In this document: one piece after another, positions 1 to 64,000 of the stretch
How positions within the stretch are numbered: the stretch's first letter is position 1
Layout of the letters: the number at the start of each line of letters is the position of its first letter
DNA from: Escherichia phage vB_EcoM_Lh1B
Reading direction: 5' to 3' (one strand)
DNA length: 64,000 bases
Sequence record: OK428535.1
Notes under the pieces: model-generated
Told to the model about the DNA's origin: nothing
What the model saw: only the letters and a program-made list of their open reading frames with translations
The model's database searches: none
Program-made: the position numbers and the translations under genes

Positions 1-232
1 CTTCATCCATTTTGCAGTGATGGCATTACCTTGCTTTACAGTAAGGTTGTCAGTACCACTTAAACTGTTGTGTTGCTTCTCTACAGGTGTCTCTGTTGCA
101 TCGACAGCTGTAGGATTAATAAAGTTAACTTCGATAGGGATGACTTTAACTCGAGTGGCACCACGAGGTTTATCTTCCGCGACGATACCTATCGAGAAGA
201 TGTGCAACCCTGACTTAGATTTATTCATACCA
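1..232 (-). CDS. hypothetical protein, 5' part (ORF continues past left edge)
   Basis: Reverse-complement of 1-232 translates without stops from ATG (comp. 230-232): MNKSKSGLHIFSIGIVAEDKPRGATRV...; GAGGAGGG SD-like sequence upstream on minus strand; absent from ORF track because truncated. Confidence 0.5.
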
Positions 233-408
233 CCCTCCTCTCATACTACACTTTTTTACGTTTCGATCTCATCGTTTGACAATCGAGGAGTGTACGGGGG
301 TAAGGGGGTTTATGTATTGGATGCGAACATAAACGGAGGTATCCGTAGGATACCGACATCCTTTTTGTAGTTGACCTTGACTTTTAACCTAACGAGGAGT
401 GCAGTACC

Positions 409-726
409 ATGTCTTTATTTCAAACCATTAAAAGTGCATTAGAGCGTAATGATGCAGACAGTGCCTTTACTGCGTTACAGAAAGCCAGTAACGGGAAGCT
501 AGACAGCGTCTTTGCTAACAATCAAAGAATGCGCTTTTACAAAGTGGGGGAAGTAGACCAGTTCTACGACGAACTGTTTACGGGGGTAGTGCAAAGCGCG
601 GTATACGCCATGCCGACTGAACAATTAAGTCAGTTTGAAAAAGGGATGCGTTACCAGCGGTTAAGTAACGACTACGCATTACTGAATCTGGCTATCGATG
701 ACTGCGTCGTGCTGGTCGTATACTAA
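409..726 (+). CDS. hypothetical protein (105 aa)
   Basis: ORF track; GAGGAG 8 nt upstream of ATG. Confidence 0.55.
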   Translation: MSLFQTIKSALERNDADSAFTALQKASNGKLDSVFANNQRMRFYKVGEVDQFYDELFTGVVQSAVYAMPTEQLSQFEKGMRYQRLSNDYALLNLAIDDCVVLVVY

Positions 727-733
727 GTTTTTA

Positions 734-757
734 CAGATAGATGTCATCTTAGTGAGC
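734..757 (+). promoter_or_regulatory. class A upstream motif, divergent copy
   Basis: CAGATAGATGTCATCTTAGTGAGC resembles the AGAYAGATATTAYCTA family; intergenic upstream of 847 gene. Confidence 0.3.
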
Positions 758-846
758 ATTGTGTATAAACCCACAGTCGCTTAAACACCAACTGTTCTTT
801 AGTAACAGTTTTTGGTCGCTTTAGTGTACTTTAAAGGAAATACCAA

Positions 847-2085
847 ATGTATAACGAATACGAATTAGTTTACCAGACACCGAAAGAAGCATTCTTTAAT
901 GCAGTAATTACTAACTCAATTGTACTGTTGGGAATGCAGTTCAGTATTCGGAGTATGGCTTACAGCGACGTAACGTGGCAGGATTGTGCGTACCTGCCAC
1001 AAAAGCTCTCAACCGTTGTCGAAAAGCGGCTGCTTGACAAAGGGGAAGTAAAGTGCCGTTTAGGCCACCACGTCTCTGACTTTGAGCCGTGGGTTGAGTT
1101 AACCATGACATTCGAAGGGGATTCGCGGGTAGCTTACCTATCGGGTAATCAAAACATCGGACGCGCCATTGCTGAGGGTAACACAATGTGGGTGCACTAC
1201 ATTCTTACTCTGCTGACCGGTAAACCGGTGTTCGAGTTAACACCTGACATGCCCGCACTAAGCGATAGCAACTGGTGGACTGGCGGAGAGCTGAATACAG
1301 GGTTTAATGAGAAATTACAAAACTTTAATTCAGAGCGACTCGATGTTGATGCGGAAGTGTTAGTGCAGCAGTTCCCCGAATTCACTGCGTACCAAATTAC
1401 TACCGTATGGAATAGAGCGGTAAGCAAGCGCAGATTCTACACGAAAAACGCACCGCGTGAAGCAGCCAAACCTGTGGAAATTGACGAAGACACCAAAGAA
1501 GCACTGCGTGATCTAGTCACCATAGCCAATGATAGCAATATGATGTTCTGGACATCTGATGAAAACGCTAACCATTATTTCGGTGAGATGTTAGACGCCG
1601 ATGTTTGGTCAGTAATGCCGATAGCAGAGCCCGGAAACCTTAAAGATTACCATAAGGTCGAAAAAGGCGATGTGGTTAATGAGAAGGTCGTCACCCTTCT
1701 TAACGTTTTCCGCGAAGTTATCCAGTCAGAAATACTGTTAAGCATCTATAAACGCAAGACCCCGGCCAGTGAAAATGACACGGCGTGGGTATTTGACTGT
1801 CGACCGACAAATACAATATCGCCTGCGTTCTGGATACAGGTGACAGGAAAGCTGCAGCGTGTGAACAGTTCCGTTGTTTCTCGCCTGCCAGATTCTGAAA
1901 NGCGCTCCGTTGCCGAACCTGCTTATTTGNTGTCGGNGAAGGNGGTANGGGATGCGTGGGGTACCAACGAACTGAAACAGTGGCATTACGATGCCATCAT
2001 CAAATGGGGTGTTAACAATGGCTGGAAAGAAGTGACTAAGTACGGCCGTCAACTATTGTTTGTCGCTGATTTGCGTTTACTGTAA
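847..2085 (+). CDS. hypothetical protein (412 aa)
   Basis: Long ORF; AAGGAA upstream; followed by terminator hairpin; contains n-masked codons near C-terminus. Confidence 0.7.
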   Translation: MYNEYELVYQTPKEAFFNAVITNSIVLLGMQFSIRSMAYSDVTWQDCAYLPQKLSTVVEKRLLDKGEVKCRLGHHVSDFEPWVELTMTFEGDSRVAYLSGNQNIGRAIAEGNTMWVHYILTLLTGKPVFELTPDMPALSDSNWWTGGELNTGFNEKLQNFNSERLDVDAEVLVQQFPEFTAYQITTVWNRAVSKRRFYTKNAPREAAKPVEIDEDTKEALRDLVTIANDSNMMFWTSDENANHYFGEMLDADVWSVMPIAEPGNLKDYHKVEKGDVVNEKVVTLLNVFREVIQSEILLSIYKRKTPASENDTAWVFDCRPTNTISPAFWIQVTGKLQRVNSSVVSRLPDSEXRSVAEPAYLXSXKXVXDAWGTNELKQWHYDAIIKWGVNNGWKEVTKYGRQLLFVADLRLL

Positions 2086-2095
2086 TCTCGTCATC

Positions 2096-2124
2096 GGGGG
2101 TCTTGTACCCCCTTCTTATTTTTT
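2096..2124 (+). terminator. intrinsic terminator
   Basis: GGGGGTCTTGTACCCCC hairpin followed by TTCTTATTTTTT. Confidence 0.7.
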
Positions 2125-2145
2125 AACCGTAAAGAGTATTTAACC

Positions 2146-2727
2146 ATGCCACAACCAATTATTGAACAACATGAAATGAACTACGAAGAACTGACCCGCC
2201 GCTATCGCGTGAAAGCCCCACGGGTAGTAGAAGGTTGCGAGAAATACAAAGAAGCAGACTTCGTGGTATTCCAACGCGAAGGTGTTCCGATGCTGGTGTT
2301 CGTAAAACACGTCACCACCGATAACGACGACCGTCTAGTGATGCTGTATAACGTGATGGCTACCGTACTAGATACTGATATTGGGTTGTTACGTCGTTAT
2401 AAATCATCCTACGAACAGAAAGCGAAGGTGGTTGCTTTTGACTTACCACGCACGGTACTAGTAGATGGTTCCCGTCCGGCTATTCTTCGTTTTACGAAAA
2501 GCGAAGACGACAGTAACCCAGCGCATATTGTTCAGCCACTAACGCTGTCGCAAGATACGTTACAGCAGAACGGTGGGATGGATTGGCTAAACGTCATGTT
2601 ACCGGGCCTAGCTGAAGGTCAGGAACTGCATCTGGTTTGCTACACCCCATCCGTCGAGCACACCTATGCGCGTTACCTTACCGAAGAACACGGTTTCCGT
2701 AACCACCGTGGTATTTACATTGCGTAA
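2146..2727 (+). CDS. hypothetical protein (193 aa)
   Basis: ORF track; follows terminator; no recognisable motif. Confidence 0.65.
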   Translation: MPQPIIEQHEMNYEELTRRYRVKAPRVVEGCEKYKEADFVVFQREGVPMLVFVKHVTTDNDDRLVMLYNVMATVLDTDIGLLRRYKSSYEQKAKVVAFDLPRTVLVDGSRPAILRFTKSEDDSNPAHIVQPLTLSQDTLQQNGGMDWLNVMLPGLAEGQELHLVCYTPSVEHTYARYLTEEHGFRNHRGIYIA

Positions 2728-2736
2728 GGTGAGTGT

Positions 2737-3300
2737 ATGTTCCGTTTACTAGAAATTCGAAACGATATCTGGCAAGAGCACATCCGCAACGATCCGGAGT
2801 GGGAAGGGGTTGAAAGTGATTTACCGGATAACCCCGACCAGCTGTTGGTGTTCCTTTATAGCGATAAAGCCAAACAGATCAAGGGGATATTTGAACGTAA
2901 AACGACAAGCTTGTCGACCTTACTGAGCTGCATTTGCTGTGGCGTCAGTGAGCTTGATCCCAATCTATTCACCAACTATCTTGCGCGTAAAGTCCGTACA
3001 CCGCTACTGGAGGTTACACTCCCGCCAGATATTCGTATCAGTAAAACTGTACCGACTGTTTTGCGTTTACAGGATGTCTCTGGCAGCAGCGACGACGGGG
3101 AAACAACGATTACCCTTTCCTCGTCAGAGAGTGAACTCGCAACCGAATCGTTTCTTAGCGAAGTCGAGGCCGGATTAAAGCAGGACGTAATCGTCTATAA
3201 TCTCGGCGGTGTGCCCATTGAGCCCATTTTACACTTCTTTGAAAGCCAAACCTGCCATCTCGTAGAGAGCTTAACATATCACTTTAAAGGAGCCTTATAA
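2737..3300 (+). CDS. hypothetical protein (187 aa)
   Basis: ORF track; AAGGTGAG upstream. Confidence 0.65.
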   Translation: MFRLLEIRNDIWQEHIRNDPEWEGVESDLPDNPDQLLVFLYSDKAKQIKGIFERKTTSLSTLLSCICCGVSELDPNLFTNYLARKVRTPLLEVTLPPDIRISKTVPTVLRLQDVSGSSDDGETTITLSSSESELATESFLSEVEAGLKQDVIVYNLGGVPIEPILHFFESQTCHLVESLTYHFKGAL

Positions 3301-3584
3301 TGAAACTCGAAGGTTATATTGTTACTGATAAGCCGTTTGTTGAGGCTAACCTTTCACGTTCTCAAGTTGTCTATAAAGACATCGATGTCCCTGCTGAAAT
3401 TGTTAAAGCGAANCCCAGCTGGCNAATCAACCNCGTTTCTTTGGAAATCACNAANCCGTTTATCAACGANCCAACCGNCCCATTTGTCGACATGGGTAAT
3501 TTCCGCGAGATTCTTTCCCCGCATCAATACCAGACAGTTGCACAGAAGAAAGGGAAGCTGCTCATTGAAACGTTGAGTGTGTAG
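3300..3584 (+). CDS. hypothetical protein (94 aa)
   Basis: ATG overlaps upstream stop (TAATG); AAGGAG upstream; n-masked middle. Confidence 0.55.
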   Translation: MKLEGYIVTDKPFVEANLSRSQVVYKDIDVPAEIVKAXPSWXINXVSLEIXXPFINXPTXPFVDMGNFREILSPHQYQTVAQKKGKLLIETLSV

Positions 3585-3589
3585 TTTAT

Positions 3590-3630
3590 CTCCAGTAACC
3601 ACGAGGGTTACTGGAGTCCTCTTATTTTTT
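3590..3630 (+). terminator. intrinsic terminator
   Basis: CTCCAGTAACC-ACGAG-GGTTACTGGAG hairpin followed by TCCTCTTATTTTTT. Confidence 0.75.
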
Positions 3631-3663
3631 ACACTTAACTCAAATTAATTTGAGGTGTGGTAT

Positions 3664-4251
3664 ATGACAGAACGTATTTTACGACTGCAAGAGAACAAGT
3701 TAGAAGACCTGCACGTAATGCGTAGTCGTGGCTTGTTTCCGGTGGGGCTTGATGTGAGTGGATTATTAACTGCCGCAGAGCACGGGGATAGGGTCATTAC
3801 AATGCATTCGCGTGGGAGCGAAGTGGTCTCTGCGATTTTCATCGATAAGGTTATTCCAGACTCGGAAAGCGGTAGGGAGGCAGGACACATCATTTACGAA
3901 TACTTTCGCAGCATTCTATACGAGGAAAAGATAAATGTCAAAACTTTTATGGAGTACGCTAAGCGAAATAACTACATCGATGCGCGACTGATGGTCACGG
4001 AAGGCACCCCAACTATAAACGGTAAAGTCCATCATCGTTTACTTGGGGCGCAGTTGCCGAGACTGGGTGAGTTACCGACGNNGNTAGAGCTANACCAAAA
4101 AACAGATTGGCGACACAAAATCGAAGTGCTTCACAAGCTTTACGATTTATCGATCGTTCAAATCAAACTGGTGGACTTCACGCCTGCAAATATGCAAATC
4201 GCTAAGCGAGCATTGGGTTTTCGTATTCTTAACACAACCTTCACATTGTAA
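3664..4251 (+). CDS. hypothetical protein (195 aa)
   Basis: ORF track frame; start moved from GTG 3655 to ATG 3664 with TGAGGTG upstream. Confidence 0.65.
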   Translation: MTERILRLQENKLEDLHVMRSRGLFPVGLDVSGLLTAAEHGDRVITMHSRGSEVVSAIFIDKVIPDSESGREAGHIIYEYFRSILYEEKINVKTFMEYAKRNNYIDARLMVTEGTPTINGKVHHRLLGAQLPRLGELPTXXELXQKTDWRHKIEVLHKLYDLSIVQIKLVDFTPANMQIAKRALGFRILNTTFTL

Positions 4252-4256
4252 AATAT

Positions 4257-4283
4257 CTCAGATATATATTACCTAGGTGAGAG
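4257..4283 (+). promoter_or_regulatory. class A upstream motif (phage promoter-like)
   Basis: CTCAGATATATATTACCTAGGTGAGAG; near-identical copy at 62815-62840. Confidence 0.5.
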
Positions 4284-4303
4284 TTAAGAGATTAACTCAA
4301 CTG

Positions 4304-4331
4304 GCTACCCTCGGGTAGCCTATTCTTTTTT
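4304..4331 (+). terminator. intrinsic terminator
   Basis: GGCTACCC-TCG-GGTAGCC hairpin followed by TATTCTTTTTT. Confidence 0.75.
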
Positions 4332-4334
4332 AAA

Positions 4335-4350
4335 CCAATCGACTATAGAG
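4335..4350 (+). promoter_or_regulatory. class B upstream motif
   Basis: CCAATCGACTATAGAG directly after terminator T-run, about 20 nt before ATG. Confidence 0.4.
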
Positions 4351-4356
4351 TAAAAC

Positions 4357-4758
4357 ATGACTATCAAGAAGTTCTTACAAGCAGTAGTAGTTCTGGCCGC
4401 ATGTGGTATTGCAGCAACTTATGCTTTCGATAAGCCAGACGTGACTGAATACACATCAGCTGATTCGGATTATGGCATTGCACCGAATGAAAAACCGGAA
4501 CTGATGCGTGAGGTCGAACAGTTACAAATCTACAGACTGACGGACGGTAAGAACTGCACAGGGCTGGTTATCGCTGATAAGAAATTGAAAATGTATCAGC
4601 GGTTAATCGACATATCGTGCAATCAACCAAAAGTCACCTCGGTCAGTGTATCGCCACTGGAATTACCGAATTTGGTTGCTGTGAGCTTTTATCACAACGA
4701 TGTGCTCGTCGGTCGCATCACCCTCAATCGTGGAGATATCAAAAATGAAATGCAATAA
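4357..4758 (+). CDS. putative lipoprotein (133 aa)
   Basis: N-terminus MTIKKFLQAVVVLAAC with LAAC lipobox-like signal; preceded by terminator and conserved upstream motifs. Confidence 0.6.
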   Translation: MTIKKFLQAVVVLAACGIAATYAFDKPDVTEYTSADSDYGIAPNEKPELMREVEQLQIYRLTDGKNCTGLVIADKKLKMYQRLIDISCNQPKVTSVSVSPLELPNLVAVSFYHNDVLVGRITLNRGDIKNEMQ

Positions 4759-5236
4759 CGTCAATCGCCNCTTGGCCAAAGTGGTGCTTTTTACTGTGCT
4801 GTTGATGGCAGTTGTTGTTGGGCTACGGATTTCTAAGGCACGCGCTGACGAATTCAGCGGGTTCCAGGGCAGTATTAACGGCAGCATTCCAGCATATACC
4901 CGCACCATCAATCTTAATGATAAGCCGTTCTGGTGCAATGCGCGTAAGCTGCTTAAGAAACAGTGTCGTGTAGTTGACATATCCTTCAACGGTCGTGTCG
5001 CTATCGTACACCGTCCTGGCGATAAAGATTGCCCAGGTGGTTGGTGGGGTGCAGTCGACCGTCACAATGGTGACGCGTTATGGCTTATCCCTAATCGTGA
5101 TGAACTATCAGTGGAGAAAATTTGCAGCAAAGATTTCAGGGCCGGTTTTGTACAGCGACCGGATACCAAAACTCTGGCCTCCATCGCTATGTACTACGGT
5201 ATGGAAACCATCAAAACAATCGACTATTCAGAATAA
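4745..5236 (+). CDS. small exported/membrane-anchored 4-Cys protein (paralog family member)
   Basis: Start set to ATG 4745 (GGAG upstream, 14-nt overlap with previous gene); hydrophobic N-terminus; PFWC motif and 4 Cys shared with next gene. Confidence 0.6.
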   Translation: MKCNNVNRXLAKVVLFTVLLMAVVVGLRISKARADEFSGFQGSINGSIPAYTRTINLNDKPFWCNARKLLKKQCRVVDISFNGRVAIVHRPGDKDCPGGWWGAVDRHNGDALWLIPNRDELSVEKICSKDFRAGFVQRPDTKTLASIAMYYGMETIKTIDYSE

Positions 5237-5258
5237 CTCAAAAAATTGAGGTACTATT

Positions 5259-5669
5259 ATGAAACATTTTTTATTACCAGTTTTACTTGCTACTCTGGCC
5301 ATTAGCTTCTTCGCTCGCGCTGGAAGTATCGAGTTACCAAAAGTTGTTAACGATCACGAATACGGCGGGCCGTTCTGGTGCCAGAACTCTGACGTACAAG
5401 GCGGTAGCTGTCAGATCGTTGCGATGTCCGATAACAACCGTTACCTGTTAGTGAAAACGATGGGCGGTGTCGCATGTGGCGACCCTGAATACGGGGTTAT
5501 TAACATGGCAACAGGTCAGGCCGAATCCATGAACTACAATGATAACCAAGCCTGCAGTGGTGAAGCCGTTGCTGAGTTTACTCGCGACCCAGGTGATAAT
5601 GCCCTGACGGTTATCATGTACGACCCTACGATTAAGAAAAACGTGGGCATCAATAAACTCGACTTTTAA
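5259..5669 (+). CDS. small secreted 4-Cys protein (paralog family member)
   Basis: Signal-peptide-like MKHFLLPVLLATLAISFFARAGS; PFWC motif; 4 Cys. Confidence 0.65.
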   Translation: MKHFLLPVLLATLAISFFARAGSIELPKVVNDHEYGGPFWCQNSDVQGGSCQIVAMSDNNRYLLVKTMGGVACGDPEYGVINMATGQAESMNYNDNQACSGEAVAEFTRDPGDNALTVIMYDPTIKKNVGINKLDF

Positions 5670-5682
5670 GTAAGGAAACAAC

Positions 5683-6066
5683 ATGCGTGGACTTATGGGT
5701 ATTATCGCGGCGGTGTTCTTGACCGCTTCTGCTTCAGCTACAACCAGCGTAGAAGATTTACTGCCAGGCACACCGTATCAGTACAACCCGCCTTCATTCG
5801 AAGTCTGTACTGGCGACAATGGCAGATGTGAAGAAGTCAGCCGTCACGACGAGTATATCCTGGTCCACGCAAAGGGCGAGGAAACTTGTCCGGCTGGTTA
5901 CTACTTCTTGTTGAACTCAAAGGCACAAGAGATTGTGCCGGTAGAGACAATAACGTGCGACCCGACGCTTCGCGCGTCGCTCGCTTACAATACGAAAACC
6001 AAACAACGCCTCCTGGTTATTGAACAGCAAGGGGTGGTGCGTGGTTCAGTAGCGCTCGACCAGTAA
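5683..6066 (+). CDS. small secreted 4-Cys protein (paralog family member)
   Basis: Signal-peptide-like MRGLMGIIAAVFLTASASA; C-x7-C plus two further Cys; AAGGAAA upstream. Confidence 0.65.
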   Translation: MRGLMGIIAAVFLTASASATTSVEDLLPGTPYQYNPPSFEVCTGDNGRCEEVSRHDEYILVHAKGEETCPAGYYFLLNSKAQEIVPVETITCDPTLRASLAYNTKTKQRLLVIEQQGVVRGSVALDQ

Positions 6067-6077
6067 CCGAAAAGTTT

Positions 6078-6100
6078 TCAGACAGATGTTATAACGTGAG
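6078..6100 (+). promoter_or_regulatory. class A upstream motif, divergent copy
   Basis: TCAGACAGATGTTATAACGTGAG followed by small hairpin 6096-6117. Confidence 0.35.
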
Positions 6101-6122
6101 ATGACGACCCATCTCACTTTGG

Positions 6123-6166
6123 CCCTGCGGTGATTTCCCCAACACTTAGCCGCAGGGTCCTTTTTA
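6123..6166 (+). terminator. hairpin with T-run (terminator/attenuator-like, long loop)
   Basis: CCCTGCGG...CCGCAGGG stem with about 20-nt loop followed by TCCTTTTT. Confidence 0.4.
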
Positions 6167-6178
6167 ATCGACTATTAC
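6165..6178 (+). promoter_or_regulatory. class B upstream motif
   Basis: TAATCGACTATTAC after hairpin/T-run, before GTAAGGATT RBS region. Confidence 0.45.
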
Positions 6179-6195
6179 TCGTAAGGATTAAGCAA

Positions 6196-6696
6196 ATGAA
6201 CATGAACATTCTCGACGATACCCGTTCTTCTTTCTTTACTCAGATGAACGTCAATCCCGAACGTACCCNTGCCATTCTTTCCACTGGCTGGAAGTTAAAG
6301 CTGTTAGGCGAGTTAACCCTAAACCGCACCGACTGGCCAGAAGAAGCGACCGTATTGATTAACAGCATTCACAGCGAGTGGCTAGATGCTGCGTTGAATG
6401 CCCCACAACTACGTCCGTACTATCGGATGCTTCATGCGGGTTATGAAGTATACCGCAAAGGTTGGTACGCTGCAGCCACTTATTGCAAAACCCCTGAAGG
6501 TCGTGAAGACAACACTGTCGACCACGTATTAGTAAACAATTTCTGGGGCGACCAAATCGAAGTCTTACAACTTTCCACCGGNGACCGTATTCCGGCCTGT
6601 GAGTTATTCGAAACTAACGCACAAATGTACGAACCATATGCAATGATTCGTGGCCGTAAGGTCCCAATCATTTCCCTTATGCATATGGGGCTGTAA
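6196..6696 (+). CDS. hypothetical protein (166 aa)
   Basis: Start set to ATG 6196 downstream of hairpins and TTAATCGACTATTAC motif; track ORF starts further upstream at 6130. Confidence 0.6.
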   Translation: MNMNILDDTRSSFFTQMNVNPERTXAILSTGWKLKLLGELTLNRTDWPEEATVLINSIHSEWLDAALNAPQLRPYYRMLHAGYEVYRKGWYAAATYCKTPEGREDNTVDHVLVNNFWGDQIEVLQLSTXDRIPACELFETNAQMYEPYAMIRGRKVPIISLMHMGL

Positions 6697-6704
6697 ATAC
6701 GAGA

Positions 6705-6732
6705 GGTAGCCCGTAGGCTACCTTCTTTTTTT
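6705..6732 (+). terminator. intrinsic terminator
   Basis: GGTAGCC-CGTA-GGCTACC hairpin followed by TTCTTTTTTT. Confidence 0.75.
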
Positions 6733-6750
6733 GTTGAAGAAGGATTAAAC

Positions 6751-7377
6751 ATGAACGAGATTACCCTGATTCGTTTCATCGACGACATGGTGACGTGTCA
6801 GAAAGCGAATCGTCAGGATACCAAACTGCGTATCAATCTGATGGAAGAAGAGGTAGAAGGGTTTCTGGAATACCCGCGATTGGTGAAGTGGTTTAAAGAA
6901 GCGCTGCCGCGTAGCTGGGAACAGCTAGAAGCGTGGTTTGCTCTACCTATTGCAGAACGTAATCCCAATAATACGATCTTCACCGGAACTACTGCATTAG
7001 ATTTGGCTGGTTCGGTGGAGCAACCTAAACGTTTAGTTTTCTTCTACGTCAATGGCGATTCAATAATGGCTGATACAGTTAACTGGATTTCCGATGAGTT
7101 AACTGTAAACACCACTTTGGTCGGTAGCGCTGCTGATGCCTGGGTTGTTGGTCAGCACCAATCGCAACCGTACGAAGAAATCAAAACCGGTTATTTAATC
7201 CCGATATATCTCGACGGCGTGGCACCGGGTCGCAGCGCAGAACTGTTCAAATTCCTGCTTACTGAAACGTTAAAGGTTGTCGATTCTGATGCCGGGCGTG
7301 CGTGGTATGAATTAACCAAAGAGCGCACCGATAGTTTTTGGGAATCACTCGGACACCGTAAGTTTATTCCGCAATAA
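6751..7377 (+). CDS. hypothetical protein (208 aa)
   Basis: ORF track; bracketed by terminators; no clear Mre11 phosphoesterase motifs. Confidence 0.65.
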   Translation: MNEITLIRFIDDMVTCQKANRQDTKLRINLMEEEVEGFLEYPRLVKWFKEALPRSWEQLEAWFALPIAERNPNNTIFTGTTALDLAGSVEQPKRLVFFYVNGDSIMADTVNWISDELTVNTTLVGSAADAWVVGQHQSQPYEEIKTGYLIPIYLDGVAPGRSAELFKFLLTETLKVVDSDAGRAWYELTKERTDSFWESLGHRKFIPQ

Positions 7378-7388
7378 CTCTCCTCTCT

Positions 7389-7420
7389 GGAACCCTTCGG
7401 GGTTCCATTTNTTCTTTTTT
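7389..7420 (+). terminator. intrinsic terminator
   Basis: GGAACCC-TTCG-GGGTTCC hairpin followed by T-rich run. Confidence 0.75.
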
Positions 7421-7473
7421 ACGCATGACCTTTTGGATATGAACNNCTAATNCTTTCTCATTANAAGGCAAAC

Positions 7474-9984
7474 ATGCACAAGGTCGAACGTATCATTTTN
7501 AAAGNNTTTACCGGCATGGGGTTACATGAAANNNAAANNTTTGATTTCACCCTTAANTCAACCGTTACCANCATCCTCGGTGGCAACGGCTGCGGTAAAA
7601 CAAGCCTCCTGTCTGTTTTTCTCCCCTTAGCTCCAGCAAAATCAGAATTCCGTGAAGGTGGTTCCTACACTAACTACGCGTTAGTTGGGGACGACCGTCT
7701 TAAGTTTGAAGTCCTGCGTCGTGGCTCTTCTCTGTCTTGTAGTATTTTCAATATCACTAAAGGTGTCTCCATCGTAGACTCGGTAAACGCCAAAGTTTAC
7801 AACTCCATGGTGGAGCAATTAACCGGAATCACCAAAGAAATCAAAGAGTTAATTAATGGTGAGACCTTATTAACTGACGCCACTACCGAAGTTCGTCGTA
7901 AATGGTTTACGTTAATGTCAGAATCTGATCTGACGTACGTTGTTGGTTGCTATCGACGTTTGCGTAAACTCGCTTCCAGTTTAAGTGGGGCCATTGAGCA
8001 CACCGGCCGTAAAATCGGTGAGGCAAAAATGCGCGTGGTGGACGATGAAGAAGATCGTGCACGTTTAGAAGTTCGTTTGAAAGAACTCGATGCTGAGCTT
8101 CAGGAATTAAACCGCACAATTGAAGCGAGACCCGGTTTAGATAACGCCGTTTCGGTTGATAGTATCCGGAAACGCATTGCTTCGTTGCAACCGGCTGTAA
8201 AACTCATTATGGAACGTTATGGCGTTCTGCCTTCTGACGAACTGATTAACGAGTTTCAAAGTCGTGTGGTTGCCTGGCGTGAGCAAGCTGCCTCTGCTGA
8301 AACTGAATGCAACATGTACAATAAAGAGTTGTCACAGCTACTGGATGAGGAGTCGCGTCAAGCGTATCTGATGCGCAACCATACCGGTCTAAAACAAACA
8401 ATCGACAGCTTAAAACAGGAACTGGCAACGTTCCAACAGAACTGGATGTTCCCGGCTCTGTTTGAAGGTACCCGCATTGATGTGGATAGCATTCAGAACG
8501 CGTTAAACGATGCCTGTAACTGGAATTTACCGTTGTCCATGCATCTGGACCAGTTAAAGACAACAGATCGCCTGGGAGCGTTAGAGAAGCGTTTACAGGG
8601 TATGGATTTAACCTCTGCGGGTCTATCTGAAAAGCTGCAACGTTGTGAGAATGTGCTACACGGTTTATACCACGACCGTCAACACTTCTTAGAAACTGCA
8701 GAAGTTGATTGTCCACAGTGTAACCACCGTTTCCGTCCTGGGATTCGTAAGTCGTTACCTGAAATTGAAAAGGCCATCAACGATAATGAAGGTTGGAAGA
8801 AGCAGCTGAAAGACGAAATGGATAGTCTTTTGCGTGACCGCAAAGAGATTGAAGAGGACGTCCGTAGCTTACGTACGATTCGCGAAATCGTCATGTCGTA
8901 TTCCAACCATCCTGTTGTCGGTTTGTTTTTCCGTAAACTGCAGGAGCTGGATATCTTCACCACGGCGCGGGATCGTTACGGTGCCATTGCACGTGCCTTT
9001 ACTGAAGAGCTAGATTCGGCCATGATGTATCTGCGTCAATCGGCGAAGCTTGCAACAGCGGAACGGGAATGGCAAGAGGCTGTTGCCGCAGTAGGTAACG
9101 TTGATGGTGCGCTGAGCCAGAAAATTGAACATATCCGTTCACAACTGGACGGGGCTAACCGTCGACTGATAGAATACCGCAGACAAGCCAATGAGCTGGA
9201 ACGCGAAACCACCCAACTGCAACAAACCAAAGAAGCAATCGAACGTTTCCAAAAAGGCTACGAACATCTGGTATCGGAAATGAACATCTCCGTTAACAAC
9301 GTCGTGGTTCGTGAGTTGTTAAACCGACGCGAAGCGAAGCTCGATGCGTATACTTCAGCTCGTGAACGGTTTCGTCAAATGGAAGGGGCTATTGCACGTT
9401 TAGCGGAATTGGAAAAAGAGCAAGCTGAGTTGCTCAAAGAACACCATCNNGNCNGATTGATTATCAATGCCGTCTCACCCGAAAAAGGATTATTGCGTCG
9501 TTACTTTTATGCTGCGATTACCCGCATCATGGATTTAATGAATCGGTATATCGAAATGGTGTGGGCATATCCGATGCAGGTTATTCCATGCGATCTAACC
9601 GACGGGGATTTGGATTATACTTTCCCGGTGCGATTAAAAGACCATGAAGAACTGGTGCCGGATGTGAAGAAAGGTTCGAAGGCACAGCGTATTATCTTTA
9701 ACATGATGTTTCGTTTAACGGCGTATAAAGCGCTTGGTTTACAAAACTATCCTTTGTTNTTNGATNAANCCNCNNAAGGCATGGATGAANAACANAAAAA
9801 NCGCCTGGTCAACTTCTTTAAATCGTTGGNGTTGTTGGGGGAGTTTTCTNAANTGCTGGTCGTTTCGCATGAAGCGGAAGTTCATTCTAAACTTAACGAA
9901 GCCACCTACTGTGTCGTGGAGCCAGAAGGTGTAACGCTTCCACCGGTTTATAACGAAGGGGTAATAATCAAATATGCATCATAA
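7474..9984 (+). CDS. SbcC/Rad50-like SMC-family ATPase
   Basis: Walker A GGNGCGKTS near N-terminus; long predicted coiled-coil middle with CPQC (CxxC hook-like) near residue 410; C-terminal ...LVVSHEAEV after partly n-masked Walker B/signature region. Confidence 0.75.
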   Translation: MHKVERIIXKXFTGMGLHEXXXFDFTLXSTVTXILGGNGCGKTSLLSVFLPLAPAKSEFREGGSYTNYALVGDDRLKFEVLRRGSSLSCSIFNITKGVSIVDSVNAKVYNSMVEQLTGITKEIKELINGETLLTDATTEVRRKWFTLMSESDLTYVVGCYRRLRKLASSLSGAIEHTGRKIGEAKMRVVDDEEDRARLEVRLKELDAELQELNRTIEARPGLDNAVSVDSIRKRIASLQPAVKLIMERYGVLPSDELINEFQSRVVAWREQAASAETECNMYNKELSQLLDEESRQAYLMRNHTGLKQTIDSLKQELATFQQNWMFPALFEGTRIDVDSIQNALNDACNWNLPLSMHLDQLKTTDRLGALEKRLQGMDLTSAGLSEKLQRCENVLHGLYHDRQHFLETAEVDCPQCNHRFRPGIRKSLPEIEKAINDNEGWKKQLKDEMDSLLRDRKEIEEDVRSLRTIREIVMSYSNHPVVGLFFRKLQELDIFTTARDRYGAIARAFTEELDSAMMYLRQSAKLATAEREWQEAVAAVGNVDGALSQKIEHIRSQLDGANRRLIEYRRQANELERETTQLQQTKEAIERFQKGYEHLVSEMNISVNNVVVRELLNRREAKLDAYTSARERFRQMEGAIARLAELEKEQAELLKEHHXXXLIINAVSPEKGLLRRYFYAAITRIMDLMNRYIEMVWAYPMQVIPCDLTDGDLDYTFPVRLKDHEELVPDVKKGSKAQRIIFNMMFRLTAYKALGLQNYPLXXDXXXXGMDEXXKXRLVNFFKSLXLLGEFSXXLVVSHEAEVHSKLNEATYCVVEPEGVTLPPVYNEGVIIKYAS

Positions 9985-10165
9985 AGGTTGGCGCTTATGG
10001 GCTTGGTGGGGTTTCCAGTTCCTTCAGTTTGTTGTGATGGTACTGTACCTCTCCTTTTGTGCAACCGTAGTGGTTATCGCTGCGGTCGTTTATTTAGCTG
10101 CTGCTCTTAAAGAACGTCTGTTCGACACGCGTTGTGAGTGGCGAGATATGGGGGAACGGACATGA
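9974..10165 (+). CDS. small hydrophobic membrane peptide (63 aa)
   Basis: ORF track; W-rich then TM-like VVMVLYLSFCATVVVIAAVVYLAAAL; overlaps upstream stop. Confidence 0.4.
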   Translation: MHHKGWRLWAWWGFQFLQFVVMVLYLSFCATVVVIAAVVYLAAALKERLFDTRCEWRDMGERT

Positions 10166-10266
10166 TTGAAGGTATCGTATTAACCGGTATTGCACTGTGG
10201 TTGATTCGTGGTGCCTGGGGTTGGATTATCCGCACGAAAGGATGGGCGTTCCATGGCAACACGTAA
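10162..10266 (+). CDS. tiny membrane peptide (34 aa)
   Basis: ATGA overlap with previous stop; translates MIEGIVLTGIALWLIRGAWGWIIRTKGWAFHGNT; below ORF-track size cutoff. Confidence 0.3.
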   Translation: MIEGIVLTGIALWLIRGAWGWIIRTKGWAFHGNT

Positions 10267-10444
10267 ACCACGTCGCTTAAAATCTTGGGNGGTTGTGGTA
10301 ATGCACACTGTAGTGTTGCTGGGTNTTTTCTTGTCTCGTGCCACNCCTGCCTTTTGGGGCTTAGTTGTTTTGGTGTTCTTAGAAGGGGTTTACTTCGGTA
10401 ATCTGTGGAGCAAGCCCCCCGNGTTTAAGGGACCCGGCTTATGA
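10253..10444 (+). CDS. small membrane peptide (63 aa)
   Basis: ATG 10253 within track ORF 10208-10444; MATRKPRRLKSW then hydrophobic stretch; n-masked codons. Confidence 0.3.
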   Translation: MATRKPRRLKSWXVVVMHTVVLLGXFLSRAXPAFWGLVVLVFLEGVYFGNLWSKPPXFKGPGL

Positions 10445-10572
10445 CAGTCGTGAATAGTGTCAACGCGGCGATGATTGNAACGGGTGCGTATGACGGTGCC
10501 ACATGGACAGATGTTGGTATCACGCTTATCATTTGCGCAATCGGAGCGTTTGTAGCAACATGGTTATTTTAG
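10441..10572 (+). CDS. tiny membrane peptide (43 aa)
   Basis: ATGA overlap with previous stop; ...GITLIICAIGAFVATWLF hydrophobic C-terminus. Confidence 0.3.
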   Translation: MTVVNSVNAAMIXTGAYDGATWTDVGITLIICAIGAFVATWLF

Positions 10573-10685
10573 TGAAATGGGTTGGGTGTATCGTCTGTAG
10601 CCTGATACTAGGAGCGGGCGCATACGCCCTAGGCGCAATCCTTGCATTGACGCAAGGTTGGTTTTAACAGGAGGGTAATTACGAA

Positions 10686-10964
10686 GTGGGAGAAGTATCA
10701 TGTAACAGTGAAACAGTCTCTGATCCCGTGGTCGTGGGTTCAGGGGCGGCCGAGCCAACCCGGCGTATCGTTCTTTCGAGCGCGGGGATGGCTATAGGGT
10801 CTTCAAAGAACCTTCTAGCAGACATCGCGGAAGTCTGCGGGCCGGATGATTTTGCAGTTTCACGTACAGTCGGGGAAGACTGGCGTGGTAATCAGAAGCG
10901 CCATGAGCGAATGTGGCGACGGAAGGTTACCTCAGCATCGCGACGTTTTCAACGTCGTTGCTGA
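10686..10964 (+). CDS. hypothetical protein (92 aa)
   Basis: ORF track; AGGAGG upstream; overlaps alternative ORF 10846-11166 so uncertain. Confidence 0.3.
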   Translation: MGEVSCNSETVSDPVVVGSGAAEPTRRIVLSSAGMAIGSSKNLLADIAEVCGPDDFAVSRTVGEDWRGNQKRHERMWRRKVTSASRRFQRRC

Positions 10965-11110
10965 TTATAGACACGGTTCCGATAGAGAACTGGTCTTCAC
11001 CTCTGGCGGTATACACCGCTTAAGTTTACCGGTAAACTTAAGAAAACACAAACCCAATTCTTCGTTACTCNCTTTCATCGCAGGTGAAAGCTCACTTAGG
11101 AATTCAGCTC

Positions 11111-11599
11111 ATGGCCGAAATTGTCATTCTTTCCTCATCCTCAGATTTAACGGAAGCACAAAATAAACAGCTGTTGGGGCTGCATTATAAATTTCTGAAC
11201 CACCAACGTACCATACTCCATATCGAAAAAGGTGAGATTCCGAACCTCACTCTGGAGAAACTGTTGGCGGGGAACCGTGCTTGTGTTGCTCTGGAAGGGG
11301 GTACCCCTGTTGGTTACTGTTTGTATCGCGTAATCGCTGGGGTTCTGAAGATTCGTACGATGTTCGTGTCTGAAATGGCACGCCGTCGTAAAACGATGAC
11401 GCAGATTTTTGATGCGCTTGATGTGAATGNGCAGTTCACCAGTGCGCATGGGGGAATATACGCTTGCCAGGAAGCTGGTATTGCGTTCTTTACCNCTCGC
11501 GGTTTTGACAAGACCGTCTCTACAGACGGACAATGGCTTGAATTTAAGAAGCAGGTTCTTGCGGAAGCAGATGAACCTTTAAGGACTGCGGTAGCATAG
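11111..11599 (+). CDS. possible GNAT-family acetyltransferase (weak)
   Basis: Start set to ATG 11111 (AGGAA upstream); ...GTPVGYCLYRV...MFVSEMARRRKTMTQIFDAL...ACQEAGIAFFT.RGF resembles GNAT core and C-terminal motif only loosely. Confidence 0.4.
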   Translation: MAEIVILSSSSDLTEAQNKQLLGLHYKFLNHQRTILHIEKGEIPNLTLEKLLAGNRACVALEGGTPVGYCLYRVIAGVLKIRTMFVSEMARRRKTMTQIFDALDVNXQFTSAHGGIYACQEAGIAFFTXRGFDKTVSTDGQWLEFKKQVLAEADEPLRTAVA

Positions 11600-11670
11600 T
11601 CCTGTTTTAGCACTCCTTACGATTATGCCTCACTATGAGTGGGGTATTTTTTACGCGAGGAGTGCTATTT

Positions 11671-11880
11671 ATGTTTCACCGTCCCGGGTTTTCAGCTTTA
11701 AACACCGATGTCTGTTGGGCTGAGTACGAGCGGGTGAAGGAGTTCTTACCCGTAAATCCTAAACACATCAACGTGGGTACTATCGGGCGTGTTGCGTTCG
11801 ATGACACTCCGCTGAGTACGTGTATTAAAGCTGCGCTTGGTACGCTGCCGGCGTCTATAGTGTTTGAGGAATTAAAATGA
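11671..11880 (+). CDS. hypothetical protein (69 aa)
   Basis: ATG 11671 with GCGAGGAG upstream within track ORF 11635-11880. Confidence 0.4.
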   Translation: MFHRPGFSALNTDVCWAEYERVKEFLPVNPKHINVGTIGRVAFDDTPLSTCIKAALGTLPASIVFEELK

Positions 11881-12395
11881 CGGACATTCGTGTTGACATA
11901 TATGGGGAAATTCATACCACGGCCGATCGTAATCGTGTTGAATGGGCTATCATCGATAACCATCGGAAAAAACCATACGATTTTTTACTGTGTGAAGAAC
12001 TGGGGCCGTATGAACATCACACTGCAAAAGCGCAAGATAAGGCATTAAAGGAGAAGATGTACTCTATTGGACCCATGGGGCTGGAGTTGGCTAAGAAACT
12101 CGGCATCCCTGCTATTGGGATCGATGACTGGAGCGACGCAACCTACGCTAAAGATATCAAGGATAAAAAGGGAATGGCTGTAAACTTTAGCCGTTCTTTT
12201 TATATTNGTGAAACTAAAATGGTTGCAAAAATTAAAAAGTATATGGCAAAAGGGCGTTGTGCTGTTATGCTTGGCGACTCACACTTGCGCACCACGAAAA
12301 CTAAAGAGCTTGGTGATGCGTCCCTTATCTGGGAAACGTTTAAGGATAATCCTGAAGTGAAGTTTCACAGGAGCCCTAAACGCGAGATTGATTAA
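11877..12395 (+). CDS. hypothetical protein (172 aa)
   Basis: ORF track; ATGA overlap with upstream stop. Confidence 0.6.
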   Translation: MTDIRVDIYGEIHTTADRNRVEWAIIDNHRKKPYDFLLCEELGPYEHHTAKAQDKALKEKMYSIGPMGLELAKKLGIPAIGIDDWSDATYAKDIKDKKGMAVNFSRSFYIXETKMVAKIKKYMAKGRCAVMLGDSHLRTTKTKELGDASLIWETFKDNPEVKFHRSPKREID

Positions 12396-12413
12396 ATCTA
12401 AAGGAGCATTAAA

Positions 12414-12836
12414 ATGGTTACCGCTATTCGCGAAACAAAATCACTATACGATCATTTATCAGAAGAAGAAACAGCCTTATTCTACGACCTGTTACCTGAA
12501 ACCAAAGCAAATGTTCAGTGGTGGTTACGTTTAGCGCTACGTGATAAAGTTGGGGAAACGCCGGTTAGTATTCTCGCACACACGTTGGACATGACACCCA
12601 TGATTGAAATCGCGATTACCCGCCCTAAATTCTGGCGACCTGGTATGGTGCGTGAGGCGTATCTACTCCAACGCTTAGGTGTTGACCCGGAGAAGTGTTG
12701 GCGTAAGATGGACGACCATCGCTACCGTGAAGAAATTACGAATAGCCTCAACACTATGTTGGCAATGAAACGACTCGGTATCGAANACGAAGGTTTCGAG
12801 TCTGCGGTGCAAGCGTGGGTGAGAAGGAATAGCTAA
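12414..12836 (+). CDS. hypothetical protein (140 aa)
   Basis: AAGGAGCATTAAAATG start context. Confidence 0.6.
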   Translation: MVTAIRETKSLYDHLSEEETALFYDLLPETKANVQWWLRLALRDKVGETPVSILAHTLDMTPMIEIAITRPKFWRPGMVREAYLLQRLGVDPEKCWRKMDDHRYREEITNSLNTMLAMKRLGIEXEGFESAVQAWVRRNS

Positions 12837-13085
12837 ATGCAAAAAACAATCATCGGAATAATGGTTAGTTCTTTCTGTGGTTTCCCTACCCCGCAGACAG
12901 AACCCCAATATTTGGGCGCAGGCAAACCTGATCCGGAAGTCCGTAAGTTGCGCGAAGAAGCAAAAGCCAGAGTTCTTACTGAGCTGGAATCGTTGCTTCA
13001 GTCTCCGGTTATTTCACAATGGGGTATGGCAATAGATGTCACTCGAACTGATCGACGAGGCTATTATCTCCCACGACCTGTTTAA
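12837..13085 (+). CDS. hypothetical protein (82 aa)
   Basis: ORF track; 3' end overlaps macrodomain gene start by about 50 nt, so uncertain. Confidence 0.35.
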   Translation: MQKTIIGIMVSSFCGFPTPQTEPQYLGAGKPDPEVRKLREEAKARVLTELESLLQSPVISQWGMAIDVTRTDRRGYYLPRPV

Positions 13086-13536
13086 CGCGCCTGAGCGCTT
13101 CAAGGTCGTTACAGTTAACTGTGTTGGTGCAATGGGAAGGGGCATTGCCTTGGCGTGCCGAGAACGCTTCCCATCGCTTTATAATGACTATCGCCAGAAA
13201 TGTCGTAAAGAGCAAATCGTTATCGGTGAGGTCTATTGTTATCCTGAGGAAGGGGTAATACTCCTTCCTACTAAAACCCATTTTCGCTATAAATCGCAGA
13301 TTTACTATGTCACGTCCGGCATTGATGCGCTGGCGCGACTAGGGGAAGACTTAGAAGGAGGGATTGCGATACCNCCCCTAGGGATGGCTAACGGTTGGTT
13401 ACGTTACCATGAGCGATTGGAAATCTTTATACACTTACAGAAACGACTACAGCACACGGAGCAGACTTATCGATTCTATTTACCAGACACCCTGCTGAGG
13501 GAAGCAGAGAAAATCATCCCAAAAAGTTTCAAATAG
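13036..13536 (+). CDS. macrodomain protein, TARG1/DarG-like
   Basis: DLFNAPERFKVVTVNCVGAMGRGIALACRERFP...IGEVYCYPEEGVILLPTK...GGIAI.PLGMANGWL lines up by eye with the TARG1-type block DLFxCP...C....RMGAGIA...FKKKF...GEV...TK...P.IGCG. Confidence 0.65.
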   Translation: MSLELIDEAIISHDLFNAPERFKVVTVNCVGAMGRGIALACRERFPSLYNDYRQKCRKEQIVIGEVYCYPEEGVILLPTKTHFRYKSQIYYVTSGIDALARLGEDLEGGIAIXPLGMANGWLRYHERLEIFIHLQKRLQHTEQTYRFYLPDTLLREAEKIIPKSFK

Positions 13537-13559
13537 ATATTATTATCAGGGCACATTAC
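13533..13559 (+). promoter_or_regulatory. class A upstream motif, divergent copy
   Basis: ATAGATATTATTATCAGGGCACATTAC resembles ATAGATATTATCTACAGGGAC at 22623. Confidence 0.35.
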
Positions 13560-13635
13560 AAAGGAGCACAATGCCGTCCGCGCCGTCTTCCCGGATTGGG
13601 AACGGAAAAGTATAAATCCGTTTGGAGATACATCC

Positions 13636-14358
13636 ATGTTTCNCACCATTTTATTTCTTCTGGTAGCAGTGACCACATTCAACAGCAACGCTTCTTACCA
13701 GACCACCAGTAACAAACACCAAAAAGAATTCGTCCTTATCCAGGACCAGTTCAATGAGATTAAACCTCTCATCGTCACCGCATCTCGAAAACAAGGCGTA
13801 CATGCCGGGATGCTCGCGACCACCATTTATCGTGAATCCCGTTTTAATAAAAACGTGGGTAAGAATAAATCGAGCAGTGCTAGTAGTGTTGTCCAAATGA
13901 CGACAGGCACTAAACGCTCCATGATACGTCTGTATGGGAAACAACTTAACATCCCAAAGAATGCGGACCTTAATAAACCGAAGTATGCTGTACAGCTTGC
14001 TGCCGTTTACATGAAACACATCGAGGATCATCTGACAAAACAACTCAAACGCAAGCCGAGCACAGCCGAAATCGCTTTAGGCTATCGCTTCGGTGAGGGT
14101 GCCGCTGTTGCGATGATTAAAAAGAAATCACCGGTCGGGAAACGCTGGATGGCNNGCNACNGAAAAGACGCAGCATTCTACGGTGCGAAAATGACACCAC
14201 CGAAAGNTGAAANACNNCNGNTTNNNTTTGNGNAGGNAGNCCANGNCCAACGNGTCGCCGAACTTCAGAAAATCTGGGATACGCTGTACACCAAAATATC
14301 ACCTGCGGCCGGTACATTACTGGCAAATAACACTATCATGAAAGGAGCATTGCTATGA
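13636..14358 (+). CDS. lytic transglycosylase-like protein with N-terminal hydrophobic signal/anchor
   Basis: Hydrophobic N-terminus MF.TILFLLVAVTTF; YRESRFN...SSASSVVQMT...AAVYM resembles the SLT E-S motif block; GGAGA upstream; C-terminal third n-masked. Confidence 0.55.
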   Translation: MFXTILFLLVAVTTFNSNASYQTTSNKHQKEFVLIQDQFNEIKPLIVTASRKQGVHAGMLATTIYRESRFNKNVGKNKSSSASSVVQMTTGTKRSMIRLYGKQLNIPKNADLNKPKYAVQLAAVYMKHIEDHLTKQLKRKPSTAEIALGYRFGEGAAVAMIKKKSPVGKRWMXXXXKDAAFYGAKMTPPKXEXXXXXFXXXXXXQXVAELQKIWDTLYTKISPAAGTLLANNTIMKGALL

Positions 14359-14948
14359 CACTCGTAACACGCCCCTGGTATCCAGGTCTTAAAACAGCCG
14401 NACAAATCACCGCCAAAGACGTTTACGAACTGATTCGCGCGGGTGCGGAACACGTTCAAACCAATCCGAACTACGTTGAGCGTCCTATCGGTGAAGTCGA
14501 TGGGGAAGCTGTCGAAGCACCTGTCTACGTTGAGTACGGCGAATGGTTCGCAGAGAACCACGGTTTCTACGACGCGTTAAACGCGGCGTTTGGTGATGAC
14601 GAAGACGAAGGTATCGAATTCGACTGGAACGTTAATCTGGCGCTGATGTGGATTTGTGGTTTACGTCCAGCAATTAACGAAACCGAAGCAGGCTTCGTGC
14701 TGACGTGGCGACAGTCGGCGGGTTACGATAAAGAACTCGACTTCAAACAGGCGTATATGGATGTGTCGATTGCACTGCAGAAACTGTTCTTCGGCGATCG
14801 TGCTTTCTGCCAGCTCAGCTGGTTGACCATCCTGGAAAAACTGGCAACGTGCCACAAACTGTGGCGAGCAGAAGATGCCCCAGAACATCTTTTCGTGCTC
14901 GAATATGCAGTGGTACCGAACCAGCCGTTCTTTGAGGCCGAAGCGTAA
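14355..14948 (+). CDS. hypothetical protein (197 aa)
   Basis: ATGA overlap with upstream stop; followed by terminator. Confidence 0.65.
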   Translation: MTLVTRPWYPGLKTAXQITAKDVYELIRAGAEHVQTNPNYVERPIGEVDGEAVEAPVYVEYGEWFAENHGFYDALNAAFGDDEDEGIEFDWNVNLALMWICGLRPAINETEAGFVLTWRQSAGYDKELDFKQAYMDVSIALQKLFFGDRAFCQLSWLTILEKLATCHKLWRAEDAPEHLFVLEYAVVPNQPFFEAEA

Positions 14949-14953
14949 TTAAC

Positions 14954-14987
14954 GGTCAGACCTTCGGGTCTGACCNCCTTTTATTTA
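14954..14987 (+). terminator. intrinsic terminator
   Basis: GGTCAGACC-TTCG-GGTCTGACC hairpin followed by CCTTTTATTT. Confidence 0.75.
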
Positions 14988-14999
14988 ATTCTTGGGTGT

Positions 15000-15266
15000 G
15001 TGTTCGTGAAACGTTTAATAAATATTCTCTACTGGATGGAGAAACGCTATAGCCACAACATTCCGATGATGTATAGTTTGTTATTCTCTACGGTAATGTT
15101 GGTGATCGGTGCGATTGTCGCGCATCTGATGGAACTCACGTCTCCATGGGCGCAACTCTTTCTTACCATCTGGATGTTGTTCTCAGGCTACCACATACGT
15201 GGTTTCATAACCCGATTCTTTCGCTGGCGTAGTACCTGGCACGTCTTTAATTCCGACCGTAACTAG
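15000..15266 (+). CDS. small membrane protein (start uncertain)
   Basis: Two hydrophobic helices (LLFSTVMLVIGAIVAHL; LFLTIWMLFSGY); GTG start in track, alternative internal ATG. Confidence 0.4.
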   Translation: MFVKRLINILYWMEKRYSHNIPMMYSLLFSTVMLVIGAIVAHLMELTSPWAQLFLTIWMLFSGYHIRGFITRFFRWRSTWHVFNSDRN

Positions 15267-15326
15267 TTTTTTACAGCAGTAACTAATCATCTGAAAATAC
15301 CATTGACTTTTATAAGGACTATTAAC

Positions 15327-16460
15327 ATGCAATTTCCAATTTCCGTAATCGAAGATATGGCTCGTGTAGTACGTGACCGTGCGTATGTGCTTAGCTACGA
15401 AGGTATTCGTGCATATTCAGAAGCTCTGATTGCACAACACGTCACTGGCACCGGTGTTATCAACCCGGATCTTTACAATGCGCTGGTCGATAACAATGTG
15501 GAGGCTTATCTGCCGCTGCCGCACCTGCGTAATAAGTTGTGCCTTTCTTCTCAAACTCTTCAGTTTGATAACCTGCCGCCACTGAAATATTCGCCAGATG
15601 ACCGTTGGGGAAGTATGCTGGGCGTAGCTTTCCAAAATTGCCACGCGCCTTATAACTGGTCTATTCTCGTTGAAGGTGTTGATGGTGTCTGGTATGCCAT
15701 TGCACATTCTGACGGATTCTTCTTCGAACCAGGTGAGTTGATTAAACCAGTAAGTGCCCCACAAGGTCGTGCTAAGGTTGGGCATTGTTACATTGAATTG
15801 ACTCATGTCCAGTGGACTATCGAAGACTGGCGTGCTGCCTCCGTTATCTTCGGTGACGGTAAACCACACTCAGTTACTTTCGAGCGTTGTGAAGCAGAGC
15901 ATGTTGAAGAGACTGACAATGACGAAGTGGGAGATCGTTACGCGCCGCTGGAAGAGTGTCGTAACATCGNNAACANCNACTGGGTGAAAGTCTTTACGGC
16001 CAACCCCGGTTTCCGTGGCCANACNATCAACCCCGGNGAAGNAACCTGGGAAGGTTTCGTACAACTCGCAGATAAACTCGGTTATGACGTGTGGGATTAT
16101 ACCTACAAACGTCCATACCCGAATGCGTCGGAAGATGAAGACCACGATGAAATCATTCTGGAAAACCTGGCTGATATCGAAAACGTGTTCATCGATGATG
16201 AAATCTTCATCACCCTCGGCATTGAGCGTCCGAAATCAACCGCATATCCGGTATCGGTTGCCAGCGTTATTCAGGAACTGGGCAAGATGCAGGAGCAGAC
16301 CGTCGAAGTGAAAATCGACGAAGAGCAAATGCATATCGTTGCACAGGTACAGAAAACTCTGAACCTGGATAAACTGTACGCGGAAATCCGCAAGCAGCCG
16401 AAAAAGAAACGTACTGCTGCCACAATCAAAGCAATGATGCGTGAAATTATCGGCAAGTAA
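15327..16460 (+). CDS. hypothetical protein (378 aa)
   Basis: Start set to ATG 15327 (TAAGGACT upstream); Lys-rich C-terminus; followed by bidirectional terminator. Confidence 0.7.
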   Translation: MQFPISVIEDMARVVRDRAYVLSYEGIRAYSEALIAQHVTGTGVINPDLYNALVDNNVEAYLPLPHLRNKLCLSSQTLQFDNLPPLKYSPDDRWGSMLGVAFQNCHAPYNWSILVEGVDGVWYAIAHSDGFFFEPGELIKPVSAPQGRAKVGHCYIELTHVQWTIEDWRAASVIFGDGKPHSVTFERCEAEHVEETDNDEVGDRYAPLEECRNIXNXXWVKVFTANPGFRGXXINPXEXTWEGFVQLADKLGYDVWDYTYKRPYPNASEDEDHDEIILENLADIENVFIDDEIFITLGIERPKSTAYPVSVASVIQELGKMQEQTVEVKIDEEQMHIVAQVQKTLNLDKLYAEIRKQPKKKRTAATIKAMMREIIGK

Positions 16461-16478
16461 TGCGATAAAAAATAAAAG

Positions 16479-16516
16479 CCTACCTACTCCCAAGGGAGTA
16501 GGTAGTTCTTTTTTTC
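16479..16516. terminator. bidirectional intrinsic terminator
   Basis: CCTACCTACTCCC-AAG-GGAGTAGGTAG hairpin flanked by A-run upstream and T-run downstream, between convergent genes. Confidence 0.75.
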
Positions 16517-16517
16517 T

Positions 16518-17141
16518 TTAATTTGTTAACCCGTTATCTTTCAGGATTTTCAACATCGCATCATTCAACGCCTGCAGTTCTTGATTCTGCTTAGTGAGTG
16601 TTGCAACTTGTTCTGTCAGAGGAACCTGCTCACGGATTTTGGCTTTACGCACCGCTTCCATTTGCAAGTGTTCTTCTTCCGTCACCGTCCCTTCGTAATC
16701 CATCGATGTGATGTCCACACGTGCATCGATTCCTAAACCGCGTTCTAAGATGCTTTTCAGGTCGTTCGTTAGCAGTGTGACATCGACGTATTCGGGTATT
16801 AATGCCAGGTCAATAACCACCACATTGCGTCTATAATTTAACCCGTTCAGTCCAGGATACGTCTCAATGTACGTATCAGGCAACTCGTAGACTTGACCGT
16901 CCCTCGACTTTAATGTTACAATCGAGGCTTCGACATTAGCGTCGCTGATATAGTCGTCACGAGTTAGGCCGACAGGTTTATAATACTTGTTATAAACGTC
17001 AATATTATTACGTTGGAGTTTCGGAAAGTTCTGTACCGCGTCAACACGGTAAATCACTTTATCTGGCAACGTATAAGGTGCCTTAACCTTGAACAACCCC
17101 TCAAGGTTAACCTGAGGCGTGTTAGGCAACAGTTGTGCCAT
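16518..17141 (-). CDS. hypothetical protein (207 aa)
   Basis: ORF track, minus strand; ends at bidirectional terminator. Confidence 0.65.
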   Translation of the reverse strand: MAQLLPNTPQVNLEGLFKVKAPYTLPDKVIYRVDAVQNFPKLQRNNIDVYNKYYKPVGLTRDDYISDANVEASIVTLKSRDGQVYELPDTYIETYPGLNGLNYRRNVVVIDLALIPEYVDVTLLTNDLKSILERGLGIDARVDITSMDYEGTVTEEEHLQMEAVRKAKIREQVPLTEQVATLTKQNQELQALNDAMLKILKDNGLTN

Positions 17142-17151
17142 TTAACCCTCC

Positions 17152-18531
17152 TTAGGCTTCTGGCTCTGCCNCAGGGACATCCCAAACAGCTTTGCGGGCC
17201 AAGACACGATACTCCACGTTATCGAATTCGAAGACGTAGAAGTAAACGTTAGGATCGACGTCGTCTACGAGCTTCACGATATCCAGCGGGGTGGAATGTG
17301 GGTGATACTCTTCCGCTGCGATTAACGCCTGGAAGAACAAGTCCAGCCACTCGGTGGTTTTCTTCGACATTCTCGCAATATCTGCATTGTTAGTGCCGAT
17401 TAATGCGTAGTCGGGAATCGTATCATGCAGGGTCGTTTTGCGTGAATCGTTTTCAGGGCCCGCGATAACTACAGCGTTTAGTGATTTATAGATGGACGGT
17501 AAATCCGTTACATCGGTAGTTGGAGTTGAGATTGCTCCACTATTTTTTTCCGTAATGGTTTGAACAGTCCACTCCCCAAATCGGGAGATTGCTTTGACCC
17601 AGAAATCATATGGGAGAATCGGCGAGTATAATGCCGCAACGTCTTCCTCATTTGGAANCCCACNAATTGACCAACCGGGAACAATTGTGAANTTGGNGGT
17701 CGTAAANATTTCTGGGAACACCTTGACACCCAACGCCACAGNAAAACTGGNGTTTNCCAAAATGTAATCACNNAACNCTTGTTTAATCCTGNTCGGGTTA
17801 CGACCCGCGCGTCCGTAGATGATAGCCGACATCGGTATCGGTAAGGTGGAATCAAAGTCTTCCTGGTCGTGCCAAGTATAGATGTTAGTAATCAGGCTAG
17901 TGTACGGATAACCGTCAGCTAATTCGTTAATCTTATTATGGTGATCCGGAAGGTTGAACCCTTCCATTGCCTTTTCGACTACAGATTTCACAGCCAAGAA
18001 AGTATCAACCGGTAATATCGGCATTTGGACTTCAATTTCAAATCCGGTATAGTCCTGATTGAAATCTTCATCAGCAAACCAGAGAATAATCTGGTTATTC
18101 ACATCAGATGGGTCTTCGACTTTATCTGCTGTGGTTTCAAGTTTCCAACTGACCCAACGTGGGAACCAGTTACTGTTAGTCTGAATCATCGCGCCAGACT
18201 GAACACCGCTGATGACACTATTAAATTGCCCCAACAGCAAACGCTGGAATTCAACTTCGTCGTTTCTTAAGTTGCCCAGGATAGACTGTTGGTAGATCCA
18301 TTGGGAAACAGTAAGAACGTGGTCGCTAAAGACGGCCGGGGTCTTAATAGGCAACTCGTCACGTTTAGAAGTAAAAGCAACCAGTTCCACCTGCAGATTT
18401 TCTTTAGTAAAATACTGCTTGCTTTTAGCGAACGAATATGACAGCTCAGACAACTCACCTACCGGAGCGGTGTTGCCAGGGCCATTATCAATCAGAGCCG
18501 CTATTTGAATAAAGCCTTGTAAATCATACAT
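17152..18531 (-). CDS. hypothetical protein (459 aa), possibly structural
   Basis: Long minus-strand ORF co-oriented with downstream 207-aa gene; n-masked central region. Confidence 0.7.
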   Translation of the reverse strand: MYDLQGFIQIAALIDNGPGNTAPVGELSELSYSFAKSKQYFTKENLQVELVAFTSKRDELPIKTPAVFSDHVLTVSQWIYQQSILGNLRNDEVEFQRLLLGQFNSVISGVQSGAMIQTNSNWFPRWVSWKLETTADKVEDPSDVNNQIILWFADEDFNQDYTGFEIEVQMPILPVDTFLAVKSVVEKAMEGFNLPDHHNKINELADGYPYTSLITNIYTWHDQEDFDSTLPIPMSAIIYGRAGRNPXRIKQXXXDYILXNXSFXVALGVKVFPEXFTTXXFTIVPGWSIXGXPNEEDVAALYSPILPYDFWVKAISRFGEWTVQTITEKNSGAISTPTTDVTDLPSIYKSLNAVVIAGPENDSRKTTLHDTIPDYALIGTNNADIARMSKKTTEWLDLFFQALIAAEEYHPHSTPLDIVKLVDDVDPNVYFYVFEFDNVEYRVLARKAVWDVPXAEPEA

Positions 18532-18555
18532 AATTAAAAACTCTCCGAGGTGAGC

Positions 18556-19065
18556 ATGATAGCATCAGTTTTCAAACTGCTTCCATTCTTACAAATGCTG
18601 TGGGAAGCATTTAAACCGGGCGAGGGGGAGAAAGTAACACGAGCCGGGAAAATAGTGACACTAGTGATAGTGGCACTGATCGCGTTCTCTGCATTTGTCT
18701 CATACGCCTACATTGTTCAATACCACACACTGGTTAGCGTTCAATCGCGTACTCAGTATCTGGAGATATCCTATAAGGAGCTAAAAGAGAAGTCCGATCA
18801 TGGCGAAGTGGAGAACAATAAGTTGTACGATCGTCTCTTCACGTGCCTGGGTTCTCGACCGCCATATGATGGTACCAAATCTCCAACAGGAACAGGCACT
18901 GAGGCCGCGGTTCCGCCTGTANAAANCAANCCNGTAANNCCNCCGGCNCCGTTNAATCCNTCTANCCCNCCNNCCAAGAAATACCNGGCCNCTTCTCNCC
19001 CGGTAGGGTCGCAGGAGGCAAATGATTTCCGACAGGAGATTATCAGTACGCTTAATAATCCATGA
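18556..19065 (+). CDS. membrane protein with N-terminal TM helix and Pro-rich C-terminal region
   Basis: Start set to ATG 18556 (GAGGTGA upstream); TM IVTLVIVALIAFSAFVSYAYIV; charged helical segment; n-masked Pro-rich region. Confidence 0.55.
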   Translation: MIASVFKLLPFLQMLWEAFKPGEGEKVTRAGKIVTLVIVALIAFSAFVSYAYIVQYHTLVSVQSRTQYLEISYKELKEKSDHGEVENNKLYDRLFTCLGSRPPYDGTKSPTGTGTEAAVPPVXXXXVXXPXPXNXSXXXXKKYXAXSXPVGSQEANDFRQEIISTLNNP

Positions 19066-19074
19066 GGAGCATAC

Positions 19075-19554
19075 ATGAAGTTATTTTTGGTGGCGATACT
19101 GGTGCTATTGTTGACAGGATGCCCTGGAGCCATCCGTCACGTAGACCCAGATTACTCCTCAACCGGAGATTGGCCTTTTCGTCCTTTAGAACACCCACCA
19201 GTTTATGCTGGTGGGAACAGTCCTGAGGCGAAAAAGCTGGCAGGGAAAATGTTTGTTGCGGATGTGAACGCTTATGCTTATTACGTTTATCTGTACGCTA
19301 AGTCGTTGAACAATTACGCAGAAGCTAAGGGGTGGCGCACCCCGATGGCCGCACCGCTTTGTGAAGAGTTTATTCGCCCCACTCTTCATGATATACCCTC
19401 CGGGATATATCTCGACCCTGGTTCTCGTAGCCCTCAAGACATTAGTCGTGATTTGTCACGACAGATTAAGTCNCTCATTCGCAGCTATCGCGAAGACAGA
19501 GAGTCTTTTAATCATGCCTACGAACGGCACAAAAGTAGTTGCCTTGTGCAATGA
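19075..19554 (+). CDS. putative lipoprotein (159 aa)
   Basis: MKLFLVAILVLLLTGC lipobox-like LTGC; followed by terminator. Confidence 0.6.
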   Translation: MKLFLVAILVLLLTGCPGAIRHVDPDYSSTGDWPFRPLEHPPVYAGGNSPEAKKLAGKMFVADVNAYAYYVYLYAKSLNNYAEAKGWRTPMAAPLCEEFIRPTLHDIPSGIYLDPGSRSPQDISRDLSRQIKXLIRSYREDRESFNHAYERHKSSCLVQ

Positions 19555-19557
19555 AAA

Positions 19558-19598
19558 CTCCCTCTTACCTTCGGGTAAGAGGGGATTTCCTTTTTTAN
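19558..19598 (+). terminator. intrinsic terminator
   Basis: CCTCTTACC-TTCG-GGTAAGAGG hairpin followed by GGATTTCCTTTTTT. Confidence 0.75.
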
Positions 19599-19610
19599 NT
19601 TAATANTCAA

Positions 19611-19635
19611 TANTGTGATATATAATCTCNTGGNG
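19611..19635 (+). promoter_or_regulatory. AT-rich promoter-like element
   Basis: GTGATATATAATCTC between terminator and exonuclease gene; partly n-masked. Confidence 0.3.
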
Positions 19636-19642
19636 AGTTGAA

Positions 19643-20362
19643 ATGACATATCCTAAAATTCTGCCTGTTTTAACGCCCACCGTTGTTGTTGGGACGGACT
19701 TAGAGACCCTGGCTTTACGTCCAGATGCCTACATCTTAACGTTGGCAAACGTGGCATTCGATGTTCCGACAATGAAAATGATCGGTTCATGTTACCACAA
19801 AATCGACCCCAATGATGCAAAAGCAAAAGAAATCTTCTACATCGATCCACAAACGGTCGGTTATTGGGAAGGTAAAGGCGACCCCGAATACGCACCGAGC
19901 GAGAAAGCACGTATTGAAGCGTTTTCTGGGACCACTCCACTGCCAGAAGCACTGTGGGCGGCCAAAAAATGGTTGGATGATCTGGGCAACGTGAAAATGG
20001 TTATCACCATGCGCGGTCCCGATTTCGATGCTCCAATTCTGATGAACGCATTCGCGCAGTGCGATATCCCGCCGGGCAAGTACCGCAAGTTTTCTATATT
20101 GGACTCTGACCGGACTGCAGAACGTATTGCATATGCGTTTGGCCTGGAACCGAACTGGCACGCAGAAGCGCACCATTGGACCCGTGGCAAAGAAGCGTAC
20201 GAGCATAACGCTAGCTTCGATGCTGCGAAGGAAGCGTATTCTACGGCACGCATCTATCATTTGGCCCTGGTCGCGCGTACGTACGGCTTCGAACGCATGT
20301 TAGAAGCCCACCGCGAAATGTGCACAGGTGAATACATTCCACCGCAGTTGCGAGGAGAATAA
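19643..20362 (+). CDS. DnaQ-like DEDDh 3'-5' exonuclease
   Basis: VVVGTDLETLAL (Exo I D-x-E) and YEHNASFDAAKEAY (Exo III H-x4-D) motifs. Confidence 0.65.
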   Translation: MTYPKILPVLTPTVVVGTDLETLALRPDAYILTLANVAFDVPTMKMIGSCYHKIDPNDAKAKEIFYIDPQTVGYWEGKGDPEYAPSEKARIEAFSGTTPLPEALWAAKKWLDDLGNVKMVITMRGPDFDAPILMNAFAQCDIPPGKYRKFSILDSDRTAERIAYAFGLEPNWHAEAHHWTRGKEAYEHNASFDAAKEAYSTARIYHLALVARTYGFERMLEAHREMCTGEYIPPQLRGE

Positions 20363-21876
20363 TGAAAGACGTCGACGTAGCGGTTATTTATACCGATGGT
20401 AGTCATACTGAGTCCCCGAAAGGTTCGGGGGCTGGTATTCATGGTTATTTATTCAACAACGGAGATTTGGAAGACAGTCAGGCTTATAGCCATCCGGGTG
20501 TTTCANAANGGATTACCACTGTTGGATANAAAAAAGNGCCGCAGGNTGNGAAGTGTCCGGNGTTGCCGGACACCGTTNAATTTNTNGACGCCGTTNTTCC
20601 CGTTCCNAAANAGTTNTNCNCAGATGTGGGNGNGTTAATCNCCTTCATCACGTTNTTTGAGAACGCGCCCTTCCGCGCGAAGAACTATATCATCTACGTG
20701 GATGCCAGTTACGTTGTAAACACTTTTAACGAGTGGATAGACGGCTGGCATAAACGTGGTTGGGTTCGTGCTGACGGTACTCCGCTGGCGAACAAAGAAC
20801 TTATTGTTCGTATCTGGGAAATCAAACAGCAGATGAAAAAAGAAGGACGGGGTGTTAAGGTTATCAAAATCAAAGGACACTCCGGCCACTACGGTAACGA
20901 CCGGGCGGACGAATTGGCTAGAAAAGGTTCAGCCATCACAGCGACCAACGACGGCGTTCCATATCAGCCGTACTGGTCGAAGGATGAGTTGCCTGCATCC
21001 GCGGAACCCGAGCCCATCGCCGCTGGGATGAACCTTGCGGCATATCCGCCTATTTGTACGGTTAAATATTGCTATCCGTTGGTGAACGAGGACCATCCTA
21101 CTGTAAAAGTGAAAGATGAAACTTTCTATTACATGTTTGGTGGCAACCATGCAAAGAACAAGGACGACTTGGTGTTTATTGGGAAAATGATTCCTGATGC
21201 ACACTTTTCCGTAATGTTCACTAAACAACCGTGGGATAACATCTACACGATTGTAAATACCCACGCCGCCCTGGCATGGAAAGATACACCGAAGATGCGG
21301 CAGTATGATCCAATCGGTGTTGTTAACAATGAGTTCGTTAAACGTAAGAAGTTCGTTGATGTGGCAGGTGATGGATTACCGGCAGACAAGATGCATTTCA
21401 GTGGAGAAGATTCCAATGTCTGGTTCTTTGAAGACCTGGCCATCTCCAGAATGCTTCGCCCGCCCTTATTGTCGTACCGTGCGCTGGATATTCGTGATGA
21501 ACTCGCTACAACGTTGCGAGATGTTCTGCATCAGGAAAAGGGTTACGTCTTAAACGACATTACCGACTTGCTATTCGACGACAAAGGTAAACCTGTCAAG
21601 GAATACTACCGTAGCGTCGATAAGTCAATAACGTTAAAGATTGACTTTCCGATGGGTAAACGACCTGTCTCGGTTATTTTGACTCGCGGTATCGATATTC
21701 CATCACGTACGGAAATCAACCGTATTAAAGAACCCGAAGGCCGTTATTACATCGCGGTGTGTCGTCCTGAAAAATACTACATCCGTTACTTCTTAATCTA
21801 TATCGGTAAAGAGTATCATGGGTTGTGGTGTGCGTATTACGCAAACCGTCGCATACTGCGAGAAGAAGAGGTGTAA
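20362..21876 (+). CDS. RNase HI domain protein with about 300-aa C-terminal extension
   Basis: N-terminal VAVIYTDGS...; WHKRGWVRADGTPLANKEL...VKVIKIKGHSGHYGNDRADELARKG aligns by eye with E. coli RNase HI WKKRGWKTADKKPVKNVDL...VKGHAGHPENERCDELAR; overlapping stop-start with exonuclease gene. Confidence 0.8.
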   Translation: MKDVDVAVIYTDGSHTESPKGSGAGIHGYLFNNGDLEDSQAYSHPGVSXXITTVGXKKXPQXXKCPXLPDTVXFXDAVXPVXKXXXXDVXXLIXFITXFENAPFRAKNYIIYVDASYVVNTFNEWIDGWHKRGWVRADGTPLANKELIVRIWEIKQQMKKEGRGVKVIKIKGHSGHYGNDRADELARKGSAITATNDGVPYQPYWSKDELPASAEPEPIAAGMNLAAYPPICTVKYCYPLVNEDHPTVKVKDETFYYMFGGNHAKNKDDLVFIGKMIPDAHFSVMFTKQPWDNIYTIVNTHAALAWKDTPKMRQYDPIGVVNNEFVKRKKFVDVAGDGLPADKMHFSGEDSNVWFFEDLAISRMLRPPLLSYRALDIRDELATTLRDVLHQEKGYVLNDITDLLFDDKGKPVKEYYRSVDKSITLKIDFPMGKRPVSVILTRGIDIPSRTEINRIKEPEGRYYIAVCRPEKYYIRYFLIYIGKEYHGLWCAYYANRRILREEEV

Positions 21877-21877
21877 C

Positions 21878-22618
21878 ATGTTGCGAGTCGTGAGTGAATC
21901 GCTCACGCTCCACACACAAAGTCTGATTAACTGTGTGGAGCAATACGGATGGATGTCGTGGATGGCAACGAACCGTGAGTTTGGTGCTGCGCCCATGGAA
22001 GATTACGACGTGTTGTACAAGTGGGGATTTGAAGCGGCTTGTGATGTTGTGGCAGAGCTGGTTACCGAAACAATTGCGCGTTACAACGCAAGATGTGATG
22101 AACCGATGCCTAAACAAGTCCCGCCGCAAATACCTCCGCTACCGACAATCGATCGTGAGCATTGTCGAATCTGGACAATGGAAGAGTTGTACGACGAACA
22201 CGTTAGAATGCTGAAACCGAACGAGCTAATAACCGGTGCGTTGAACTGGTTCTTACATCGTTTCTGGACAGAGTTGGTCGATGTGGCGGGTGACGAAGAT
22301 AATTGTTCTCAGGTTATTTGGTACGATCGAGCGATGTTTCATCGCAGTCTTAAAGATCGTAGTCTCTGCAACCTGTATATTGTTGACCCGTGTGAAGACA
22401 TTGTAAAGGTTGCAGAAGGTAACTCTTATTCCGACTTGGTGATGCCCGTGGTAGAAAAACCGATGGGTATTTTCCTGCAGGGNGACGNTTGGGTTTTAAC
22501 GGATGATATCTCGGGCTACCTGCTGGACCCGGATGACATTCACTCGGACGAACCTGATACCATCGAGTATTTTCACTTTACAGAACAGGCAGCACGCTTC
22601 TTGCATCTCTTAAAGTAA
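21878..22618 (+). CDS. hypothetical protein (246 aa)
   Basis: ATG 21878 with AGAGGTG upstream, immediately after RNase H gene stop. Confidence 0.65.
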   Translation: MLRVVSESLTLHTQSLINCVEQYGWMSWMATNREFGAAPMEDYDVLYKWGFEAACDVVAELVTETIARYNARCDEPMPKQVPPQIPPLPTIDREHCRIWTMEELYDEHVRMLKPNELITGALNWFLHRFWTELVDVAGDEDNCSQVIWYDRAMFHRSLKDRSLCNLYIVDPCEDIVKVAEGNSYSDLVMPVVEKPMGIFLQXDXWVLTDDISGYLLDPDDIHSDEPDTIEYFHFTEQAARFLHLLK

Positions 22619-22620
22619 TC

Positions 22621-22646
22621 TGAGATAGATATTATCTACAGGGACG
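22621..22646 (+). promoter_or_regulatory. class A upstream motif (phage promoter-like)
   Basis: TGAGATAGATATTATCTACAGGGACG with internal palindrome TAGATATTATCTA. Confidence 0.45.
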
Positions 22647-22671
22647 TAACCTTAAGGAGAATTTATTCACG

Positions 22672-23406
22672 ATGCTTAAAGTCGAAGTGCCAGTGCTTTT
22701 AAACCTCACGCCCCAGTTCTTTGAAGCGTTGTTCGAAAAGCATTGGCCCGCGTTCGCGAAGAACGAACTAAAGGATAACCCACAGTGGTATCCACTGCGC
22801 GATGAATTCAAGTACACAGCCATCAACGTCTGTATAGAAGTCTTCACTGCGTGGTTACAAGAGATGTACGACTGCATCAACACCGAACGGTTGTTCACGC
22901 TAGAACATGTAGAGATTAATGTTGTTGACGTCTACGAAGGTTACACCTACGAAGAAGGCATTACTGCCACGGGGTTAAGCCAACAAGACGTTGAAGAACA
23001 AATCTTTGCGTGGATCGAGTGGTTCACGGAAAAGTTGATGCTGGCTGATTTTGTCACGCAGGTGGAAGATGTATTCATCCCAATGTACGAGCGGTTAGCT
23101 GAGATACGTCGTAACCATCGTCTGCTCGGTTACTGGTATGACACTTATACCACCTCCTCAACATTGTGGTCTTCCGCTACTGCCGCATTTGGCATAACTG
23201 AAGGCGATTACGATGTCATTCATTCCGGCCCTTGGCAGTATGGTTTCGGCACCCTGTGGCACGAGCTGACCGATGCCATGTGCCTGGACTTTTATCTGTG
23301 TGGAGGTAAGTTTTACACGGATAACTGCGTGAGCCAAATTCCGAATGGTGCGATGGTGGTGATGTGTCGCATCCGTAAAGAAGTCGCTGAGAAACTAAAC
23401 TACTGA
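22672..23406 (+). CDS. hypothetical protein (244 aa)
   Basis: ORF track; preceded by conserved class A motif and AAGGAGA. Confidence 0.7.
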   Translation: MLKVEVPVLLNLTPQFFEALFEKHWPAFAKNELKDNPQWYPLRDEFKYTAINVCIEVFTAWLQEMYDCINTERLFTLEHVEINVVDVYEGYTYEEGITATGLSQQDVEEQIFAWIEWFTEKLMLADFVTQVEDVFIPMYERLAEIRRNHRLLGYWYDTYTTSSTLWSSATAAFGITEGDYDVIHSGPWQYGFGTLWHELTDAMCLDFYLCGGKFYTDNCVSQIPNGAMVVMCRIRKEVAEKLNY

Positions 23407-23419
23407 AGGAGTATTTAAA

Positions 23420-23791
23420 ATGACGCAAGACGAATTTGAAACGATGGTAAAACAGTATTACAAAGAAGGGACTATTCTGTACATAGTCGCACCCGAGAGC
23501 GAAAACTGGTTGACGTTATCGTCGCGGGTAACCACCCTACGCGGCCCAGTTTCTCAAGAAATAAGACAGATGGCTCGTATAGTTCGAGATACCGCCATCC
23601 AGGGCGGTAAAGTCGTCAGCTTCTCCCACCTCTCTCCGATCGGCCACTCTAACTTAGAAACCGAAGTTGATGTCGTTGCTACTGTTGGTTTTGATTTAGA
23701 TGGCTCTCCAGGCTCGAACCTTGTCGTGATTAAGAAATGGCGTGGATACGATGCAATCCCATCGCCAGGGGTGTGGCCGGCAACCAACTAG
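23420..23791 (+). CDS. hypothetical protein (123 aa)
   Basis: GAAGGAG upstream. Confidence 0.6.
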   Translation: MTQDEFETMVKQYYKEGTILYIVAPESENWLTLSSRVTTLRGPVSQEIRQMARIVRDTAIQGGKVVSFSHLSPIGHSNLETEVDVVATVGFDLDGSPGSNLVVIKKWRGYDAIPSPGVWPATN

Positions 23792-23801
23792 AGGGGTCGC
23801 T

Positions 23802-24209
23802 ATGTTAAAGGTGTATAGCGAGTCATTGATGGACTTGCAAGAGTATCTAAAGCATGTGGAAATTAACGGCAACCGTGGAATGATATACTCCATGGTTGTC
23901 GAGATTTTAATTAAAATCGTGCTTGTTTCATTCCACGTAGCAGAAAATGGCACTGCTGTACCAGGAGATGTTTATAAAGGCGTTATTAAGCATCTTAGCG
24001 AGCGCTACAGTTGTTTACGTGAACCGGATATCTTTAATGAGGTGCAGCGTGTTGTGTTGCTTATCCTCGACAACCGTGAAGACTTGGCGTACAAGCTTGC
24101 GCATGAATTGGCAGACACGTCACAGCACGGTGGACAACTGAAATATAACGTTGTGGATCTCGTAGCGTGCAGATACTGGTATACGCAGCCCGAGGTAAGT
24201 AACTTTTAA
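23802..24209 (+). CDS. hypothetical protein (135 aa)
   Basis: ATG 23802 with GAGGGG upstream within track ORF. Confidence 0.6.
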   Translation: MLKVYSESLMDLQEYLKHVEINGNRGMIYSMVVEILIKIVLVSFHVAENGTAVPGDVYKGVIKHLSERYSCLREPDIFNEVQRVVLLILDNREDLAYKLAHELADTSQHGGQLKYNVVDLVACRYWYTQPEVSNF

Positions 24210-24219
24210 GGAGCATTAG

Positions 24220-24759
24220 ATGCAAATCGTAATTGACTTCGCTCTGTCGGAGTCGAGACGTCAGCTAGATGAAATTCTGTTAGGATTAAAACGTGACGTG
24301 GAATTTGAACTTCACGATGCGTTGGCCGTCCACGAAAATCGTTTGTCTGACGAAATAGGTTCGGGTGTAGATGTGGCTATCTGTGACACTGGGGATATGG
24401 TAAATCAGCTTATTGAACGTATGTTCACGCGGCTGCGTAACATTCTGAACTATCCCCATCGTTTTGAACTGGTAGAAGGGACGGACCAAATCACCGACTT
24501 ATTGAGTGAAGCCTTTGATAAGGTTGGTGAATCTCTGGCGGGGTTACATCAAGAGAACCTGGGCGAGACATATGTTGCTGTGGTCATTAACGGGCAAACG
24601 TCGAACGTTACGGATACGGTAACATGGTCCGATATCGTTGACCAGCCAATCATTGACAAAATCACCAAGCTGTATCNTGAGGCGGAGATGAAGGTGCTGG
24701 CTATCTGTCGTCGCGAACTGCTCTATCTCGGCGAGAAATATGGGAAACCTGTTGAATGA
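24220..24759 (+). CDS. hypothetical protein (179 aa)
   Basis: TAAGGAGCATTAGATG start context. Confidence 0.65.
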   Translation: MQIVIDFALSESRRQLDEILLGLKRDVEFELHDALAVHENRLSDEIGSGVDVAICDTGDMVNQLIERMFTRLRNILNYPHRFELVEGTDQITDLLSEAFDKVGESLAGLHQENLGETYVAVVINGQTSNVTDTVTWSDIVDQPIIDKITKLYXEAEMKVLAICRRELLYLGEKYGKPVE

Positions 24760-25298
24760 AAATATTCATTGATTTACTCGATGACGAATTTCGTGAAATA
24801 TTTCCAGCGGCGTTGTTCGAGTTTAAGCGTAAGTGTGAAGACTATCTGATACCGAAGAATATCGATCGTCAACACCTCGCTGGACTTATCTCTGCGGCGT
24901 ACGTCAATATCGCGGTAAATGAAGTTCATCAACTCGCGCAACGTATTGCGTGTTTCGAATACAACGACGAAGACATTGAAGACGGCTTCCTGCAGTCTAA
25001 GATGGGTCGCTTCTCACTCGAACTCAAGACCGATGAGGTTATTGATAAGGTCGGTAAAGCCTTTGATGAAATGAAGGACATCGAAATGATGATTAAGATG
25101 TCTGGACCGGAAGCAGGCCCATTGAAAGAAGCGTGGGAACATCTCAACCGCGACGAGTATAAAGAGATGTACATGGGTGAGTTCACCACCATGCTACGTC
25201 ACCTCGAAGCACAGGTCTGGGAGCATATCGTTTCACGTCTGAAAGAAATACTGATTGTGATTGAGCCAATGCAGCCACTCGCTATTAGTAAATTCTAG
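24756..25298 (+). CDS. hypothetical protein (180 aa)
   Basis: ATGA overlap with upstream stop; followed by terminator. Confidence 0.65.
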   Translation: MKIFIDLLDDEFREIFPAALFEFKRKCEDYLIPKNIDRQHLAGLISAAYVNIAVNEVHQLAQRIACFEYNDEDIEDGFLQSKMGRFSLELKTDEVIDKVGKAFDEMKDIEMMIKMSGPEAGPLKEAWEHLNRDEYKEMYMGEFTTMLRHLEAQVWEHIVSRLKEILIVIEPMQPLAISKF

Positions 25299-25303
25299 TT
25301 AAA

Positions 25304-25338
25304 CGGACACTCTTCGGGGTGTCCGTAGTTTTATTTTA
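25304..25338 (+). terminator. intrinsic terminator
   Basis: CGGACAC-TCTTCGG-GGTGTCCG hairpin followed by TAGTTTTATTTT. Confidence 0.75.
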
Positions 25339-25352
25339 ATCGACCATTAATC
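25337..25352 (+). promoter_or_regulatory. class B upstream motif
   Basis: TAATCGACCATTAATC directly after terminator T-run. Confidence 0.45.
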
Positions 25353-25366
25353 TAAAGGAGTATTAA

Positions 25367-26290
25367 ATGGACAGCTTTCTTTTTGATTTGGCAGAATCGG
25401 TAAATGTAGATGTAATCGGTATGCGCGAATCCCCGAGTAATTTCTTAAACGGTCTTACTAAAATCGACGAACGTGTGAAATCCAGAAGTGGAGATCCCGC
25501 CATCATCGAGCAATACGCAATAGCCCATTGTGGCGAGATAGGCCAGCACTTTATACCGATTGAGGCGTTCCTAAAGAACTGCTTCGCCGAAGAATGCACC
25601 GCAGACTTCCTGTCTCTTGCCTACGGCTGGCGATACGGGGGTATCCAAATGGAATTTGATCTTAATATTTTTGAACAAGTTCTACTTGGCGACGTTCTCA
25701 CTGAGATACCACGCAGCTGGATAGACAAGATTCCCGGTTGGGCCGTCTCCTTTTCAGTGTGCTATCGCGCTAAAGATATCGGTATCCAAGAAAAGACTTA
25801 CGTTTTCGGTCGGCGAATGTTTAAAGGGAAAGATTGTTTAACAATGATGATTTTTGGAAAACGTATCGAGGGGGAAACCTTTGAAATCGTGGACGTGGGT
25901 GACGGCTTTGTATCCTTGCGTGTGGCGGAAACTGGTACGCCGGCCAATGAGAAAACGTTACGCATTGTCGGCGCTACCATGTTTACATTCTCACTGATCC
26001 CGCACAACCCTACACCCGTCAAACTGAGACAATTAACTGGAAAGAAACGTATCGCCAATTACCACATTGAACCAAAATCTAAACCGACTGTCCTCTCCAC
26101 CGTAAAAGCACAAAGCGAGTATCTTGAAGAATTTGATACTGATACGGAGAAAAGAACACAAGGTAGCAGATGTGCGCATATGCGTCGTGCACACTGGTGT
26201 ACTTACTGGCTCGGTCCACGTGACGGGAATCGGACAAAGATTTTGAAATGGATACCGCCGACATTTGTCAACGGTTCTAAATGCAAATAA
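25367..26290 (+). CDS. hypothetical protein (307 aa)
   Basis: AAAGGAG upstream; Cys/His-containing C-terminus; ends at bidirectional terminator. Confidence 0.7.
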   Translation: MDSFLFDLAESVNVDVIGMRESPSNFLNGLTKIDERVKSRSGDPAIIEQYAIAHCGEIGQHFIPIEAFLKNCFAEECTADFLSLAYGWRYGGIQMEFDLNIFEQVLLGDVLTEIPRSWIDKIPGWAVSFSVCYRAKDIGIQEKTYVFGRRMFKGKDCLTMMIFGKRIEGETFEIVDVGDGFVSLRVAETGTPANEKTLRIVGATMFTFSLIPHNPTPVKLRQLTGKKRIANYHIEPKSKPTVLSTVKAQSEYLEEFDTDTEKRTQGSRCAHMRRAHWCTYWLGPRDGNRTKILKWIPPTFVNGSKCK

Positions 26291-26294
26291 AATA

Positions 26295-26350
26295 AAGCCT
26301 ACCCACTCCCGTAAGGGGAGTGGGTACTGCTTACTTNNTNTTTATTTTTT
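26295..26350. terminator. bidirectional intrinsic terminator
   Basis: CCCACTCCC-GTAA-GGGGAGTGGG hairpin with A-run upstream and T-run downstream, between convergent genes. Confidence 0.7.
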
Positions 26351-27097
26351 GTTTGCTTTCAGGGTCTTGAGGCGATCACCGGTTACGTTCAGACATTCTG
26401 TCAGTTCATTAATCTGTTTCATAAACAGTCCGAACAGCTCAACCCAGTCAGCACCCATGTCAGCCATTTTCACTAACTCTGCCGCCACATTAGGATGGAC
26501 TTGTGAATTAGAGATAATGTCTACAGAGACGTTGATGCTTTCAACTGTACGGTCAATACCTTTCTGGAGTTTCTTAGTCACTTCCAGGTTCAGCGCTTTG
26601 GCACGATTAAACGCAACGTCAATCTCACCTGCACTGTGGTAGGTCTTTTCAATCGCACGCTGGTCGATCACATTGTTGGTGTACGACTTCGCCAGTTTTT
26701 CAACCAGGTCTTTCGGATTGATGTTTTTCAGTGGATAGTTCAGGTCTTTGAACTTAAACCNAATCGNNNGAGTTAACATGCCCNGGTCGTGTGTCATCGC
26801 GCCGAAACGTTTGTCGATGGGACTTAAAACCCCTTCCTGAATCTTCTGGAGCACAGCCCATACAGATTCCAACCGTTCTATGTGGTCCATCACATACGTG
26901 TTGAAGCCCGGTGGTACGGGTACAAGCATTCCGGTAAAGTTTAAAAACTTCTCTTGCTGCATCCACTTGGACACATCAGACATGTCGTCATAGGTGGTCA
27001 GCGCGAGTTCCTGTTGAGAGCCGCTGAAGGCTTTAGGCAGAATCGTGGATGCTTTGGCAACAAAGCCCGACAACGCTGCAAGTGGATTAACATTCAT
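26342..27097 (-). CDS. hypothetical protein (251 aa)
   Basis: Minus-strand ORF; stop embedded in bidirectional terminator T-run. Confidence 0.7.
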   Translation of the reverse strand: MNVNPLAALSGFVAKASTILPKAFSGSQQELALTTYDDMSDVSKWMQQEKFLNFTGMLVPVPPGFNTYVMDHIERLESVWAVLQKIQEGVLSPIDKRFGAMTHDXGMLTXXIXFKFKDLNYPLKNINPKDLVEKLAKSYTNNVIDQRAIEKTYHSAGEIDVAFNRAKALNLEVTKKLQKGIDRTVESINVSVDIISNSQVHPNVAAELVKMADMGADWVELFGLFMKQINELTECLNVTGDRLKTLKANKK

Positions 27098-27195
27098 TCT
27101 ATCAACCTCGAATATATAAGGGATTGGGCTACATAGTAAGTCTTTTACGTATCACCCAAACCTTATGTACGAGAACTGCAAAAAGGTAACACCTG

Positions 27196-27495
27196 ATGAA
27201 AATCAAATTACTGACTCGTGCTTTAACCTCTCGTATCGAACCTGAGATTTACACCACCCCGACGAAGAAGAATACCGATGGTAGTCCGATCGTGGTTGGT
27301 AAAATCCTGAACGTGACCACACGTGCTGATGGTCAACGCGTTCTGGAAATCGAAATCGACGAACGTAACCGTAACCGCTTCAAAAGCATTTCTAACATCA
27401 ATCCTAAGGATGACAACCAAGTCACCGAGTGGGCAGAAGTGCATTTCGAAGTTTGGCATAAACGTCGTCTGTTACTCCCACTGAAAAAACGCTAA
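27196..27495 (+). CDS. hypothetical protein (99 aa)
   Basis: ORF track; basic C-terminus. Confidence 0.6.
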   Translation: MKIKLLTRALTSRIEPEIYTTPTKKNTDGSPIVVGKILNVTTRADGQRVLEIEIDERNRNRFKSISNINPKDDNQVTEWAEVHFEVWHKRRLLLPLKKR

Positions 27496-27510
27496 TTGAC
27501 GGNGCGNTAA

Positions 27511-29004
27511 ATGGCAGGTCCAGCTAAACAAGTCATGGGTGAAGTGATTCGCCCTCGTTTTAACGTATATACCATCATGGACCACGCTCTCGGTAACTAC
27601 GAGCGCGGGGAAGATGGTTTGTACTACCTCAACGGTGGTTTTGCCCACATCATGGGCTTCGCAGGTCGTGGGAATACCTTTAAGTCTACCTTATTGGACT
27701 TCTGTATTTTCATGATTCTGCAACGTTATAATGCAGCCTGGGGATCGAAATACGATACCGAAGTTACGGCAGCATTAAGTCGTCTGGAAACGGGGTACAT
27801 TTCCGCAGCGAAAGCAAACGGATTAGAAGTATCGCCAACAGGCGGCGTGCTGGACCTGATCCACGAAGGTCGTTACAACATGGTTGGCTCGGATATCATG
27901 GCGGGTGAGGAGTATTACTCTGCTTATATCCGTGACGAAGTCGAAAAACGTTTCAAAGAGTATATGGCTGGTAAGGCACGTGAAACACCGTTCCCGGACC
28001 CAATCCGTCGCTCTGCGAAAAAGATTCTCGACCCGTGGTTGTACTCGATTGACTCCCTGTCCGAATGGCACACCTCTTCCCTGGAAGAGAAACACGCCAA
28101 ATCAGAAGTCGGTGATTCTGAACAGAACATCCTGAACGCCCACGATGCGCTGCAGAAATCGAACATGATGAGCCGTTGGCCGTCTGCGTTTGCGCGTGGT
28201 GGTTTCTATATGGGCTTCGTTGCTCAGTTGGCCGACGATGCGGGNAAAGCAATGGCGGCAGGTGGCCGGGGTGGACCGAAGGCGAACGGTAAACTGTTGG
28301 ACGATGCAGGCGATGATCTGAAGTTTGCGGGTATCCCGCGCCGTCAGTTGTCGTTCTTAACTAACTCCCTGCTGGTTGCAACCAAGTCTGGTGAGTTGAA
28401 GCAGGATCAGACTTACAACGCGAAGACCGGTGTAAACGAAGAGAAATACCCGACTGCGCGTTCGAAAGCAATGAATGCTTCGGTGAACGACCTGAAAGAA
28501 ATTGTTTTCACGCAGTACCGTGCGAAGGGTGGTCACACAGGCGTTAAGTTCAAAATGGTCTTCTCGCAGGAGATGGGTCTGCTTTATCACCTCTCTCTGT
28601 GGCATTACCTGAGCGACACACTGAAAGATGAATGGGGCTACAAACGTAGTGGTGCTAACTATACCCTCGATTTGCTACCTGGTACATCTTTCATGCGTAC
28701 CACGATTCGCGACATGTGTGACAGCAACCCGCGTTTGCGCCGTGCGTTGGAAATCACCGCCGCACTAGCGTACATGCAGAATAACTACCACCGACTGGAA
28801 ATGAAGTACCATCTCTCACCGGCGGAGCTTTATAAAGTTATCGACGAAAAGTGGGACTGGAATGAAATTCTGGACAATACAGTGGAATACTGGATGTTCA
28901 AGGATCAGGAAGTCAAAGGTGGTAAGCGTTGCTTAACAGCAATGTCATTACTGGCGATGGCCGTGGATGGTCTGGAACCTAAGTTCTTGACTAAGAAGAA
29001 ATAA
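27511..29004 (+). CDS. hypothetical protein (497 aa)
   Basis: Long ORF followed by terminator; no confident motif. Confidence 0.75.
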   Translation: MAGPAKQVMGEVIRPRFNVYTIMDHALGNYERGEDGLYYLNGGFAHIMGFAGRGNTFKSTLLDFCIFMILQRYNAAWGSKYDTEVTAALSRLETGYISAAKANGLEVSPTGGVLDLIHEGRYNMVGSDIMAGEEYYSAYIRDEVEKRFKEYMAGKARETPFPDPIRRSAKKILDPWLYSIDSLSEWHTSSLEEKHAKSEVGDSEQNILNAHDALQKSNMMSRWPSAFARGGFYMGFVAQLADDAXKAMAAGGRGGPKANGKLLDDAGDDLKFAGIPRRQLSFLTNSLLVATKSGELKQDQTYNAKTGVNEEKYPTARSKAMNASVNDLKEIVFTQYRAKGGHTGVKFKMVFSQEMGLLYHLSLWHYLSDTLKDEWGYKRSGANYTLDLLPGTSFMRTTIRDMCDSNPRLRRALEITAALAYMQNNYHRLEMKYHLSPAELYKVIDEKWDWNEILDNTVEYWMFKDQEVKGGKRCLTAMSLLAMAVDGLEPKFLTKKK

Positions 29005-29007
29005 GCA

Positions 29008-29038
29008 TGGGCGGGGCAACCCGCCTGTTTTTTCCCCT
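29008..29038 (+). terminator. intrinsic terminator
   Basis: GGCGGG-GCAA-CCCGCC hairpin followed by TGTTTTTTCC. Confidence 0.7.
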
Positions 29039-29049
29039 NAGGATTAGCG

Positions 29050-29325
29050 ATGCGTTATCAGAAAGATATTGTAGAGCGTCTGTGTCTGGGTCTCGCTGGT
29101 ATTAGCCAGGAACTTAGCACCGCGTTCCATAACGAGTTCTCAGCACCGCGACATGCACTGTCTGAATTTAGTCATCAGGTAAATGCCCATTACGGCAACC
29201 TGATTAATGATAAACCGAAGGTTGATGCGGTCGGTGTGCCTGAACACAATGAAGATATCCCGTACTGGATTGAAGACCTGGAACGTGTGGTTCTTCCAGT
29301 GCTCCGTGAGAGGATGAAAAAATGA
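29050..29325 (+). CDS. hypothetical protein (91 aa)
   Basis: ORF track; ATGA-type overlap with next gene. Confidence 0.55.
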   Translation: MRYQKDIVERLCLGLAGISQELSTAFHNEFSAPRHALSEFSHQVNAHYGNLINDKPKVDAVGVPEHNEDIPYWIEDLERVVLPVLRERMKK

Positions 29326-29990
29326 GATTAGACCCGGCACGGCGAAAAAAAGCAGAAGCTTATGCTTTACAGTTACTGAACTTAGTTGACCCGACCGGGA
29401 TTAACGCGGAAGCTGCCAAGCGCGCTTTCTCACGAATGTCTGACGAAGAGTTCAATCGTCTGCGCGAAGGGTTGCCTGTTTACAACCCAACTGGTGNCAA
29501 GGTCAAAATTGACCATATGCGCAATATTAAAATTTGCGAAGCGATGGGACTGAACTTGTGTCAGCGCCTGTGGCTCACGGAACCGAAAACCGGTATCCTG
29601 CAGCGTACCCGTTACCCCCATTTAGTCTTCCGCCTGCCTGCACGTCGCCAGACGCAGATGCAAGAGAAGAAAATGGCGGTGGCGAAGAACGATAAAGTCC
29701 GCGATAAACTCTCAGGTCAGGTAGTAGGGCCTTCCAAAGCTTCGGGTGTTTCGTTTCCAGAAGCGTACATCATGTACTCGGATGGACACGACTCAACGCT
29801 CCAGGAGTTCCTGTGGGCGCGTGGTGGTAACGATACGTTACAACGTGCGTTCTATCAATCGCTACGGCAAACCGGTAAAGGTCGCATCAACCTGGAAGGG
29901 GCTGAGCGTACCAGTTCAAAAGCGCCGCGTACATGGTCTTCGTACTTTAAAGCAATGCACATCGGTAACAACTTAGGACGCCCGGAATGA
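29322..29990 (+). CDS. hypothetical protein (222 aa)
   Basis: ORF track; overlapping start/stop chain. Confidence 0.65.
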   Translation: MRLDPARRKKAEAYALQLLNLVDPTGINAEAAKRAFSRMSDEEFNRLREGLPVYNPTGXKVKIDHMRNIKICEAMGLNLCQRLWLTEPKTGILQRTRYPHLVFRLPARRQTQMQEKKMAVAKNDKVRDKLSGQVVGPSKASGVSFPEAYIMYSDGHDSTLQEFLWARGGNDTLQRAFYQSLRQTGKGRINLEGAERTSSKAPRTWSSYFKAMHIGNNLGRPE

Positions 29991-30715
29991 GATTAGGACG
30001 CCGTTTCTTAGTCGATATCGACACAATCTTCGATACACGAATTGGTTGGGCGAAAGTGTTGCAGCCTGATGTATTAGAGAAGCTTGATTTAGAAGTGTAT
30101 CGGATGCGGTTCACGGATGCGTGGGCCGAAGTGGTAGGAATTCAGGACTGGAATAAAAAGTTCGCGGAGCGTGATAAACGCGCGTTGCAGAACGCGCAGC
30201 CAACAGAAATGTTGCTTACGCTAAAGAACGAAGTACAGGCAATGTTAATGACGATACAGATGCACGCTCCTATCGAGCGACCAGTCTTAACGTTTAACCT
30301 GTGGCCGTACGCCGATCTCGATGATGAAGAACGTCATGCGTTTTTGGAAGAACTGCGTTACTACTATAACGAAGTGCAAGTAGACGTCGTTGTTATTCCT
30401 CACAGCGATCTTACACCAGGACGACTTGCTTCGGCGTGGGACGGTTGGATAATGTACGACTGGTACCCGTGGATAGAACAACACGCGGGCCATTTCCAGA
30501 AACCGATTCCGGACTTCACTATTACCCGACCGAGTATGCTGACCAGCGAATTAACGGAAGAAGCCATCGCGCAAATAAAAAGAGATAAGGTGAACCCCTT
30601 TAAGGAGTCCACCCGTTTTCTTGCTCAGTACGTCGGTACTGACGTAAAGGACACTGCGCTGTTTAGTCTTCGTCGTCATCAGCAGGACGACGACTCGCAA
30701 ACGCAGACGCCATGA
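29987..30715 (+). CDS. hypothetical protein (242 aa)
   Basis: ORF track; 3' end overlaps convergent minus-strand ORF. Confidence 0.65.
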   Translation: MRLGRRFLVDIDTIFDTRIGWAKVLQPDVLEKLDLEVYRMRFTDAWAEVVGIQDWNKKFAERDKRALQNAQPTEMLLTLKNEVQAMLMTIQMHAPIERPVLTFNLWPYADLDDEERHAFLEELRYYYNEVQVDVVVIPHSDLTPGRLASAWDGWIMYDWYPWIEQHAGHFQKPIPDFTITRPSMLTSELTEEAIAQIKRDKVNPFKESTRFLAQYVGTDVKDTALFSLRRHQQDDDSQTQTP

Positions 30716-31133
30716 TCTGGTCAACGTCAATCTTTTCGCCTACTGGTGCCAACTCACCTTCTTTCGGAGGCCGTACTGCGGCAATCTGTGGGACGGTGGG
30801 TTGGTATCCGTTATTTAAATCTTCTTCATCGTCGTGACGTTTGATACCAACGCCAGCACGGGTCATTAAGAAGCCGTTTAAACTGTTGGCCAAATNTTGA
30901 GTCGCCTCAGCGCCTTTCNCAGCAGCTTTAATTTTCCGCTTCGTCATGACCTGTTTGTCGATGCCGTTGATTAGGCGTTCGATTCGGTCGACGGCTTTTA
31001 AGTCTTTGTGTACTTCACCGTCGTTCACCATATCCGTGACGAGCTTAACGCGTAGCTGTTGTGTTTGGCGGAGAAGCGAATCTTCGTTGTCCACATCTCC
31101 GTCGAACGCTTGGTATTTCACTTCTTCGCTCAT
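30663..31133 (-). CDS. hypothetical acidic protein (156 aa)
   Basis: Minus-strand ORF; acidic N- and C-termini; GAGG on minus strand upstream of start. Confidence 0.55.
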   Translation of the reverse strand: MSEEVKYQAFDGDVDNEDSLLRQTQQLRVKLVTDMVNDGEVHKDLKAVDRIERLINGIDKQVMTKRKIKAAXKGAEATQXLANSLNGFLMTRAGVGIKRHDDEEDLNNGYQPTVPQIAAVRPPKEGELAPVGEKIDVDQIMASAFASRRPADDDED

Positions 31134-31157
31134 GGGATAACCTCATCTCAAAAAGAA

Positions 31158-31184
31158 CTCAGACAGATATTATCTATCCGAGAC
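31158..31184 (+). promoter_or_regulatory. class A upstream motif (phage promoter-like)
   Basis: CTCAGACAGATATTATCTATCCGAGAC preceded by AAAAGAACT as at 62806. Confidence 0.45.
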
Positions 31185-31209
31185 AACATCTCATAATAGG
31201 ATAACACCT

Positions 31210-31740
31210 ATGCTTTTTAAATGGCTTTCAACACTCCTGCGTCGTAAGGCTGTAGAAGCTCGCAGACGCTCTTTGGAGGCTGAGTTTCATAAGAATACCC
31301 ATAACACCCTACACAGAGTGATGGTGGGCTTAGAACTCATTACAGAGCCTCTGGAATATAATGGGAAAGAATACCTTCCTTTTTCATTGCGTGGACAACT
31401 CGAATTACGTATTCGAGATTTTGACACGTTGGTGGAGCGATTGGAATTCTTCATTTCTGAGTATAACCGTGTATCCAGTAGCAACATTCCCAATCAACGT
31501 TGGTTAGAGTTGCCTGAGGCAATCGATAGAAAAGGAGAGAGTTCAGAACCACGATGGCTTGATCATTATTTCGGTGCATCCGATCCTGAAGTCGCGCGCG
31601 AAAAACTGCGCACAGTCTTCGCTATGTTAGAACTGTATCAGCGTGCATTTGATAAACAAACACCCGAACAGGATACGCTGTTTAATCAAACCGCACATAT
31701 CTTCCGCGAGTTAGAAGTGATAGTGGAACACTATCTCTAA
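31210..31740 (+). CDS. hypothetical protein (176 aa)
   Basis: ORF track; preceded by class A motif. Confidence 0.65.
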   Translation: MLFKWLSTLLRRKAVEARRRSLEAEFHKNTHNTLHRVMVGLELITEPLEYNGKEYLPFSLRGQLELRIRDFDTLVERLEFFISEYNRVSSSNIPNQRWLELPEAIDRKGESSEPRWLDHYFGASDPEVAREKLRTVFAMLELYQRAFDKQTPEQDTLFNQTAHIFRELEVIVEHYL

Positions 31741-31773
31741 CTTTTAATCTATTCCCTTGTAACAAGGTGATGT

Positions 31774-32652
31774 ATGGATGATGAGAAAAAGCCGCCGCTG
31801 AATAGCACACGCGAGCAAATTTGGCACGGTACGCCACCGGCGTCAGATTCCAGCTACCCGTTAAGGAAAGCTTATTGGAATCTGGTTAAGTTGATGGGTA
31901 TTAGCGACGGGATATGGAAAGACCTTATCCGTCAACATGTCAACGACCCGGAGTATCTGAAACAGTTTCGCGACAGCAAACTGACCACGATGACCGACCG
32001 CGTTAACCGGCTGAACACCTCACTTACGGGTGGTTCGGTACGTAACCTGACAGTCGATTTTACGTGGAAACGTTTCATCGAGGGATTAGTTATCCTGGAG
32101 ATGCAAACGCTAACAGTCACCCTGCTGACTAAGCGGGGAAGCTTTGACACGAAGTGTTTTGTATTCGACAGTACGTTTGTGCGTGAGGACTTCATTAAGA
32201 ACTTACGTAATGAGAACAGGAAGAAACGTAAAGAGCGTTTCGAGCATCCTGCATCTCACGACGTTAACGAGTATGTCGCGAATATCGACCACACTATCGA
32301 ACATGTGATGAAGCACATTCTCCTGCGTTTAATCTACAAAGTTATTCGTGGGTATAAAATCGATGGTGATAAACTGGAACGGTGGACGACGAACTACGTC
32401 AACAACCCTAAGTTGTGCCCAGGCACATCATCCAAACGTGGGGACAGACGAAACAACATGAAACAGGCGATGCGTCACACCGAGGCAATCACCTGGCGTT
32501 GGTTTCTAATAATCTTACAAGCGCTGGACGTACGTGAGTTCGAAATCACTTTCAAAGTTCGTCATCGTAGTGGTAGAGAATATGAGGTCAGCGACGACGT
32601 TCCGTTAGCGACGTATAGATTCTGGAGTTCCAATGAAACTGAACAACCTTGA
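31774..32652 (+). CDS. hypothetical protein (292 aa)
   Basis: ORF track. Confidence 0.7.
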   Translation: MDDEKKPPLNSTREQIWHGTPPASDSSYPLRKAYWNLVKLMGISDGIWKDLIRQHVNDPEYLKQFRDSKLTTMTDRVNRLNTSLTGGSVRNLTVDFTWKRFIEGLVILEMQTLTVTLLTKRGSFDTKCFVFDSTFVREDFIKNLRNENRKKRKERFEHPASHDVNEYVANIDHTIEHVMKHILLRLIYKVIRGYKIDGDKLERWTTNYVNNPKLCPGTSSKRGDRRNNMKQAMRHTEAITWRWFLIILQALDVREFEITFKVRHRSGREYEVSDDVPLATYRFWSSNETEQP

Positions 32653-33907
32653 TGGGATTACCAACCAGATAAGCAGCACAACGGGCGCAATAGAGAACAA
32701 AGTTAACGATGTTCAAAACCGTGTCCAGTCAACGATTGGTAATGCCGAGCGCGGTATTGAAAGTGCTCAAAATTTGTACAATAACGTAACCGCCAAAGCA
32801 GGGGAAACTTTCGACAAGATCTCCAACATTGGCAACACGATAAGTGAAAAATTTGGTAACGTGTTCGGGGGCGGCGACCAAGTCACGGTAGGTGGTAAAA
32901 AGGCAGCAGGTTCAGCGGCTTCCGGAGTATCGCCGCCACAACGTGTGCCTACTTTTGCTTCCAACACGAAAGAAGCGCTGCCAGTTATCGATCCACAGAA
33001 GCGCGATGTGTCTGAACCCTTTCAGAAGGTAAACCAGGAAGGGAAAACTGCACTGAGCTATCTCTCACCGGGCGGCGCAGGTAGTCTGTTAAGTAAGGGA
33101 TGGGATACACTGACTGATCTTCGCGATAGTGCTTTAAGCGCGGTCGGGACAGATTATGCGTCAGTGAAAGCTCGCCTGGAGTCCACGATGAACATCGCGG
33201 GACAGCTTGCCAAACTACCTGGTGAGGTACAGCGTGAAATCGGTAACTACGTCGATATGGCCAATAGCGCCAAGTGGCAAGTCACCGCACTGATTGACGA
33301 TGTTACGCACACGTTTGATAGCTTTAAGGACCTGGACGACTTCTTGTCTATCGACGGGATCATTGATAGCTTTACGGGCGGGAGTGGGAATTTCTCCTCG
33401 CTGGATATCAACACCTCGTCTGCGTTGATATACGGTATGTCCACAAAGCTCAATCAATACGGTCTGCCGAATCGCATCGATCCGATGATTCAGGCTATCA
33501 CCGATCCTATTGCACAACAAGCGTTGTACGGCGAACTGATGATACAGGCTGCGGCTGCGGGCAATCTCAATTCTGTTGAGTATTACTTGCCTAAACTACA
33601 GCCAGGTCAAGGTGCTGAGATTGCAGATACTGTTATTCAGAATCTTCTGATGAACCTTAACGTTGAGCCGGGGGTGGGTTACAGCACCTACGGTCAGCGA
33701 CTGTTGACGTTGTTTAATGCGCTTAATCCAAACTGGGATATCTCTAAAACGAATCCTGGAATGGTTGAGCTTAAGCTTTACACGTACGCCAACAGTAATG
33801 CGATTCAAGCACTCCTGACCACCGAGAAACGTCCGTACGTTATCGCCGGTGGTAGTGTCCAATATCAGTCTGCCAGTACGCTGGTGCAGAGCTATTTCGC
33901 CTTGTAA
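32633..33907 (+). CDS. hypothetical protein (424 aa), possibly structural
   Basis: Long ORF; Gly/Ser/Thr/Asn-rich composition. Confidence 0.7.
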   Translation: MKLNNLDGITNQISSTTGAIENKVNDVQNRVQSTIGNAERGIESAQNLYNNVTAKAGETFDKISNIGNTISEKFGNVFGGGDQVTVGGKKAAGSAASGVSPPQRVPTFASNTKEALPVIDPQKRDVSEPFQKVNQEGKTALSYLSPGGAGSLLSKGWDTLTDLRDSALSAVGTDYASVKARLESTMNIAGQLAKLPGEVQREIGNYVDMANSAKWQVTALIDDVTHTFDSFKDLDDFLSIDGIIDSFTGGSGNFSSLDINTSSALIYGMSTKLNQYGLPNRIDPMIQAITDPIAQQALYGELMIQAAAAGNLNSVEYYLPKLQPGQGAEIADTVIQNLLMNLNVEPGVGYSTYGQRLLTLFNALNPNWDISKTNPGMVELKLYTYANSNAIQALLTTEKRPYVIAGGSVQYQSASTLVQSYFAL

Positions 33908-33916
33908 GGTACCTCT

Positions 33917-34768
33917 ATGTCGAAAGATGAAGGTAAGTTTTTGCGTAGTGCGTTGGAACGTCTACGTGTCGATGGTGCATCGGTGGATGCTTTGGCGGCT
34001 GCTTTTGGGTTTACGTTGCCCGCCTCGGTAGAAGCCACATATCCTGTTTTACGTCCCATCCTACCACCAGAAGAAAAGGAAGCCTTTGTACGCTATTTAC
34101 TGCGTATGGGTTACCAGAGTACCTTGGTGGATATCACGCCGTCTACAGACGGTCTGAATCACTTCAACATCTATTCGCAGGGGCGAACTGAGATAGGTCG
34201 GATGGCGAGTAACTTCTATGCTCGCCCTGGTGAGTATTTTGTTACCCCCCACGGACCTTTCCGGACGCTCGAAGGTTATTATCATTACCTGCGTATTCTG
34301 GATTACTTAATGCGTGAAATTNATAACCGCACTTTGGTGATGGAATTTGATATCATGNNACAGGCAGTGAACACCTGGCCTGATATTGAGAAGTTGCGTG
34401 CACTAGATGGCACCGACTGTATCCGGCTAGGTCGTAATCTGAAAGCGGAAATCTACGGAGGAACCAGTTATAAGCCCGGTTCATTTACCCCGGTTACAGA
34501 AAGCCGCTTTATCCATGCGCTGGTAAATAAACTCTTTATACTGTCGGTCGACGGGACATCGTTAGGTAATGTATTTGCAGAGATTCTGCGAGCACGTATC
34601 CCGCTTAAGCATTATTACATGATGCAAGGGCGTAAGATATTCCCAGCACACTGGGACTGGCTACCAAATCTGATTGAGATGATAGCTGAACATATCGATC
34701 CTGAGGACAGTACGTTTGATCGAACCGAACTTTTGAAGAAACTAGGAATCGATGATGGGACTATTTGA
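33917..34768 (+). CDS. hypothetical protein (283 aa)
   Basis: ORF track. Confidence 0.7.
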   Translation: MSKDEGKFLRSALERLRVDGASVDALAAAFGFTLPASVEATYPVLRPILPPEEKEAFVRYLLRMGYQSTLVDITPSTDGLNHFNIYSQGRTEIGRMASNFYARPGEYFVTPHGPFRTLEGYYHYLRILDYLMREIXNRTLVMEFDIMXQAVNTWPDIEKLRALDGTDCIRLGRNLKAEIYGGTSYKPGSFTPVTESRFIHALVNKLFILSVDGTSLGNVFAEILRARIPLKHYYMMQGRKIFPAHWDWLPNLIEMIAEHIDPEDSTFDRTELLKKLGIDDGTI

Positions 34769-35414
34769 TATTCTCAAAAACTTAGACGAGCAGCAGGAAA
34801 AAGAAGTCATTACTGTTGCGCGTGAGTCCATCTCTACGGAGAAGGAACGTGAGTATTGCATGTGGGTTAAACCCACTGAAGAAGGTTGGCAATGGCTGTT
34901 TGGTCAGACAGGTGAAACGTTCCTGGATGTGATTATGCCGGTCGTTAACGGCAAACGTCGTGTGCGGTTGTCCACCGATAAAACCGCAGTGTTGACGTTA
35001 AAACGGCAAGCATCTGACGGACGTATCGAAGAGAACTCGGATATCGGGTTTGCTTCGGGTCTGACCTTCTACGAAGATGGCAATCTTGCACATCTCGTGC
35101 GTCGTATCAAACTCGAACCAGGTGAACTGGCAGAGCAAGGTGCGAAGCATTGGGATATTGATCTGTTCTTTAAACTGGCAGGTCACCCAGTTATCGAATC
35201 GCAGGCAGGTTTCGAAGACCTTGTCAACGAACTGCGCGACTCCACGACATTCGGCGAGTGGGTAAAAGTCGAACTGGAAGTTGAGCGATTTGAGCTGACG
35301 TCTATCAAGGACGTATTGCCGTTTGCAGTAGAAGACGCTATTCCAGGCAACCCGTCGGATGCTGAAGCCCAGGAAGTCATTCGGAACTACTGGGATAATG
35401 AAACCCGCATCTAA
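34752..35414 (+). CDS. hypothetical protein (220 aa)
   Basis: ORF track; followed by terminator. Confidence 0.65.
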   Translation: MMGLFDILKNLDEQQEKEVITVARESISTEKEREYCMWVKPTEEGWQWLFGQTGETFLDVIMPVVNGKRRVRLSTDKTAVLTLKRQASDGRIEENSDIGFASGLTFYEDGNLAHLVRRIKLEPGELAEQGAKHWDIDLFFKLAGHPVIESQAGFEDLVNELRDSTTFGEWVKVELEVERFELTSIKDVLPFAVEDAIPGNPSDAEAQEVIRNYWDNETRI

Positions 35415-35420
35415 GTCGTG

Positions 35421-35455
35421 CCCTCTCCTTCGGGAGAGGGTATCTTTATTTTTTA
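35421..35455 (+). terminator. intrinsic terminator
   Basis: CCCTCTCC-TTCG-GGAGAGGG hairpin followed by TATCTTTATTTTTT. Confidence 0.75.
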
Positions 35456-35472
35456 TCTTAAGGAGTATGTAA

Positions 35473-35835
35473 ATGCAAATCGGCTTCTTCTTTAATCGTC
35501 ACGGAATCGTGTTTGTTTGTGGTGTTCCGGATAGTGACGGGAGACGTGTACNCANNTTAGAACTCGACGAAACATCTATGGTNGNGTGGAAAGAGAAACT
35601 TGCNCCCTTCGCAGAAGGTAAGTTTCAACTATTGCAACTCTACACGCAAGCTGCGTCGCCACGCGTGGCTTTCTCTAGGCTTGGGGACAGTGAAGACACC
35701 ACACACCTGGTTATCTTCAGTGGGCAGCCTGGTCGTGTATTGAGCGAATTATTGATGGGATTCAACCCGCCTAGCAAGCCCAGGATGAATACGTACAATG
35801 TGCACGACAGTAGTCAAATTCTTATTCTTCGATAA
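35473..35835 (+). CDS. hypothetical protein (120 aa)
   Basis: AAGGAGTATGTAAATG start context. Confidence 0.55.
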   Translation: MQIGFFFNRHGIVFVCGVPDSDGRRVXXLELDETSMXXWKEKLXPFAEGKFQLLQLYTQAASPRVAFSRLGDSEDTTHLVIFSGQPGRVLSELLMGFNPPSKPRMNTYNVHDSSQILILR

Positions 35836-35883
35836 TTTACGGCCACGGCTGTACGTATGTAAAAGACCTCAAGGAGAACTATA

Positions 35884-36303
35884 ATGAACAATATCGCGTT
35901 TGAAAAAGGCGTTGGCTTACTTCTGAACAACACCATCGTCGCTGGCACTAATAACGCNAACTGGGAAGCGTTAGCACAACGTCTCAAAGACAAGCCGGTG
36001 AAAATCGTGGTGACGAGCGAGTTACCGTTAAACGGCACAATGGCAAACTGTGGTCCAATGTTTGCAGCGTTTAATGTCGACTATGATTGCGGCTCCGCTT
36101 TCTTACAAAACGCCGCGTTACGTAGCCGTCTGTACAGCTGGCGTTTACTAGGTCCGGTAAGTAAAGCCGCAGGTCAAATGGTTAACCAGGGAACACCGAT
36201 GTCGGGTGTAGAAGACCAGACTATCGCCGTTGTCGTTTCTCGCGCAACCGGCCAGCTTAACTTTGCAATCTGCTACGCGTATCAGGAGGAGGAGTATGTT
36301 TAG
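35884..36303 (+). CDS. hypothetical protein (139 aa)
   Basis: AAGGAGAACTATAATG start context. Confidence 0.6.
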   Translation: MNNIAFEKGVGLLLNNTIVAGTNNXNWEALAQRLKDKPVKIVVTSELPLNGTMANCGPMFAAFNVDYDCGSAFLQNAALRSRLYSWRLLGPVSKAAGQMVNQGTPMSGVEDQTIAVVVSRATGQLNFAICYAYQEEEYV

Positions 36304-37156
36304 TATCATTCAGCAAGTTCAAGCGGTCGAAGAGTGGTTTCGGCAAGCGGATATTTACCAATACGGGACACGCGAGCAGCAGCTAGCCAAGTTCTATCGC
36401 ACATTAGGCGACGTCGCTGAAGGTGTGCAGAAGATGGACAACTTGAAAGTGGCGGCGGCCATGGGTCGCTCTCTTTGGGCGTTCGTTGGTCTGTTGCACT
36501 TCGGCAAGCACACGAACGTGGGAGATTTCGTTATTCCACTGGATGCAGCTATAAAAGACCGCACCACGGGAAACACCAAAGAGTTCCGTCTTCATAACCT
36601 TTTTGTTGTTGCCACCGAAGTGGTTGGACTCATATTGCAAGATGAGCACGAGCCCCACAGCTACGTTACCGAGCTGCATAGTTTGGCGCGACAATACCGA
36701 ATGTTGGCGCGTATCTGCGGCCTGGAATTCGGCCGTGTAATATACAACGGACATCGTGTGCTAATCAACACGAAAGGTGAAATGAACGGCATCGGGTTGT
36801 TTGTTCCCGCGTCTGATGATTTTACTGGCGATAAATTGCCTGGTTCTAGACAGATGTCTGGGCCAGCCATCTGTCTGATGTTCCAGACTGTCCTGGACAG
36901 TTGTGTCGCTACGCACCTTGCGCCCTATTGCCACCGGCCGTTTAAACGCGACGAGTTGCCGACAATCAATGCTGCACTCGCAACTACGTTAAACGAACTG
37001 CTGGACAAATATGTTCGTGACTCAGTGCGCTGGAATCGTATCCTGTTCGAACGTGTACCTGAAATAACCGCAGCCTACACAGATGGCGGTGTGAATGTGG
37101 TGATGAATGATGATCTACTTTACTTATTTGAAAGCTTAAAGAGGGATAGTATCTAA
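36296..37156 (+). CDS. hypothetical protein (286 aa), possibly all-alpha NTP pyrophosphatase-like (weak)
   Basis: Start set to ATG 36296 (AGGAGGAGG upstream); stop overlaps thyA start (TAATG). Confidence 0.6.
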
Positions 37157-38187
37157 TGAAACAGTATCTTGAAATGATGCAGAATATTCTGGATGAAGGG
37201 CATGTTAAAGGCGATCGTACTGGGACAGGGACGCTCTCCGTCTTTGGTCGCCAAATGCGTTTTGATTTGCGCAAAGGTTTCCCGTTAGTCACGACTAAGA
37301 AACTCCACCTGCGTTCTATTATTCACGAACTGCTGTGGTTCCTTAGTGGCGATACCAACACCAAATATCTGGAAGATAACGGCGTTACCATTTGGCGGGA
37401 GTGGCAAGATGAAAATGGGAACCTTGGCCCCCTGTATGGGGAACAGTGGAGACGTTGGAAAGATGTGAAACTGGTGCCTAAGAAAAATGCAGCTTTACTC
37501 GAGAAACTGCAAGATGCTGGATACGTGGATTATGGCGACGCGGACGACGGTTCACAAATGTTCGATGCGCGTGTACTTCTGAAACTACACGACCAAATCT
37601 CTAAGGTGATTGACCAACTGCGTAACGATCCTGACAGTCGCCGTATTATTGTCAGCGCATGGAATGTGGGTGAGTTGGATCAAATGGCGTTAGCGCCGTG
37701 TCATGCTTTCTTCCAATTTTACACTCGTGAGCTGTCTATCGACGAGCGGGTGAATTGGGCAGAAGATAACGATAACGAACTCTGGTCTGATTATGTCCAC
37801 AGCACGTACGTACCCGCACCTAAGCGATTAGAGTGGTTGGATAAAGCCAACGTGCCAACCCGTATGTTGTCATGTCAGCTGTATGCACGTTCCCAAGACT
37901 TCTTCCTGGGAACACCGTTCAACATCGCGTCTTACGCATTACTCGTACACATGGTAGCTCAGCAAGTTAACATGGTCCCGGGCGATTTCGTTTGGAGTGG
38001 TGGTGACGTACATCTGTACTCCAACCATCTGGAACAGGCTAAATTGCAGCTGACGCGCCAACCTTTACCTTTACCGAAACTGGTCATCAAGCGTAAACCG
38101 GATTCTATCTTCGATTATAAGTTCGAAGATTTCGAAATCCGGGATCACGTATCCCATGAAAAAATATCTGCACCTGTCGCTATCTAA
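37156..38187 (+). CDS. thyA: thymidylate synthase (ThyA-type) with two in-frame insertions
   Basis: [38 protein letters not shown]...[18 protein letters not shown]...[32 protein letters not shown]...[29 protein letters not shown]...[10 protein letters not shown]...PKLVIKRKP...FEDFEI matches E. coli ThyA blocks including catalytic Cys and PFN motif. Confidence 0.9.
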
Positions 38188-38199
38188 TTAGGAGCGTTT

Positions 38200-38736
38200 A
38201 TGGCTGACAACGTCGTTCCATTCAAACCTAAAGTGGCGGTTGCTACGGACGAACCGCCGTTTATTCCTGTCAATGGACAGAAGATCATCGAGTTTCCAGA
38301 CGAACATCGTGGACAATTGCACGTTCCACAACCGGACGGGACGATGAAAGCTATCGGTTTCCCGATAGCTGAACAAGAATGGTGGACGCTTCTGGCCATC
38401 CAGATGATGTCGCGTGGTCTGGGTGTGTCTACGGAACCTGTCGTTCGCATTAATACCGACCCGTATATCCACGAACAAGGCAGTTGGATGGAACGACGTC
38501 GGACAATGGAGATGCAGATTAGCAAAGAAACGCTTTTGCAAATCGCAGAATCCACACCTTTCATCCTGACCTCATCTTTTAACGGGGATATGGATGAAGA
38601 CCTCTACATGCACCTTTCAGGCTTAGCAGCTGAGCACCGTATTGCAGAAGAAGAGCCTATCTATACCGAAGCGATGATTATCCATCCGACCGGCTTAGAA
38701 GGTAATACCTTTAAACTGATTTGGGTGGAGCTATGA
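38200..38736 (+). CDS. hypothetical protein (178 aa)
   Basis: ORF track; GGAGCG upstream. Confidence 0.65.
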   Translation: MADNVVPFKPKVAVATDEPPFIPVNGQKIIEFPDEHRGQLHVPQPDGTMKAIGFPIAEQEWWTLLAIQMMSRGLGVSTEPVVRINTDPYIHEQGSWMERRRTMEMQISKETLLQIAESTPFILTSSFNGDMDEDLYMHLSGLAAEHRIAEEEPIYTEAMIIHPTGLEGNTFKLIWVEL

Positions 38737-38984
38737 CTGACCGACTTACTAAAACAATTCGACTACCACAAGAGCGTAATGTTCGCAAAGGCGTTGTTTT
38801 AACGGGGGAACAACGGGTTGAATTAAAGGCCCTGTTCCCGGAACAAACCGATTATCATGTCGACCAAACGGNATTAAAAGAGTTTGCAAAGAACGCTCCT
38901 GAAATGCTGCTGCGTAAGAAAGAAGAAGAACTGAATATGCTCCGTAACAGCGTAGACGTTCTCTTTAAAACAATGGAGAAATAA
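38733..38984 (+). CDS. hypothetical protein (83 aa)
   Basis: ATG 38733 with GGGTGGAG upstream (track ORF begins at TTG 38721). Confidence 0.5.
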   Translation: MTDRLTKTIRLPQERNVRKGVVLTGEQRVELKALFPEQTDYHVDQTXLKEFAKNAPEMLLRKKEEELNMLRNSVDVLFKTMEK

Positions 38985-38985
38985 G

Positions 38986-39753
38986 ATGATGAAGCTCTTT
39001 GCGTTCTCCGATGAATTCTACACAGTGGAATTCGACGACTACGAATACGGGTTATTAGGGGCCGTCGACATGGAAGACGCTAAACGGCAGCTTCCCACTA
39101 GCGAAATAGAAATCATTGAGATTGGGGAAACTAATCTTAGTGGTATTTTGATGCTGGGGCGGCGACCNCGNCCTGNGGAACCNGNGNNGGAAAAANAGNA
39201 AANGNNANNGNTTTTTTTGGTTTTTGAGCCGAAAGACCCCGCAGCGATAGCGAAGGTAGTCGATACGTTACGGCCACAGATTGGCGTCGCGATTGAAAAT
39301 TATCGNTGGGCTCGTTTCTCAGGCGACACGCCGATATTTTCGAATAAGCACTGGTTGTTATGTATCAACAACGACACGATAATGGTACCGTTAACAGGGG
39401 AGAAGAATTTTGAAGATAACTTCGTCCCTGGCGAAGAGTCTGTTATCTTCGAGTATACCCATGTCATCGGAAAGCCGAGCTTCTACCAAGTTCTGATTGA
39501 TGTCTTGACTCACGTCGGTCGAACCATCGAATACCACTACTGGGCACGCCAGGCGCGTTCTAAATGGTTCTCGTTGACGTACGTCGAAGGTTGGGAACGT
39601 GTTGTTGAAAAGATTGACGGGCGCTATGAGCAGATTTGGTTCCTGAACCCGGCTTTCCGTGAAGAATTACCCGCATGGGTAAAAGAAGAGGCGAGCAAGC
39701 TGACGGTTGGCTTTACTAAGCAGGGCGCGCCGTATATGGTTAACTACAAATAA
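38986..39753 (+). CDS. hypothetical protein (255 aa)
   Basis: ORF track; n-masked segment. Confidence 0.65.
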   Translation: MMKLFAFSDEFYTVEFDDYEYGLLGAVDMEDAKRQLPTSEIEIIEIGETNLSGILMLGRRXXPXEXXXEKXXXXXXFLVFEPKDPAAIAKVVDTLRPQIGVAIENYXWARFSGDTPIFSNKHWLLCINNDTIMVPLTGEKNFEDNFVPGEESVIFEYTHVIGKPSFYQVLIDVLTHVGRTIEYHYWARQARSKWFSLTYVEGWERVVEKIDGRYEQIWFLNPAFREELPAWVKEEASKLTVGFTKQGAPYMVNYK

Positions 39754-39764
39754 GGTGAAAACAG

Positions 39765-40244
39765 ATGTCTATAACTCGGATCGATTATCGTGCCGTAGTA
39801 AAAGAACTGTCCAAAGGTCTTATCGAACTGGACTCCGATGAAGCCCGCAACTGTGGCTTCCTGCCACACATTGCACTGAGTGAGTTCCGTACCATCCGTT
39901 ACGGTGCCGGTCGTCAGAAGGGCGTTACAACACACACCGTTGATATGTCAGCAAAGTTCCACGGCAGCGTTCTGTATCTGGTCCACAATGAATCGTTACG
40001 AAACGAAGTAGTGGAGAAGTTCCATGAAAAGGCTGCCGGGAACGGTTGGTTGACCGTGCACTGTAACTACTTGCCTGAGGGTTGGAAACGCGCGACAGGT
40101 GCTGGTATATCCGGCTACGAGAAATTCGGCTTGGTTATTGTCGACGAAGCGGGTTTCTTCTTCAACAAGTTCAGTTACGATAAAATCTATCGCAGTCTGG
40201 TTGACGTAGTAACGCCAGACGTTGTGATTCACCTGATTAATTAA
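39765..40244 (+). CDS. hypothetical protein with P-loop-NTPase-like fragments
   Basis: YGAGRQKGVTT (deviant Walker A-like) and GLVIVDEAGFF (Walker B-like). Confidence 0.55.
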   Translation: MSITRIDYRAVVKELSKGLIELDSDEARNCGFLPHIALSEFRTIRYGAGRQKGVTTHTVDMSAKFHGSVLYLVHNESLRNEVVEKFHEKAAGNGWLTVHCNYLPEGWKRATGAGISGYEKFGLVIVDEAGFFFNKFSYDKIYRSLVDVVTPDVVIHLIN

Positions 40245-40256
40245 GTAGAGGAAAAT

Positions 40257-40445
40257 ATGGCTGGAGAACTCGGTCGTGGGCAAGCCACAACGTTCATGTA
40301 TCGTGATGGGTTAGGTGCGGATGTAAACATGTCTCCGGATGACGAGATGGTTATCCCTGGACTTGACCCCGACGCAGGTGTGGAAGGTGGCGTTGACCCG
40401 TCGAAAGACGACGACAACTGCACTGGTGGTGCGTGCAAGATTTAA
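40257..40445 (+). CDS. small highly acidic protein (62 aa)
   Basis: AGAGGAAAATATG start; about 13 Asp/Glu versus 4 Lys/Arg; followed by terminator. Confidence 0.5.
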   Translation: MAGELGRGQATTFMYRDGLGADVNMSPDDEMVIPGLDPDAGVEGGVDPSKDDDNCTGGACKI

Positions 40446-40455
40446 AATACGTATT

Positions 40456-40490
40456 AGGGTGTCCATATGGACACCCTACTTATTTTTTTG
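40456..40490 (+). terminator. intrinsic terminator
   Basis: AGGGTGTCC-ATAT-GGACACCCT hairpin followed by ACTTATTTTTTTG. Confidence 0.75.
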
Positions 40491-40507
40491 TTTAAGGAGC
40501 TATCAAA

Positions 40508-41449
40508 ATGGGCGAACGTTTCATTATCCAGATTCCGTATAACGTTATTGTTGAACCTAATCAGTACCTGGCACAGATTAATGAGCTTCTGGCTGGATTC
40601 TGCCAACGTCAGTTTGTTAAACCGNGGTCCTTTGANAAACTNTACACCCTNTGCGNGAACAGNGAAACCGGTCACACTTACGTCGAAGGTAAAGTCTTCA
40701 NAGGCNACCAGCGTTTGGAAANAAATGATTTCGAAATGCCGTGGACGTTGGAGGGTGTCGAATATCGTGGTACGGTTGATCGCCCGCGTTACGTGCCTTT
40801 GTACACCATCCCACAATGTATTACTAACGTTATGGGTTGGTCTAAAGCGCGTGGTATTCTGGATAACGGCGTCTGGTATAGCCAAGCCACCAAACTCTAC
40901 GAAGAAGACGGTGAAGCAGCAACCGGCATCAGCAAAACCAAAGAACGTCTTATCATGGACGGCCTAGGCGATGCAATGGTGGTACTGGTTAACTTGATGG
41001 AACTCATTAAGTTTGACTCAACCGATATCACCACATACGTCAACGACGCACGTTCAAAGAAACCACACGCCGGGAACAGTCATTACCTGTTCCACAAAAT
41101 GCGTTTCCATCTTACTTGTGCAGTTGATTATATCTGGGATCAGGCAGGCATCGACTCAGCTAAGCAACTCGAATATAAACACTTCGAGAACAGCGACGCG
41201 GTAATGATCGAATGTCACTTCGCGCAGATGGTCGAATACGCCAATGCGCTGGCTAATGCGTACAACATTACCCTGGAACAGTGCTTCTCACTGGCTTGGG
41301 ATGAAATCAAAGACCGTAAGGGTTTCCTGAACGCGGACGGTATCTTCGTTAAAGAAGCAGACATGACCGCTGCTGAAATCGAAGTAAACGGTTCCCTTAC
41401 TGTAAAAGATGAGGCGCTTACCGATGGCGAAGAAACTGTTCACGGTTGA
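40508..41449 (+). CDS. possible MazG-like NTP pyrophosphohydrolase (313 aa)
   Basis: YEEDGEAATGISKTKERLIMDGLGDAMVVLVNL and ITLEQCFSLAWDEIKDRKG resemble the MazG EExxE...GD and C-terminal helix motifs; N-terminal part n-masked. Confidence 0.5.
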   Translation: MGERFIIQIPYNVIVEPNQYLAQINELLAGFCQRQFVKPXSFXKXYTXCXNXETGHTYVEGKVFXGXQRLEXNDFEMPWTLEGVEYRGTVDRPRYVPLYTIPQCITNVMGWSKARGILDNGVWYSQATKLYEEDGEAATGISKTKERLIMDGLGDAMVVLVNLMELIKFDSTDITTYVNDARSKKPHAGNSHYLFHKMRFHLTCAVDYIWDQAGIDSAKQLEYKHFENSDAVMIECHFAQMVEYANALANAYNITLEQCFSLAWDEIKDRKGFLNADGIFVKEADMTAAEIEVNGSLTVKDEALTDGEETVHG

Positions 41450-41846
41450 TTACGATGAATACGTTGATCGTTTACTGGTCAACAATATCGTCTGGGAAGA
41501 CCACGGTCTAATGCCATGGCATCTGAAACTCCTAGCGGAGCGTTCAGAACAATGCGGTGGTTTGGAGTTCGTACTCACCGACACACCAATTCCGGTACCT
41601 CATATTGCGCCGGTAGAAAATCTGTACTTCTTCGATGCTAATGTGAAGTTATTACAGCAGGTACTCTATACGCATGACTGGCGTGGTGGTTGTCAGTTCC
41701 CAGAGAACGTTCTAAAGCTCTCTGAGCGCTTCGGCACCGACATTGCATACTGTCAAACGTTCCCAAAAGACTTGGGACGAAACAGCGTGGTACTGTGGTA
41801 TTACCCTCCGGTAAAAGACATCGTGAAAGTGATTATCGAACGCTAA
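41424..41846 (+). CDS. hypothetical protein (140 aa; start uncertain)
   Basis: ATG 41424 (GAGG upstream) or ATG 41409; overlaps 3' end of previous gene; followed by bidirectional terminator. Confidence 0.55.
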   Translation: MAKKLFTVDYDEYVDRLLVNNIVWEDHGLMPWHLKLLAERSEQCGGLEFVLTDTPIPVPHIAPVENLYFFDANVKLLQQVLYTHDWRGGCQFPENVLKLSERFGTDIAYCQTFPKDLGRNSVVLWYYPPVKDIVKVIIER

Positions 41847-41856
41847 AAAATAAAAG

Positions 41857-41900
41857 CAAACGAGTACCCCGTAAGGGGTACTCGCGTTACTTATTTTTTT
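41857..41900. terminator. bidirectional intrinsic terminator
   Basis: CGAGTACCCC-GTAA-GGGGTACTCG hairpin with A-run upstream and T-run downstream, between convergent gene blocks. Confidence 0.75.
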
Positions 41901-41902
41901 TG

Positions 41903-42454
41903 TTACGCTTGAGTCATGTCGGAGATGTCATAAACCAGACCGTTCAACTCAGTAACGGTGATCAGTTTACTGATATCGACACCATCGCTCGGAACTTCGG
42001 TCAAATAAACTTCAACCGTACCCGTCCACGCCAGTGACTTTCCATTGAAACGCAAATTGTGTTTCGTGGAAGACGTCATTGACTCGTTTGCGTAGATCTC
42101 CGATACGTCAATCATCCAGTTATACTTAGCCTGCAATAACGGGACAAGATCAGCAGCAGTAGATGCGCTACTACCGTCCACAGACAGCACCACGTTTTCA
42201 AACAGGTGGGCTACGTCCAATCGACGGTAAGTAAGACCCATCTTACCAAACGTACCTTTCTCAACGATACCAGAAACATCGAGACTGGTGTTCAGTCTGG
42301 TGTACTGTTCTGGGTCAGGATCGGCTGCGGTGATGTGCGACGGGTTACCGAACGACAATTTATCGATGGTCACGCCCTTACCAGTCAGTCCGGGATTCTG
42401 GGACACGATAAGATCGTAAACCAACTCTTTTGCGGTCTTTCCAAATAAACTCAT
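41903..42454 (-). CDS. hypothetical protein (183 aa), possibly structural
   Basis: Last gene of the minus-strand block before bidirectional terminator. Confidence 0.65.
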   Translation of the reverse strand: MSLFGKTAKELVYDLIVSQNPGLTGKGVTIDKLSFGNPSHITAADPDPEQYTRLNTSLDVSGIVEKGTFGKMGLTYRRLDVAHLFENVVLSVDGSSASTAADLVPLLQAKYNWMIDVSEIYANESMTSSTKHNLRFNGKSLAWTGTVEVYLTEVPSDGVDISKLITVTELNGLVYDISDMTQA

Positions 42455-42476
42455 AATGCGCTACCTCTGTGGTGTA

Positions 42477-44738
42477 TTATCGCGCTTGTGGTAGGAAAAT
42501 GTTCGCGATTTGTCGTGCCGGTATGATATCTAACGCGGCGTTGACGATGCTGCCCTGTGACCAGGNACTTGCCCNNTTCTNCGCCCAGATAGACGCGTTG
42601 ATTTTAGCCTGCGCGATACCGTTGGTACGCTCGTAAAGCGTGGCAGCACCCAACACAGACATAAATTCACTGAACTTGTTATCATCATCAAACACACCAA
42701 TATCAGTTACAATCGGCATGTACATAACACGCGACAGGTCGCGAATAGTTACCTGTATATCACACGACAACGGCAGACCGTCAGCACGCCACCCTAACCC
42801 ACCTGTACCAAACTGGAGACTCAAGTTAGTTACCATGGCATTACGCATGGAATAACGACCACGAGAATAACACTCCAGATAGAACGGGTGCGTAAACGAT
42901 TGTTTACCGGTTGCTAACGGGCAAACTGCCGCTAACCAGAACGACAACGGGACAATCAGATCCTGGAACACATCTAAGTCGTTACCCGACCAACAGCGAA
43001 GAGGAATGCTTAGCGAGATATCGTCACCTGAGGTGTCTGAGGAGTCCCACACTTCCGGGAAGTCAATCACTGACGAGTTGTACAGCGACATAATCCCTGA
43101 TAAATGCAAGAAATCGAGTGCGCCTGTAAAGGCGGACTTCAACCCAGTAATGAGACCATCGACTGCGTCGAAACCAGTCTTACCACCAGAGAGGTTTACT
43201 TCCAAAGAACGTGCTTTCTGTGTGGCGGAGTTAACCGTGCCAGAGATTTCAGGTTCTTTGGTGGTGTTGGAGAACGAACGCCCTACGGTATCACGTCCAT
43301 CAACACGCCAAGTAATCCACTGCGAACCATTGCGTATCTCCGAAGCGATGTTCGAAGTTAACCCATCCATAGCGCCTTCTAAAATATCGATATAGTCTTT
43401 GAAGACGCTACCGACAGATTCTTTCTGGCCTTGGTCCATCCAGTTTTCAATCTTCCCAATGTCGAGATTATTCTCATCCATTGAGTTTGCTTCGGTCTGA
43501 CTTTTAGCAACCTGAGCCTGGTTCTTTTCAACCTGTGCCATACGCTCGGCAAGCTCTTTACGTTGCGCATCACCTTCGTTTTCGAAGTTTTCAGCTTTAC
43601 CTCCTTGTGACTGAGCATCCTGAATGCTTCCGTTCATCCCTGCTACCAGTTCGTCTTCTTTGTTATCGACGTTTTCAAAACCGGCATCGTACCCTTTACC
43701 GGCTTTGGCTACGTATTCAAGGTTACGTAAAGAAACCTCGTACTGCGCAGCTTTCTCCAAATGGGTTGTTGAGTACGTCGCTTCCAGATAGAAGTTTCGC
43801 AAACGTCGAGCCATGTCCTCTTCGTTACTCGACTCTTTACGAATTTTATCGATGGTTTTCGCCTGGTAGTTGGCTAATGTTTGGTAGCGGTTAATCATTC
43901 GATAGATATCGAACTCACCATCAGCTGTCCAGATTTCTGGCAGCATGGAGTACCACTCTTTGCGGTCGCCGTTGTACTTATTAGCAGTACCGCCTTTCTC
44001 AGACCCATCTACAGCATTAGCAAGCTGGAAAGTCCCTAACACACCCGTTGGTACCAATCGGCGATAAACTAACTGGGTGTTGACCATATTCTGCACAGCG
44101 CGCAGATACAAGTGCATTGTCGGTTTCACGTAGTAGTAGCGAGAAGTCTGCTTGTTCAGCACCATCTTCAACATACGTGGTGTAATTAGAATAACCGCAA
44201 AGGCAACCGTACCTACCGCGGCCCATATTGCTGCGGCGGCAACATACGTCCCCATCGCACGTAACATACCTGGGTAGTCACCTGTGCGCGCCAGATACGC
44301 TAGGTTGGAATCGTACATATTCGCGAAGAATGCAGCGACCCCGATATATCGAGGTTTACCGAAACGACAATGAAGATAAAAACTGTTTTGGTTAATAGCT
44401 TCGTAATAGAAAGTACCTAGACGATAGGAACCACGTTGGTCTTGACCTTTAACGTACTTTGAGTACGAGCCACGACCTGCATCAGGTTGTGCAAAAGCAC
44501 CTGTTGAACTCGGATCAGCAAACATCGTAAACTGCGGCGGCGCATTTAACGCTTGCGAACCACCCATCGTGGTATCTTCAAACGAGAGCATCGCGTTAGA
44601 GTAACGACGCAAACCCAGGAAACGCTCATCGCGTTGTGCGGTTGTACCGCCAAACAGGCCGGTTACCCANCCNNAATCTTTTAGTTGTCTTGCTTCCATG
44701 TAAAACCTCTCTGTAAGATGATTAGGGGGTGTTGCCAC
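42477..44738 (-). CDS. hypothetical virion-associated protein (753 aa)
   Basis: Long minus-strand ORF immediately downstream of the giant gene; internal hydrophobic segment GTYVAAAAIWAAVGTVAFAVILI; coiled-coil-like middle. Confidence 0.75.
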   Translation of the reverse strand: MATPPNHLTERFYMEARQLKDXXWVTGLFGGTTAQRDERFLGLRRYSNAMLSFEDTTMGGSQALNAPPQFTMFADPSSTGAFAQPDAGRGSYSKYVKGQDQRGSYRLGTFYYEAINQNSFYLHCRFGKPRYIGVAAFFANMYDSNLAYLARTGDYPGMLRAMGTYVAAAAIWAAVGTVAFAVILITPRMLKMVLNKQTSRYYYVKPTMHLYLRAVQNMVNTQLVYRRLVPTGVLGTFQLANAVDGSEKGGTANKYNGDRKEWYSMLPEIWTADGEFDIYRMINRYQTLANYQAKTIDKIRKESSNEEDMARRLRNFYLEATYSTTHLEKAAQYEVSLRNLEYVAKAGKGYDAGFENVDNKEDELVAGMNGSIQDAQSQGGKAENFENEGDAQRKELAERMAQVEKNQAQVAKSQTEANSMDENNLDIGKIENWMDQGQKESVGSVFKDYIDILEGAMDGLTSNIASEIRNGSQWITWRVDGRDTVGRSFSNTTKEPEISGTVNSATQKARSLEVNLSGGKTGFDAVDGLITGLKSAFTGALDFLHLSGIMSLYNSSVIDFPEVWDSSDTSGDDISLSIPLRCWSGNDLDVFQDLIVPLSFWLAAVCPLATGKQSFTHPFYLECYSRGRYSMRNAMVTNLSLQFGTGGLGWRADGLPLSCDIQVTIRDLSRVMYMPIVTDIGVFDDDNKFSEFMSVLGAATLYERTNGIAQAKINASIWAXXXASXWSQGSIVNAALDIIPARQIANIFLPQAR

Positions 44739-44747
44739 CCCCTACGA

Positions 44748-47700
44748 TTAGCTTGCTTTCCGACTTACGTTTAACGACGGTGTCGGTTGGGTTATTTCCT
44801 GCCTACGTGCAGCTGAGCCCGGAGGAGGCACATTTGCCGCTTGCTGGATACTACCACCCCGTGTGTCGTTTGCCGCTCTTGGATTTGATTTCAAAATATC
44901 ACGAATCTCTTTCAAGTAATCGCGAGACTGAATCAGTACCTTGAGCTGCTGAACATCTATCGGGTCACCATTCAGCGTTGGCGTCGATGCTGTAGCATCA
45001 GAAGTTGGGGCGGCAATTGGACGAGCTGCTGCGTTAACCTGCGCTTCCGCGCCTGCTTTCACTTTAGCAACATCCGTCNCAGACAATCCTTCTGCTGCAG
45101 CTTGCGACGCTACGGTTTCGGCCGTTGTTGAGGCATCGGATGTTCCGGTACCGCCTGTGGTTGGNGTAGGTGCTGCTGGTCCTACATTACCTGCGGCGGT
45201 AGCCATTGCATCTTGTGCCGCCATGGCCCCTTTCTGCGTCAATGCGTCATCACGACGATTAGCATTATCTGCTGGCAGGTTATCTGCNGGCGACAGACTC
45301 GGGTCATTAGCGGCCGGTGCACCCATTGCCGCTGCCGGGTTAGTTGGTGAATTAGGCGACAATCCTGCAACCATATCCTTCGTCTTGCTCGGAACGGCAG
45401 CGACTTCGTTGGCGGAAATTGCGCCCATGCGGCGGTTCAGTTCCTGAATAACCCCGTCTACGCTACGTATACGACCGTTGCTGTAGAAGACGTTGGCATT
45501 CCCTCTCAGTATTGCGGATGTAATCCCAGGAGCACTCGATGCCGCCATATTCGGATTACGCTTCCATGCTTCCAGGAATTTCTTACCGCCGCCTGCACCC
45601 AGGAAGTGGTACAGATAAGCCACGGCTGGNGGNGGTGCTTTACCACCCAGGTCACGTTGTGCTTTTTGGATGTTGTCACGAATGAACTGTACACCCAAAA
45701 TANCATNCNCCCNCGGGNCCNTCTGGTTAACACGCGGAANACCNAACTTCCNCGAANACCCCTTCATCATCCCGTCCCACGNGCCGTTAACAAACTGGAA
45801 CAACCCAGATGCCGAAGCATACGGGTTTTTAGCGGTGTAGTTAAATCCGGACTCCNCCTTAGCCATTGCTAACGCCACTGCAGGTGGCACGCCCATCATG
45901 TTCGCTGCATCGGTAATCAATGCTTTGATATTCGGAACGTTCAACGCACCCTTTCTACCCAACATTTCTATCGGGTATTTTTCAGCCAGTGACTTATAAT
46001 CACCGTCTTTCACTTCACTCAGGTTAATCGAAGACGAACCAGTGGTCATTGCAGCGTAGTTCCGCACACCGCCAACCGCATCGACGACTTGACCCAAGTT
46101 ACCCGGCACACCACCACTCGTACCCGATGGAATGTAGCCTGAGGCGCGAGCACCGTCAGATGACAAAGAATCTCCCGAACTGATGTTCGAGTCTTCTTCA
46201 TCTTCACCGGTAACTTCCAGAGAACTGCGGTTCTTGTTACGATCCTTCCAGCGTGCACGCTTGCCATTATTTTTAATGGCTTTAATCATGTTACGCACGG
46301 CAAGGTCAGCTTCTTTTGACAACAGCTTCAGCGTTTCCAGCTCGGCTTTGATAGACGATGGGTTCGTGTTAGCATCGCCCCCTAGTGGGTTGATGTTCAC
46401 TTCCCACACCGACTGTCTTATACCGCCTTTCAGGCTGTAGGCAGTTGACATCATCAGACTGATTTCGTACAGGTAGCCGCCGGTCAGTTTCAAGTTCAGC
46501 GGATCGGCTGTTGGCAGGTAACGCTTCACCCCAACCAAATACGTCATGAATACCGGTAAGAAGCGGTCAAAGAACCACCGTTTCAAACGATCTTCTTTCG
46601 GTGTGCCGATAGCGTCTGGAACCATCGAGGCGATGGCTTTCTTCCAGTCACCTTTATAGCTTGCGGTTTTCACGTCGATGTCTTTGATGACGTTCTTCTC
46701 GAATACCGTAATCAACGTGCGTGTGGCGTTGTCGATGGTGGTAAAACCATAAGTCTTCCAACGCACCGACTCCATCGCATTCATGTCTTTCTGGTCGAGC
46801 ACCGCGTTCCAGTCTACCTGAATCTGAACCTGCTCTGTTCCGTCTTCCCAACCTTCTACCTTCGCCAGATTTTTATTACGTTCGTTATCCAACTGTCCAA
46901 GTTTGTTGATAGCTTCATCAACACCCGCGGACTTAATCCCCTCCACGGCCGGTGCCATTCCGTACTTACGNGCTTTCTTATCGTCCATTCTGAACTTGAT
47001 TGCACNCNCGACTTCATTCTGCACTTCCATAACCTCTTCACCGCTCAAAAACTCCTTCGGTGTAAAGGTTACAACGTCCCAGGCTTTCGAGAAGAAGCCT
47101 TGGTTGACTTTGCGTGGGTCTGTTAACGAAGAGAACGCTTTTGCATCCTTAGTCATCTTCATTTTGTTGAAGAGTGTCTGCATGTCCTCTTTCGATACTT
47201 TCTTAGCATCGCCGACGTCAGCCAACTGGATACTATTCGGCATTGATTTCAGTGCCGNAATCCAGCGGAGATAAATCGGAATAAAGCGCTGAAGCATAAA
47301 CGCTTGGAAGGCCAACATCTCGCCTTTTTCCTCGACGTTAATACCGAACCCTTCAGCTAACTTCTGAACGTCTTTTCCACCTAGCCCACGGAGACTGGCT
47401 TGGCCATCTTCCGCGTAAGACACATACTCACGCAATGCGTCTTCTAAGTAACGCGCTTTCGCCCCGTCATCCGACGACCACTTATCGTAATCACGGAAAC
47501 CGTACTGAGCTAAACGCATCTTATCCAGGTACTGGGTATAGGTAGTCGTTGCGATCTTGTACNCGGCGTAACCNNCCNCGGNGNNCNCNCCACCGATAAG
47601 AATTGCCGGCCAACCCACCGCAGTCACGACGGCAGAGGCCCCGGTTCCCACNNCGGNCACCNCGGGTGCCNCCAAACGGGTTACTGCGAACTTACCAACA

Positions 47701-50700
47701 TTCCACGCAGCCTTACCTAAAAGACCTACGGGTTTTAACACACCCCATTTCGTGATAGAACCGAGTATATTACCCACAGTTCCCAAGATACTGACGATGG
47801 GGCCGATGATAGGTAAGCCTTTCACCATATCCCACAGACCGCCAGATTTCCCTTTGGAGCCCTGCNCTTTCTCTTTCTTCNCCTTNCNTTTCNCACNCCA
47901 ACNTTTGAAGAAGTTAAAGTAGTCGCGTTTTTCATCACCTTCAGGCGGCTTGTTACGTTTACCGAACTTCGCAAACATGGTACGAATAATACCATCGTCG
48001 CCACCTGCACGGGATACTGATTCGCGCATGGTGTTAAACCACGACATCTCTTGCAAGCCAATCATTCGGTCCAAGCGTTCGAATAACCTTGCACCTGCTG
48101 ACTTGGCGGCATTCTTCCCTTTGTTGATAACCCTCCCTGCTGCATCACGGGCGGTCTCAAGGTCTTCCTTCGCATCGCCGTAGACTTTACGGCCAGAAAG
48201 GCCACCTTTCGCGTTCAAATGGCTGCGATAAAACTCAGCAACATCGTCATCGCGTCCAGCCAACCGACGTTCAACTTCGTAACGTGTAGCAATGTCGTGT
48301 CGTGCTCCACGATATCCATCGAGCATATCCCCAGCCCGGCCTCGGAAACCACTGAACCAACCNCGCAGGCNGTCGCGTCCACGACCAAAGAACGCTTTTG
48401 TTCTTGACCAACGTCCACCAAAACGTTCAGACAATGACGATTTCGCACGATCATACGCCCCGCGTACTGCACGACCGATCGTACTACCGCCACCCCCGAC
48501 GCCCTTCTCCATTTCCTCTGTCCAACTTTCGTCTTCCGGATCTCCCGGTAAACGTTGGTTCAACAGTTTATAGATACGGATAAGGATGTGGTTGGTTTTC
48601 TTGCCGGTTGATGAGAAGAGACTGAAACCACCACCCCCACCATCTTTACGGCCTTTCCACCAACGCGTCAGTGGGTTGTCGGTAANCATGTCTTTCAGAC
48701 GATCGACACCACGTTTCGCAAAACCGAGCACTTTACCCGGTAAGCTCGTTACACGGTTGAACGCTTTCTGGAGACGTGTCTTTTCTTCGCCTTCCGGAAT
48801 CTCGTTCAGCCAGTCCTTAATCTTACCAACGATGCTGCCTGCTTTCGGTGACAGGAAATCCAGGAACCGCTTCGGTAGCTTAGCCACCTTATTAAAGCCT
48901 AAGCCAATCTTACTGGCCAGACCTTGGGTCAGTGCTTGGATTTTCCCGCCTTTATAGTAGCGGAGTTTACCCGCAGCGGCTAAGTCAGCGGCTGCTAATA
49001 CCAGATTACCTGCGGAGTCAACAATATCACTCCCCAGTTTGATGTCGTCCAGCGTTTTCAGCTGAACCATTTTACCATCAATGACCTGATAGTATTCTCC
49101 AGCTTCCAGACGTGCACCTTGCAGAACAACGTTACCGTGGTCATCGTAAACATCGCGGATACCCAGTAGTCCTTTACCGAAGGAACTTACCGCTTCAAAA
49201 CCACCACGGACACTACCACTGATAAGGCCACGCATCCGGGTTAAGAAACCAGGACCTTCGCCACCTCCCATGCCTGCGACTTTACCGCGTGCCCAACCAC
49301 CGAACTGGTTCAGTTTATTCCAGGCACCCTTAACACCACGTTTCGCAAAGCCGCCGATTCCTGCTGCGGTGTCGAACAANACACCGCCCCAACGACGAAT
49401 AAGCCCATCCTCACCGATGATAATACGACGGCGTCTACCGCCACCGCTACCACCACCAGGGCGAGGCGGACCCATTTCTTCATCACCAGAACCAGCACCC
49501 CCTGCTAACGAAGCCAGAAGAACCCCTTCTTCGTCCATACTTCTGACGTGTTCCAGAATTTTCTGGAGGGTGTCACTGTTGTTGTTACCACGAATCGCTT
49601 CGATGATACCGTCAAAGTTATTCCGTGGTGCTTCTTCGCCGCGGTTACGTTGACTCAACAATTCAACAAAGTTAGTCGAGGTTTTACCGTAGAGAACTGC
49701 GGCTAACTGCCGAGGCGACATTCCGCGGCCTTTACCACCGCCACGTAAANCNGGNGGTAACGACGTGTCATCGGCACCACCACTTGCCCCTTGGTTCATT
49801 CGGCGCAGATAGTCGCCTAACGCCGAACCATTTTGCAGCTTACGTTGAATCTCCTGGTCACGAGTCAATGCGCGCCCGCTGCGTGTCTTACCCATCGCCA
49901 AGTCATTAAACAAGGTATAGGGATCGGACAGGTCTTTATCCACGCCGAAGGTGTCACTCTTCGCGTCGTAGTTAAAGATACCCGCATCACGCAACGCTCG
50001 CTCGCCGTAAATATTCACCGCCTCGTCGATAATTGCCTGACGTTGGGTGATAGATGACTGCACTGTGGAGATTTTGCGAGCCAGTTCGTTACTTAATTCG
50101 TTGCTACCACCGAGTAAGCTGTCTGAATGCCCCTGTAACGCTTCCTTAATGCGTTCTGCGGCGTTTCCTGGCATATACCGATGAAGATGCATCGGGTCTT
50201 TCAGAATCGCTTCTACGTCGAATGCGCGGCCCTGCGAGGCACGTGACTCGATATAGTCGGCAAGATGCTGTCGATCCTTCTGCGAGAGCGTTTTGCCACG
50301 GTCAACAAAATCCACAGTGCTGTTAATGGAATTTTGGAGACGCAGGCGCTGCTCATCGTTTGCAACCGCTTTGCGTACACGGTTACCGACCACTTTGCGG
50401 TCTACGAAACCACGACTGGTGATGTCGTATTCCAGATCGGCATGTTCGCCATAGCCACGACGAACAGATTTGTTAATCTCTGCCAGCCAGGCAGGAATAA
50501 CTTCAACCAGGCTAAGATACGCTTTACGGTCAAACTTCGCCGAACGACTTAACGTTTCGCCATTACGCTCATCGAGGAAGGCTTTCTCACGGTTTAACGG
50601 TTGGACAATACCGAGTTCATTCAGTACCCGGAACAAATCCGCCAACGGTCCTTGTGTTTCGCCTGCGATAGCTGAGTTCGAGATAGAGGAAAGATTACCA

Positions 50701-51722
50701 AAGGTGAACGCGCCCTTCTGCAGGCGTTTCATGACCTCTGGATTTTTCTCCATCTCCTCACGAGTCCATTTCTGGAGTTTCTCGATTTGTGGGCCGAGTA
50801 GTTTCTTCGCAAGGAATCCGCTACCCCATGCAGTTGCTTTATCGCGAGCATTTGTTTTGCGACGTTCGGCAGTCAACGAAGAGCTGTCGCTCATGCCGAA
50901 ATCGTCTTCAACACCCATGCCGAGAACAGACTCTAACAAACCACGACCTTCGCCAAATATACCAGAAATTTTCTTCTTGGTATTTTCGCGAATCATGTCC
51001 ATAAACCCGTCAGCATAACGCAANGGGTTCATCCATTCCGCAGCCTGGCGTTTAACGTTTGCCCAACGGACTTCTGAGAAATCTTCCTTCGCGTAGTCTG
51101 GCAGCGCCGTGTTCTTCACGATGGCTTCTAAAGCAGGCGTGTTACGATCGAACTCCGACTGCTTCATCTTCACGATGTCTTGAATGGCGAACAGGGTACG
51201 GTATTGCAATTCGAGTTTCTTACGCTCGATGTTTAAGAATACCCCACGGCTTAACCCGGTTAGCAGGTTAATGTCTTTCGCCATCCCAATCATGGTTTGG
51301 TGCATTGCATCCGCGCGCATCTCTTTGATGCTGTCGCGGAGCTTATCCTCTACCATGCGGTCCTGCAGTTGACGTTGTTCGTCGGCGTCCTTTGGCACGC
51401 CTGAGAAAACGTCGCCCAGTTCACGATCCATCAATGCCTGATTAGGATCGTAATTTTGGTAATCCAACTGGTCAGATTTTGACCACTTGTCGATGCGCTT
51501 AGTAACTGCATCCGGCAAGTATTTCTTCATCGTCGGACCGAGTTGGCGCGCTTGCATCTTCAGCGTGCGCTCGGTCTTCTCAAGCTCCCCTTTCGTATGG
51601 GCGTAAATGTCCTTTGCTGCAGCTGCCGCTGACTGATAACCCTCGTATGCATCAGCTGCCGGCTTAGGCATCCCCTTGAGGATAACTTGGTCGCGTTTCC
51701 CTTCTGGCCAGATAGTTGACAT
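44748..51722 (-). CDS. giant virion-associated protein with C-proximal lytic transglycosylase domain (about 2320 aa from proposed start)
   Basis: Uninterrupted ORF 44748-51905; start proposed at ATG comp. 51720-51722 (AGGAAG SD-like) because the ORF otherwise overlaps the divergent RNAP gene start; GVPPAVALAMAK.ESGFNYTAKNPYASASGLFQFVNG SLT-like motif about 2040 residues in; Gly/Arg-rich low-complexity tracts. Confidence 0.8.
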   Translation of the reverse strand: MSTIWPEGKRDQVILKGMPKPAADAYEGYQSAAAAAKDIYAHTKGELEKTERTLKMQARQLGPTMKKYLPDAVTKRIDKWSKSDQLDYQNYDPNQALMDRELGDVFSGVPKDADEQRQLQDRMVEDKLRDSIKEMRADAMHQTMIGMAKDINLLTGLSRGVFLNIERKKLELQYRTLFAIQDIVKMKQSEFDRNTPALEAIVKNTALPDYAKEDFSEVRWANVKRQAAEWMNXLRYADGFMDMIRENTKKKISGIFGEGRGLLESVLGMGVEDDFGMSDSSSLTAERRKTNARDKATAWGSGFLAKKLLGPQIEKLQKWTREEMEKNPEVMKRLQKGAFTFGNLSSISNSAIAGETQGPLADLFRVLNELGIVQPLNREKAFLDERNGETLSRSAKFDRKAYLSLVEVIPAWLAEINKSVRRGYGEHADLEYDITSRGFVDRKVVGNRVRKAVANDEQRLRLQNSINSTVDFVDRGKTLSQKDRQHLADYIESRASQGRAFDVEAILKDPMHLHRYMPGNAAERIKEALQGHSDSLLGGSNELSNELARKISTVQSSITQRQAIIDEAVNIYGERALRDAGIFNYDAKSDTFGVDKDLSDPYTLFNDLAMGKTRSGRALTRDQEIQRKLQNGSALGDYLRRMNQGASGGADDTSLXXXLRGGGKGRGMSPRQLAAVLYGKTSTNFVELLSQRNRGEEAPRNNFDGIIEAIRGNNNSDTLQKILEHVRSMDEEGVLLASLAGGAGSGDEEMGPPRPGGGSGGGRRRRIIIGEDGLIRRWGGXLFDTAAGIGGFAKRGVKGAWNKLNQFGGWARGKVAGMGGGEGPGFLTRMRGLISGSVRGGFEAVSSFGKGLLGIRDVYDDHGNVVLQGARLEAGEYYQVIDGKMVQLKTLDDIKLGSDIVDSAGNLVLAAADLAAAGKLRYYKGGKIQALTQGLASKIGLGFNKVAKLPKRFLDFLSPKAGSIVGKIKDWLNEIPEGEEKTRLQKAFNRVTSLPGKVLGFAKRGVDRLKDMXTDNPLTRWWKGRKDGGGGGFSLFSSTGKKTNHILIRIYKLLNQRLPGDPEDESWTEEMEKGVGGGGSTIGRAVRGAYDRAKSSLSERFGGRWSRTKAFFGRGRDXLXGWFSGFRGRAGDMLDGYRGARHDIATRYEVERRLAGRDDDVAEFYRSHLNAKGGLSGRKVYGDAKEDLETARDAAGRVINKGKNAAKSAGARLFERLDRMIGLQEMSWFNTMRESVSRAGGDDGIIRTMFAKFGKRNKPPEGDEKRDYFNFFKXWXXKXKXKKEKXQGSKGKSGGLWDMVKGLPIIGPIVSILGTVGNILGSITKWGVLKPVGLLGKAAWNVGKFAVTRLXAPXVXXVGTGASAVVTAVGWPAILIGXXXXXXGYAXYKIATTTYTQYLDKMRLAQYGFRDYDKWSSDDGAKARYLEDALREYVSYAEDGQASLRGLGGKDVQKLAEGFGINVEEKGEMLAFQAFMLQRFIPIYLRWIXALKSMPNSIQLADVGDAKKVSKEDMQTLFNKMKMTKDAKAFSSLTDPRKVNQGFFSKAWDVVTFTPKEFLSGEEVMEVQNEVXXAIKFRMDDKKXRKYGMAPAVEGIKSAGVDEAINKLGQLDNERNKNLAKVEGWEDGTEQVQIQVDWNAVLDQKDMNAMESVRWKTYGFTTIDNATRTLITVFEKNVIKDIDVKTASYKGDWKKAIASMVPDAIGTPKEDRLKRWFFDRFLPVFMTYLVGVKRYLPTADPLNLKLTGGYLYEISLMMSTAYSLKGGIRQSVWEVNINPLGGDANTNPSSIKAELETLKLLSKEADLAVRNMIKAIKNNGKRARWKDRNKNRSSLEVTGEDEEDSNISSGDSLSSDGARASGYIPSGTSGGVPGNLGQVVDAVGGVRNYAAMTTGSSSINLSEVKDGDYKSLAEKYPIEMLGRKGALNVPNIKALITDAANMMGVPPAVALAMAKXESGFNYTAKNPYASASGLFQFVNGXWDGMMKGXSXKXGXPRVNQXXPXXXXILGVQFIRDNIQKAQRDLGGKAXXPAVAYLYHFLGAGGGKKFLEAWKRNPNMAASSAPGITSAILRGNANVFYSNGRIRSVDGVIQELNRRMGAISANEVAAVPSKTKDMVAGLSPNSPTNPAAAMGAPAANDPSLSXADNLPADNANRRDDALTQKGAMAAQDAMATAAGNVGPAAPXPTTGGTGTSDASTTAETVASQAAAEGLSXTDVAKVKAGAEAQVNAAARPIAAPTSDATASTPTLNGDPIDVQQLKVLIQSRDYLKEIRDILKSNPRAANDTRGGSIQQAANVPPPGSAARRQEITQPTPSLNVSRKAS

Positions 51723-51898
51723 CGCCGACTTCCTGGCAACATTCAGGGTACTGAGTATCGGGCTTCGTTTTTTCTCGTCTTTGGGACGGGGNGGTTCNCC
51801 NAAANCNTCCCANTCGTCGANTNTATCTAAATCNATATCATCNAAACCNTCTTTNCCTCTTTTTGCCNTAANNTTTNTTCCAATTNAGGAGNTTAAAA

Positions 51899-53512
51899 AT
51901 GACAAAGCTAAAATGGGTTNACTTTTACTTGTTAAACNNCAACAAGTCCCTGGTGTCGCATTTAAAACCAGTTACAACAACAGACACCTTTCAGGGACTG
52001 ACGAAAAACTTTCACCCTGAAGGACTGTATTCAACCGAAATTTTTGGCCTCACAGGGAGCGAAGCACGAGACTCAACGTTCTCGTACATTGATATCAAAC
52101 TGGATATCATTTCGCCGACCGTTTGTTTGGCATTGTTCCAGCTGAAACAGCTGTACGAAGAAATCTGTTCCGGGAAGCGATTCGCTATCTGGAATGAGAA
52201 AGAAAAAGATTTCGAGCCGGCTCTGCCCAGTGATAAAGGTGCAGACACCGGCTTCAACTTCTTCCTACGCTACTACGAACAACTGACACCGGGACGCAAC
52301 GAATCGATGCGTCGCGACGAGACAGTCGATTTCTTCAATAAGTTCCGTCCGGTCAGTCTCAGCCGCTATGTGCTGGTTCTGCCTGCGGGATTACGTGATT
52401 TGGTCATTCGTCAGGATGGCCGCGACCAAGAAGAAGAGATTGGCGGACTCTACCGTCGTCTGATTTCTCTGGCGCGTGCAATCCCCGACCGCAGTACGCG
52501 AACGGAACTGACTGACCCGGTTCGCTGGAAGCTCCAACAAACCTTTAATGATATCTGGATGTACTTCTTCAACATCCAGGATGGTAAAGGTGGTTTTGCA
52601 CGTCGTAAAGTGACGTCACGTAAGTTAATGAACGGTACGCGTAACGTACTGTCTTCATTCTCAACCGGTTCCAAGGTCATGGGTCGCGAAGATGCGATTC
52701 GTCCAACGGATACCCGTATCGGTTTGTACCAAACCCTGAAGGCATTACTGCCTGTGGCTCAATACCACATCCGTGAACGTTACCTCAGTAACATCCGGGC
52801 AGGGGACGGCAACTTATACGGCGTTAACACCAAAACACTCAAGCGTGAGTTCCTGGAAGTCTCCGGGCGGGTGTATGACCTTTTCACTACCGACGATGGC
52901 ATCGAAACACTCATCAACAGAATGGAAGCGCGCGAGCTTCGACATAAACCGCTGATGATTGATCCGGACCATTACGTGGCATTAATCTACCAGGACAAAC
53001 GCAGCTTCAAAATCTTTTACGATATTGAAGACCTGCCGGAAGGACGTGACCGCAAGCTTGTCCGCGGACTGAGCTTAGCAGAACTCCTCTATTTGTCAGG
53101 TTACGATATTTGGAATGACTACTTCTCGTTCATCACGCGTTATCCGGTTACGGGACGCGGTTCGACTTACTCCTCGACCATAAGATTGGAGACCACCACC
53201 TCTTCCCTCTATTTGCATGAACTGGAAGACGATTGGGNCACGTTAAAAGANAAGGGNGCAATTNGNTTCCCTGACCGTACCGTGAAAACNTTTGTGGAAT
53301 CCATGGCACCACATCCANCCCNATTAGGGGGNTTGGGNGGNGACNACGANGGNGACACCGGCNCANCAAANAGCCCGATGTCAACCGAAGCGCTCGNGGA
53401 AAATCGGAAGTGGGTCAGTTCGAAAAACTACTGGTTTGCAACAGACGGCAGTTTCAAAATCAATCCGGTTAACAACGTGATTAAAAGAACGACTGCTGCG
53501 CTGTTGAAATGA
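51899..53512 (+). CDS. RNA polymerase beta-prime-like subunit, N-terminal fragment
   Basis: FSYIDIKLDIISPTV and VLVLPAGLRDLVIRQDGRD....IGGLYRRLISL align with E. coli RpoC HIELASPTAHIW and [35 protein letters not shown]; partly resolved GGD-x-(D/E)-GD-TG at 53342-53362 compatible with the DxDGD catalytic loop. Confidence 0.75.
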   Translation: MTKLKWVXFYLLNXNKSLVSHLKPVTTTDTFQGLTKNFHPEGLYSTEIFGLTGSEARDSTFSYIDIKLDIISPTVCLALFQLKQLYEEICSGKRFAIWNEKEKDFEPALPSDKGADTGFNFFLRYYEQLTPGRNESMRRDETVDFFNKFRPVSLSRYVLVLPAGLRDLVIRQDGRDQEEEIGGLYRRLISLARAIPDRSTRTELTDPVRWKLQQTFNDIWMYFFNIQDGKGGFARRKVTSRKLMNGTRNVLSSFSTGSKVMGREDAIRPTDTRIGLYQTLKALLPVAQYHIRERYLSNIRAGDGNLYGVNTKTLKREFLEVSGRVYDLFTTDDGIETLINRMEARELRHKPLMIDPDHYVALIYQDKRSFKIFYDIEDLPEGRDRKLVRGLSLAELLYLSGYDIWNDYFSFITRYPVTGRGSTYSSTIRLETTTSSLYLHELEDDWXTLKXKXAIXFPDRTVKXFVESMAPHPXXLGXLXXDXXXDTGXXXSPMSTEALXENRKWVSSKNYWFATDGSFKINPVNNVIKRTTAALLK

Positions 53513-53530
53513 TACCCATAAGGCACATGT

Positions 53531-56500
53531 ATGATTTTTCTGAAACAGTTTAACCAGCGCTTTACCGTGCGCAAGACCGATGAGTTCGGTCGTCCGCGTA
53601 TTATCCCGCTGGAGAAGCTCCAGCTCCCACGTGGTTCTATCTACCACACCATCGATTTAGACCAGGTGGTTTTAGCACCACCGTTAACTACACCGTNTTT
53701 TGNCCNGGTGGAAAAACCGGCGATGATTCGCCACCACTTCCAGCTGCCTGAAGACGGCATTATTGGCCACCCGCGTAAGAAACCGGTTGTTGGCCAAGAA
53801 CGTCAAATCTTCCAGTACCATCGTAACAATCGTCGTATTCGTCGCATGATTGAAGACGGCGTGGTACGTTCCGATCCGAAAGTGCTGCTCATCGAAAACT
53901 ACACCCCGATGCTGCCGCATTATTTCTACCCTGATACTCTGATGTCCTGGTACGAACGTCTGCACAACATTCAGCTGCTGATAACTAACCAGATGAAAAC
54001 TGACTCACGTGAGTACATGCGTCAGAACTACTACATCATCGAACTGGGTAACGTACTGCCTTCTTTCGATCGTTTTAAAATGACGTATAACGATCGTGTT
54101 AAAACCAAACTGGAGCGCTTTAAAGACTTTAACCTGCTGTGGTTACTGGAGTTGTTCGGTTGGGTGTACGGCGATCAGCAAGCAACACTGTTTGACGGTA
54201 TGGACATGAACCAGCTGTCACGTGTGAACTTTATCTTCACACACAACGGTGGTTTTACATCCATGAACATGGGTGTAATTGAAAGAATGCGTAAGTCTGC
54301 CGGTGGTCGTTTGACTGACGTGCAGATGGGCAGAATGTTCTACCGTACACTGACTACTGTGATGACCACACCGCCGTCTACCGACTACGAAGATGACGAG
54401 TTCGTTACACCGGAAGGGGATGAACGCGTACATCTGGGAGAGGACGACGATGCTGTTGAAACCGTTGCCAGTAAACCGGAAGAAAGCCTCGATATCGTCG
54501 ACGATGAAGCAACACAAAGCGACAACGTTGACGATACATTGAACGATCATGAGTTCGATGAGAAAGAAGATCTGGTCATCGAAGCGCCGAAAGAAGATGT
54601 CAAACCAACCACCATCGTCGTAGAACGCACCATCCCACACGATGCTGTGATTAAACAAGAAGTTGAGCGCCTGGCNGAAGCGGGCCGCGTCACCGCCAAA
54701 GCGTATCAGTTCCTGAACGAATCTTCTAAACGTTTCGTAAACTTACCCAACCCGTACAATCCTAAAGAGACGTACGGCGAAGGTCTGACCATCGATCCGA
54801 AGAAACTCGAAGTTAAAGCCGAGCCTAAGAAGATTGAACGCTTAGTTACGGATGAAGCCTGGGCGGAAAATACCACCGACCAAATCATTCGTCAGTACAA
54901 CCAGGAAATCTTCCCGAAAGATATTCTGGGGGCAGTAGCGTCATCTCAGCGTCTCGGTTTGGCGATTCACAATCACACTGTTNAGAAAGAGATTTCCGTT
55001 ACCGGGAATATCGAACACCACACGTTGCGTATTCAGCCGATTGGCGGAGAACCAACCACGGTACGTTTCTCAATTCCTGCATTAACCGAAGACGGTACTT
55101 GGGTTGCGAATGGTGTGGAATATACAATGCGTCGTCAGCGTGTTGATCTTCCCATCCGTAAAGTGTCCCACGATACTGTAGCGTTAACCACTGCCTACGG
55201 GAAGAACTTTGTCCGTCGCAGTGATAAAGTCGTCAATGATTACGGACGTTGGCTCACTAACGCGATTATTACTCGCGCGGTCGATCCAAAGAACACCGAA
55301 ATCACTGATGCAAAACTGGCGAATGTGTTCGATCCGCTGTCTAAACTGCCGCGTCAGTACACCGAGGTGGCACGTCGTGTAGCAGCATTCAACGCAATTG
55401 GGTACCAATGGAACTTTGACATTAAACAGAAAGCGGCATTCTTTAACGAAGGGCAACTGGCAGATGCGGACCGTGTCGAGCTGGTACCTGTGGCGAAGAA
55501 ACCGCGGAGTCATGTCATCGTCGGTATGGATAAAAACTCCCAGCTTTATCGAGTGGATAAGGATAAGACCGAACCACTGGGTACACTCGCCGAGGTCTTT
55601 GGCGTGGACACCTCTAAGGCTCCACGTGAAATGACCGAACTGTCACTGATGGGCAAATCAATCTCGCTGGGCTTTGTGTTTGCGTACTATCTCGGATTAA
55701 CCGGGATGTTGAAACACTTTGGTATCAGTTACGAGGTTCTCTCTGTCGGACAACGTATCGATAAAGGTCAGTTCGACTCCATTATTCGTCTCCAGGATGC
55801 GAAAATTGCAATTGTCTGCGAGAACGATCAACAGAGGATGATTGTCAACGGCTTAGACCGTTACATTAAACACTTTACCACGTATACCGAGTCGGAAGTT
55901 GACCGGGAAGACATTTACCTGAACCTGTTACGTGATGCAGATGGGCTAACACCACGCTACATCAAAGAGCTGAAACTGATGCGGACCGCATTTGTTGACG
56001 ACATGCACGCGCGTATCCTCAGGAAAATGGGCGAGCCGGNAACCTTTATCGGCTTACTGGAGCGTTCTAACGAACTGCTGCAGACGGACCACACGTTACC
56101 GGAAATTAACGGTGACGAAATGATGTTCATCGGGAACCAACGTATTTCGTATCACATCTACACCGCGATGGTGCGGGCGATGCGTAACTACAACAACGCG
56201 CCTAACTCGAATCGTAAGTTTGAGTTGACGCAGGACATGGTCTGGGGTGCAATTAACTCCGACCCGTCTGTTCTACTGGCTCCTGGTGCAAACCCGGTAC
56301 AGAACATCAAAGAAAAAGATGTTGTTACCATGGGCGGTACAGGTGGTCGTAACCGCAAGACCATGGTCTACAGTACCCGTGAATTCCAACCGAGCGACCT
56401 GGGGATTGTCTCCGGTAACACGGTCGATAACGGCGATGTAGGTATCACCGCCTTTGCAACAAACAATCCGCGTTACGACACCGTGGACGGCACGACCTTT

Positions 56501-57736
56501 AAAAAGGACCTCGATAAACTGAAGCCAGGTGAGGCACTGTCATTTATTGATGGCTTGGTGCCGGATACCCTGATGGACGATGCTAAGCGTCAGAACTTCG
56601 TTGGGATTCAATTCGGTTCTGCGACCAGTTGTGTTGGCGCAACCACCACACCGTATCGTACCGAGCAAGAAAAGTTCGTGGCACACCGTACTTCTGTGAA
56701 GCACGCACGCGTAATCGATAAACCTGGCAAGATTGTGGAGGTTCTTAACGACCACGTTAAAATCAAATACGACGACGGAGAGGAAGAAGCTTTCCCACTG
56801 GGCCGTTGGTTCGGTCCGCACGAAGGGACTTACTACCCACACACCCTGGTAACGAAATGGAAGCGCGGAGATAAACTCCCTGCCGGTGCCGTTATCACGT
56901 ACAACGAACAACACTTTGAACCAGACATCTACGATCCAACGCAGGTCAGTTTTAAAAACGGGATACTGGCAACTGTCGCTTTGATTGAAGGGGAAGAAGT
57001 AATTGAGGACTCCAACGCCATTAGTGAGCGGTTCGCTGCTAAGGCTGAAGCCGATGTTACCAAACTCAAAGAAGTCACAATGACGTTTACCCAGAACCTG
57101 TTGGAGATGGTAAAAGAAGGGGACCACGTAGACGTGGATTCAATTCTATGCACCTTCACCGACAACCTGACCGGCGATATGAGCGGGTTCAGTAAAGAAG
57201 CAGCGGAAACGCTGCGTGAGTTAAGCTCCTTTGCACCACGCTCTGGTGTTCGTGGGTTTATCGACAAAATCGAAGTGGTTTACCACGGCGAGGTGGAAGA
57301 TATGACCCCGTCTTTGGCGGAGATGGTTCGTAAATACGACCGTATACGTCGGAAGACTGCGCTGGCTCTCAAACGTGACGAGCCGAAGGATGGTCGAGTC
57401 AACGGTGATTTTCGTGTTGAGGGGGTGCCGTTAGCGTACAATAGCCTGTGTGTCCGATTCTACATCACACACCGGGTAGAGATGGCAGCAGCGGATAAGA
57501 TGGTTATTGCTAACCAGCTGAAAACGACGGTTCAGGAAGTGATGTATGGAACCAACAAAACGGAAGACGGGCAGGAACTCGACATTATCTTTGGTCGTGA
57601 TTCCGTCGACGCACGTATCGTAGGTTCTATCATGCGCATCGGAACCACCAACGCTGTCGGGTATCGTGGTGGGGAGAATATCGGACGCATCTTAGATGGT
57701 GAAGACGTCCCAGCCTTGCCGGCTAAAATCAACTAA
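53531..57736 (+). CDS. RNA polymerase beta-like subunit, N-terminal and middle part
   Basis: [38 protein letters not shown] aligns with RpoB [64 protein letters not shown] aligns with MPWNGYNFEDSILVSERV; C-terminal RpoB region absent. Confidence 0.75.
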   Translation: [1401 protein letters not shown]

Positions 57737-57783
57737 TGTAGGGCGGGTCGCTCCCGCCCGGTAAATAAACTCCGGAGTTAATA

Positions 57784-58077
57784 ATGGGAATTTTAGATAC
57801 GCTCAAGCAGCAGCATGGGATTCCGGTGGGTCGTAATAGCACGAATCCGGAAACGGAAGGTTATTCCCCACAGCAACGCATGAACTTTGTTGTTCTGGGC
57901 AATGCGGTTGAATTGGCCACCGAAATTATTCACGGACTGCTGAAGGGCAGCAATGGCCTGTCTGACCGCATGGGCGATCAGCGTTTGCTGAAACGAGACA
58001 TCGCTGATATGGTGGGTGCGCGTATTACTGGTCGCATCCAGGATTCTATCAGCACCAAAAACGGGGGTCAGGCATGA
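57784..58077 (+). CDS. hypothetical protein (97 aa)
   Basis: ORF track; overlapping stop-start with next gene. Confidence 0.5.
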   Translation: MGILDTLKQQHGIPVGRNSTNPETEGYSPQQRMNFVVLGNAVELATEIIHGLLKGSNGLSDRMGDQRLLKRDIADMVGARITGRIQDSISTKNGGQA

Positions 58078-59549
58078 TCAACTTATATTCACTTAATGCT
58101 GTCACCAACGCAATGAAACTGGCGAAACAACACCAGGTTCGTTTGGAAGCTGACGTTGACAGTCCTGTTGGTCTACTGACAAAAGCGACTACGCAGCAGA
58201 GCGTTTTCGATACGCAGATAACTGACGAAGAGTTCTTCCAGTCTCTGCCGGATATCACTGCACTGAAAACACCACAATCTGGCACGGGCGAAGCGTCTGT
58301 AATCGCAGATACTGCAGCGGGTCCAGAAACGCTGAACGTCGAAGACCACGAACCGACACTGTTCGAACTGAAACGTATGGCTATCCAACGTTGTCAGGGT
58401 ATGCTTGACTTTGCCCGTAACGTTATTCAGCCGTTTGTTCAACTGGTTATCCAAAACAACCAGGGTATTGAAAACCNGGCNGTTNGNGAANAATGGGNAC
58501 TTGTGCCTGCAGGTATGGACCCGGCGTTGAACTCCCCGGTGGTACAGGCATTAATTGATTCGGTAGAAAACCCGCTGGGCAATGGTACTACGCACCCTGC
58601 AGTTAAAGCCAACGTCCCTGCTGATATCGAACTGCCAGAAACCGGCAGCAAAGCTTACGACGATCTGGTTAAAGAACTGTTGAATGCGCTGGGTTGGAAT
58701 ATCAACGAAGCCGTTCGCAACATGCTCGAAGGGAACATGCTCTCTCCGGTAAGCGACCAGGCACCACACAACCTGAAACGCAACATTCTGTTTATGCTNC
58801 TTTCTGGCTNCTACCTGGAAATGCCGTGGAAAGACTCTGGTCTGAATAGCGGGCAGTGGAAAGCACAGATGCTGCCGTTGCATTACAGCTATATCGGTTG
58901 GGTTTACGCCTACACCCAGAACATCGTTACCCGCATCAAGACCGGTAACATTGTCTTCGGATACGACAACGTTGAGAAGAAAGTGTATATCTGTCAGGAA
59001 GTGATGGACGACTATCTGGAAAAAGGCGGTAGCGTTGAAGCGTTACTGGGCGCTATCTACCAGCTGGACGAAGGTGACACCAATGTCTCCACGCGTGTAG
59101 CTTCACTGTTGGAAAAACAGAAAGACTACATCGCTGCCTGGGGCCACCGTTCTGCGATTCAGCGTGCTAAGCTCGACAGCAGTTGGGTAACACGCAATCG
59201 CCAGTCACTGAAACAAGCGTTTAACGTGGCTATCGATGCGACCGATCCTGAACTGTTCTGGCGTGGACAGGACGGTCAGGTAGCAACGCCGGAGTTCGTT
59301 AAGAAATCAACGGCAAGCTTCATCGATTCGTTCTTCACCACCGACACCACAGACATCACTGAGTTCGTTATCAAGGTCTCCGCGACTGAGGTCTTCGGTG
59401 AATACGAACTGTCCAAGCTGATGCTGGATATTCATCGTGGTATGATTGCTAACCGTCAACCTGACGAGGTGGCAACCGACTGGATGATTAACTACGTCCT
59501 GGATTGGATTTGTGGCGGTGTGGTTATTTCTGTACCGAGCAAAGTTTAA
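58074..59549 (+). CDS. hypothetical protein (491 aa), possibly virion-associated
   Basis: Long ORF in the RNAP/structural neighbourhood. Confidence 0.7.
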   Translation: MINLYSLNAVTNAMKLAKQHQVRLEADVDSPVGLLTKATTQQSVFDTQITDEEFFQSLPDITALKTPQSGTGEASVIADTAAGPETLNVEDHEPTLFELKRMAIQRCQGMLDFARNVIQPFVQLVIQNNQGIENXXVXEXWXLVPAGMDPALNSPVVQALIDSVENPLGNGTTHPAVKANVPADIELPETGSKAYDDLVKELLNALGWNINEAVRNMLEGNMLSPVSDQAPHNLKRNILFMXLSGXYLEMPWKDSGLNSGQWKAQMLPLHYSYIGWVYAYTQNIVTRIKTGNIVFGYDNVEKKVYICQEVMDDYLEKGGSVEALLGAIYQLDEGDTNVSTRVASLLEKQKDYIAAWGHRSAIQRAKLDSSWVTRNRQSLKQAFNVAIDATDPELFWRGQDGQVATPEFVKKSTASFIDSFFTTDTTDITEFVIKVSATEVFGEYELSKLMLDIHRGMIANRQPDEVATDWMINYVLDWICGGVVISVPSKV

Positions 59550-59564
59550 TAAAGAGAGGTGGTC

Positions 59565-60287
59565 ATGAGCGCCATTGAAACAGCACGTCGTGACGCGACG
59601 AAAATTCATGCAGATTTAGTGGACCAAGGCACGGCCACCATCACCAAAGGGGGATGTTACATTTACATCCCTGTTGGCTTCGTGGCTAAAGAGCTGGCGG
59701 TAATTTCTTCGCAAGTCGAAATCGTCGGCATTTTCGCTATCTCCACTGACCGCAAAACCTACGGGGTATCGAACGTCACGACGTTCATTGAAATTACCCC
59801 GTCGGCGTTTGAGGAAATTGACGTTCAGGGTGTGCCGTATTACGAGTTCCGTTTTGACCCCGGCACGGTGGTGTTCCCCAACCGAATGCTGCAAGTGCTA
59901 TCCTCGCCAGTCTACAACATCGCTTCGTACATCTACGACTTCGGAAACCGGCCTTTCTGGTACACCGCAGTAGATGACGCTGAGCTATTGTCTGACACTA
60001 AGACGTGGAACGGCTTTACGGTCTTTAACGACCAGATCACCGCTGACTGTTATGCTGCCCACACACAGCGTAAGGTTGGCGACCCGCGGACGTATTTCCG
60101 CTACACCCTGAAAAAAGACAGCGATTTGATGAATCGGGTGCAGTTTATTCCGCTGCGTTCAGGTTCATTGAACAAAACTTCCCGGTTGGCCAAGATTGCA
60201 GATGTGGAACTGAAACAGGGTATCCGTTCTGCACTCCAGGTCGATCCGGTACGTGCAGAGCCACTCGAGGATTTGTATATGAGGTAA
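59565..60287 (+). CDS. hypothetical protein (240 aa)
   Basis: ATG 59565 with GAGAGG upstream. Confidence 0.65.
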   Translation: MSAIETARRDATKIHADLVDQGTATITKGGCYIYIPVGFVAKELAVISSQVEIVGIFAISTDRKTYGVSNVTTFIEITPSAFEEIDVQGVPYYEFRFDPGTVVFPNRMLQVLSSPVYNIASYIYDFGNRPFWYTAVDDAELLSDTKTWNGFTVFNDQITADCYAAHTQRKVGDPRTYFRYTLKKDSDLMNRVQFIPLRSGSLNKTSRLAKIADVELKQGIRSALQVDPVRAEPLEDLYMR

Positions 60288-60349
60288 CTGAGGTAGGGTT
60301 ATTGTACGTCCCCAATAACCCGCTTCGGTAATAACAACTGGGGAAACCA

Positions 60350-61153
60350 ATGGAAAACTTGTCACTACGTTATAACTGCGTGGCACTCGCTGGGGTCAAT
60401 AAAGGGGCAACGCTAAAGAAAGATGCGGACGGATATTACTACGTCCTGTTAGGTGCATTGAATATTTTCAACTCTGAGAATATTTACTACGCCTATAACG
60501 AGTCAAAACATGTCTTCGAGCGCTCTAACGTTTTCATGCGTAAAGTTTTGGCGGGGAATCTCTTCGGTGAAGAAGACCATCCGCAATACGAACAAGGCAT
60601 GAGCGAAGCCCAGTGGATCGAACGTAACGAATGGATCGAAACGCGTAACGTGTGTATGCACATTCGCGAAGTAGAAGTGAAGCCGACCGACCAGATGTGT
60701 AACGGTCTGCCGGTGATGGAAATTTGGGGTTGGATTAAACCTAACCGTGAACGTGGTCCGCTTCTGGCGGAAGCACTAGAGAACCCACATCAGAACGTGT
60801 GTTTCTCACTGCGTGCTATCGTTCGTGAAGGTCGTCTGGGTACGACAATCGTACGCCGCATCGATAAACTGGTCACCTTTGACTGGGTTATTGAAGATGG
60901 TCTGCAAATCTGTAACAAATACTCTGCGATTCAACGCGGTAGTAAAGTGGCACAGGAATCCACTCGCACTTACGTCGACCGTCCTATTAGTCGTCAGGTG
61001 CTGGAAGACATCCTGTACAATCCGACAACGACCAGCGCTGTTGCCACTGAGTCCCGTCGTGGCGCTCTCCAGCAACTCGCGCAGGAATACCTGCAGCTGG
61101 CTCCGAAAGTGTCCAATCTGCGGGTAATGGGCATGGGTGTAAGGAGCTGGTAA
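60350..61153 (+). CDS. hypothetical protein (267 aa)
   Basis: ORF track. Confidence 0.7.
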   Translation: MENLSLRYNCVALAGVNKGATLKKDADGYYYVLLGALNIFNSENIYYAYNESKHVFERSNVFMRKVLAGNLFGEEDHPQYEQGMSEAQWIERNEWIETRNVCMHIREVEVKPTDQMCNGLPVMEIWGWIKPNRERGPLLAEALENPHQNVCFSLRAIVREGRLGTTIVRRIDKLVTFDWVIEDGLQICNKYSAIQRGSKVAQESTRTYVDRPISRQVLEDILYNPTTTSAVATESRRGALQQLAQEYLQLAPKVSNLRVMGMGVRSW

Positions 61154-61156
61154 AAA

Positions 61157-61786
61157 ATGGCAGAACATGTCGACCCGTCATTAGAGCGGTGGTGTGAACG
61201 CCAGATGCCGCACGTCGCCAAAAAGTTGACGTTACGTAAACTGACTGAACAGCCGCTGCATTTAAGCAAGTGTAAGATACCGACGTTTTCGCCGCGTATC
61301 CCACTTTCGTGCGCGCCAGATGAAGACAAGACCGTGCCCAGGATTTGCTGCTCGGTAGATTTAGAGCGAGCGATTAAGGGTGCACGTCACAACTTCTCTG
61401 CAATCGAAATACCCACACGATTGTATCTTTACGGTTTTGATGAACGTGATGTAGCGCAGCCTTCGGTCAACCTGACACAGGAACCGAATCGGGCGGGTGA
61501 AGTATGGATTGTACCACACCGCATGTCGAACTGGGATATCAAACCGATTTACCTGGGCGAGATGCGATTGTCAGAACTTCGCAACGGTGGTCATGTTTTT
61601 GTCTATCACTTAAGTTTCGGACAAGATGTGCGCCTGTCTACCAGTCAACTGCTGAAAGCCGGCGAGTTTTATCGGCTGATTATCAGCGTCAACTGGGAGC
61701 GCGGTGAAGTTAAGGTCTCGGAGGCGGTCGCCACTGCGCGTACTGCTTTTGATAACGCACTGAACGAATACGTCGTTTCACCGTAG
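61157..61786 (+). CDS. hypothetical protein (209 aa)
   Basis: ORF track. Confidence 0.65.
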   Translation: MAEHVDPSLERWCERQMPHVAKKLTLRKLTEQPLHLSKCKIPTFSPRIPLSCAPDEDKTVPRICCSVDLERAIKGARHNFSAIEIPTRLYLYGFDERDVAQPSVNLTQEPNRAGEVWIVPHRMSNWDIKPIYLGEMRLSELRNGGHVFVYHLSFGQDVRLSTSQLLKAGEFYRLIISVNWERGEVKVSEAVATARTAFDNALNEYVVSP

Positions 61787-61841
61787 TGCCTAGTTCGTGG
61801 TCTGCAAATCACAACTAAAAACCACTACAGTAGGGGGACGC

Positions 61842-62141
61842 ATGAAGGTCGTTAACATCGCAATACCTCCGACCCTTCGTTGTTTGACGCCGGAAGAACT
61901 GAAAGCGTTAGCGATCTACGCTATCCAAGGAAAGGCTGGTAAAGAAGTGCTTGCCGAAATCTTATCGAAACGTTTTGATACAAAACGCAAGGTTAATAAC
62001 ATTATCTCCGGAATCGCGTCGCTAGATATCATGGCACTCTATTGCGACATTAAAGAGGCTGGAGTGACAATCGACTATCGCCGTACTTACTTTCTACTCA
62101 CTGAGCCGTATCGTTCGAATATGGCAATAAAGCAGATGTAA
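61842..62141 (+). CDS. hypothetical protein (99 aa)
   Basis: ATG 61842 with TAGGGGGA upstream. Confidence 0.55.
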   Translation: MKVVNIAIPPTLRCLTPEELKALAIYAIQGKAGKEVLAEILSKRFDTKRKVNNIISGIASLDIMALYCDIKEAGVTIDYRRTYFLLTEPYRSNMAIKQM

Positions 62142-62194
62142 TTTTTTACATGACGTTGGTTTCATGTGTTGGGGAACAAAATAAGGACAAGAAA

Positions 62195-62743
62195 ATGTTT
62201 TATCTGGATAGCGATGGCGTTTTTGCACGCTGGCGTAAATACGTTTTATCCACACATTTTCCCGGAANGACGATTAAAGAGTTTAACGCATTACCTGAAC
62301 TCCGCCGTCGTAGTTTGGTTCGTTCGATGTATCAGAACGATCCTGACTTGTTTTACAAACTCGAACCAATTGAGGGTGTAGAGCGAATCCTGGAAACGGT
62401 AGATAGACTTTGCGACAGTTGGGCAATACTCACCTCTGGGTCAGAAGATCACTACGACCACCAATTGGTTGTGGATTCAAAACAACGGTGGTTCATGAAG
62501 CACTTTGGGGTACCAGCTGACAAAGTCATCGTCACCGAAAGTTCAGGGCAGAAGAAAGCTTACGCCTCGCGAGGTAATTTGCTTGTCGACGATTATGGTC
62601 GTAACTGTCGAGAATGGATTTTGCAAGGTGGTGCGGCGATATGGTCGCGAACTGAAGAACCGAACATTGATGGCATTTGCCTCCAGTGTGAAGCGTTCTA
62701 CAATGACCCGATTACTCACTCGGGGACACTACTGCAAGTCTAA
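62195..62743 (+). CDS. HAD-superfamily phosphatase, 5'(3')-deoxyribonucleotidase-like
   Basis: Start ATG 62195 (AAGGACAAG upstream); N-terminal FYLDSDGVF (DxDGV motif I), LTSGS and LLVDDYGRN (DD motif IV). Confidence 0.6.
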   Translation: MFYLDSDGVFARWRKYVLSTHFPGXTIKEFNALPELRRRSLVRSMYQNDPDLFYKLEPIEGVERILETVDRLCDSWAILTSGSEDHYDHQLVVDSKQRWFMKHFGVPADKVIVTESSGQKKAYASRGNLLVDDYGRNCREWILQGGAAIWSRTEEPNIDGICLQCEAFYNDPITHSGTLLQV

Positions 62744-62752
62744 GCTCTACTA

Positions 62753-62796
62753 GGCTCATCCTATCTTCGGATACGGGTGAGCCTTTTTATTTTATT
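62753..62796 (+). terminator. intrinsic terminator
   Basis: GGCTCATCC...GGGTGAGCC stem (one mismatch) followed by TTTTTATTTTATT. Confidence 0.6.
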
Positions 62797-62814
62797 AATT
62801 GCATTCAAAAAGAA

Positions 62815-62840
62815 CTGAGATATATATTACTTAGGTGAGC
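62815..62840 (+). promoter_or_regulatory. class A upstream motif (phage promoter-like)
   Basis: CTGAGATATATATTACTTAGGTGAGC; downstream of terminator, followed by hairpin AGCGTTA-CACG-TAACGCT (62838-62856). Confidence 0.5.
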
Positions 62841-62856
62841 GTTACACGTTAACGCT

Positions 62857-62872
62857 TTAATCGACTATTACC
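62857..62872 (+). promoter_or_regulatory. class B upstream motif
   Basis: TTAATCGACTATTACC after hairpin, before GAAGGAG RBS. Confidence 0.45.
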
Positions 62873-62889
62873 CAGAAGGAGTATTTACA

Positions 62890-63288
62890 ATGACTAACCA
62901 ACTACGCCAAGACCCGTTTGTTGCCATGATGCTTTGTGCTAAAGCCGAGAGCAACGAAGCCGATTTAATTCGTCTGTTGACTGATGACGAATACCTTATC
63001 TCTGAACGTGATAAACGTTTAGAAGAACTCTATAAGCCAGAAACCGGTGAATCGCTCGGTAATCAAAACGCCTGGAAATTTCTTATTCTCGTAGCTGATG
63101 AAAAATGGCGAGCAGAAAATCCCATCGTCTGCGATATTACAGACTTACCGTACAAATACGGCGGACTCATCACTAGCGACCTGCATCTTAAAGCGTTCTT
63201 TGCTGGTGAAGCAATTCAAGAACTGCAAGATGTTCTTGTTACAGCAACAAACACTTTGAGACGTTTACGCGCTGAGCAGCTAATCTGA
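62890..63288 (+). CDS. hypothetical protein (132 aa)
   Basis: GAAGGAG upstream; preceded by class A/class B motifs. Confidence 0.6.
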   Translation: MTNQLRQDPFVAMMLCAKAESNEADLIRLLTDDEYLISERDKRLEELYKPETGESLGNQNAWKFLILVADEKWRAENPIVCDITDLPYKYGGLITSDLHLKAFFAGEAIQELQDVLVTATNTLRRLRAEQLI

Positions 63289-63342
63289 TCCCTCAAAAAT
63301 AACGAATCGTACAAATCCTTTGACTGTGTAGGAAGGAATAAA

Positions 63343-63732
63343 ATGAAAATCGCAGAGGGGTTAGTAGATGCGTGCAGAGACCCATTCACGCTATGGGTTC
63401 TTTGTGGCTTGCGCCGAGACGATCGTTTCGGTGAGTTTGTTCGAAATCCAGATGCTTTACTAAGCTTCGTAGAAAGCGAGGAGAAGCGTTTAGAGGAGAT
63501 TAAAGAGGAAAGTAGTACCCTTACACCAGATATGGTGGTTTATAGCCGTATGACGTCACACAGGTGGCGTACGACCCATCGGCTGAAGGGAACCTCAATG
63601 AAGGAATTGATTGAAGGGTTATCAAAGGCGCTTTCGTCTGATAACATTATCTGGCCGGTGGTGTATACCAACGAAGACCATTCTGATAACGTGAAGGTTA
63701 CACTGACACGTTGTTATCACACATTCTCGTAG
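63343..63732 (+). CDS. hypothetical protein (129 aa)
   Basis: GGAAGGAA upstream. Confidence 0.6.
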   Translation: MKIAEGLVDACRDPFTLWVLCGLRRDDRFGEFVRNPDALLSFVESEEKRLEEIKEESSTLTPDMVVYSRMTSHRWRTTHRLKGTSMKELIEGLSKALSSDNIIWPVVYTNEDHSDNVKVTLTRCYHTFS

Positions 63733-63736
63733 TAGT

Positions 63737-63752
63737 TAATCGACCATTATCG
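63737..63752 (+). promoter_or_regulatory. class B upstream motif
   Basis: TTAATCGACCATTATC about 15 nt before the TAAGGAA RBS of the HD-domain gene. Confidence 0.45.
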
Positions 63753-63766
63753 TAAGGAATATTTAC

Positions 63767-64000
63767 ATGCAGGGCACTGAACTCAACAAACTTTGGGAAA
63801 AACTGGTTCGTCAATTCCGCGACTTCTATCGTTATACCGATAGTGCGCATCGCATGGATCACATCAACTCAGTTAAATCAAATGCGATTCGTATCGCGTA
63901 TATGCTTGGGCAAACCGAACACCTGAAGCTGATACTGATTGCGGTGGCAGCTCACGATATCTTCTCTACCAAAGAAGACCGTGCGTCGCACCACATCAAA
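63767..64000 (+). CDS. HD-domain phosphohydrolase-like protein, 5' part (continues past right edge)
   Basis: ATG 63767 with TAAGGAA upstream; ...SAHRMDHINSV...IAVAAHDIFS fits the H...HD signature; no stop before window end. Confidence 0.5.
   Translation, partial: MQGTELNKLWEKLVRQFRDFYRYTDSAHRMDHINSVKSNAIRIAYMLGQTEHLKLILIAVAAHDIFSTKEDRASHHIK

Follow-up and report, generated by a model that had tools for sequence, protein, structure and literature searches.

In-frame insert modules in the thymidylate synthase of Escherichia phage vB_EcoM_Lh1B, shared with distant jumbo phages

Introduction

Few enzymes are as conserved or as well studied as thymidylate synthase (TS), which is also a drug target; its dimer interface is now being exploited. 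In L. casei TS, an insert of about 50 aa follows IWDEWA (site A; Ec 84-88 in the numbering of E. coli ThyA), and eukaryotic TS carries an 8-aa insert in a second loop (site B). At a third position, the hairpin of site C, these enzymes have bare five-residue turns (VADGK, VNDGK, VVNSE). Phage T4, too, encodes a ThyA-type TS, Td, with surface insertions specific to its lineage; Finer-Moore et al. (1994) reportedly proposed that the dNTP-synthesising complex makes contact at these. In one T4-like Td, that of phage VR26, insertions lie after Ec ~72, close to site A and close to the C-terminus, and the hairpin at site C is minimal. The T4 td gene is, in addition, a classic target of homing endonucleases, and the endonucleases I-TevI and I-BmoI target conserved TS coding DNA (PMC5009752).

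Another set of TS proteins is encoded by phiKZ-like and further nucleus-forming jumbo phages, namely 201phi2-1 (B3FJL1), OMKO1, Viktualia, Joad/RisingSun and Ea35-70. Here we compare these systems with the TS gene of Escherichia phage vB_EcoM_Lh1B, analyzed within a window of 64,000 nucleotides (sequence record OK428535.1), to which all positions refer. The phage protein has the same types of module at sites B and C as the jumbo-phage enzymes, with the same border motifs, but lacks the large site A insert (~60-120 aa) that those also bear. Their cores are only 42-54% identical to the present one, except for Joad (75%), and the OMKO1 and Joad genes are split after CQLYQR whereas the present gene is unsplit.

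Results

Gene structure and insert boundaries

The TS gene is a single uninterrupted open reading frame on the plus strand (37156-38187; ATG start, 343 codons plus TAA), with no N or X in the ORF listing. Its start codon shares one nucleotide with the stop codon of the upstream ORF (TAATG), and a likely Shine-Dalgarno sequence, AGAGGG, can be read off about 11 nt 5' of the ATG (37140-37145, plus strand). The upstream ORF (phrog_10269; 36296-37156, plus strand) has weak N-terminal similarity to MazG-like nucleotide pyrophosphohydrolases and is probably translationally coupled to the TS gene. TS probably acts in the cytoplasm, beside this co-translated MazG-like protein; in phage PhiPA3, a TS-GFP fusion was kept out of the phage nucleus.

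By employing phmmer against the PDB sequences, the protein was aligned to E. coli ThyA (264 aa; PDB 1tys, 2tsc) in three blocks, all plus-strand encoded, with matching N- and C-termini. The first block, aa 1-102 (Ec 1-102; 37156-37461), holds R21, K48, E58, W80, W83 and Y94. The second, aa 146-191 (Ec 110-155; 37591-37728), contains R162/R163 (Ec R126/R127) and the catalytic C182 and ends in FFQFY(189)TR, and the third, aa 237-343 (Ec 158-264; 37864-38184), includes R245, S246, D248, N256, H286, Y288 and the C-terminal PVAI. The 79 residues by which the phage protein exceeds ThyA (343-264) are thus added at two places. Insert 1, at site B, is aa 103-145 (37462-37590, plus strand), where 43 aa stand in place of the seven residues Ec 103-109 (net +36), and insert 2, at site C, is aa 192-236 (37729-37863, plus strand), where 45 aa replace the two residues Ec 156-157 at the hairpin tip (net +43). 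An earlier, sequence-only reading had described the ORF as a ThyA-type TS with in-frame insertions of about 35 and 40 aa at these positions, and both the alignment and a Pfam PF00303 match (E 2e-110) bear this out; the stretches that it quoted as near-identical to ThyA are likewise found in the ORF.

Neither of the previously described insertion patterns fits the protein. An L. casei-type TS was rejected, there being no insertion at site A, and so was a T4 Td-type TS, as identity to T4-like Td proteins is 31-38% (phage VR26 ~31%, tblastn) and their inserts are elsewhere. The 8-aa eukaryotic insert occupies the same loop as insert 1, but is far shorter than its 43 aa.

The AlphaFold2 (AF2) model, which is of a monomer, has the TS fold (pTM 0.81; Foldseek against E. 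coli TS, E = 1e-36, TMt 0.90). Insert 1, with pLDDT 72-90, is predicted to form a beta-alpha-beta-beta mini-domain, while insert 2, with pLDDT 58-92 and low values in its middle, is predicted to be a helical hairpin (helices 195-204, 208-211 and 221-230); pLDDT is also low at aa 170-182. Neither insert is covered by any solved TS structure. A second AF2 model, of the three-insert protein P0065, has the helices at site C in the same pattern and, at site A, a helical module flanked by two strands, although its pLDDT of 69 is moderate and it was taken for secondary-structure pattern only. The best structural match in BFVD was 201phi2-1 TS (TMq 0.88, versus 0.70 for any solved TS), both structures being predicted.

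Insert 2 starts directly after Y189, a tyrosine that borders the dimer interface and corresponds to human Y202. This human residue lies at the perimeter of the interface, packed on F59' of the partner subunit (PMC9831607). Insert 2 would sit at the dimer edge, as a candidate contact to the partner subunit.

The inserts in other phages

Both inserts have recognizable borders. Insert 1 follows QWR and conforms to the site B motif D-[TV]-[RK]-[ILV]-[VI] ... [KR]-G-[YF] ... G ..., followed by DQI, which is seen at aa 103-145 (DVKLVP...DAGYVDYG...) and also in OMKO1, Viktualia and many representative clusters. Insert 2 reads T-R-E-L-S-x-x-E-R ... L-D-x-x-x-V-P-x-R, which falls within the lineage motif at site C, namely T-x-E-[LM]-[ST]-x-x-E-R ... 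L-D-x-x-x-[VI]-P-x-R after FFQF[YW] and before LSCQLY, found here at aa 190-237 with a site C HMM score of 69 bits. Modules of both kinds are present in SPN3US-, Machina- and CR5-type jumbo phages and, at the same two loops, in those of RisingSun, Agrican, phiKZ and FBKp24 type; a TS gene with both is carried by more than 30 phage genomes that were sequenced independently.

A BLAST search with insert 2 in 50,697 phage genomes hit annotated TS genes, including those of phiKZ-like, RisingSun, Agrican and FBKp24 phages. The other matches were two ORFs annotated as "hypothetical protein" in records of phiKZ-like phages and a weak one, probably due to chance (E=4), in an unannotated phage record. 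No match to the module HMM was found among the other ORFs of the 64-kb window. To look for the module outside TS, 38 site C modules were aligned and searched against a collection of 5.8 billion proteins; only 59 candidates had words in common with the query and none of them scored, which does not count as negative evidence.

Furthermore, among the nearest 144 full-length representative clusters, which are metagenomic and clustered at 50% identity, a site C insert (at least 25 aa) was found in 98, a site B insert (at least 15 aa) in 86 and both in 64, with lengths taken from pairwise alignment to E. coli ThyA. For 10 insert-bearing clusters the members were listed, and these were metagenomic sequences. 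The two insertions are not peculiar to one gene: each is a member of a conserved module family that occupies the corresponding loop in distant phages. Judged by these sequences, the inserts mark a large, previously undescribed phage TS branch, no description of which was found in the literature searched.

Constraint on the inserts

Several features suggest that the inserts are kept by selection. The border residues E197, P234 and R236 of insert 2 are invariant and R198 is nearly so, and the dN/dS ratio of this insert against phage CR5 is 0.13, compared with 0.08-0.09 for the core, which indicates that insert 2 is under purifying selection. No relative lacking the site C module was found within the enterobacterial jumbo-phage clade. 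At the same time, the insert middles are hypervariable in both sequence and length, and insert dN/dS reaches ~0.5-1.2 in some close comparisons, where substitutions are few; weak constraint fits these two observations equally well.

The same enzyme and lineage could therefore carry inserts that are neutral loop expansions at permissive surface sites, spread by hitch-hiking with recombination or with endonuclease-driven conversion. This is the best surviving of the alternatives, although we consider it doubtful. TS does tolerate big loop insertions elsewhere, as in L. casei (50 aa at site A) and eukaryotes (12 and 8 aa), and the variable middles, the higher dN/dS values and a sequence mosaic adjoining an intron insertion site (see below) would all be expected from it. 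What speaks against neutral inserts is a presence and position conserved over very distant phages (98/144 clusters), the invariant border residues, the low dN/dS against CR5, the confidently predicted secondary structure and the fact that site C is never lost among the enterobacterial relatives. Our best guess is instead that the inserts have no catalytic part and, as modules of the surface or the dimer edge, serve stability or partner contacts.

Exchange of insert DNA

Compared with the TS gene of Erwinia phage Caitlin, nucleotide identity is 71% in the core and 33% in insert 1, but 94% in insert 2. The high identity is confined to a 141-nt tract over insert 2 (37744-37884, plus strand), where 138 positions (97.9%) are identical to Caitlin against 70.6% in the remaining TS core (P ~4e-22), with breakpoints in the ER codons at one side and the CQLY codons at the other. 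The comparison with SPN3US gives flanks that are mostly 92-100% identical around an insert 2 island of ~37-65%. Relative to SPN3US, the upstream phrog_10269 allele is also replaced (36313-37150, only ~25-70% identical). That allele is not shared by Caitlin, so the insert 2 tract is an isolated exchange and not part of a larger block. To judge from these identity patterns, the inserts behave as recombination cassettes traded between phages, and insert 2 probably came from a Machinavirus-like Erwinia phage, or from a recent donor common to both.

The end of the tract lies 6 nt short of the position homologous to the intron-insertion site of related phages. This site, as known from the phiKZ-like and Joad TS genes, is located after R245, between 37890 and 37891, and inside a divergent ten-residue patch (37885-37914, plus strand; consensus QRSADxFLGV) that differs at many positions from SPN3US, Caitlin and CR5. 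When IMG/VR was scanned for this patch as an exact pattern, no match was obtained. In OMKO1, a group I intron (RF00028, 69 bits) begins directly after CQLYQR, in Joad TS is split at the same codon by a GIY-YIG gene, and in the sister phage SPLA3 an HNH endonuclease is situated directly upstream of TS. No intron or endonuclease adjoins the TS gene in the window. Circumstantially, these neighborhoods point to an endonuclease-driven exchange of inserts, in which homing-endonuclease cuts at the adjacent, highly conserved active-site DNA may have promoted the exchange and the neighboring insert would have been co-converted.

A further-reaching possibility, which we think improbable, is that the inserts are copies of one small, self-contained, TS-specific module that has entered at least three loops (A, C and D), is shuffled by endonuclease-triggered conversion, and exposes a hypervariable face under diversifying selection for a phage-specific interaction. 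In outline, such a module would consist of a strand, a helix capped by S/T-x-x-E-R, a variable part, a helix ending in L-D-x-x-G-V-P-R and a second strand. The face might restrict pairing to homodimers and so keep out the 75%-identical host ThyA, dock to other phage nucleotide enzymes, or allow escape from a host or rival-phage factor by which the phage enzyme is recognized.

Relation to host thyA

The sequence-only reading had also called the gene host-derived. Only in an ancient sense is this upheld. A rough NJ tree places the TS clade of the enterobacterial jumbo phages, which share the gene throughout, as sister to E. coli ThyA. A recent capture of thyA from an enterobacterial host, followed by two new lineage-private insertions, is on the other hand very improbable. 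The core identity of 74.5% to ThyA and the position in the tree are what speak for it, but DNA identity to E. coli thyA is only ~70% across 5426 genomes and synonymous sites are saturated between the two genes, which contradicts a recent event. Moreover, modules homologous to both inserts occupy the same loops in jumbo phages, phiKZ-like ones among them, with a core identity of only 54%.

Enzymatic identity

The PF00303 match covers profile positions 1-266 of 266 with 368 bits against a cut-off of 24.3, which at the E-value given above is far beyond chance. Three NCBIfam equivalog models were exceeded as well, namely NF002499 (430 versus a cut-off of 405), NF002497 (403 versus 327) and TIGR03284 (348 versus 108), and no family other than thymidylate synthase was matched in the NCBIfam and PHROGs searches. 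Over 255 core positions, identity to E. coli ThyA is 74.5%. Catalytic and ligand-binding residues are the same in 26 of the 27 checked. These include the nucleophile C182 in its PCH motif (codon 37699-37701) and the phosphate-site residues R21, R245 (Ec Arg166), R162 and R163 (Arg126'/127') and S246 (Ser167), as well as E58, Y94, H183 (Ec His147), D248 (Asp169), W80, W83, F255 (Phe176), the C-terminal PVAI and the Asn of the PFN motif, N256 (Ec N177; codon 37921-37923). The earlier proposal that this Asn points to dUMP gains from the comparison, because the conservation of N256 together with 25 of the 26 other residues favors dUMP methylation. The sole mismatch is A244 in place of Ec Q165, a residue highly conserved in TS, within the divergent patch described above. 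This substitution counts against the best overall explanation given in the Discussion.

By its sequence, the protein is almost certainly an active folate-dependent ThyA-type TS. Enzymes of this type (EC 2.1.1.45) are obligate homodimers and yield dihydrofolate besides dTMP. The phage protein would use methylene-tetrahydrofolate to convert dUMP to dTMP in the standard way, with Cys182 as nucleophile, Arg21, Arg245, Arg162' and Arg163' holding the phosphate and Asn256 reading the uracil. The annotation as thymidylate synthase is correct, and the gene itself is ordinary.

A dCMP hydroxymethylase similar to T4 gp42 was rejected, since Asp is expected in place of Asn177 and N256 is retained; the fold resemblance to Acj9 gp42 is remote (TMq 0.46). 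The protein could instead be a dUMP hydroxymethylase, or one of the other pyrimidine-modifying enzymes of the TS superfamily, and supply a modified-thymine pathway rather than make dTMP. dUMP hydroxymethylases retain the Asn, sequence cannot fully separate hydride transfer from hydration, and the loss of Q165 would also suit such an enzyme. We nevertheless hold it to be most improbable, in view of the equivalog-level scores to bona fide ThyA models, the core identity, the intact Y94, E58, W80, W83, H147 (Ec) and closing C-terminus, and the NCBIfam and PHROGs matches to thymidylate synthase only, in libraries that contain no curated dUMP hydroxymethylase (SPO1 gp29-like) model. In relatives, moreover, genes for DHFR and thymidylate kinase are present, which agrees with a normal dTMP/dTTP route (PMC6614189).

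Lastly, although group I introns do occur in TS genes of related phages, the notion that the extra segments are small introns, inteins or sequencing or assembly artefacts absent from the mature protein can practically be dismissed: the frame is open throughout, Rfam gave no match at E<=1, RNA folding z-scores are unremarkable (+1.3 and -0.2), 129 and 135 nt are much too short for a group I intron or an intein, PF00303 is the only Pfam match and no Hint/intein domain was found, the real introns of relatives lie elsewhere (after CQLYQR), and the inserts are conserved at the protein level in the more than 30 genomes and in many metagenomic assemblies. The low dN/dS and the AF2 sub-structures agree with protein-level insertions, as first proposed. 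Structured-RNA, promoter and terminator explanations of the insert DNA were also checked and rejected.

Discussion

Taken together, we favor a functional TS of Seoulvirus (SPN3US-like) type that belongs to a lineage of long TS with selected, recombining, non-catalytic insert modules, and put the probability of this joint reading at roughly 0.6. The lineage would be a large phage group with modules inserted into as many as four surface loops, the present protein having one at site B and one at site C, the latter at the tip of the beta-hairpin after Y189. Selection would retain the modules while their middles remain highly variable, and short DNA cassettes would be exchanged between phages by recombination within the conserved flanking codons.

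For an enzyme this well studied, the analysis points to a widespread phage branch with a helical module of 45-60 residues in the interface-edge hairpin and, in a second loop, a folded mini-domain. An exchange of cassettes with such sharp bounds, beside a homing-endonuclease target, would be a natural example of selfish nucleases that may reshuffle the protein sequence of their target gene. Should dimer specificity or partner binding depend on the modules, these would show a way in which giant phages insulate or organize their own cytoplasmic supply of nucleotides, away from the phage nucleus.

Identity and active site of the enzyme

The thymidylate synthase (TS) gene of the window is a single uninterrupted plus-strand ORF of 343 aa (37156..38187), whose product matches PF00303 (Pfam) from end to end (E = 2e-110), scores above the curated thresholds of three thymidylate synthase equivalogs in NCBIfam and matches only thymidylate synthase in PHROGs. 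With its two inserts removed, the core is 74.5% identical to E. coli ThyA over 255 positions. The comparison covered 27 residues with catalytic or ligand-binding roles, and 26 of them are identical, e.g. R21, K48, E58, W80, W83, Y94, R126/R127, C146, H147, R166, S167, D169, F176, N177, H207, Y209 and the C-terminus (E. coli numbering). The sole change is that of Q165, normally invariant in the motif CQLYQRS, to alanine at codon 244 (37885-37887), which is shared with Escherichia phage vB_EcoM_EC001. The AF2 model (pLDDT 79.5, pTM 0.81) fits the E. coli TS structure at a target-normalised TM-score of 0.90. The ThyA-type identity proposed in the sequence-only reading is thus borne out by the domain match, the equivalog cut-offs and the retained residues, and the gene is a correctly recognisable and very probably active TS. 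That this sequence specifies a dUMP hydroxymethylase appears unlikely, and a dCMP hydroxymethylase is ruled out by the asparagine N177.

Genes for DHFR and thymidylate kinase are also present in relatives (PMC6614189). The same paper reported positive selection at codons 89 and 92 of the Seoulvirus TS, which flank the catalytic Tyr94; codons 89-97 of the window (37420-37446) include N89, P92 and E96, and the closest relatives, P0003 and P0008, have E92 and A96. Since a PhiPA3 TS-GFP fusion was kept out of the phage nucleus, the window enzyme, by analogy, probably works in the cytoplasm. In SPN3US, gp100 was termed a predicted thymidylate synthase and found in trace amounts in mutant virions (PMC5694885), whereas the ThyA-type gene in GenBank is SPN3US_0229; the discrepancy comes either from gene numbering or from a second thymidylate synthase, for instance ThyX. 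In each genome, tblastn identified a single ThyA-like locus.

Nature of the two inserts

The enzyme aligns to E. coli ThyA in three blocks, which define insert 1 (aa 103-145, net +36; 37462-37590) and insert 2 (aa 192-236, net +43; 37729-37863) and thereby confirm the two insertions noted earlier. That they are protein-level insertions and not an intron also held: an Rfam scan of 36500-38800 gave no match even at E<=1, the insert RNAs fold no better than shuffled sequence (z = +1.3 and -0.2), and the AF2 model gives both a defined structure. Insert 1 is modelled as a strand (101-108), a helix (112-120) and two strands (124-130 and 137-145) at pLDDT 72-90, and insert 2 as three helices (195-204, 208-211 and 221-230) at pLDDT 58-92; a second domain was not found by Pfam. 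The Rfam and folding results dismiss RNA elements, and recurrence of both inserts in >30 isolate genomes dismisses artefacts. Insert 2 starts one residue after Y189, the counterpart of human Y202, a tyrosine packed against F59' of the partner subunit at the perimeter of the monomer-monomer interface (PMC9831607); therefore the helical hairpin predicted in the monomer model would emerge at the edge of the dimer interface.

Distribution across phages and metagenomes

By aligning jumbo-phage genes, we found four recurrent TS insertion sites (E. coli numbering), namely site A after 84-87 (where the L. casei insert lies), site B at 101-109 (insert 1, and also the eukaryotic 8-aa insert), site D at 135-139 and site C in the 153-158 hairpin (insert 2). 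Modules at site C share the motif T-R-E-L-S/T-x-x-E-R ... L-D-x-x-x-V/I-P-x-R, and those at site B share D-T/V-R/K-I/V-V ... K/R-G-Y/F ... G. In the human, E. coli, L. casei and T4-like enzymes, site C is a turn of 5 residues. With insert 2 alone as query, tblastn matched annotated thymidylate synthase genes with three exceptions, namely two genes called "hypothetical protein" in phiKZ-like records and a weak match (E=4), probably due to chance, in a phage record lacking annotation. The matches extend to distant jumbo phages, including the phiKZ-like SL2, OMKO1 and fMGyn-Pae01 as well as Viktualia, Joad/RisingSun, Ea35-70, Deimos-Minion and FBKp24.

We searched 1.84 billion cluster representatives exhaustively, aligned the results pairwise to E. 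coli ThyA and evaluated the 144 full-length ones closest to the query. Site C holds at least 25 extra residues in 98 of these and site B at least 15 in 86, with inserts at both sites in 64; this ranking favors insert-bearing proteins because the query itself contains the inserts, and the absolute number of distinct clusters is still large. The best structural match among viral models was the 201phi2-1 enzyme (query-normalised TM-score 0.88), while solved TS structures reached <=0.70. No account of these inserts emerged from literature searches; the gene is annotated simply as thymidylate synthase. The inserts are characteristic of a large, so far undescribed lineage of phages; the insertions of the earlier reading are real, but lineage-wide rather than a local novelty, and are exchanged as cassettes.

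In many metagenomic TS representatives, ~250-270 aa are inserted at site B or ~205-215 aa at site A (P0126, P0132, P0145, P0160, P0182, P0184, P0187, P0194, P0202 and P0208), i.e. a whole extra domain inside the enzyme. An N-terminal extension of ~135-145 aa occurs in P0122, P0140, P0148, P0212, P0241 and P0267.

Modules at different sites are probably paralogous. The site C HMM gives 25 bits to the FBKp24 module at site A, more than to that protein's own site C module, both anchor motifs align when site A and site C modules are compared profile to profile (P = 5e-4), and a moderate-confidence model of the TS relative P0065 also has a helical module between two strands at site A. Convergence from similar structural constraints is a possible alternative source of this likeness. 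The 463-aa TS of FBKp24 (Klebsiella phage; L008 637-2028) has module-like inserts at sites A, D and C, each ending in ...L-x-x-x-x-V-P-R/T, and a further C-terminal insertion; its core is 36-39% identical to the E. coli or window protein.

Genomic neighborhood

The window is collinear with EC001 (Seoulvirus, SPN3US-like, 240 kb; record position = window position + 160000), with ~95% identity across the TS gene. Differences between the two are clustered, patches of 82-95% identity lying between long 100%-identical stretches, and the window has 315 N, grouped in 283 short runs that are themselves clustered (e.g. 1901-1948, 3413-3478, 7411-7571 and 9449-9853), none of them inside the TS gene. This pattern suggests a consensus or population assembly, or else a relative with fine mosaicism.

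The TS ATG, preceded by AGAGGG, overlaps the stop of an upstream plus-strand ORF (TAATG; 36296-37156) that is probably co-translated with TS. This ORF belongs to phrog_10269 ("unknown function"), and its N-terminus weakly resembles MazG-like nucleotide pyrophosphohydrolases (phrog_7855, E = 5e-7); about 3 kb downstream there is another gene of the MazG type. In the sister Seoulvirus SPLA3 (Salmonella phage; L012 1737-2504) the place of the phrog_10269 gene is filled by a free-standing HNH endonuclease gene (phrog_8790 + phrog_374, annotated "restriction endonuclease"), which lies directly upstream of TS and overlaps its start.

Origin of the core and exchange of the inserts

In a rough NJ tree of the core only, E. 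coli ThyA has as its sister group the enterobacterial jumbo-phage enzymes, which are 72-80% identical to it; phiKZ-like enzymes are 54% identical to both. Nucleotide identity to thyA is ~70% in all 5426 complete E. coli genomes, so that of the host derivation proposed earlier, recent capture is not plausible. An old gamma-proteobacterial origin of the core is plausible, as is its partial conversion by a host-like gene.

The gene was compared segment by segment with three other phages. Against Erwinia phage Caitlin, nucleotide identity is 71% in the core (dS saturated), 33% in insert 1 and 94% in insert 2; against SPN3US, the corresponding values are 88%, 96% and 53%, and against Cronobacter phage CR5 69%, 40% and 70%. 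The tract common to the window and Caitlin (37744-37884, 138/141 nt) has its ends within the ER and CQLY codons, and its identity exceeds that of the remaining core (70.6%) with P ~4e-22. Along 6 kb, the window is mostly 92-100% identical to SPN3US, with a few shorter dips and two extended divergent islands, namely the insert 2 region (37751-37900) and 36313-37150, i.e. most of the phrog_10269 ORF, which is ~25-70% identical to the SPN3US allele between flanks of mostly >90% and is a second replaced segment adjoining TS. Codons 244-253, just 3' of the Caitlin tract, are unlike all three comparators. The inserts thus behave as recombination cassettes.

The right end of the Caitlin tract lies 6 nt before the intervening-sequence position of related phages. 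In OMKO1 (Pseudomonas phage; L004 586-3055) a group I intron (Rfam RF00028, 69 bits, L004 1653-1890) follows directly after CQLYQR, besides an internal ORF, and in Joad (Erwinia phage; L006 832-3075) a GIY-YIG endonuclease gene splits TS at the same codon, with no Rfam match at the gathering threshold in this locus. Both split genes are annotated as two separate CDS; the second exon of OMKO1 is annotated too late, with ~20 codons (SVDTFLGKPFNITFYSLLTH) missing. Conserved DNA coding for the TS active site is a known target of intron endonucleases (PMC5009752). These cases, together with the HNH gene upstream of TS in SPLA3, point to endonucleases as a possible driver of the exchange. Co-conversion during repair of endonuclease cuts would produce a sharply bounded swap of the adjacent insert, and the same repair would account for unusual substitutions at the target site itself. 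The window gene is without endonuclease and intron; its Q165 to A244 change sits in DNA homologous to the target region and could be a target-site escape or a gene-conversion scar.

Overall, we regard the inserts as selected, non-catalytic surface or interface modules, with a probability of roughly 0.6. The dN/dS of 0.13 between the window and CR5 indicates purifying selection on insert 2, and neutral passengers are a less likely account of the inserts. The window TS is a variant of a very well-known enzyme and not a new kind of system.

What the first reader, a model, noticed from the sequence alone, without database searches (positions are those of the whole stretch)
44748..51905. Giant (>2300 aa) protein with C-proximal lytic transglycosylase motif, divergent from the RNAP genes
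A single uninterrupted minus-strand ORF spans about 7.1 kb. Roughly 2040 residues in it carries ...AMAK.ESGFNYTAKNPYASASGLFQFVNG, an SLT-type catalytic-Glu block, surrounded by Gly/Arg-rich low-complexity tracts and followed by an Ala/Thr/Pro-rich tail. Size, domain position and adjacency to virion-RNAP-like genes resemble what I recall of the phiKZ structural peptidoglycan hydrolase (an ejected or tail-associated lysin). It is a candidate cell-wall-penetrating virion protein.
Basis: partly seen in the sequence, partly recalled or inferred. Interest (0 to 1): 0.55.

Follow-up and report, generated by a model that had tools for sequence, protein, structure and literature searches.

The report
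Jumbo-phage tail tape measure with lysin
This 7.1-kb gene is the already described giant tail protein of SPN3US-like Salmonella jumbo phages (SPN3US gp239, the counterpart of phiKZ gp181), regarded in the literature as the tail tape measure and carrying a built-in cell-wall-cutting enzyme, so the finding is real but ordinary.

Summary
The ORF is real. The window is a Seoulvirus (SPN3US-like Salmonella jumbo phage), and the gene is 95.7-97.5% identical in DNA to SPN3US gp239 and its SPFM orthologues. The true CDS is 44748..51869 (-), 2373 aa. The 12 codons up to the TTG at 51905 are an artefact, because an N hides a TGA stop that the relatives carry.

The C-proximal block is a genuine SLT/GH23 lytic transglycosylase:
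- Pfam SLT scores above its gathering cut-off.
- Sequence search of the PDB hits the solved phiKZ gp144 transglycosylase at 7e-17, with the catalytic Glu-Ser aligned and invariant in the family.
- The predicted fold matches only lytic transglycosylases.

The protein is collinear with phiKZ gp181 (E 2e-22) and lies in the same gene order (virion RNAP beta genes, divergent giant gene, gp182-like baseplate spacer). An isolated domain of gp181 is a proven muralytic enzyme. Published mass spectrometry places SPN3US gp239 in the tail and calls it the tape measure. phiKZ orf181 took no transposon insertions.

Across 135 divergent relatives, length (median 2306 aa, CV 8%), the N-terminal domains and a mid-protein hydrophobic segment are kept. 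The enzyme slot holds SLT, GH19 or M23.

Novelty: already known.

The parts
44748..51869 (-). Real CDS of the giant tail protein (2373 aa plus stop); orthologue of SPN3US gp239 and phiKZ gp181
   Evidence: DNA identity is 95.7% to SPN3US and 97.5% to SPFM19 with N counted as mismatches; 115 non-N mismatches to SPFM19 in 7158 nt.
51870..51905 (-). Artefactual 12-codon extension of the mechanical ORF (TTG start). Bases 51870-51898 are the 29-bp intergenic spacer to the divergent RNAP beta gene.
   Evidence: Codon 7 is TNA in the window and TGA in SPFM19; SPN3US also has an in-frame stop there. Sequence read.
49950..51782 (-). Conserved N-terminal region (aa 30-640), present in essentially all family members
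   Evidence: BLASTP segments 33-267 and 438-554 against phiKZ gp181. Local HMMs for aa 30-300 and aa 430-640 hit 134 and 135 of 135 representatives.
49170..49592 (-). Gly/Arg-rich low-complexity tract (aa about 760-900; 30% Gly at 801-900), poorly conserved
   Evidence: Composition; low alignment occupancy (0.62-0.76).
47754..47828 (-). Hydrophobic segment 1 (aa 1348-1372), candidate membrane-inserting helix
   Evidence: Kyte-Doolittle 19-aa mean up to 1.79. 123 of 135 relatives have a hydrophobic segment at relative position about 0.58.
47550..47672 (-). Hydrophobic segment 2 (aa 1400-1440), Ala/Gly/Val-rich
   Evidence: Kyte-Doolittle mean up to 1.91. Aligned to phiKZ gp181 from residue 1297 on.
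47109..47540 (-). Copy 1 (aa 1444-1587) of an internally duplicated conserved module (R-x3-YG ... E ... RF-x-P)
   Evidence: hhalign of copy 1 against copy 2 gives probability 97.6%, E 4e-12. Invariant residues.
46380..46787 (-). Copy 2 (aa 1695-1830) of the duplicated module
   Evidence: This region recovers 332 cluster representatives, almost all 2100-2650 aa.
45420..45920 (-). SLT/GH23 lytic transglycosylase domain (aa about 1984-2150). The catalytic Glu2006 codon is at 45852-45854, followed by Ser2007.
   Evidence: Pfam PF01464, 23.9 bits against a cut-off of 21.3. PHROG 4067 transglycosylase, 9.5e-23. PDB gp144/3BKH at 7e-17 for the single sequence and 6e-65 for the family profile. AF2 plus Foldseek top hit 3BKH, 2.6e-7. 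E2006 and S2007 are invariant in 8 family members.
44970..45422 (-). Ala/Ser/Thr/Pro-rich tail (aa about 2150-2300), low confidence in the structure model (likely disordered)
   Evidence: Composition. pLDDT below 50 in the AF2 model of the 95%-identical P0001.
44760..44774 (-). Extreme C-terminal motif LNVSR (aa 2366-2370), conserved across the family; inferred docking peptide
   Evidence: The regex [VIL][SDNT][VMLI][SANGK][KR] matches in the last 16 aa of 73 of 135 representatives, against 0.5% of random 16-aa windows.
44723..44744 (-). GC-rich hairpin (UAGGGGGUG-GCAA-CACCCCCUA) just after the stop codon, with no U-run
   Evidence: -19.4 kcal/mol, z = -2.4 against shuffles. Sequence. Function not tested.
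42477..44699 (-). Downstream gene (740 aa from the ATG at 44699); homologue of phiKZ gp182, the hexameric baseplate 'spacer' ring, and of the essential SPN3US tail protein gp238
   Evidence: BLASTP against phiKZ gp182, E 1e-40. SPN3US annotation. PMC13250141 (gp182 spacer). PMC5105663 (gp238 essential, tail protein).
51899..53512 (+). Divergent upstream gene; orthologue of the SPN3US (gp240), SPFM19 and phiKZ (gp180) genes annotated RNA polymerase beta subunit
   Evidence: Annotation of the near-identical SPN3US and SPFM19 loci and phiKZ gene order. No Pfam hit.
53531..57736 (+). Second RNA polymerase beta-subunit gene (SPN3US gp241, phiKZ gp178)
   Evidence: gp241 is listed among the amber-mutant genes and described as a head protein (PMC5105663).

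Best explanation
The gene encodes the tail tape measure protein of an SPN3US-like (Seoulvirus) jumbo myophage, with a lytic transglycosylase built into its C-proximal part.

Shown here:
- It is the orthologue of SPN3US gp239 and a full-length homologue of phiKZ gp181.
- It contains an SLT/GH23 domain with the catalytic Glu-Ser pair intact.
- It has two strongly hydrophobic segments in mid-protein.
- It sits next to the gene for the baseplate spacer ring.

Shown by others for orthologues:
- It is a tail component of the virion.
- An isolated domain of gp181 degrades peptidoglycan with high specific activity.
- The phiKZ gene tolerates no transposon insertions.

Inferred mechanism:
1. A few copies lie inside the tail tube. 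The C-terminal peptide is anchored at the hub/spacer end. The roughly 1350 residues upstream of the first hydrophobic segment act as the ruler that sets the roughly 200-nm tail length.
2. On sheath contraction and loss of the spike, the C-terminal part leaves the tube first and enters the periplasm. There the transglycosylase cuts glycan strands locally.
3. The hydrophobic segments insert into the inner membrane to open or line the conduit through which the DNA and the packaged virion RNA polymerase enter the cell.
For: Identity:
- Megablast gives 100% coverage at 95.7-97.5% identity to SPN3US and the SPFM phages.
- PHROG 3201 scores 2348 bits.
- BLASTP to phiKZ gp181 is collinear in four segments spanning aa 33-2149, E 2e-22.
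- The order RNAP beta, RNAP beta, divergent giant gene, gp182-like gene recurs in SPN3US, phiKZ, 201phi2-1, pVa-21, RP12, Phobos and Machina.

Enzyme:
- Pfam SLT is above its gathering score.
- PDB phmmer hits gp144/3BKH at 7e-17, with 'AKAESGFNY' aligned to 'ASIESAFDY'. The family profile scores 6e-65 and also hits MltC and MltE.
- The AF2 domain has block-mean pLDDT of about 65-87. Foldseek returns 3BKH at 2.6e-7, followed by MltE, Slt, MltF, MltC and phi6 P5.
- E2006/S2007 are invariant in the family.
- The same slot (relative position 0.84-0.90) holds SLT in 114 of 135 relatives, a GH19 motif in 13 and an M23 motif in 7. Pfam confirmed GH19 in 3 and M23 in 1 of the 4 checked. What is conserved is therefore a wall-degrading function, not one particular fold.

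Tape-measure role:
- The literature calls gp239 the 259-kDa tail tape measure. It was not detected in tailless 64_112(am27) particles and was strongly depleted in 255(am107) particles (PMC5105663, PMC5694885, PMC10052503).
- The phiKZ cryo-EM atlas builds spike, tip, hub, spacer, tube and fibres from other proteins and never mentions gp181 (PMC13250141). This fits a symmetry-mismatched protein in the tube lumen.
- Length is tightly kept in a very divergent family: 135 representatives, median 2306 aa, 5-95% range 2150-2582, CV 8%.
- Hydrophobic segments occur in 123 of 135, first at median residue 1344. Multiplied by 1.5 A per helical residue this is about 2016 A, against a 2000 A phiKZ tail (PMC13250141).
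- The extreme C-terminal motif is conserved.
- The downstream neighbour is the gp182 spacer-ring homologue.
Against: - No tape-measure profile matches: Pfam, NCBIfam and PDB show only the SLT domain.
- There is no upstream chaperone gene pair with a programmed frameshift, which is usual for long-tailed phages. The upstream gene is the divergent RNAP gene.
- If fully helical, 2373 residues would span about 3560 A, roughly 1.8 times the tail. At most part of the protein can be the ruler.
- The only structure model of the N-terminal 1200 residues is unreliable (mean pLDDT 39.7), so its helical character is not established.
- No length-mutant experiment linking this protein to tail length was found in the papers I searched.
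- The SPN3US tail length was not retrieved, and the 1.5 A-per-residue match uses the phiKZ tail.
- The enzyme activity, ejection order and membrane insertion are all inferred for this phage.
Confidence: 0.8

Rival explanations
1. It is the needle or cell-puncturing spike at the tip of the baseplate, analogous to T4 gp5.
For: A review table lists gp181 as a 'needle-like cell-puncturing device' (PMC5380687). The 201phi2-1 gp276 annotation reads 'putative cell-puncturing device'. Like T4 gp5, it carries a muralytic domain.
Against: The phiKZ structural atlas assigns the spike to gp164, the tip to gp163.1, the hub to gp101 and the spacer to gp182, and does not mention gp181 (PMC13250141). No OB-fold, beta-helix or any spike-related family is detected by Pfam, NCBIfam or PDB searches. 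At 2373 aa with hydrophobic segments and long low-complexity tracts, it is unlike any known spike.
Confidence: 0.04
2. It is a tail fibre or receptor-binding protein, as most database records label it.
For: The product name 'tail fiber protein' appears in RefSeq and GenBank records and in PHROG 3201.
Against: The label is inherited annotation with no test behind it. In phiKZ the fibres are built from gp131 and gp133-135 (PMC13250141). SPN3US fibre/baseplate candidates are gp168-171 (PMC5105663, PMC10052503). The N-terminal domains and the region 430-640 are conserved across hosts from Pseudomonas to Vibrio, Ralstonia, Erwinia and Salmonella. That is the opposite of the rapid C-terminal turnover seen in receptor-binding proteins. 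An enzyme acting on peptidoglycan would be useless outside the outer membrane.
Confidence: 0.02
3. It is a head-packaged ejection protein, like T7 gp16, which also has an N-terminal lytic transglycosylase. On this reading it is co-packaged with the virion RNA polymerase whose genes lie next to it, and it builds a trans-envelope channel after ejection from the capsid.
For: It is adjacent to virion RNAP and prohead-protease genes. Its SLT domain is similar to that of a podophage 'internal virion protein' (Rhizobium phage RHEph21, 32% identity). It has hydrophobic segments. SPN3US is known to package more than 40 MDa of ejection proteins (PMC7411985 abstract).
Against: gp239 was not detected in tailless, DNA-filled SPN3US 64_112(am27) heads and was strongly depleted in 255(am107) particles, so it is classed as a tail protein (PMC5105663, PMC10052503). 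The downstream partner gp238/gp182 is a baseplate ring protein (PMC13250141).
Confidence: 0.05
4. The ORF is an assembly or masking artefact: several genes fused because the N positions hide stops or frameshifts.
For: There are 68 N in the gene. One N does hide a real stop, but it lies upstream of the true start.
Against: The alignment to the N-free SPFM19 gene is gapless, with no stop between the ATG and the terminal stop. The alignment to SPN3US has one 3-nt indel. Intact ORFs of 2237-2500 aa exist in seven other phages and in 135 cluster representatives. A 259-kDa gp239 is detected in the virion by mass spectrometry (PMC5694885).
Confidence: 0.01

Closest known systems
Salmonella phage SPN3US gp239 (YP_009153533.1; RefSeq 'tail fiber protein'; called tail tape measure protein by Thomas and co-workers)
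   Same: Orthologue. DNA identity is 95.7%. Apart from the 45 masked residues, the proteins differ by 24 substitutions and one extra Gly. Neighbours and orientation are the same.
   Different: This is a different isolate, closer to the SPFM phages (115 non-N mismatches to SPFM19 in 7158 nt). The window copy is peppered with N. There is no functional difference to be expected.
Pseudomonas phage phiKZ gp181 (NP_803747.1), 'structural peptidoglycan hydrolase' / tail-associated endolysin, 2237 aa
   Same: Collinear homology over the whole length, E 2e-22. The synteny is identical. The transglycosylase domain sits at the same relative position. The hydrophobic region and the duplicated module are aligned. 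The muralytic activity of an isolated gp181 domain has been measured (Briers 2008, as cited in PMC5380687 and PMC8700119). The gene took no transposon insertions (PMC12676376).
   Different: Identity is only about 19-23%. The window protein is 136 residues longer and has a different Ala-rich tail. The hosts differ (Pseudomonas versus Salmonella).
phiKZ gp144 endolysin / neck-associated lytic transglycosylase (PDB 3BKH, 9XPS)
   Same: It is the best solved-structure match to the catalytic domain (7e-17; Foldseek 2.6e-7, 27% identity). The catalytic Glu and the following motifs are aligned.
   Different: gp144 is a 260-aa protein with an N-terminal peptidoglycan-binding domain (my own knowledge, not tested here). 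Here the same catalytic domain is embedded at residues about 1984-2150 of a 2373-aa tail protein.
Phage T5 Pb2 and other tape measure proteins that carry muralytic domains (e.g. phiIPLA35 TMP; Pa193-type gp41 TMP, PDB 9B45)
   Same: Functional analogy only: a tape measure that also carries hydrophobic (fusogenic) segments and a wall-degrading module near the C-terminus. The review table in PMC5380687 lists Pb2 as a tail-tip muralytic protein of 124 kDa. Its tape-measure and fusogenic roles, and this domain order, are from my own knowledge of the T5 literature. The PDB tape measure 9B45_a gives a weak hit to the SLT region (E 0.21).
   Different: There is no detectable sequence homology outside the lytic domain. 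Pb2 is from a siphophage and, from my own knowledge, has a metallopeptidase motif rather than SLT. The protein here is 2-3 times longer and belongs to a contractile tail.
T4 gp5 cell-puncturing lysozyme
   Same: Both deliver a glycan-cleaving enzyme to the periplasm as part of a contractile tail.
   Different: gp5 is the trimeric spike with an OB-fold and beta-helix. No such elements are detected here, and the homologous phage phiKZ has a separate spike, gp164 (PMC13250141).

Membership tests
SLT / GH23 lytic transglycosylase domain (Pfam PF01464) | Profile match above the curated gathering score | tested here: met
   PF01464 scores 23.9 bits against a cut-off of 21.3, E 3.3e-5, on the N-masked window protein. 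The family profile against the PDB gives 6e-65 to gp144 and 8e-8 to MltC.
SLT / GH23 lytic transglycosylase domain (Pfam PF01464) | Catalytic Glu followed by Ser (E-S), and the downstream G-L-x-Q motif | tested here: met
   E2006-S2007 and G2022/Q2025 are invariant in 8 family members. The Glu-Ser pair aligns with the 'IES' of the gp144 motif ASIESAFDY; that this Glu is the catalytic residue of gp144 is from my own knowledge.
SLT / GH23 lytic transglycosylase domain (Pfam PF01464) | Lysozyme-like alpha-helical fold | tested here: met
   The AF2 model of the 95%-identical P0001 has domain block-mean pLDDT of about 65-87. In Foldseek against the PDB, the top hit is 3BKH at 2.6e-7, and the listed hits are lytic transglycosylases or related lysozyme-like enzymes (goose-type lysozyme, a GH23 chitinase).
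SLT / GH23 lytic transglycosylase domain (Pfam PF01464) | Non-hydrolytic cleavage of MurNAc-GlcNAc bonds giving 1,6-anhydroMurNAc | not testable with these tools
   Muralytic activity is reported only for the phiKZ gp181 domain (reviews PMC5380687, PMC8700119). The product chemistry was not checked here.
phiKZ gp181 / SPN3US gp239 giant tail protein family (PHROG 3201) | Full-length collinear homology | tested here: met
   PHROG 3201 scores 2348 bits. BLASTP to gp181 gives four collinear segments. The N-terminal, 430-640 and mid-region HMMs are found in 134, 135 and 122 of 135 representatives.
phiKZ gp181 / SPN3US gp239 giant tail protein family (PHROG 3201) | Conserved gene order: divergent from the two RNAP beta genes and followed by the gp182-like gene | tested here: met
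phiKZ gp181 / SPN3US gp239 giant tail protein family (PHROG 3201) | Physical presence in the virion tail | not testable with these tools
   Shown by mass spectrometry for SPN3US gp239 (PMC5105663, PMC10052503) and noted for 201phi2-1 gp276 in its record. Not shown for this isolate.
Tail tape measure protein (functional class) | Protein length determines tail length | not testable with these tools
   No length-mutant data were found in the papers searched. Indirect support only: length CV of 8% across 135 divergent relatives, and median residue 1344 for the first hydrophobic segment, times 1.5 A, is about 2016 A against a 2000 A phiKZ tail (PMC13250141).
Tail tape measure protein (functional class) | Match to a known tape-measure sequence family | tested here: not met
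   No tape-measure family appears in Pfam, NCBIfam or PDB profile searches. Tape measure proteins are notoriously diverse, so this is weak negative evidence.
Tail tape measure protein (functional class) | Long, largely alpha-helical N-terminal part | tested here: inconclusive
   A single-sequence AF2 model of aa 25-1224 is mostly long helices, but mean pLDDT is 39.7.
Tail tape measure protein (functional class) | Hydrophobic or transmembrane segments | tested here: met
   aa 1348-1372 and 1400-1440; present in 123 of 135 relatives.
Tail tape measure protein (functional class) | Preceded by tail-assembly-chaperone genes with a programmed frameshift | tested here: not met
   The upstream gene is the divergently transcribed RNAP beta gene, 29 bp away. 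Chaperones, if any, are encoded elsewhere.
Tail tape measure protein (functional class) | Gene adjacent to baseplate hub or tube-initiator genes | tested here: met
   The downstream gene is the homologue of phiKZ gp182, the spacer ring between the tube initiator and the hub (PMC13250141).
Central spike / cell-puncturing device (T4 gp5-like) | OB-fold plus beta-helical spike; position at the baseplate tip | tested here: not met
   No such domains were detected. In phiKZ the spike is gp164/gp163.1 (PMC13250141).

The most novel reading that the evidence does not exclude
The most novel reading not excluded: the protein is more than a ruler with a lysin attached. After ejection, its two hydrophobic segments and the duplicated about 135-aa module (aa 1444-1587 and 1695-1830; no Pfam, NCBIfam or PDB sequence match) would assemble the trans-envelope conduit. 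They might also nucleate the inner-membrane-derived early phage infection (EPI) vesicle that phiKZ-like phages use to shelter the incoming genome. The interchangeable SLT/GH19/M23 cassette would clear the wall in front of it.
Probability: 0.12. Interest if true: 0.6.

Novelty: already known. Interest (0 to 1): 0.15.

Why it matters
This is a correct recognition of a known protein, so it adds little on its own.

Practical value:
- It corrects the widespread database label 'tail fiber protein' for this family.
- It fixes the start codon, which an N-masked stop obscures in this window.

Comparative points seen here that may be useful to people working on jumbo-phage entry:
- The wall-degrading cassette in the same slot is exchanged between SLT, GH19 and M23 across the family.
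- The family keeps a narrow length range, a mid-protein hydrophobic segment at about residue 1344, an internally duplicated module and a conserved C-terminal peptide. All of these give direct handles for mutagenesis to test the ruler and channel models.

Tried and rejected
- **Homologue searches.** The search for homologous proteins with the C-terminal 550 aa, with aa 1437-1860 and with a family alignment of the module region (A3, aa 1440-1860) returned only fragments and a few distant proteins.
- **N-terminal structure.** Single-sequence AF2 of aa 25-1224 gave mean pLDDT 39.7 and is not usable beyond a hint of helicity. I did not run a fold search on it.
- **Family searches of the whole protein.** NCBIfam gave only a sub-threshold hit. 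PDB phmmer and the family profile found nothing outside the SLT domain.
- **Primary source.** The Briers 2008 paper on gp181 is not held. Its results are cited through reviews.
- **SPFM10 as nearest relative.** I first took LR535908 (SPFM10, 99% identity in 40 pieces) to be the closest record. It turned out to be a record scrambled in 60-nt blocks, so I dropped it as a reference.
- **N as polymorphism.** I considered that the N clusters might mark hypervariable or polymorphic sites, such as a diversity-generating target. I rejected this because only 2 of 68 masked sites vary between SPFM19 and SPN3US, and the N are spread over all codon positions.
- **Neighbouring genes.** The 183-aa ORF at 41903-42454 shows no similarity to phiKZ gp184. 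It is DUF7941.
- **Not followed.** No tRNA genes are in the window. The antisense ORFs inside the gene (123-182 aa) were not followed; nothing supports them.

Full report
**What is in the sequence.**
The ORF listing gives a single minus-strand ORF at 44748..51905, 2385 codons, starting at TTG. The window carries 315 N, of which 68 lie in this gene.

I compared the gene with the N-free orthologues from SPFM19 and SPN3US. Codon 7 of the mechanical ORF reads 'TNA' in the window; it is TGA in SPFM19, and SPN3US also has an in-frame stop at that position. The annotated ATG of both relatives corresponds to the masked 'ANG' at 51867-51869. The real CDS is therefore 44748..51869, 2373 aa.

The alignment to SPFM19 is gapless, and the alignment to SPN3US has one 3-nt indel. 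No stop lies between the ATG and the terminal stop in the relatives, so the N do not hide a split gene. Only 2 of the 68 masked sites vary between SPFM19 and SPN3US, and the N fall on all three codon positions. They are masks or low-quality calls, not polymorphisms.

**Whose gene it is.**
Megablast against phage records gives 100% coverage at 95.7-97.5% identity to Salmonella phage SPN3US and its SPFM, SPLA, SEGD1, JN03 and EC001 relatives (genus Seoulvirus). The SPN3US counterpart is YP_009153533.1, labelled 'tail fiber protein' in RefSeq. This is gp239 in the numbering of the SPN3US papers. PHROG 3201 matches with 2348 bits.

The gene order matches SPN3US: prohead protease, two structural genes, two RNA polymerase beta-subunit genes on one strand, then the giant gene divergently transcribed, followed by a 740-aa and a 183-aa gene. 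Only 29 bp separate the two divergent start codons.

**The transglycosylase domain.**
- Pfam SLT (PF01464) matches residues 1996-2084 of the mechanical ORF at 23.9 bits. This is above the 21.3-bit gathering score despite about 17 masked residues in the domain. PHROG 4067 'transglycosylase' gives 9.5e-23.
- With the masked residues filled in from SPFM19, phmmer against PDB sequences finds the phiKZ gp144 lytic transglycosylase (3BKH, 9XPS) at 7e-17. AKAESGFNY aligns to ASIESAFDY, so the Glu-Ser pair is conserved. Weaker hits are phi6 P5 and Slt70.
- A profile of eight family members raises the gp144 hit to 6e-65 and adds MltC and MltE. In that alignment E2006, S2007, G2022, Q2025, Y2085 and H2088 are invariant.
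- I predicted the structure of P0001, a 95%-identical metagenomic copy of the C-terminal 553 residues. The domain has block-mean pLDDT of about 65-87, and the flanks are below 50. Foldseek against the PDB returns 3BKH at 2.6e-7, then MltE, Slt, MltF, MltC, phi6 P5 and goose-type lysozyme; all listed hits are lysozyme-like enzymes.

**Relation to phiKZ gp181.**
BLASTP of the window protein against phiKZ gp181 (2237 aa) gives four collinear segments:

| Window protein | phiKZ gp181 |
|---|---|
| 33-267 | 42-297 |
| 438-554 | 460-579 |
| 897-958 | 1049-1106 |
| 1383-2149 | 1297-2048 |

The best E-value is 2e-22. The phiKZ locus has the same layout: protease gp175, gp176, gp177, RNAP gp178, gp179, RNAP gp180, then divergent gp181 and gp182. 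The window's downstream 740-aa protein matches gp182 at 1e-40. The same layout recurs in 201phi2-1, Vibrio phage pVa-21, Ralstonia phage RP12, and Erwinia phages Phobos and Machina, with giant proteins of 2329-2500 aa. tblastn finds the family in 213 phage records, almost all phiKZ-like jumbo phages.

**What the literature says.**
- SPN3US gp239 is the largest virion protein (259 kDa) and is called the tail tape measure protein. It was not detected in tailless, DNA-filled particles of the 64_112(am27) mutant. It was strongly depleted in 255(am107) tailless particles (PMC5105663, PMC5694885, PMC10052503).
- phiKZ gp181 contains a peptidoglycan hydrolase domain with very high specific activity: 60,000 U/mg, or 12 times hen egg-white lysozyme (Briers 2008, cited in PMC5380687 and PMC8700119).
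[quoted passage not shown] It found no insertions in its 6714 bp, nor in orf182 (PMC12676376).
- The 2026 phiKZ structural atlas assigns the spike to gp164, the tip to gp163.1, the hub to gp101, the spacer ring to gp182 and the tube initiator to gp88. It builds the fibres from gp131 and gp133-135. gp181 is not mentioned (PMC13250141).
- That atlas gives a 2000 A tail, 43 tube rings and a lumen of about 68 A.
- SPN3US gp238, the gp182 homologue, is an essential tail protein (PMC5105663).

**Architecture and comparative evidence.**
Reading N to C, the protein has:
- a conserved N-terminal region, aa 30-640;
- Gly/Arg-rich, poorly conserved tracts (30% Gly at aa 801-900);
- two strongly hydrophobic segments, aa 1348-1372 and 1400-1440;
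- a conserved region, aa 1440-1860;
- the SLT domain, aa about 1984-2150;
- an Ala/Ser/Thr/Pro-rich tail, low confidence in the model and likely disordered;
- a short conserved C-terminal peptide.

The 1440-1860 region contains an internal duplication. aa 1444-1587 and aa 1695-1830 align profile-to-profile at 97.6% probability, E 4e-12, sharing an R-x3-Y-G ... E ... R-F-x-P signature.

I searched this region against 1.84 billion cluster representatives and found 332 relatives at E<=1e-3. Of the best 149, 135 are 1900 aa or longer, with median length 2306 aa, 5-95% range 2150-2582 and CV 8%. Local HMMs show:
- the N-terminal region in 134 of 135;
- region 430-640 in 135 of 135;
- a hydrophobic segment in 123 of 135, first at median residue 1344;
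- the SLT domain in 114 of 135, at relative position 0.875.

Of the 21 relatives without SLT, 13 carry a GH19 motif and 7 an M23 peptidase motif in the same slot (relative position 0.84-0.90). Pfam confirmed GH19 in three and M23 in one of the four proteins checked. So a wall-degrading cassette is conserved in this position, while its fold is interchangeable.

A hydrophobic-polar-hydrophobic-small-basic motif (LNVSR in the window) lies in the last 16 residues of 73 of 135 relatives. The background rate is 0.5%.

**Most likely mechanism.**
Taken together, this is the tail tape measure with an embedded virion-associated lysin. I infer, and have not shown, the following.
- The protein lies in the tube lumen with its C-terminal peptide docked near the gp182-like spacer and hub.
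- The roughly 1350 residues before the first hydrophobic segment serve as the ruler. 1344 residues times 1.5 A is about 2016 A, close to the 2000 A phiKZ tail.
- After contraction and spike release the C-terminal half exits first. The SLT domain cuts glycan strands, and the hydrophobic segments insert into the inner membrane to open the route for the DNA and the packaged RNA polymerase.

The closest mechanistic precedent is T5 Pb2, a tape measure with fusogenic and muralytic parts. That description of Pb2, beyond the review-table entry in PMC5380687, is from my own knowledge.

Weak points:
- no tape-measure sequence family matches;
- no frameshifted chaperone genes lie upstream;
- the full protein would be about 1.8 times too long if entirely helical;
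- the N-terminal model is unreliable;
- I found no length-mutant experiment in the papers I searched.

**Rivals.**
- Spike or needle: contradicted by the phiKZ atlas and by the absence of any spike domains.
- Tail fibre: an inherited label with nothing behind it. The conservation of the N-terminal regions across hosts argues against a receptor-binding role.
- Head-packaged ejection protein of the T7 gp16 type: attractive because of the neighbouring virion RNAP genes, but contradicted by the absence or strong depletion of gp239 in tailless heads.
- Fused-gene artefact: excluded by the N-free orthologues.

**Verdict.**
The object is already known: an orthologue of SPN3US gp239 and phiKZ gp181. 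Interest is low. The small comparative points (cassette swapping, the duplicated module, the C-terminal peptide and the position of the hydrophobic segment) are by-products. They could guide experiments on how jumbo-phage tails are measured and how they cross the envelope.

Noticed in passing
L002 (LR535908.1 SPFM10, 29123-42083); also proteins P0006, P0007, P0014, P0015, P0025: The GenBank record of SPFM10 is scrambled here. Successive 60-nt blocks are each intact but run in reverse order relative to the window and SPN3US. Because 60 is a multiple of 3, the frame survives, giving a bogus 2328-aa ORF. Odd 'hypothetical proteins' of SPFM6, SPFM9 and SPFM12 in NR hit the real protein in many short stretches (P0014: 13; the unnamed P0025: 21), which suggests those records are scrambled too. 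These records should not be used as references.
   Followed up: partly
whole window; clusters e.g. 7411-7571, 14154-14253, 18922-18998, 20506-20655, 39168-39211, 45703-45782, 51792-51939, 53238-53397: The 315 N are single bases grouped in about 24 clusters of up to about 160 nt, plus 33 singletons. Where SPFM19 can be used as a guide (98 sites), the hidden base on the + strand is G 36, T 32, A 18, C 12, with CGC and GTG the commonest contexts. They are not at sites that vary between relatives. One N hides a stop codon and another hides the start codon of the giant gene. The cause (low-quality consensus or deliberate masking) is unknown.
   Followed up: partly
window 46380-46787 and 47109-47540 (-): Two homologous copies of an about 135-aa module (R-x3-YG ... 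E ... RF-x-P) lie between the hydrophobic segments and the SLT domain. They are conserved in all eight aligned family members, and the region is recovered in hundreds of giant relatives. No Pfam, NCBIfam or PDB sequence match; function unknown.
   Followed up: partly
proteins P0024, P0049, P0061, P0079, P0085, P0097 and others: In 20 of 135 relatives of the giant protein, the SLT cassette is replaced at the same relative position by a GH19 (13) or M23 (7) peptidoglycan-degrading motif. One further relative (P0112) shows none of the three.
   Followed up: yes
window 44760-44774 (-): The extreme C-terminal peptide LNVSR belongs to a motif found in the last 16 residues of 73 of 135 family representatives (background 0.5%). 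It is a candidate docking peptide for the baseplate hub or spacer.
   Followed up: partly
window 44723-44744 (-): A 9-bp GC-rich hairpin (-19.4 kcal/mol, z = -2.4) lies directly after the stop codon of the giant gene and 24 nt before the ATG of the next gene. It has no U-run. It could be a transcript-stabilising or attenuating element.
   Followed up: partly
window 51870-51898: Only 29 bp separate the divergent start codons of the giant tail gene and the RNA polymerase beta gene. The promoter of each gene must therefore lie inside or beyond the other's coding sequence. The spacing is similarly short in the relatives (25-117 bp in the loci fetched).
   Followed up: no
window 41903-42454 (-) and 42477-44738 (-): The 183-aa ORF is DUF7941 (2.3e-26); its SPN3US orthologue is a virion structural protein, and it shows no similarity to phiKZ gp184. 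The 753-aa mechanical ORF (GTG at 44738) should start at the ATG at 44699 (740 aa), as annotated in SPN3US. It is the homologue of the phiKZ gp182 baseplate spacer ring.
   Followed up: partly

What the first reader, a model, noticed from the sequence alone, without database searches (positions are those of the whole stretch)
51899..57736. Adjacent genes for split, highly divergent RNA polymerase beta-prime and beta subunits
Two consecutive proteins align by eye to conserved RpoC and RpoB blocks: VLVLPAGLRDLV...IGGLYRRLI versus [13 protein letters not shown]...LNDLYRRVI, and [31 protein letters not shown] versus [31 protein letters not shown]. Each covers only part of the bacterial subunit. 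Split multisubunit RNAPs of this kind are, from established knowledge, the hallmark of phiKZ-like nucleus-forming jumbo phages, which transcribe independently of host RNAP. The beta-prime fragment carries a partly n-masked G-G-D-x-(D/E)-G-D-T-G stretch at 53342-53362 where the catalytic DxDGD loop is expected. This sets the biological context for the whole window.
Basis: partly seen in the sequence, partly recalled or inferred. Interest (0 to 1): 0.6.

Follow-up and report, generated by a model that had tools for sequence, protein, structure and literature searches.

The report
Jumbo-phage virion RNA polymerase subunit genes

Summary
The window is an SPN3US-like Salmonella jumbo phage (Seoulvirus): 98.8% nucleotide identity to the SPFM phages and 97.5% to SPN3US.

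- **ORF 51899-53512 (537 aa)** is the ortholog of SPN3US gp240, the virion RNA polymerase (vRNAP) beta-prime N-terminal subunit.
- **ORF 53531-57736 (1401 aa)** is the ortholog of gp241, the vRNAP beta N-terminal subunit.

Pfam, NCBIfam and single-sequence PDB searches find nothing, so "highly divergent" is accurate. Family profiles and AlphaFold models do reach cellular RNAP:
- The gp240 family hits AR9 nvRNAP beta-prime (E 2.7e-12; Foldseek 1.5e-13).
- The gp241 family hits Thermus beta (E 4e-11; Foldseek 4.5e-27).

The masked loop reads GGDYDGD in unmasked near-identical relatives, which is a valid DxDGD triad. The beta active-site motifs are invariant across the family.

Two further vRNAP pieces lie in the same window. 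The beta C-terminal piece (gp218 ortholog) is at 29322-29990. The proposed beta-prime C-terminal piece (gp244 ortholog) is at 59565-60287; its beta-prime homology could not be reproduced here.

Published amber-mutant and virion proteomics work on SPN3US already established all of this. Novelty: already known. Interest is low.

The parts
51899..53512 (+). vRNAP beta-prime N-terminal subunit (ortholog of SPN3US gp240 and phiKZ gp180), 537 aa. It corresponds to E. coli beta-prime up to about residue 510-520 and ends about 50 residues after the catalytic loop.
   Evidence: PHROG 2986, E 7e-226. 100% coverage of SPN3US-like phages. Family profile vs PDB: AR9 nvRNAP beta-prime 7s01_d E 2.7e-12, E. 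coli beta-prime E 1.6e-5. hhalign vs RpoC E 6e-6. AF2 model pLDDT 79 with Foldseek 7s01_d E 1.5e-13, and all 50 listed matches of 469 at E<=1e-3 are RNAP entries, nearly all beta-prime or gamma chains. 33% identity to phiKZ gp180.
53342..53356 (+). Catalytic Mg-binding loop D-x-D-G-D (residues 482-486), partly N-masked in the window.
   Evidence: Window codons are gac nac gan ggn gac. SPN3US and P0001 read DYDGD. Family consensus is GADFDGD, with D482 invariant and D484, G485 and D486 at least 90% conserved. It aligns with the E. coli beta-prime 447-507 region that holds NADFDGD.
53531..57736 (+). vRNAP beta N-terminal (major) subunit (ortholog of SPN3US gp241 and phiKZ gp178), 1401 aa.
   Evidence: PHROG 3148, E 0. 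Family profile vs PDB: Thermus beta 1iw7_C E 4e-11, with collinear weaker segments. hhalign vs RpoB 515-1107, E 1.6e-7. AF2 model of residues 441-1401 has pLDDT 85 and pTM 0.80. Foldseek: 8w8o_C E 4.5e-27, TM about 0.5 over about 1050-1100 columns, and all 50 listed matches of 440 at E<=1e-3 are RNAP beta chains. 29% identity over the full length to phiKZ gp178.
53531..54850 (+). N-terminal extension of the beta subunit (about residues 1-440), including an acidic low-complexity linker at about residues 283-345. No homolog outside the phage vRNAP beta family. The literature proposes it as a head-targeting region.
   Evidence: No Pfam, NCBIfam or PDB hit. It is conserved across the family and in phiKZ gp178, where the alignment starts at residue 4. 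Acidic stretch printed. Targeting hypothesis: PMC5105663.
56306..57526 (+). Beta active-site region with conserved motifs: GGTGGRNR (fork-loop-2 equivalent, residues 935-942), DDAKR (1016-1020), EDS (1159-1161), DK...Q.K (1322-1331).
   Evidence: Invariant or near-invariant columns G936, G939, R940, D1016, R1020, E1159, D1160, K1323, Q1329, K1331. hhalign pairs them with RpoB [15 protein letters not shown], NFEDS and GDKMAGRHGNKG. Sequences printed.
29322..29990 (+). vRNAP beta C-terminal subunit (ortholog of SPN3US gp218), 222 aa.
   Evidence: PHROG 3233 'RNA polymerase beta subunit', E 1e-93. Same position as the SPN3US CDS annotated RNAP beta subunit. hhalign vs RpoB is weak (prob 7.9%, E 0.0044) but falls at RpoB 1160-1309, directly after the end of the gp241 match, and pairs FPEAY..TLQEFL with FGEMEV..TLQEML. 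The PDB profile search found nothing. Assignment and essentiality: PMC5105663, PMC5694885.
59565..60287 (+). Ortholog of SPN3US gp244 and phiKZ gp176: fifth vRNAP subunit, proposed beta-prime C-terminal piece (240 aa from the ATG at 59565; the listed ORF starts at a GTG at 59559).
   Evidence: PHROG 2926, E 1e-94. 31% identity to phiKZ gp176, E 1e-33. 459 representatives at E<=1e-3, of which the listed 150 are nearly all about 240 aa. Beta-prime homology was NOT reproduced here: profile vs PDB found no RNAP and hhalign vs RpoC gave prob 0.1%. The subunit role rests on SPN3US genetics and proteomics plus an HHpred E of 0.05 (PMC5105663, PMC5694885).

Best explanation
The two ORFs encode the beta-prime N-terminal subunit (537 aa, carrying the DYDGD Mg-binding loop) and the beta N-terminal or major subunit (1401 aa, carrying the beta active-site motifs plus a phage-specific roughly 440-residue N-terminal extension). 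Both belong to the virion-packaged multisubunit RNA polymerase (vRNAP) of an SPN3US-like Salmonella jumbo phage.

Three further polypeptides complete the enzyme: beta-C (in this window at 29322-29990), beta-prime-M (gp42 ortholog, outside the window), and the gp244-like subunit (59565-60287). Together they rebuild a bacterial-type two-barrel catalytic core without alpha, omega or sigma homologs.

The complex is made late in infection and assembles before it enters the prohead. It is ejected with the DNA and transcribes early phage genes independently of host RNAP.

- Shown here: homology, fold, active-site conservation, orthology and synteny with phiKZ head proteins.
- Taken from the literature on SPN3US and phiKZ: virion location, essentiality, co-dependent packaging and the early-transcription role.
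- Inferred: that this particular phage behaves identically.
For: Identity of the phage: 98.8% to SPFM phages and 97.5% to SPN3US over all 5838 nt. The annotation matches.

Beta-prime:
- Family profile hits AR9 nvRNAP beta-prime (E 2.7e-12), plastid and cyanobacterial beta-prime/gamma (E about 1e-8 to 1e-5) and E. coli beta-prime (E 1.6e-5), including the catalytic region.
- hhalign vs RpoC gives E 6e-6.
- Foldseek lists only RNAP entries among its 50 best matches, nearly all beta-prime or gamma chains.
- The loop reads DYDGD in unmasked relatives, and the family consensus is GADFDGD.

Beta:
- Family profile hits Thermus beta at E 4e-11, with four collinear segments.
- hhalign vs RpoB 515-1107 gives E 1.6e-7.
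- Foldseek gives E 4.5e-27 and TM about 0.5.
- Active-site residues are invariant.

vRNAP rather than nvRNAP:
- The proteins are orthologous to phiKZ gp180 and gp178, both annotated as structural head proteins.
- The gene order is the same: lysin | beta-prime-N | beta-N | ... | gp176-like | prohead protease.
- No paralogs occur elsewhere in the window.

Literature:
- gp240, gp241, gp218, gp42 and gp244 were detected in SPN3US heads.
- An amber mutation in any one of genes 241, 218 or 244 removes all five proteins from particles.
- Genes 241, 218 and 244 are essential (PMC5105663; PMC5694885).
- vRNAP performs early transcription in the EPI vesicle (PMC13282480; 10.1101/2023.09.20.558163).
Against: No biochemical activity has been shown for this enzyme here, and none is cited for SPN3US vRNAP.

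The catalytic codons are partly masked in the window itself, so DYDGD is inferred from relatives with 97.5-98.8% nucleotide identity. The window codons are compatible but allow E at the second acidic position.

The AF2 model has low confidence exactly at the loop (residues 478-488). TM-scores for the beta-prime fragment are low (about 0.3) because the isolated subunit's domains are not arranged as they are in the complex.

The beta-C assignment is only weakly supported by my own comparison. The beta-prime-C assignment of gp244 is not supported at all by my sequence tests.
Confidence: 0.95

Rival explanations
1. They are subunits of the phage's second, non-virion RNA polymerase (nvRNAP). That enzyme is made after infection and works inside the phage nucleus on middle and late genes.
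For: The best solved-structure match of the beta-prime fragment is an nvRNAP subunit, AR9 7s01_d. However, no vRNAP chain appeared among the PDB matches, so no virion enzyme was available for comparison.
Against: Full-length orthology (29-33% identity) and conserved gene order link them to phiKZ gp180 and gp178, which are annotated head proteins. The SPN3US orthologs were found in purified heads by mass spectrometry and are required for packaging of the complex (PMC5105663, PMC5694885). The genes sit in a head-morphogenesis cluster next to the prohead protease.
Confidence: 0.02
2. They are RNAP-derived proteins that have lost catalysis and now serve only as internal head or ejection proteins.
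For: They are extremely divergent: no Pfam or NCBIfam hit for any family member. They are packaged among many ejection proteins. The long non-RNAP N-terminal extension could serve a structural role.
Against: The metal-binding Asp triad and the beta active-site residues (EDS, DK..K, DD..R, GxGG..R) are invariant or nearly so across families that have diverged to 25-40% identity. That pattern is expected only under selection for catalysis. The literature shows that phiKZ-type early transcription is rifampicin-resistant and attributes it to the injected vRNAP.
Confidence: 0.03

Closest known systems
Salmonella phage SPN3US gp240 (vRNAP beta-prime N) and gp241 (vRNAP beta N)
   Same: 97.5% nucleotide identity across both genes, identical lengths (537 and 1401 aa) and identical neighbours. 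This is the same gene pair in a sister isolate; the SPFM phages are closer still, at 98.8%.
   Different: Only point substitutions and the N-masking of this window. The start codon is ATG here and GTG in SPN3US. The literature lists gp240 as 519 aa, so the exact start is not settled.
Pseudomonas phage phiKZ gp180 and gp178 (virion RNAP beta-prime N and beta N)
   Same: Orthologs at 33% and 29% identity over the full length, including the N-terminal extension of beta. The gene order is the same, from the tail lysin to the prohead protease.
   Different: In phiKZ the beta-prime-N gene is interrupted inside the catalytic motif (GAD | FDGD) by a group I intron that carries the ORF gp179. The window's gene is continuous, and no Rfam family matches 44-64 kb.
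Bacillus phage AR9 non-virion RNAP (PDB 7S00/7S01) and phiKZ nvRNAP
   Same: Split beta/beta-prime jumbo-phage RNAP. AR9 beta-prime-N is the best sequence-profile and fold match to ORF1.
   Different: It is the paralogous enzyme: non-virion, four beta/beta-prime pieces plus a specificity subunit, about 14% identity. It is not packaged.
Cyanobacterial and plastid split beta-prime (gamma/RpoC1 plus RpoC2)
   Same: A naturally split beta-prime whose N-terminal polypeptide contains the catalytic loop. It is among the top fold matches (8syi_D, E 1e-10).
   Different: The cellular split lies further downstream (gamma is about 620 aa). The phage fragment ends about 50 residues after DxDGD, and the phage beta-prime is cut into three pieces. 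The phage protein has only two Cys, fewer than the four Cys of the bacterial beta-prime N-terminal zinc site (established knowledge), so that site is probably absent; this was not tested on an alignment.
Bacterial RpoB/RpoC core enzyme
   Same: Same fold and same active-site chemistry.
   Different: About 12% identity. No alpha, omega or sigma homologs are known. The gene order is reversed (beta-prime-N before beta-N). Beta has a roughly 440-residue N-terminal addition.

Membership tests
Multisubunit RNAP beta-prime (RpoC) superfamily | Significant profile and fold similarity to the N-terminal half of beta-prime | tested here: met
   Profile vs PDB E 2.7e-12 to 1.6e-5. hhalign vs RpoC E 6e-6. 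Foldseek E 1.5e-13, with beta-prime or gamma chains as nearly all of the 50 listed matches.
Multisubunit RNAP beta-prime (RpoC) superfamily | Catalytic (N)ADFDGD / DxDGD metal-binding loop | tested here: met
   Window codons are compatible. Unmasked relatives with 97.5-98.8% nucleotide identity read GGDYDGD. Family consensus is GADFDGD, with the Asp residues invariant or at least 90% conserved. The window's own bases remain partly unknown.
Multisubunit RNAP beta (RpoB) superfamily | Significant profile and fold similarity to beta | tested here: met
   Profile vs PDB E 4e-11. hhalign E 1.6e-7 over 433 columns. Foldseek E 4.5e-27, TM about 0.5.
Multisubunit RNAP beta (RpoB) superfamily | Conserved active-site motifs (fork loop 2 GxGG..R, DDxxR, xEDS, GDK....K) | tested here: met
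   Invariant columns in the 29-sequence family alignment, paired with the RpoB motifs by hhalign. Sequences printed.
Pfam/NCBIfam RpoB and RpoC domain families | Reaches the curated HMM thresholds | tested here: not met
   No hit for either protein in Pfam or NCBIfam, nor in Pfam for any of the 29 gp241-family members. The proteins lie outside the curated cellular models, which is why 'highly divergent' is accurate.
phiKZ-type virion RNAP (vRNAP) | Orthology and synteny with the virion-enzyme genes of phiKZ (gp180, gp178, gp176 next to prohead protease gp175) | tested here: met
   BLASTP E 5e-77, E 0 and E 1e-33. The gene order is the same.
phiKZ-type virion RNAP (vRNAP) | Proteins physically present in the phage head and ejected with the DNA | not testable with these tools
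   Shown by mass spectrometry for SPN3US (PMC5105663, PMC5694885). Ejection is inferred in those papers.
phiKZ-type virion RNAP (vRNAP) | Five-polypeptide split covering all of beta and beta-prime | tested here: inconclusive
   Beta-C ortholog found at 29322-29990: strong PHROG hit and weak but correctly placed hhalign. gp244 ortholog found at 59565-60287, but its beta-prime homology was not reproduced. Beta-prime-M (gp42) lies outside the window and was not examined.
phiKZ-type virion RNAP (vRNAP) | Transcribes early genes independently of host RNAP | not testable with these tools
   Literature on phiKZ and Goslar.
Chimalliviridae (nucleus-forming phages) | Encodes the nuclear shell protein chimallin (ChmA) | not tested
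   I did not search for chmA in the window. SPN3US is named as a Chimalliviridae member in 10.1101/2023.09.20.558163. Multisubunit RNAPs alone do not prove nucleus formation.

The most novel reading that the evidence does not exclude
The gp244-like 240-residue protein at 59565-60287 may not be the C-terminal piece of beta-prime. It could instead be a phage-specific accessory subunit of the virion polymerase, for example one that stands in for alpha, omega or sigma or acts in packaging. Likewise, the roughly 440-residue N-terminal extension of the beta subunit may be a new fold that directs the assembled enzyme into the prohead or through the tail. A 136-sequence family profile shows no similarity to beta-prime. 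The published link rests on an HHpred E of 0.05 plus co-packaging genetics.
Probability: 0.25. Interest if true: 0.4.

Novelty: already known. Interest (0 to 1): 0.1.

Why it matters
It fixes the identity of the window: an SPN3US-like, phiKZ-related jumbo phage. It also names the enzyme that starts the infection without host RNA polymerase. That is useful for annotating the rest of the window, which is a head-morphogenesis and ejection-protein region.

It adds nothing beyond the published SPN3US and phiKZ work. The open questions about this enzyme are its structure, how five pieces are packaged and pass through the tail, what recognises early promoters, and whether gp244 is truly beta-prime-C. 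None of these is advanced by this finding alone.

Tried and rejected
- **Curated HMM libraries:** single-sequence Pfam, NCBIfam and Pfam on all 29 gp241-family members found no RNAP domains.
- **Single-sequence PDB search:** phmmer of either protein found nothing relevant.
- **gp218 (beta-C):** the family profile found no RNAP hit in the PDB. hhalign vs RpoB was weak (prob 7.9%) though correctly placed.
- **gp244 (proposed beta-prime-C):** the family profile (136 sequences) vs the PDB and hhalign vs RpoC gave no support for beta-prime homology.
- **Structure prediction:** The N-terminal extension was therefore never modelled.
- **Fusion (Rosetta-stone) evidence:** the 1898-aa gp241 homolog only carries insertions, and the 692-aa gp240 homolog has an unexplained roughly 160-aa C-terminal tail. 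No fusion to the beta-C or gp244 families was seen.
- **Paralogs in the window:** a search for nvRNAP pieces with the four family profiles found none.
- **Rejected readings:** nvRNAP identity, inactive structural relic and chance similarity (see the rival explanations).
Full report
**What is there.** The interval holds two same-strand ORFs: 51899-53512 (537 aa) and 53531-57736 (1401 aa), 18 nt apart. ORF1 starts at an ATG with AGGAG 8 nt upstream. It lies 29 nt from the divergent start of a 2372-2385-aa gene on the other strand. The window carries 315 N's. Of the 27 inside the two genes, 18 fall in 53238-53397 around the predicted catalytic loop.

**Which genome.** Megablast of the 5838 nt against the phage collection gives 100% coverage. 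Identity is 98.8% to ten Salmonella SPFM phages and 97.5% to Salmonella phage SPN3US (Seoulvirus). More distant hits are in Erwinia jumbo phages. In SPN3US the two genes are annotated 'RNA polymerase beta subunit'. They sit between a giant tail-associated protein and a head-gene block ending in the prohead protease. PHROGs assigns ORF1 to phrog_2986 (E 7e-226) and ORF2 to phrog_3148 (E 0), both labelled RNAP beta subunit.

**How divergent.** Curated cellular models do not see these proteins:
- Pfam finds nothing.
- NCBIfam finds nothing.
- Pfam finds nothing on any of the 29 members of the ORF2 family.
- phmmer against all PDB sequences finds nothing.

So 'highly divergent' is accurate, and the by-eye alignments needed an independent test.

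**Test of the beta-prime claim (ORF1).**
- A 34-sequence alignment of homologs (39-90% identity; homologs) was searched as a profile against the PDB.
- It hits the AR9 non-virion RNAP beta-prime N-terminal subunit (7s01_d, E 2.7e-12).
- It then hits plastid and cyanobacterial beta-prime/gamma (E about 1e-8 to 1e-5) and dozens of bacterial beta-prime chains (E about 1e-5).
- Profile positions 470-529 align to E. coli beta-prime 447-507, the region that holds NADFDGD.
- hhalign against E. coli RpoC pairs residues 140-253 with RpoC 218-357.
- An AlphaFold2 model (mean pLDDT 79) gives 469 Foldseek matches at E<=1e-3 in the PDB. All 50 listed are RNAP entries, nearly all beta-prime or gamma chains, led by 7s01_d (1.5e-13) and cyanobacterial gamma (1e-10).
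- TM-scores are low (about 0.3), as expected for an isolated multi-domain subunit.

**The masked loop.** Window codons 53336-53362 are ggn ggn gac nac gan ggn gac acc ggc. The SPN3US ortholog reads LGGLGGDYDGDTGSAN. The unmasked representative of the closest cluster (P0001, 74 member sequences) reads GGDYDGDTGSANS. Across the family the consensus is GADFDGD; D482 is invariant, and D484, G485 and D486 are at least 90% conserved. The only residual uncertainty is that the window's own middle acidic codon (gan) could encode Glu.

**Test of the beta claim (ORF2).**
- A 29-sequence family profile (homologs) hits Thermus beta at E 4e-11 (profile 983-1110 aligned to beta 532-655).
- Weaker but collinear segments align at 505-527 (beta 117-139), 906-971 (beta 396-462) and 1295-1351 (beta 822-880).
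- hhalign against E. coli RpoB aligns residues 917-1363 with RpoB 515-1107 over 433 columns (E 1.6e-7, prob 94%).
- Invariant family columns coincide with beta active-site elements: G936, G939, R940 (fork loop 2); D1016, R1020 (HDDANR); E1159, D1160 (NFEDS); K1323, Q1329, K1331 (GDK...NKG).
- Foldseek returns 440 matches at E<=1e-3, and all 50 listed are RNAP beta chains. The best is 8w8o_C at 4.5e-27, with TM about 0.5 over about 1050-1100 columns.

ORF2 thus covers beta from its N-terminus to about E. coli residue 1107-1145. It also carries a roughly 440-residue N-terminal extension, with an acidic linker at about residues 283-345, that has no detectable relative outside the family.

**Virion versus non-virion enzyme.** phiKZ-related phages have two such polymerases. 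ORF1 and ORF2 are full-length orthologs of phiKZ gp180 (33% identity, E 5e-77) and gp178 (29% identity, E 0), both annotated structural head proteins. The gene order is conserved: tail lysin (divergent) | beta-prime-N | beta-N | small ORF | about 490-520-aa ORF | gp176-like | prohead protease.

The literature on SPN3US settles the rest:
- gp240 (beta-prime-N), gp241 (beta-N), gp218 (beta-C), gp42 (beta-prime-M) and gp244 (proposed beta-prime-C) are head proteins.
- An amber mutation in any one of genes 241, 218 or 244 removes all five proteins from particles.
- Genes 241, 218 and 244 are essential.
- gp241 is not proteolytically processed (PMC5105663; PMC5694885).
- Reviews and recent work place the vRNAP in the early-infection vesicle, transcribing early genes. 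They describe it as at least five polypeptides with no alpha, omega or sigma homologs (PMC7598289; PMC13282480; 10.1101/2023.09.20.558163).

**The missing fragments.** Two of them are in this window.
- The gp218 ortholog is at 29322-29990 (222 aa; phrog_3233 'RNAP beta subunit', E 1e-93).
  - Its family profile finds nothing in the PDB.
  - hhalign against RpoB is weak (prob 7.9%, E 0.0044).
  - That alignment still lands at RpoB 1160-1309, just after the end of the ORF2 match, and pairs FPEAY...TLQEFL with FGEMEV...TLQEML.
- The gp244 ortholog is at 59565-60287 (phrog_2926; 31% identity to phiKZ gp176).
  - It belongs to a large family: 459 representatives at E<=1e-3, of which the listed 150 are nearly all about 240 aa.
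  - A 136-sequence profile shows no similarity to any RNAP chain in the PDB or to E. coli RpoC (prob 0.1%).
  - I could not reproduce the beta-prime-C homology. Its subunit status rests on the published genetics.
- The four family profiles hit only their own genes in a six-frame scan of the window. The beta-prime-M piece and the whole nvRNAP therefore lie elsewhere.

**Mechanism.**
- Shown here: ORF1 and ORF2 are the beta-prime-N and beta-N parts of a two-barrel RNAP with an intact active site.
- From the literature: they assemble with three other polypeptides before entering the prohead, are packaged, and are required for viable particles. Related vRNAPs travel with the injected DNA and carry out rifampicin-insensitive early transcription.
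- Inferred: this isolate behaves like SPN3US, and the N-terminal extension of beta serves in head targeting. The latter is a published hypothesis and remains untested.

**Verdict.** The feature is already known in a phage 97.5% identical at the nucleotide level. Interest is low. The remaining open points are the gp244 assignment and the role of the beta N-terminal extension, and they concern the enzyme family rather than this window.

Noticed in passing
L005 (phiKZ NC_004629 172000-200000): 14343-17259, minus strand: In phiKZ the ortholog of ORF1 (gp180) is annotated as ending '...LAPLGAD*', inside the catalytic motif. Downstream lie the ORF gp179 and a group I intron (Rfam RF00028, 92 bits, E 6e-24, at 14397-14718). 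After that, the reading frame resumes with 'FDGDTVSFNAVYSEEAIAE...'. The phiKZ beta-prime-N gene is therefore split by an intron exactly in the Mg-binding loop, whereas the window's gene is continuous.
   Followed up: partly
window 51792-51939 and 53238-53397: The N-masked bases are not spread evenly. There are 21 N's around the divergent gene starts and 18 around the catalytic loop, many at third codon positions, while most of the 4.2-kb beta gene has only 6. The cause is unknown; it could be deliberate masking or consensus ambiguity.
   Followed up: no
window 44748-51869, minus strand: A giant ORF (about 2372 aa from the likely start at 51869) is divergently transcribed from ORF1 with only 29 nt between the start codons. 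It is annotated 'tail fiber protein' in SPN3US. It occupies the same position next to the beta-prime-N gene as phiKZ gp181, which is annotated there as a tail-associated endolysin.
   Followed up: partly
window 57784-58077, 58074-59549 and about 60350-61153: Between the polymerase genes and the gp244 ortholog lie a 97-aa ORF (phrog_8223) and a 491-aa ORF (phrog_3841, by position the gp243 ortholog). The literature describes SPN3US gp243 as essential for loading ejection proteins. The prohead protease gp245 ortholog follows, its window coordinates estimated by offset from the SPN3US annotation. Together they form a conserved head-assembly block shared with phiKZ gp175-gp178.
   Followed up: partly
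P0091 (692 aa) and P0165 (1898 aa), metagenomic homologs: One gp240 homolog carries an unexplained roughly 160-aa C-terminal tail beyond the beta-prime-N region. One gp241 homolog is about 500 aa longer through internal insertions. Neither is a fusion to the beta-C or gp244 families.
   Followed up: partly
P0100, P0101, P0107, P0157, P0159, P0161, P0196-P0199, P0202 (SPFM phage records): Several deposited SPFM phage proteins match these genes with very high bit scores, yet BLASTP coverage is only 3-35% and their lengths are odd. This suggests frameshifted or mis-called genes in those GenBank records.
   Followed up: no
window 27511-29004 (+): A 497-aa ORF lies upstream of the beta-C gene, separated from it by about 300 nt that hold a small ORF in SPN3US. 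It has a Walker-A-like GRGNTFKS motif and is annotated hypothetical in SPN3US.
   Followed up: no
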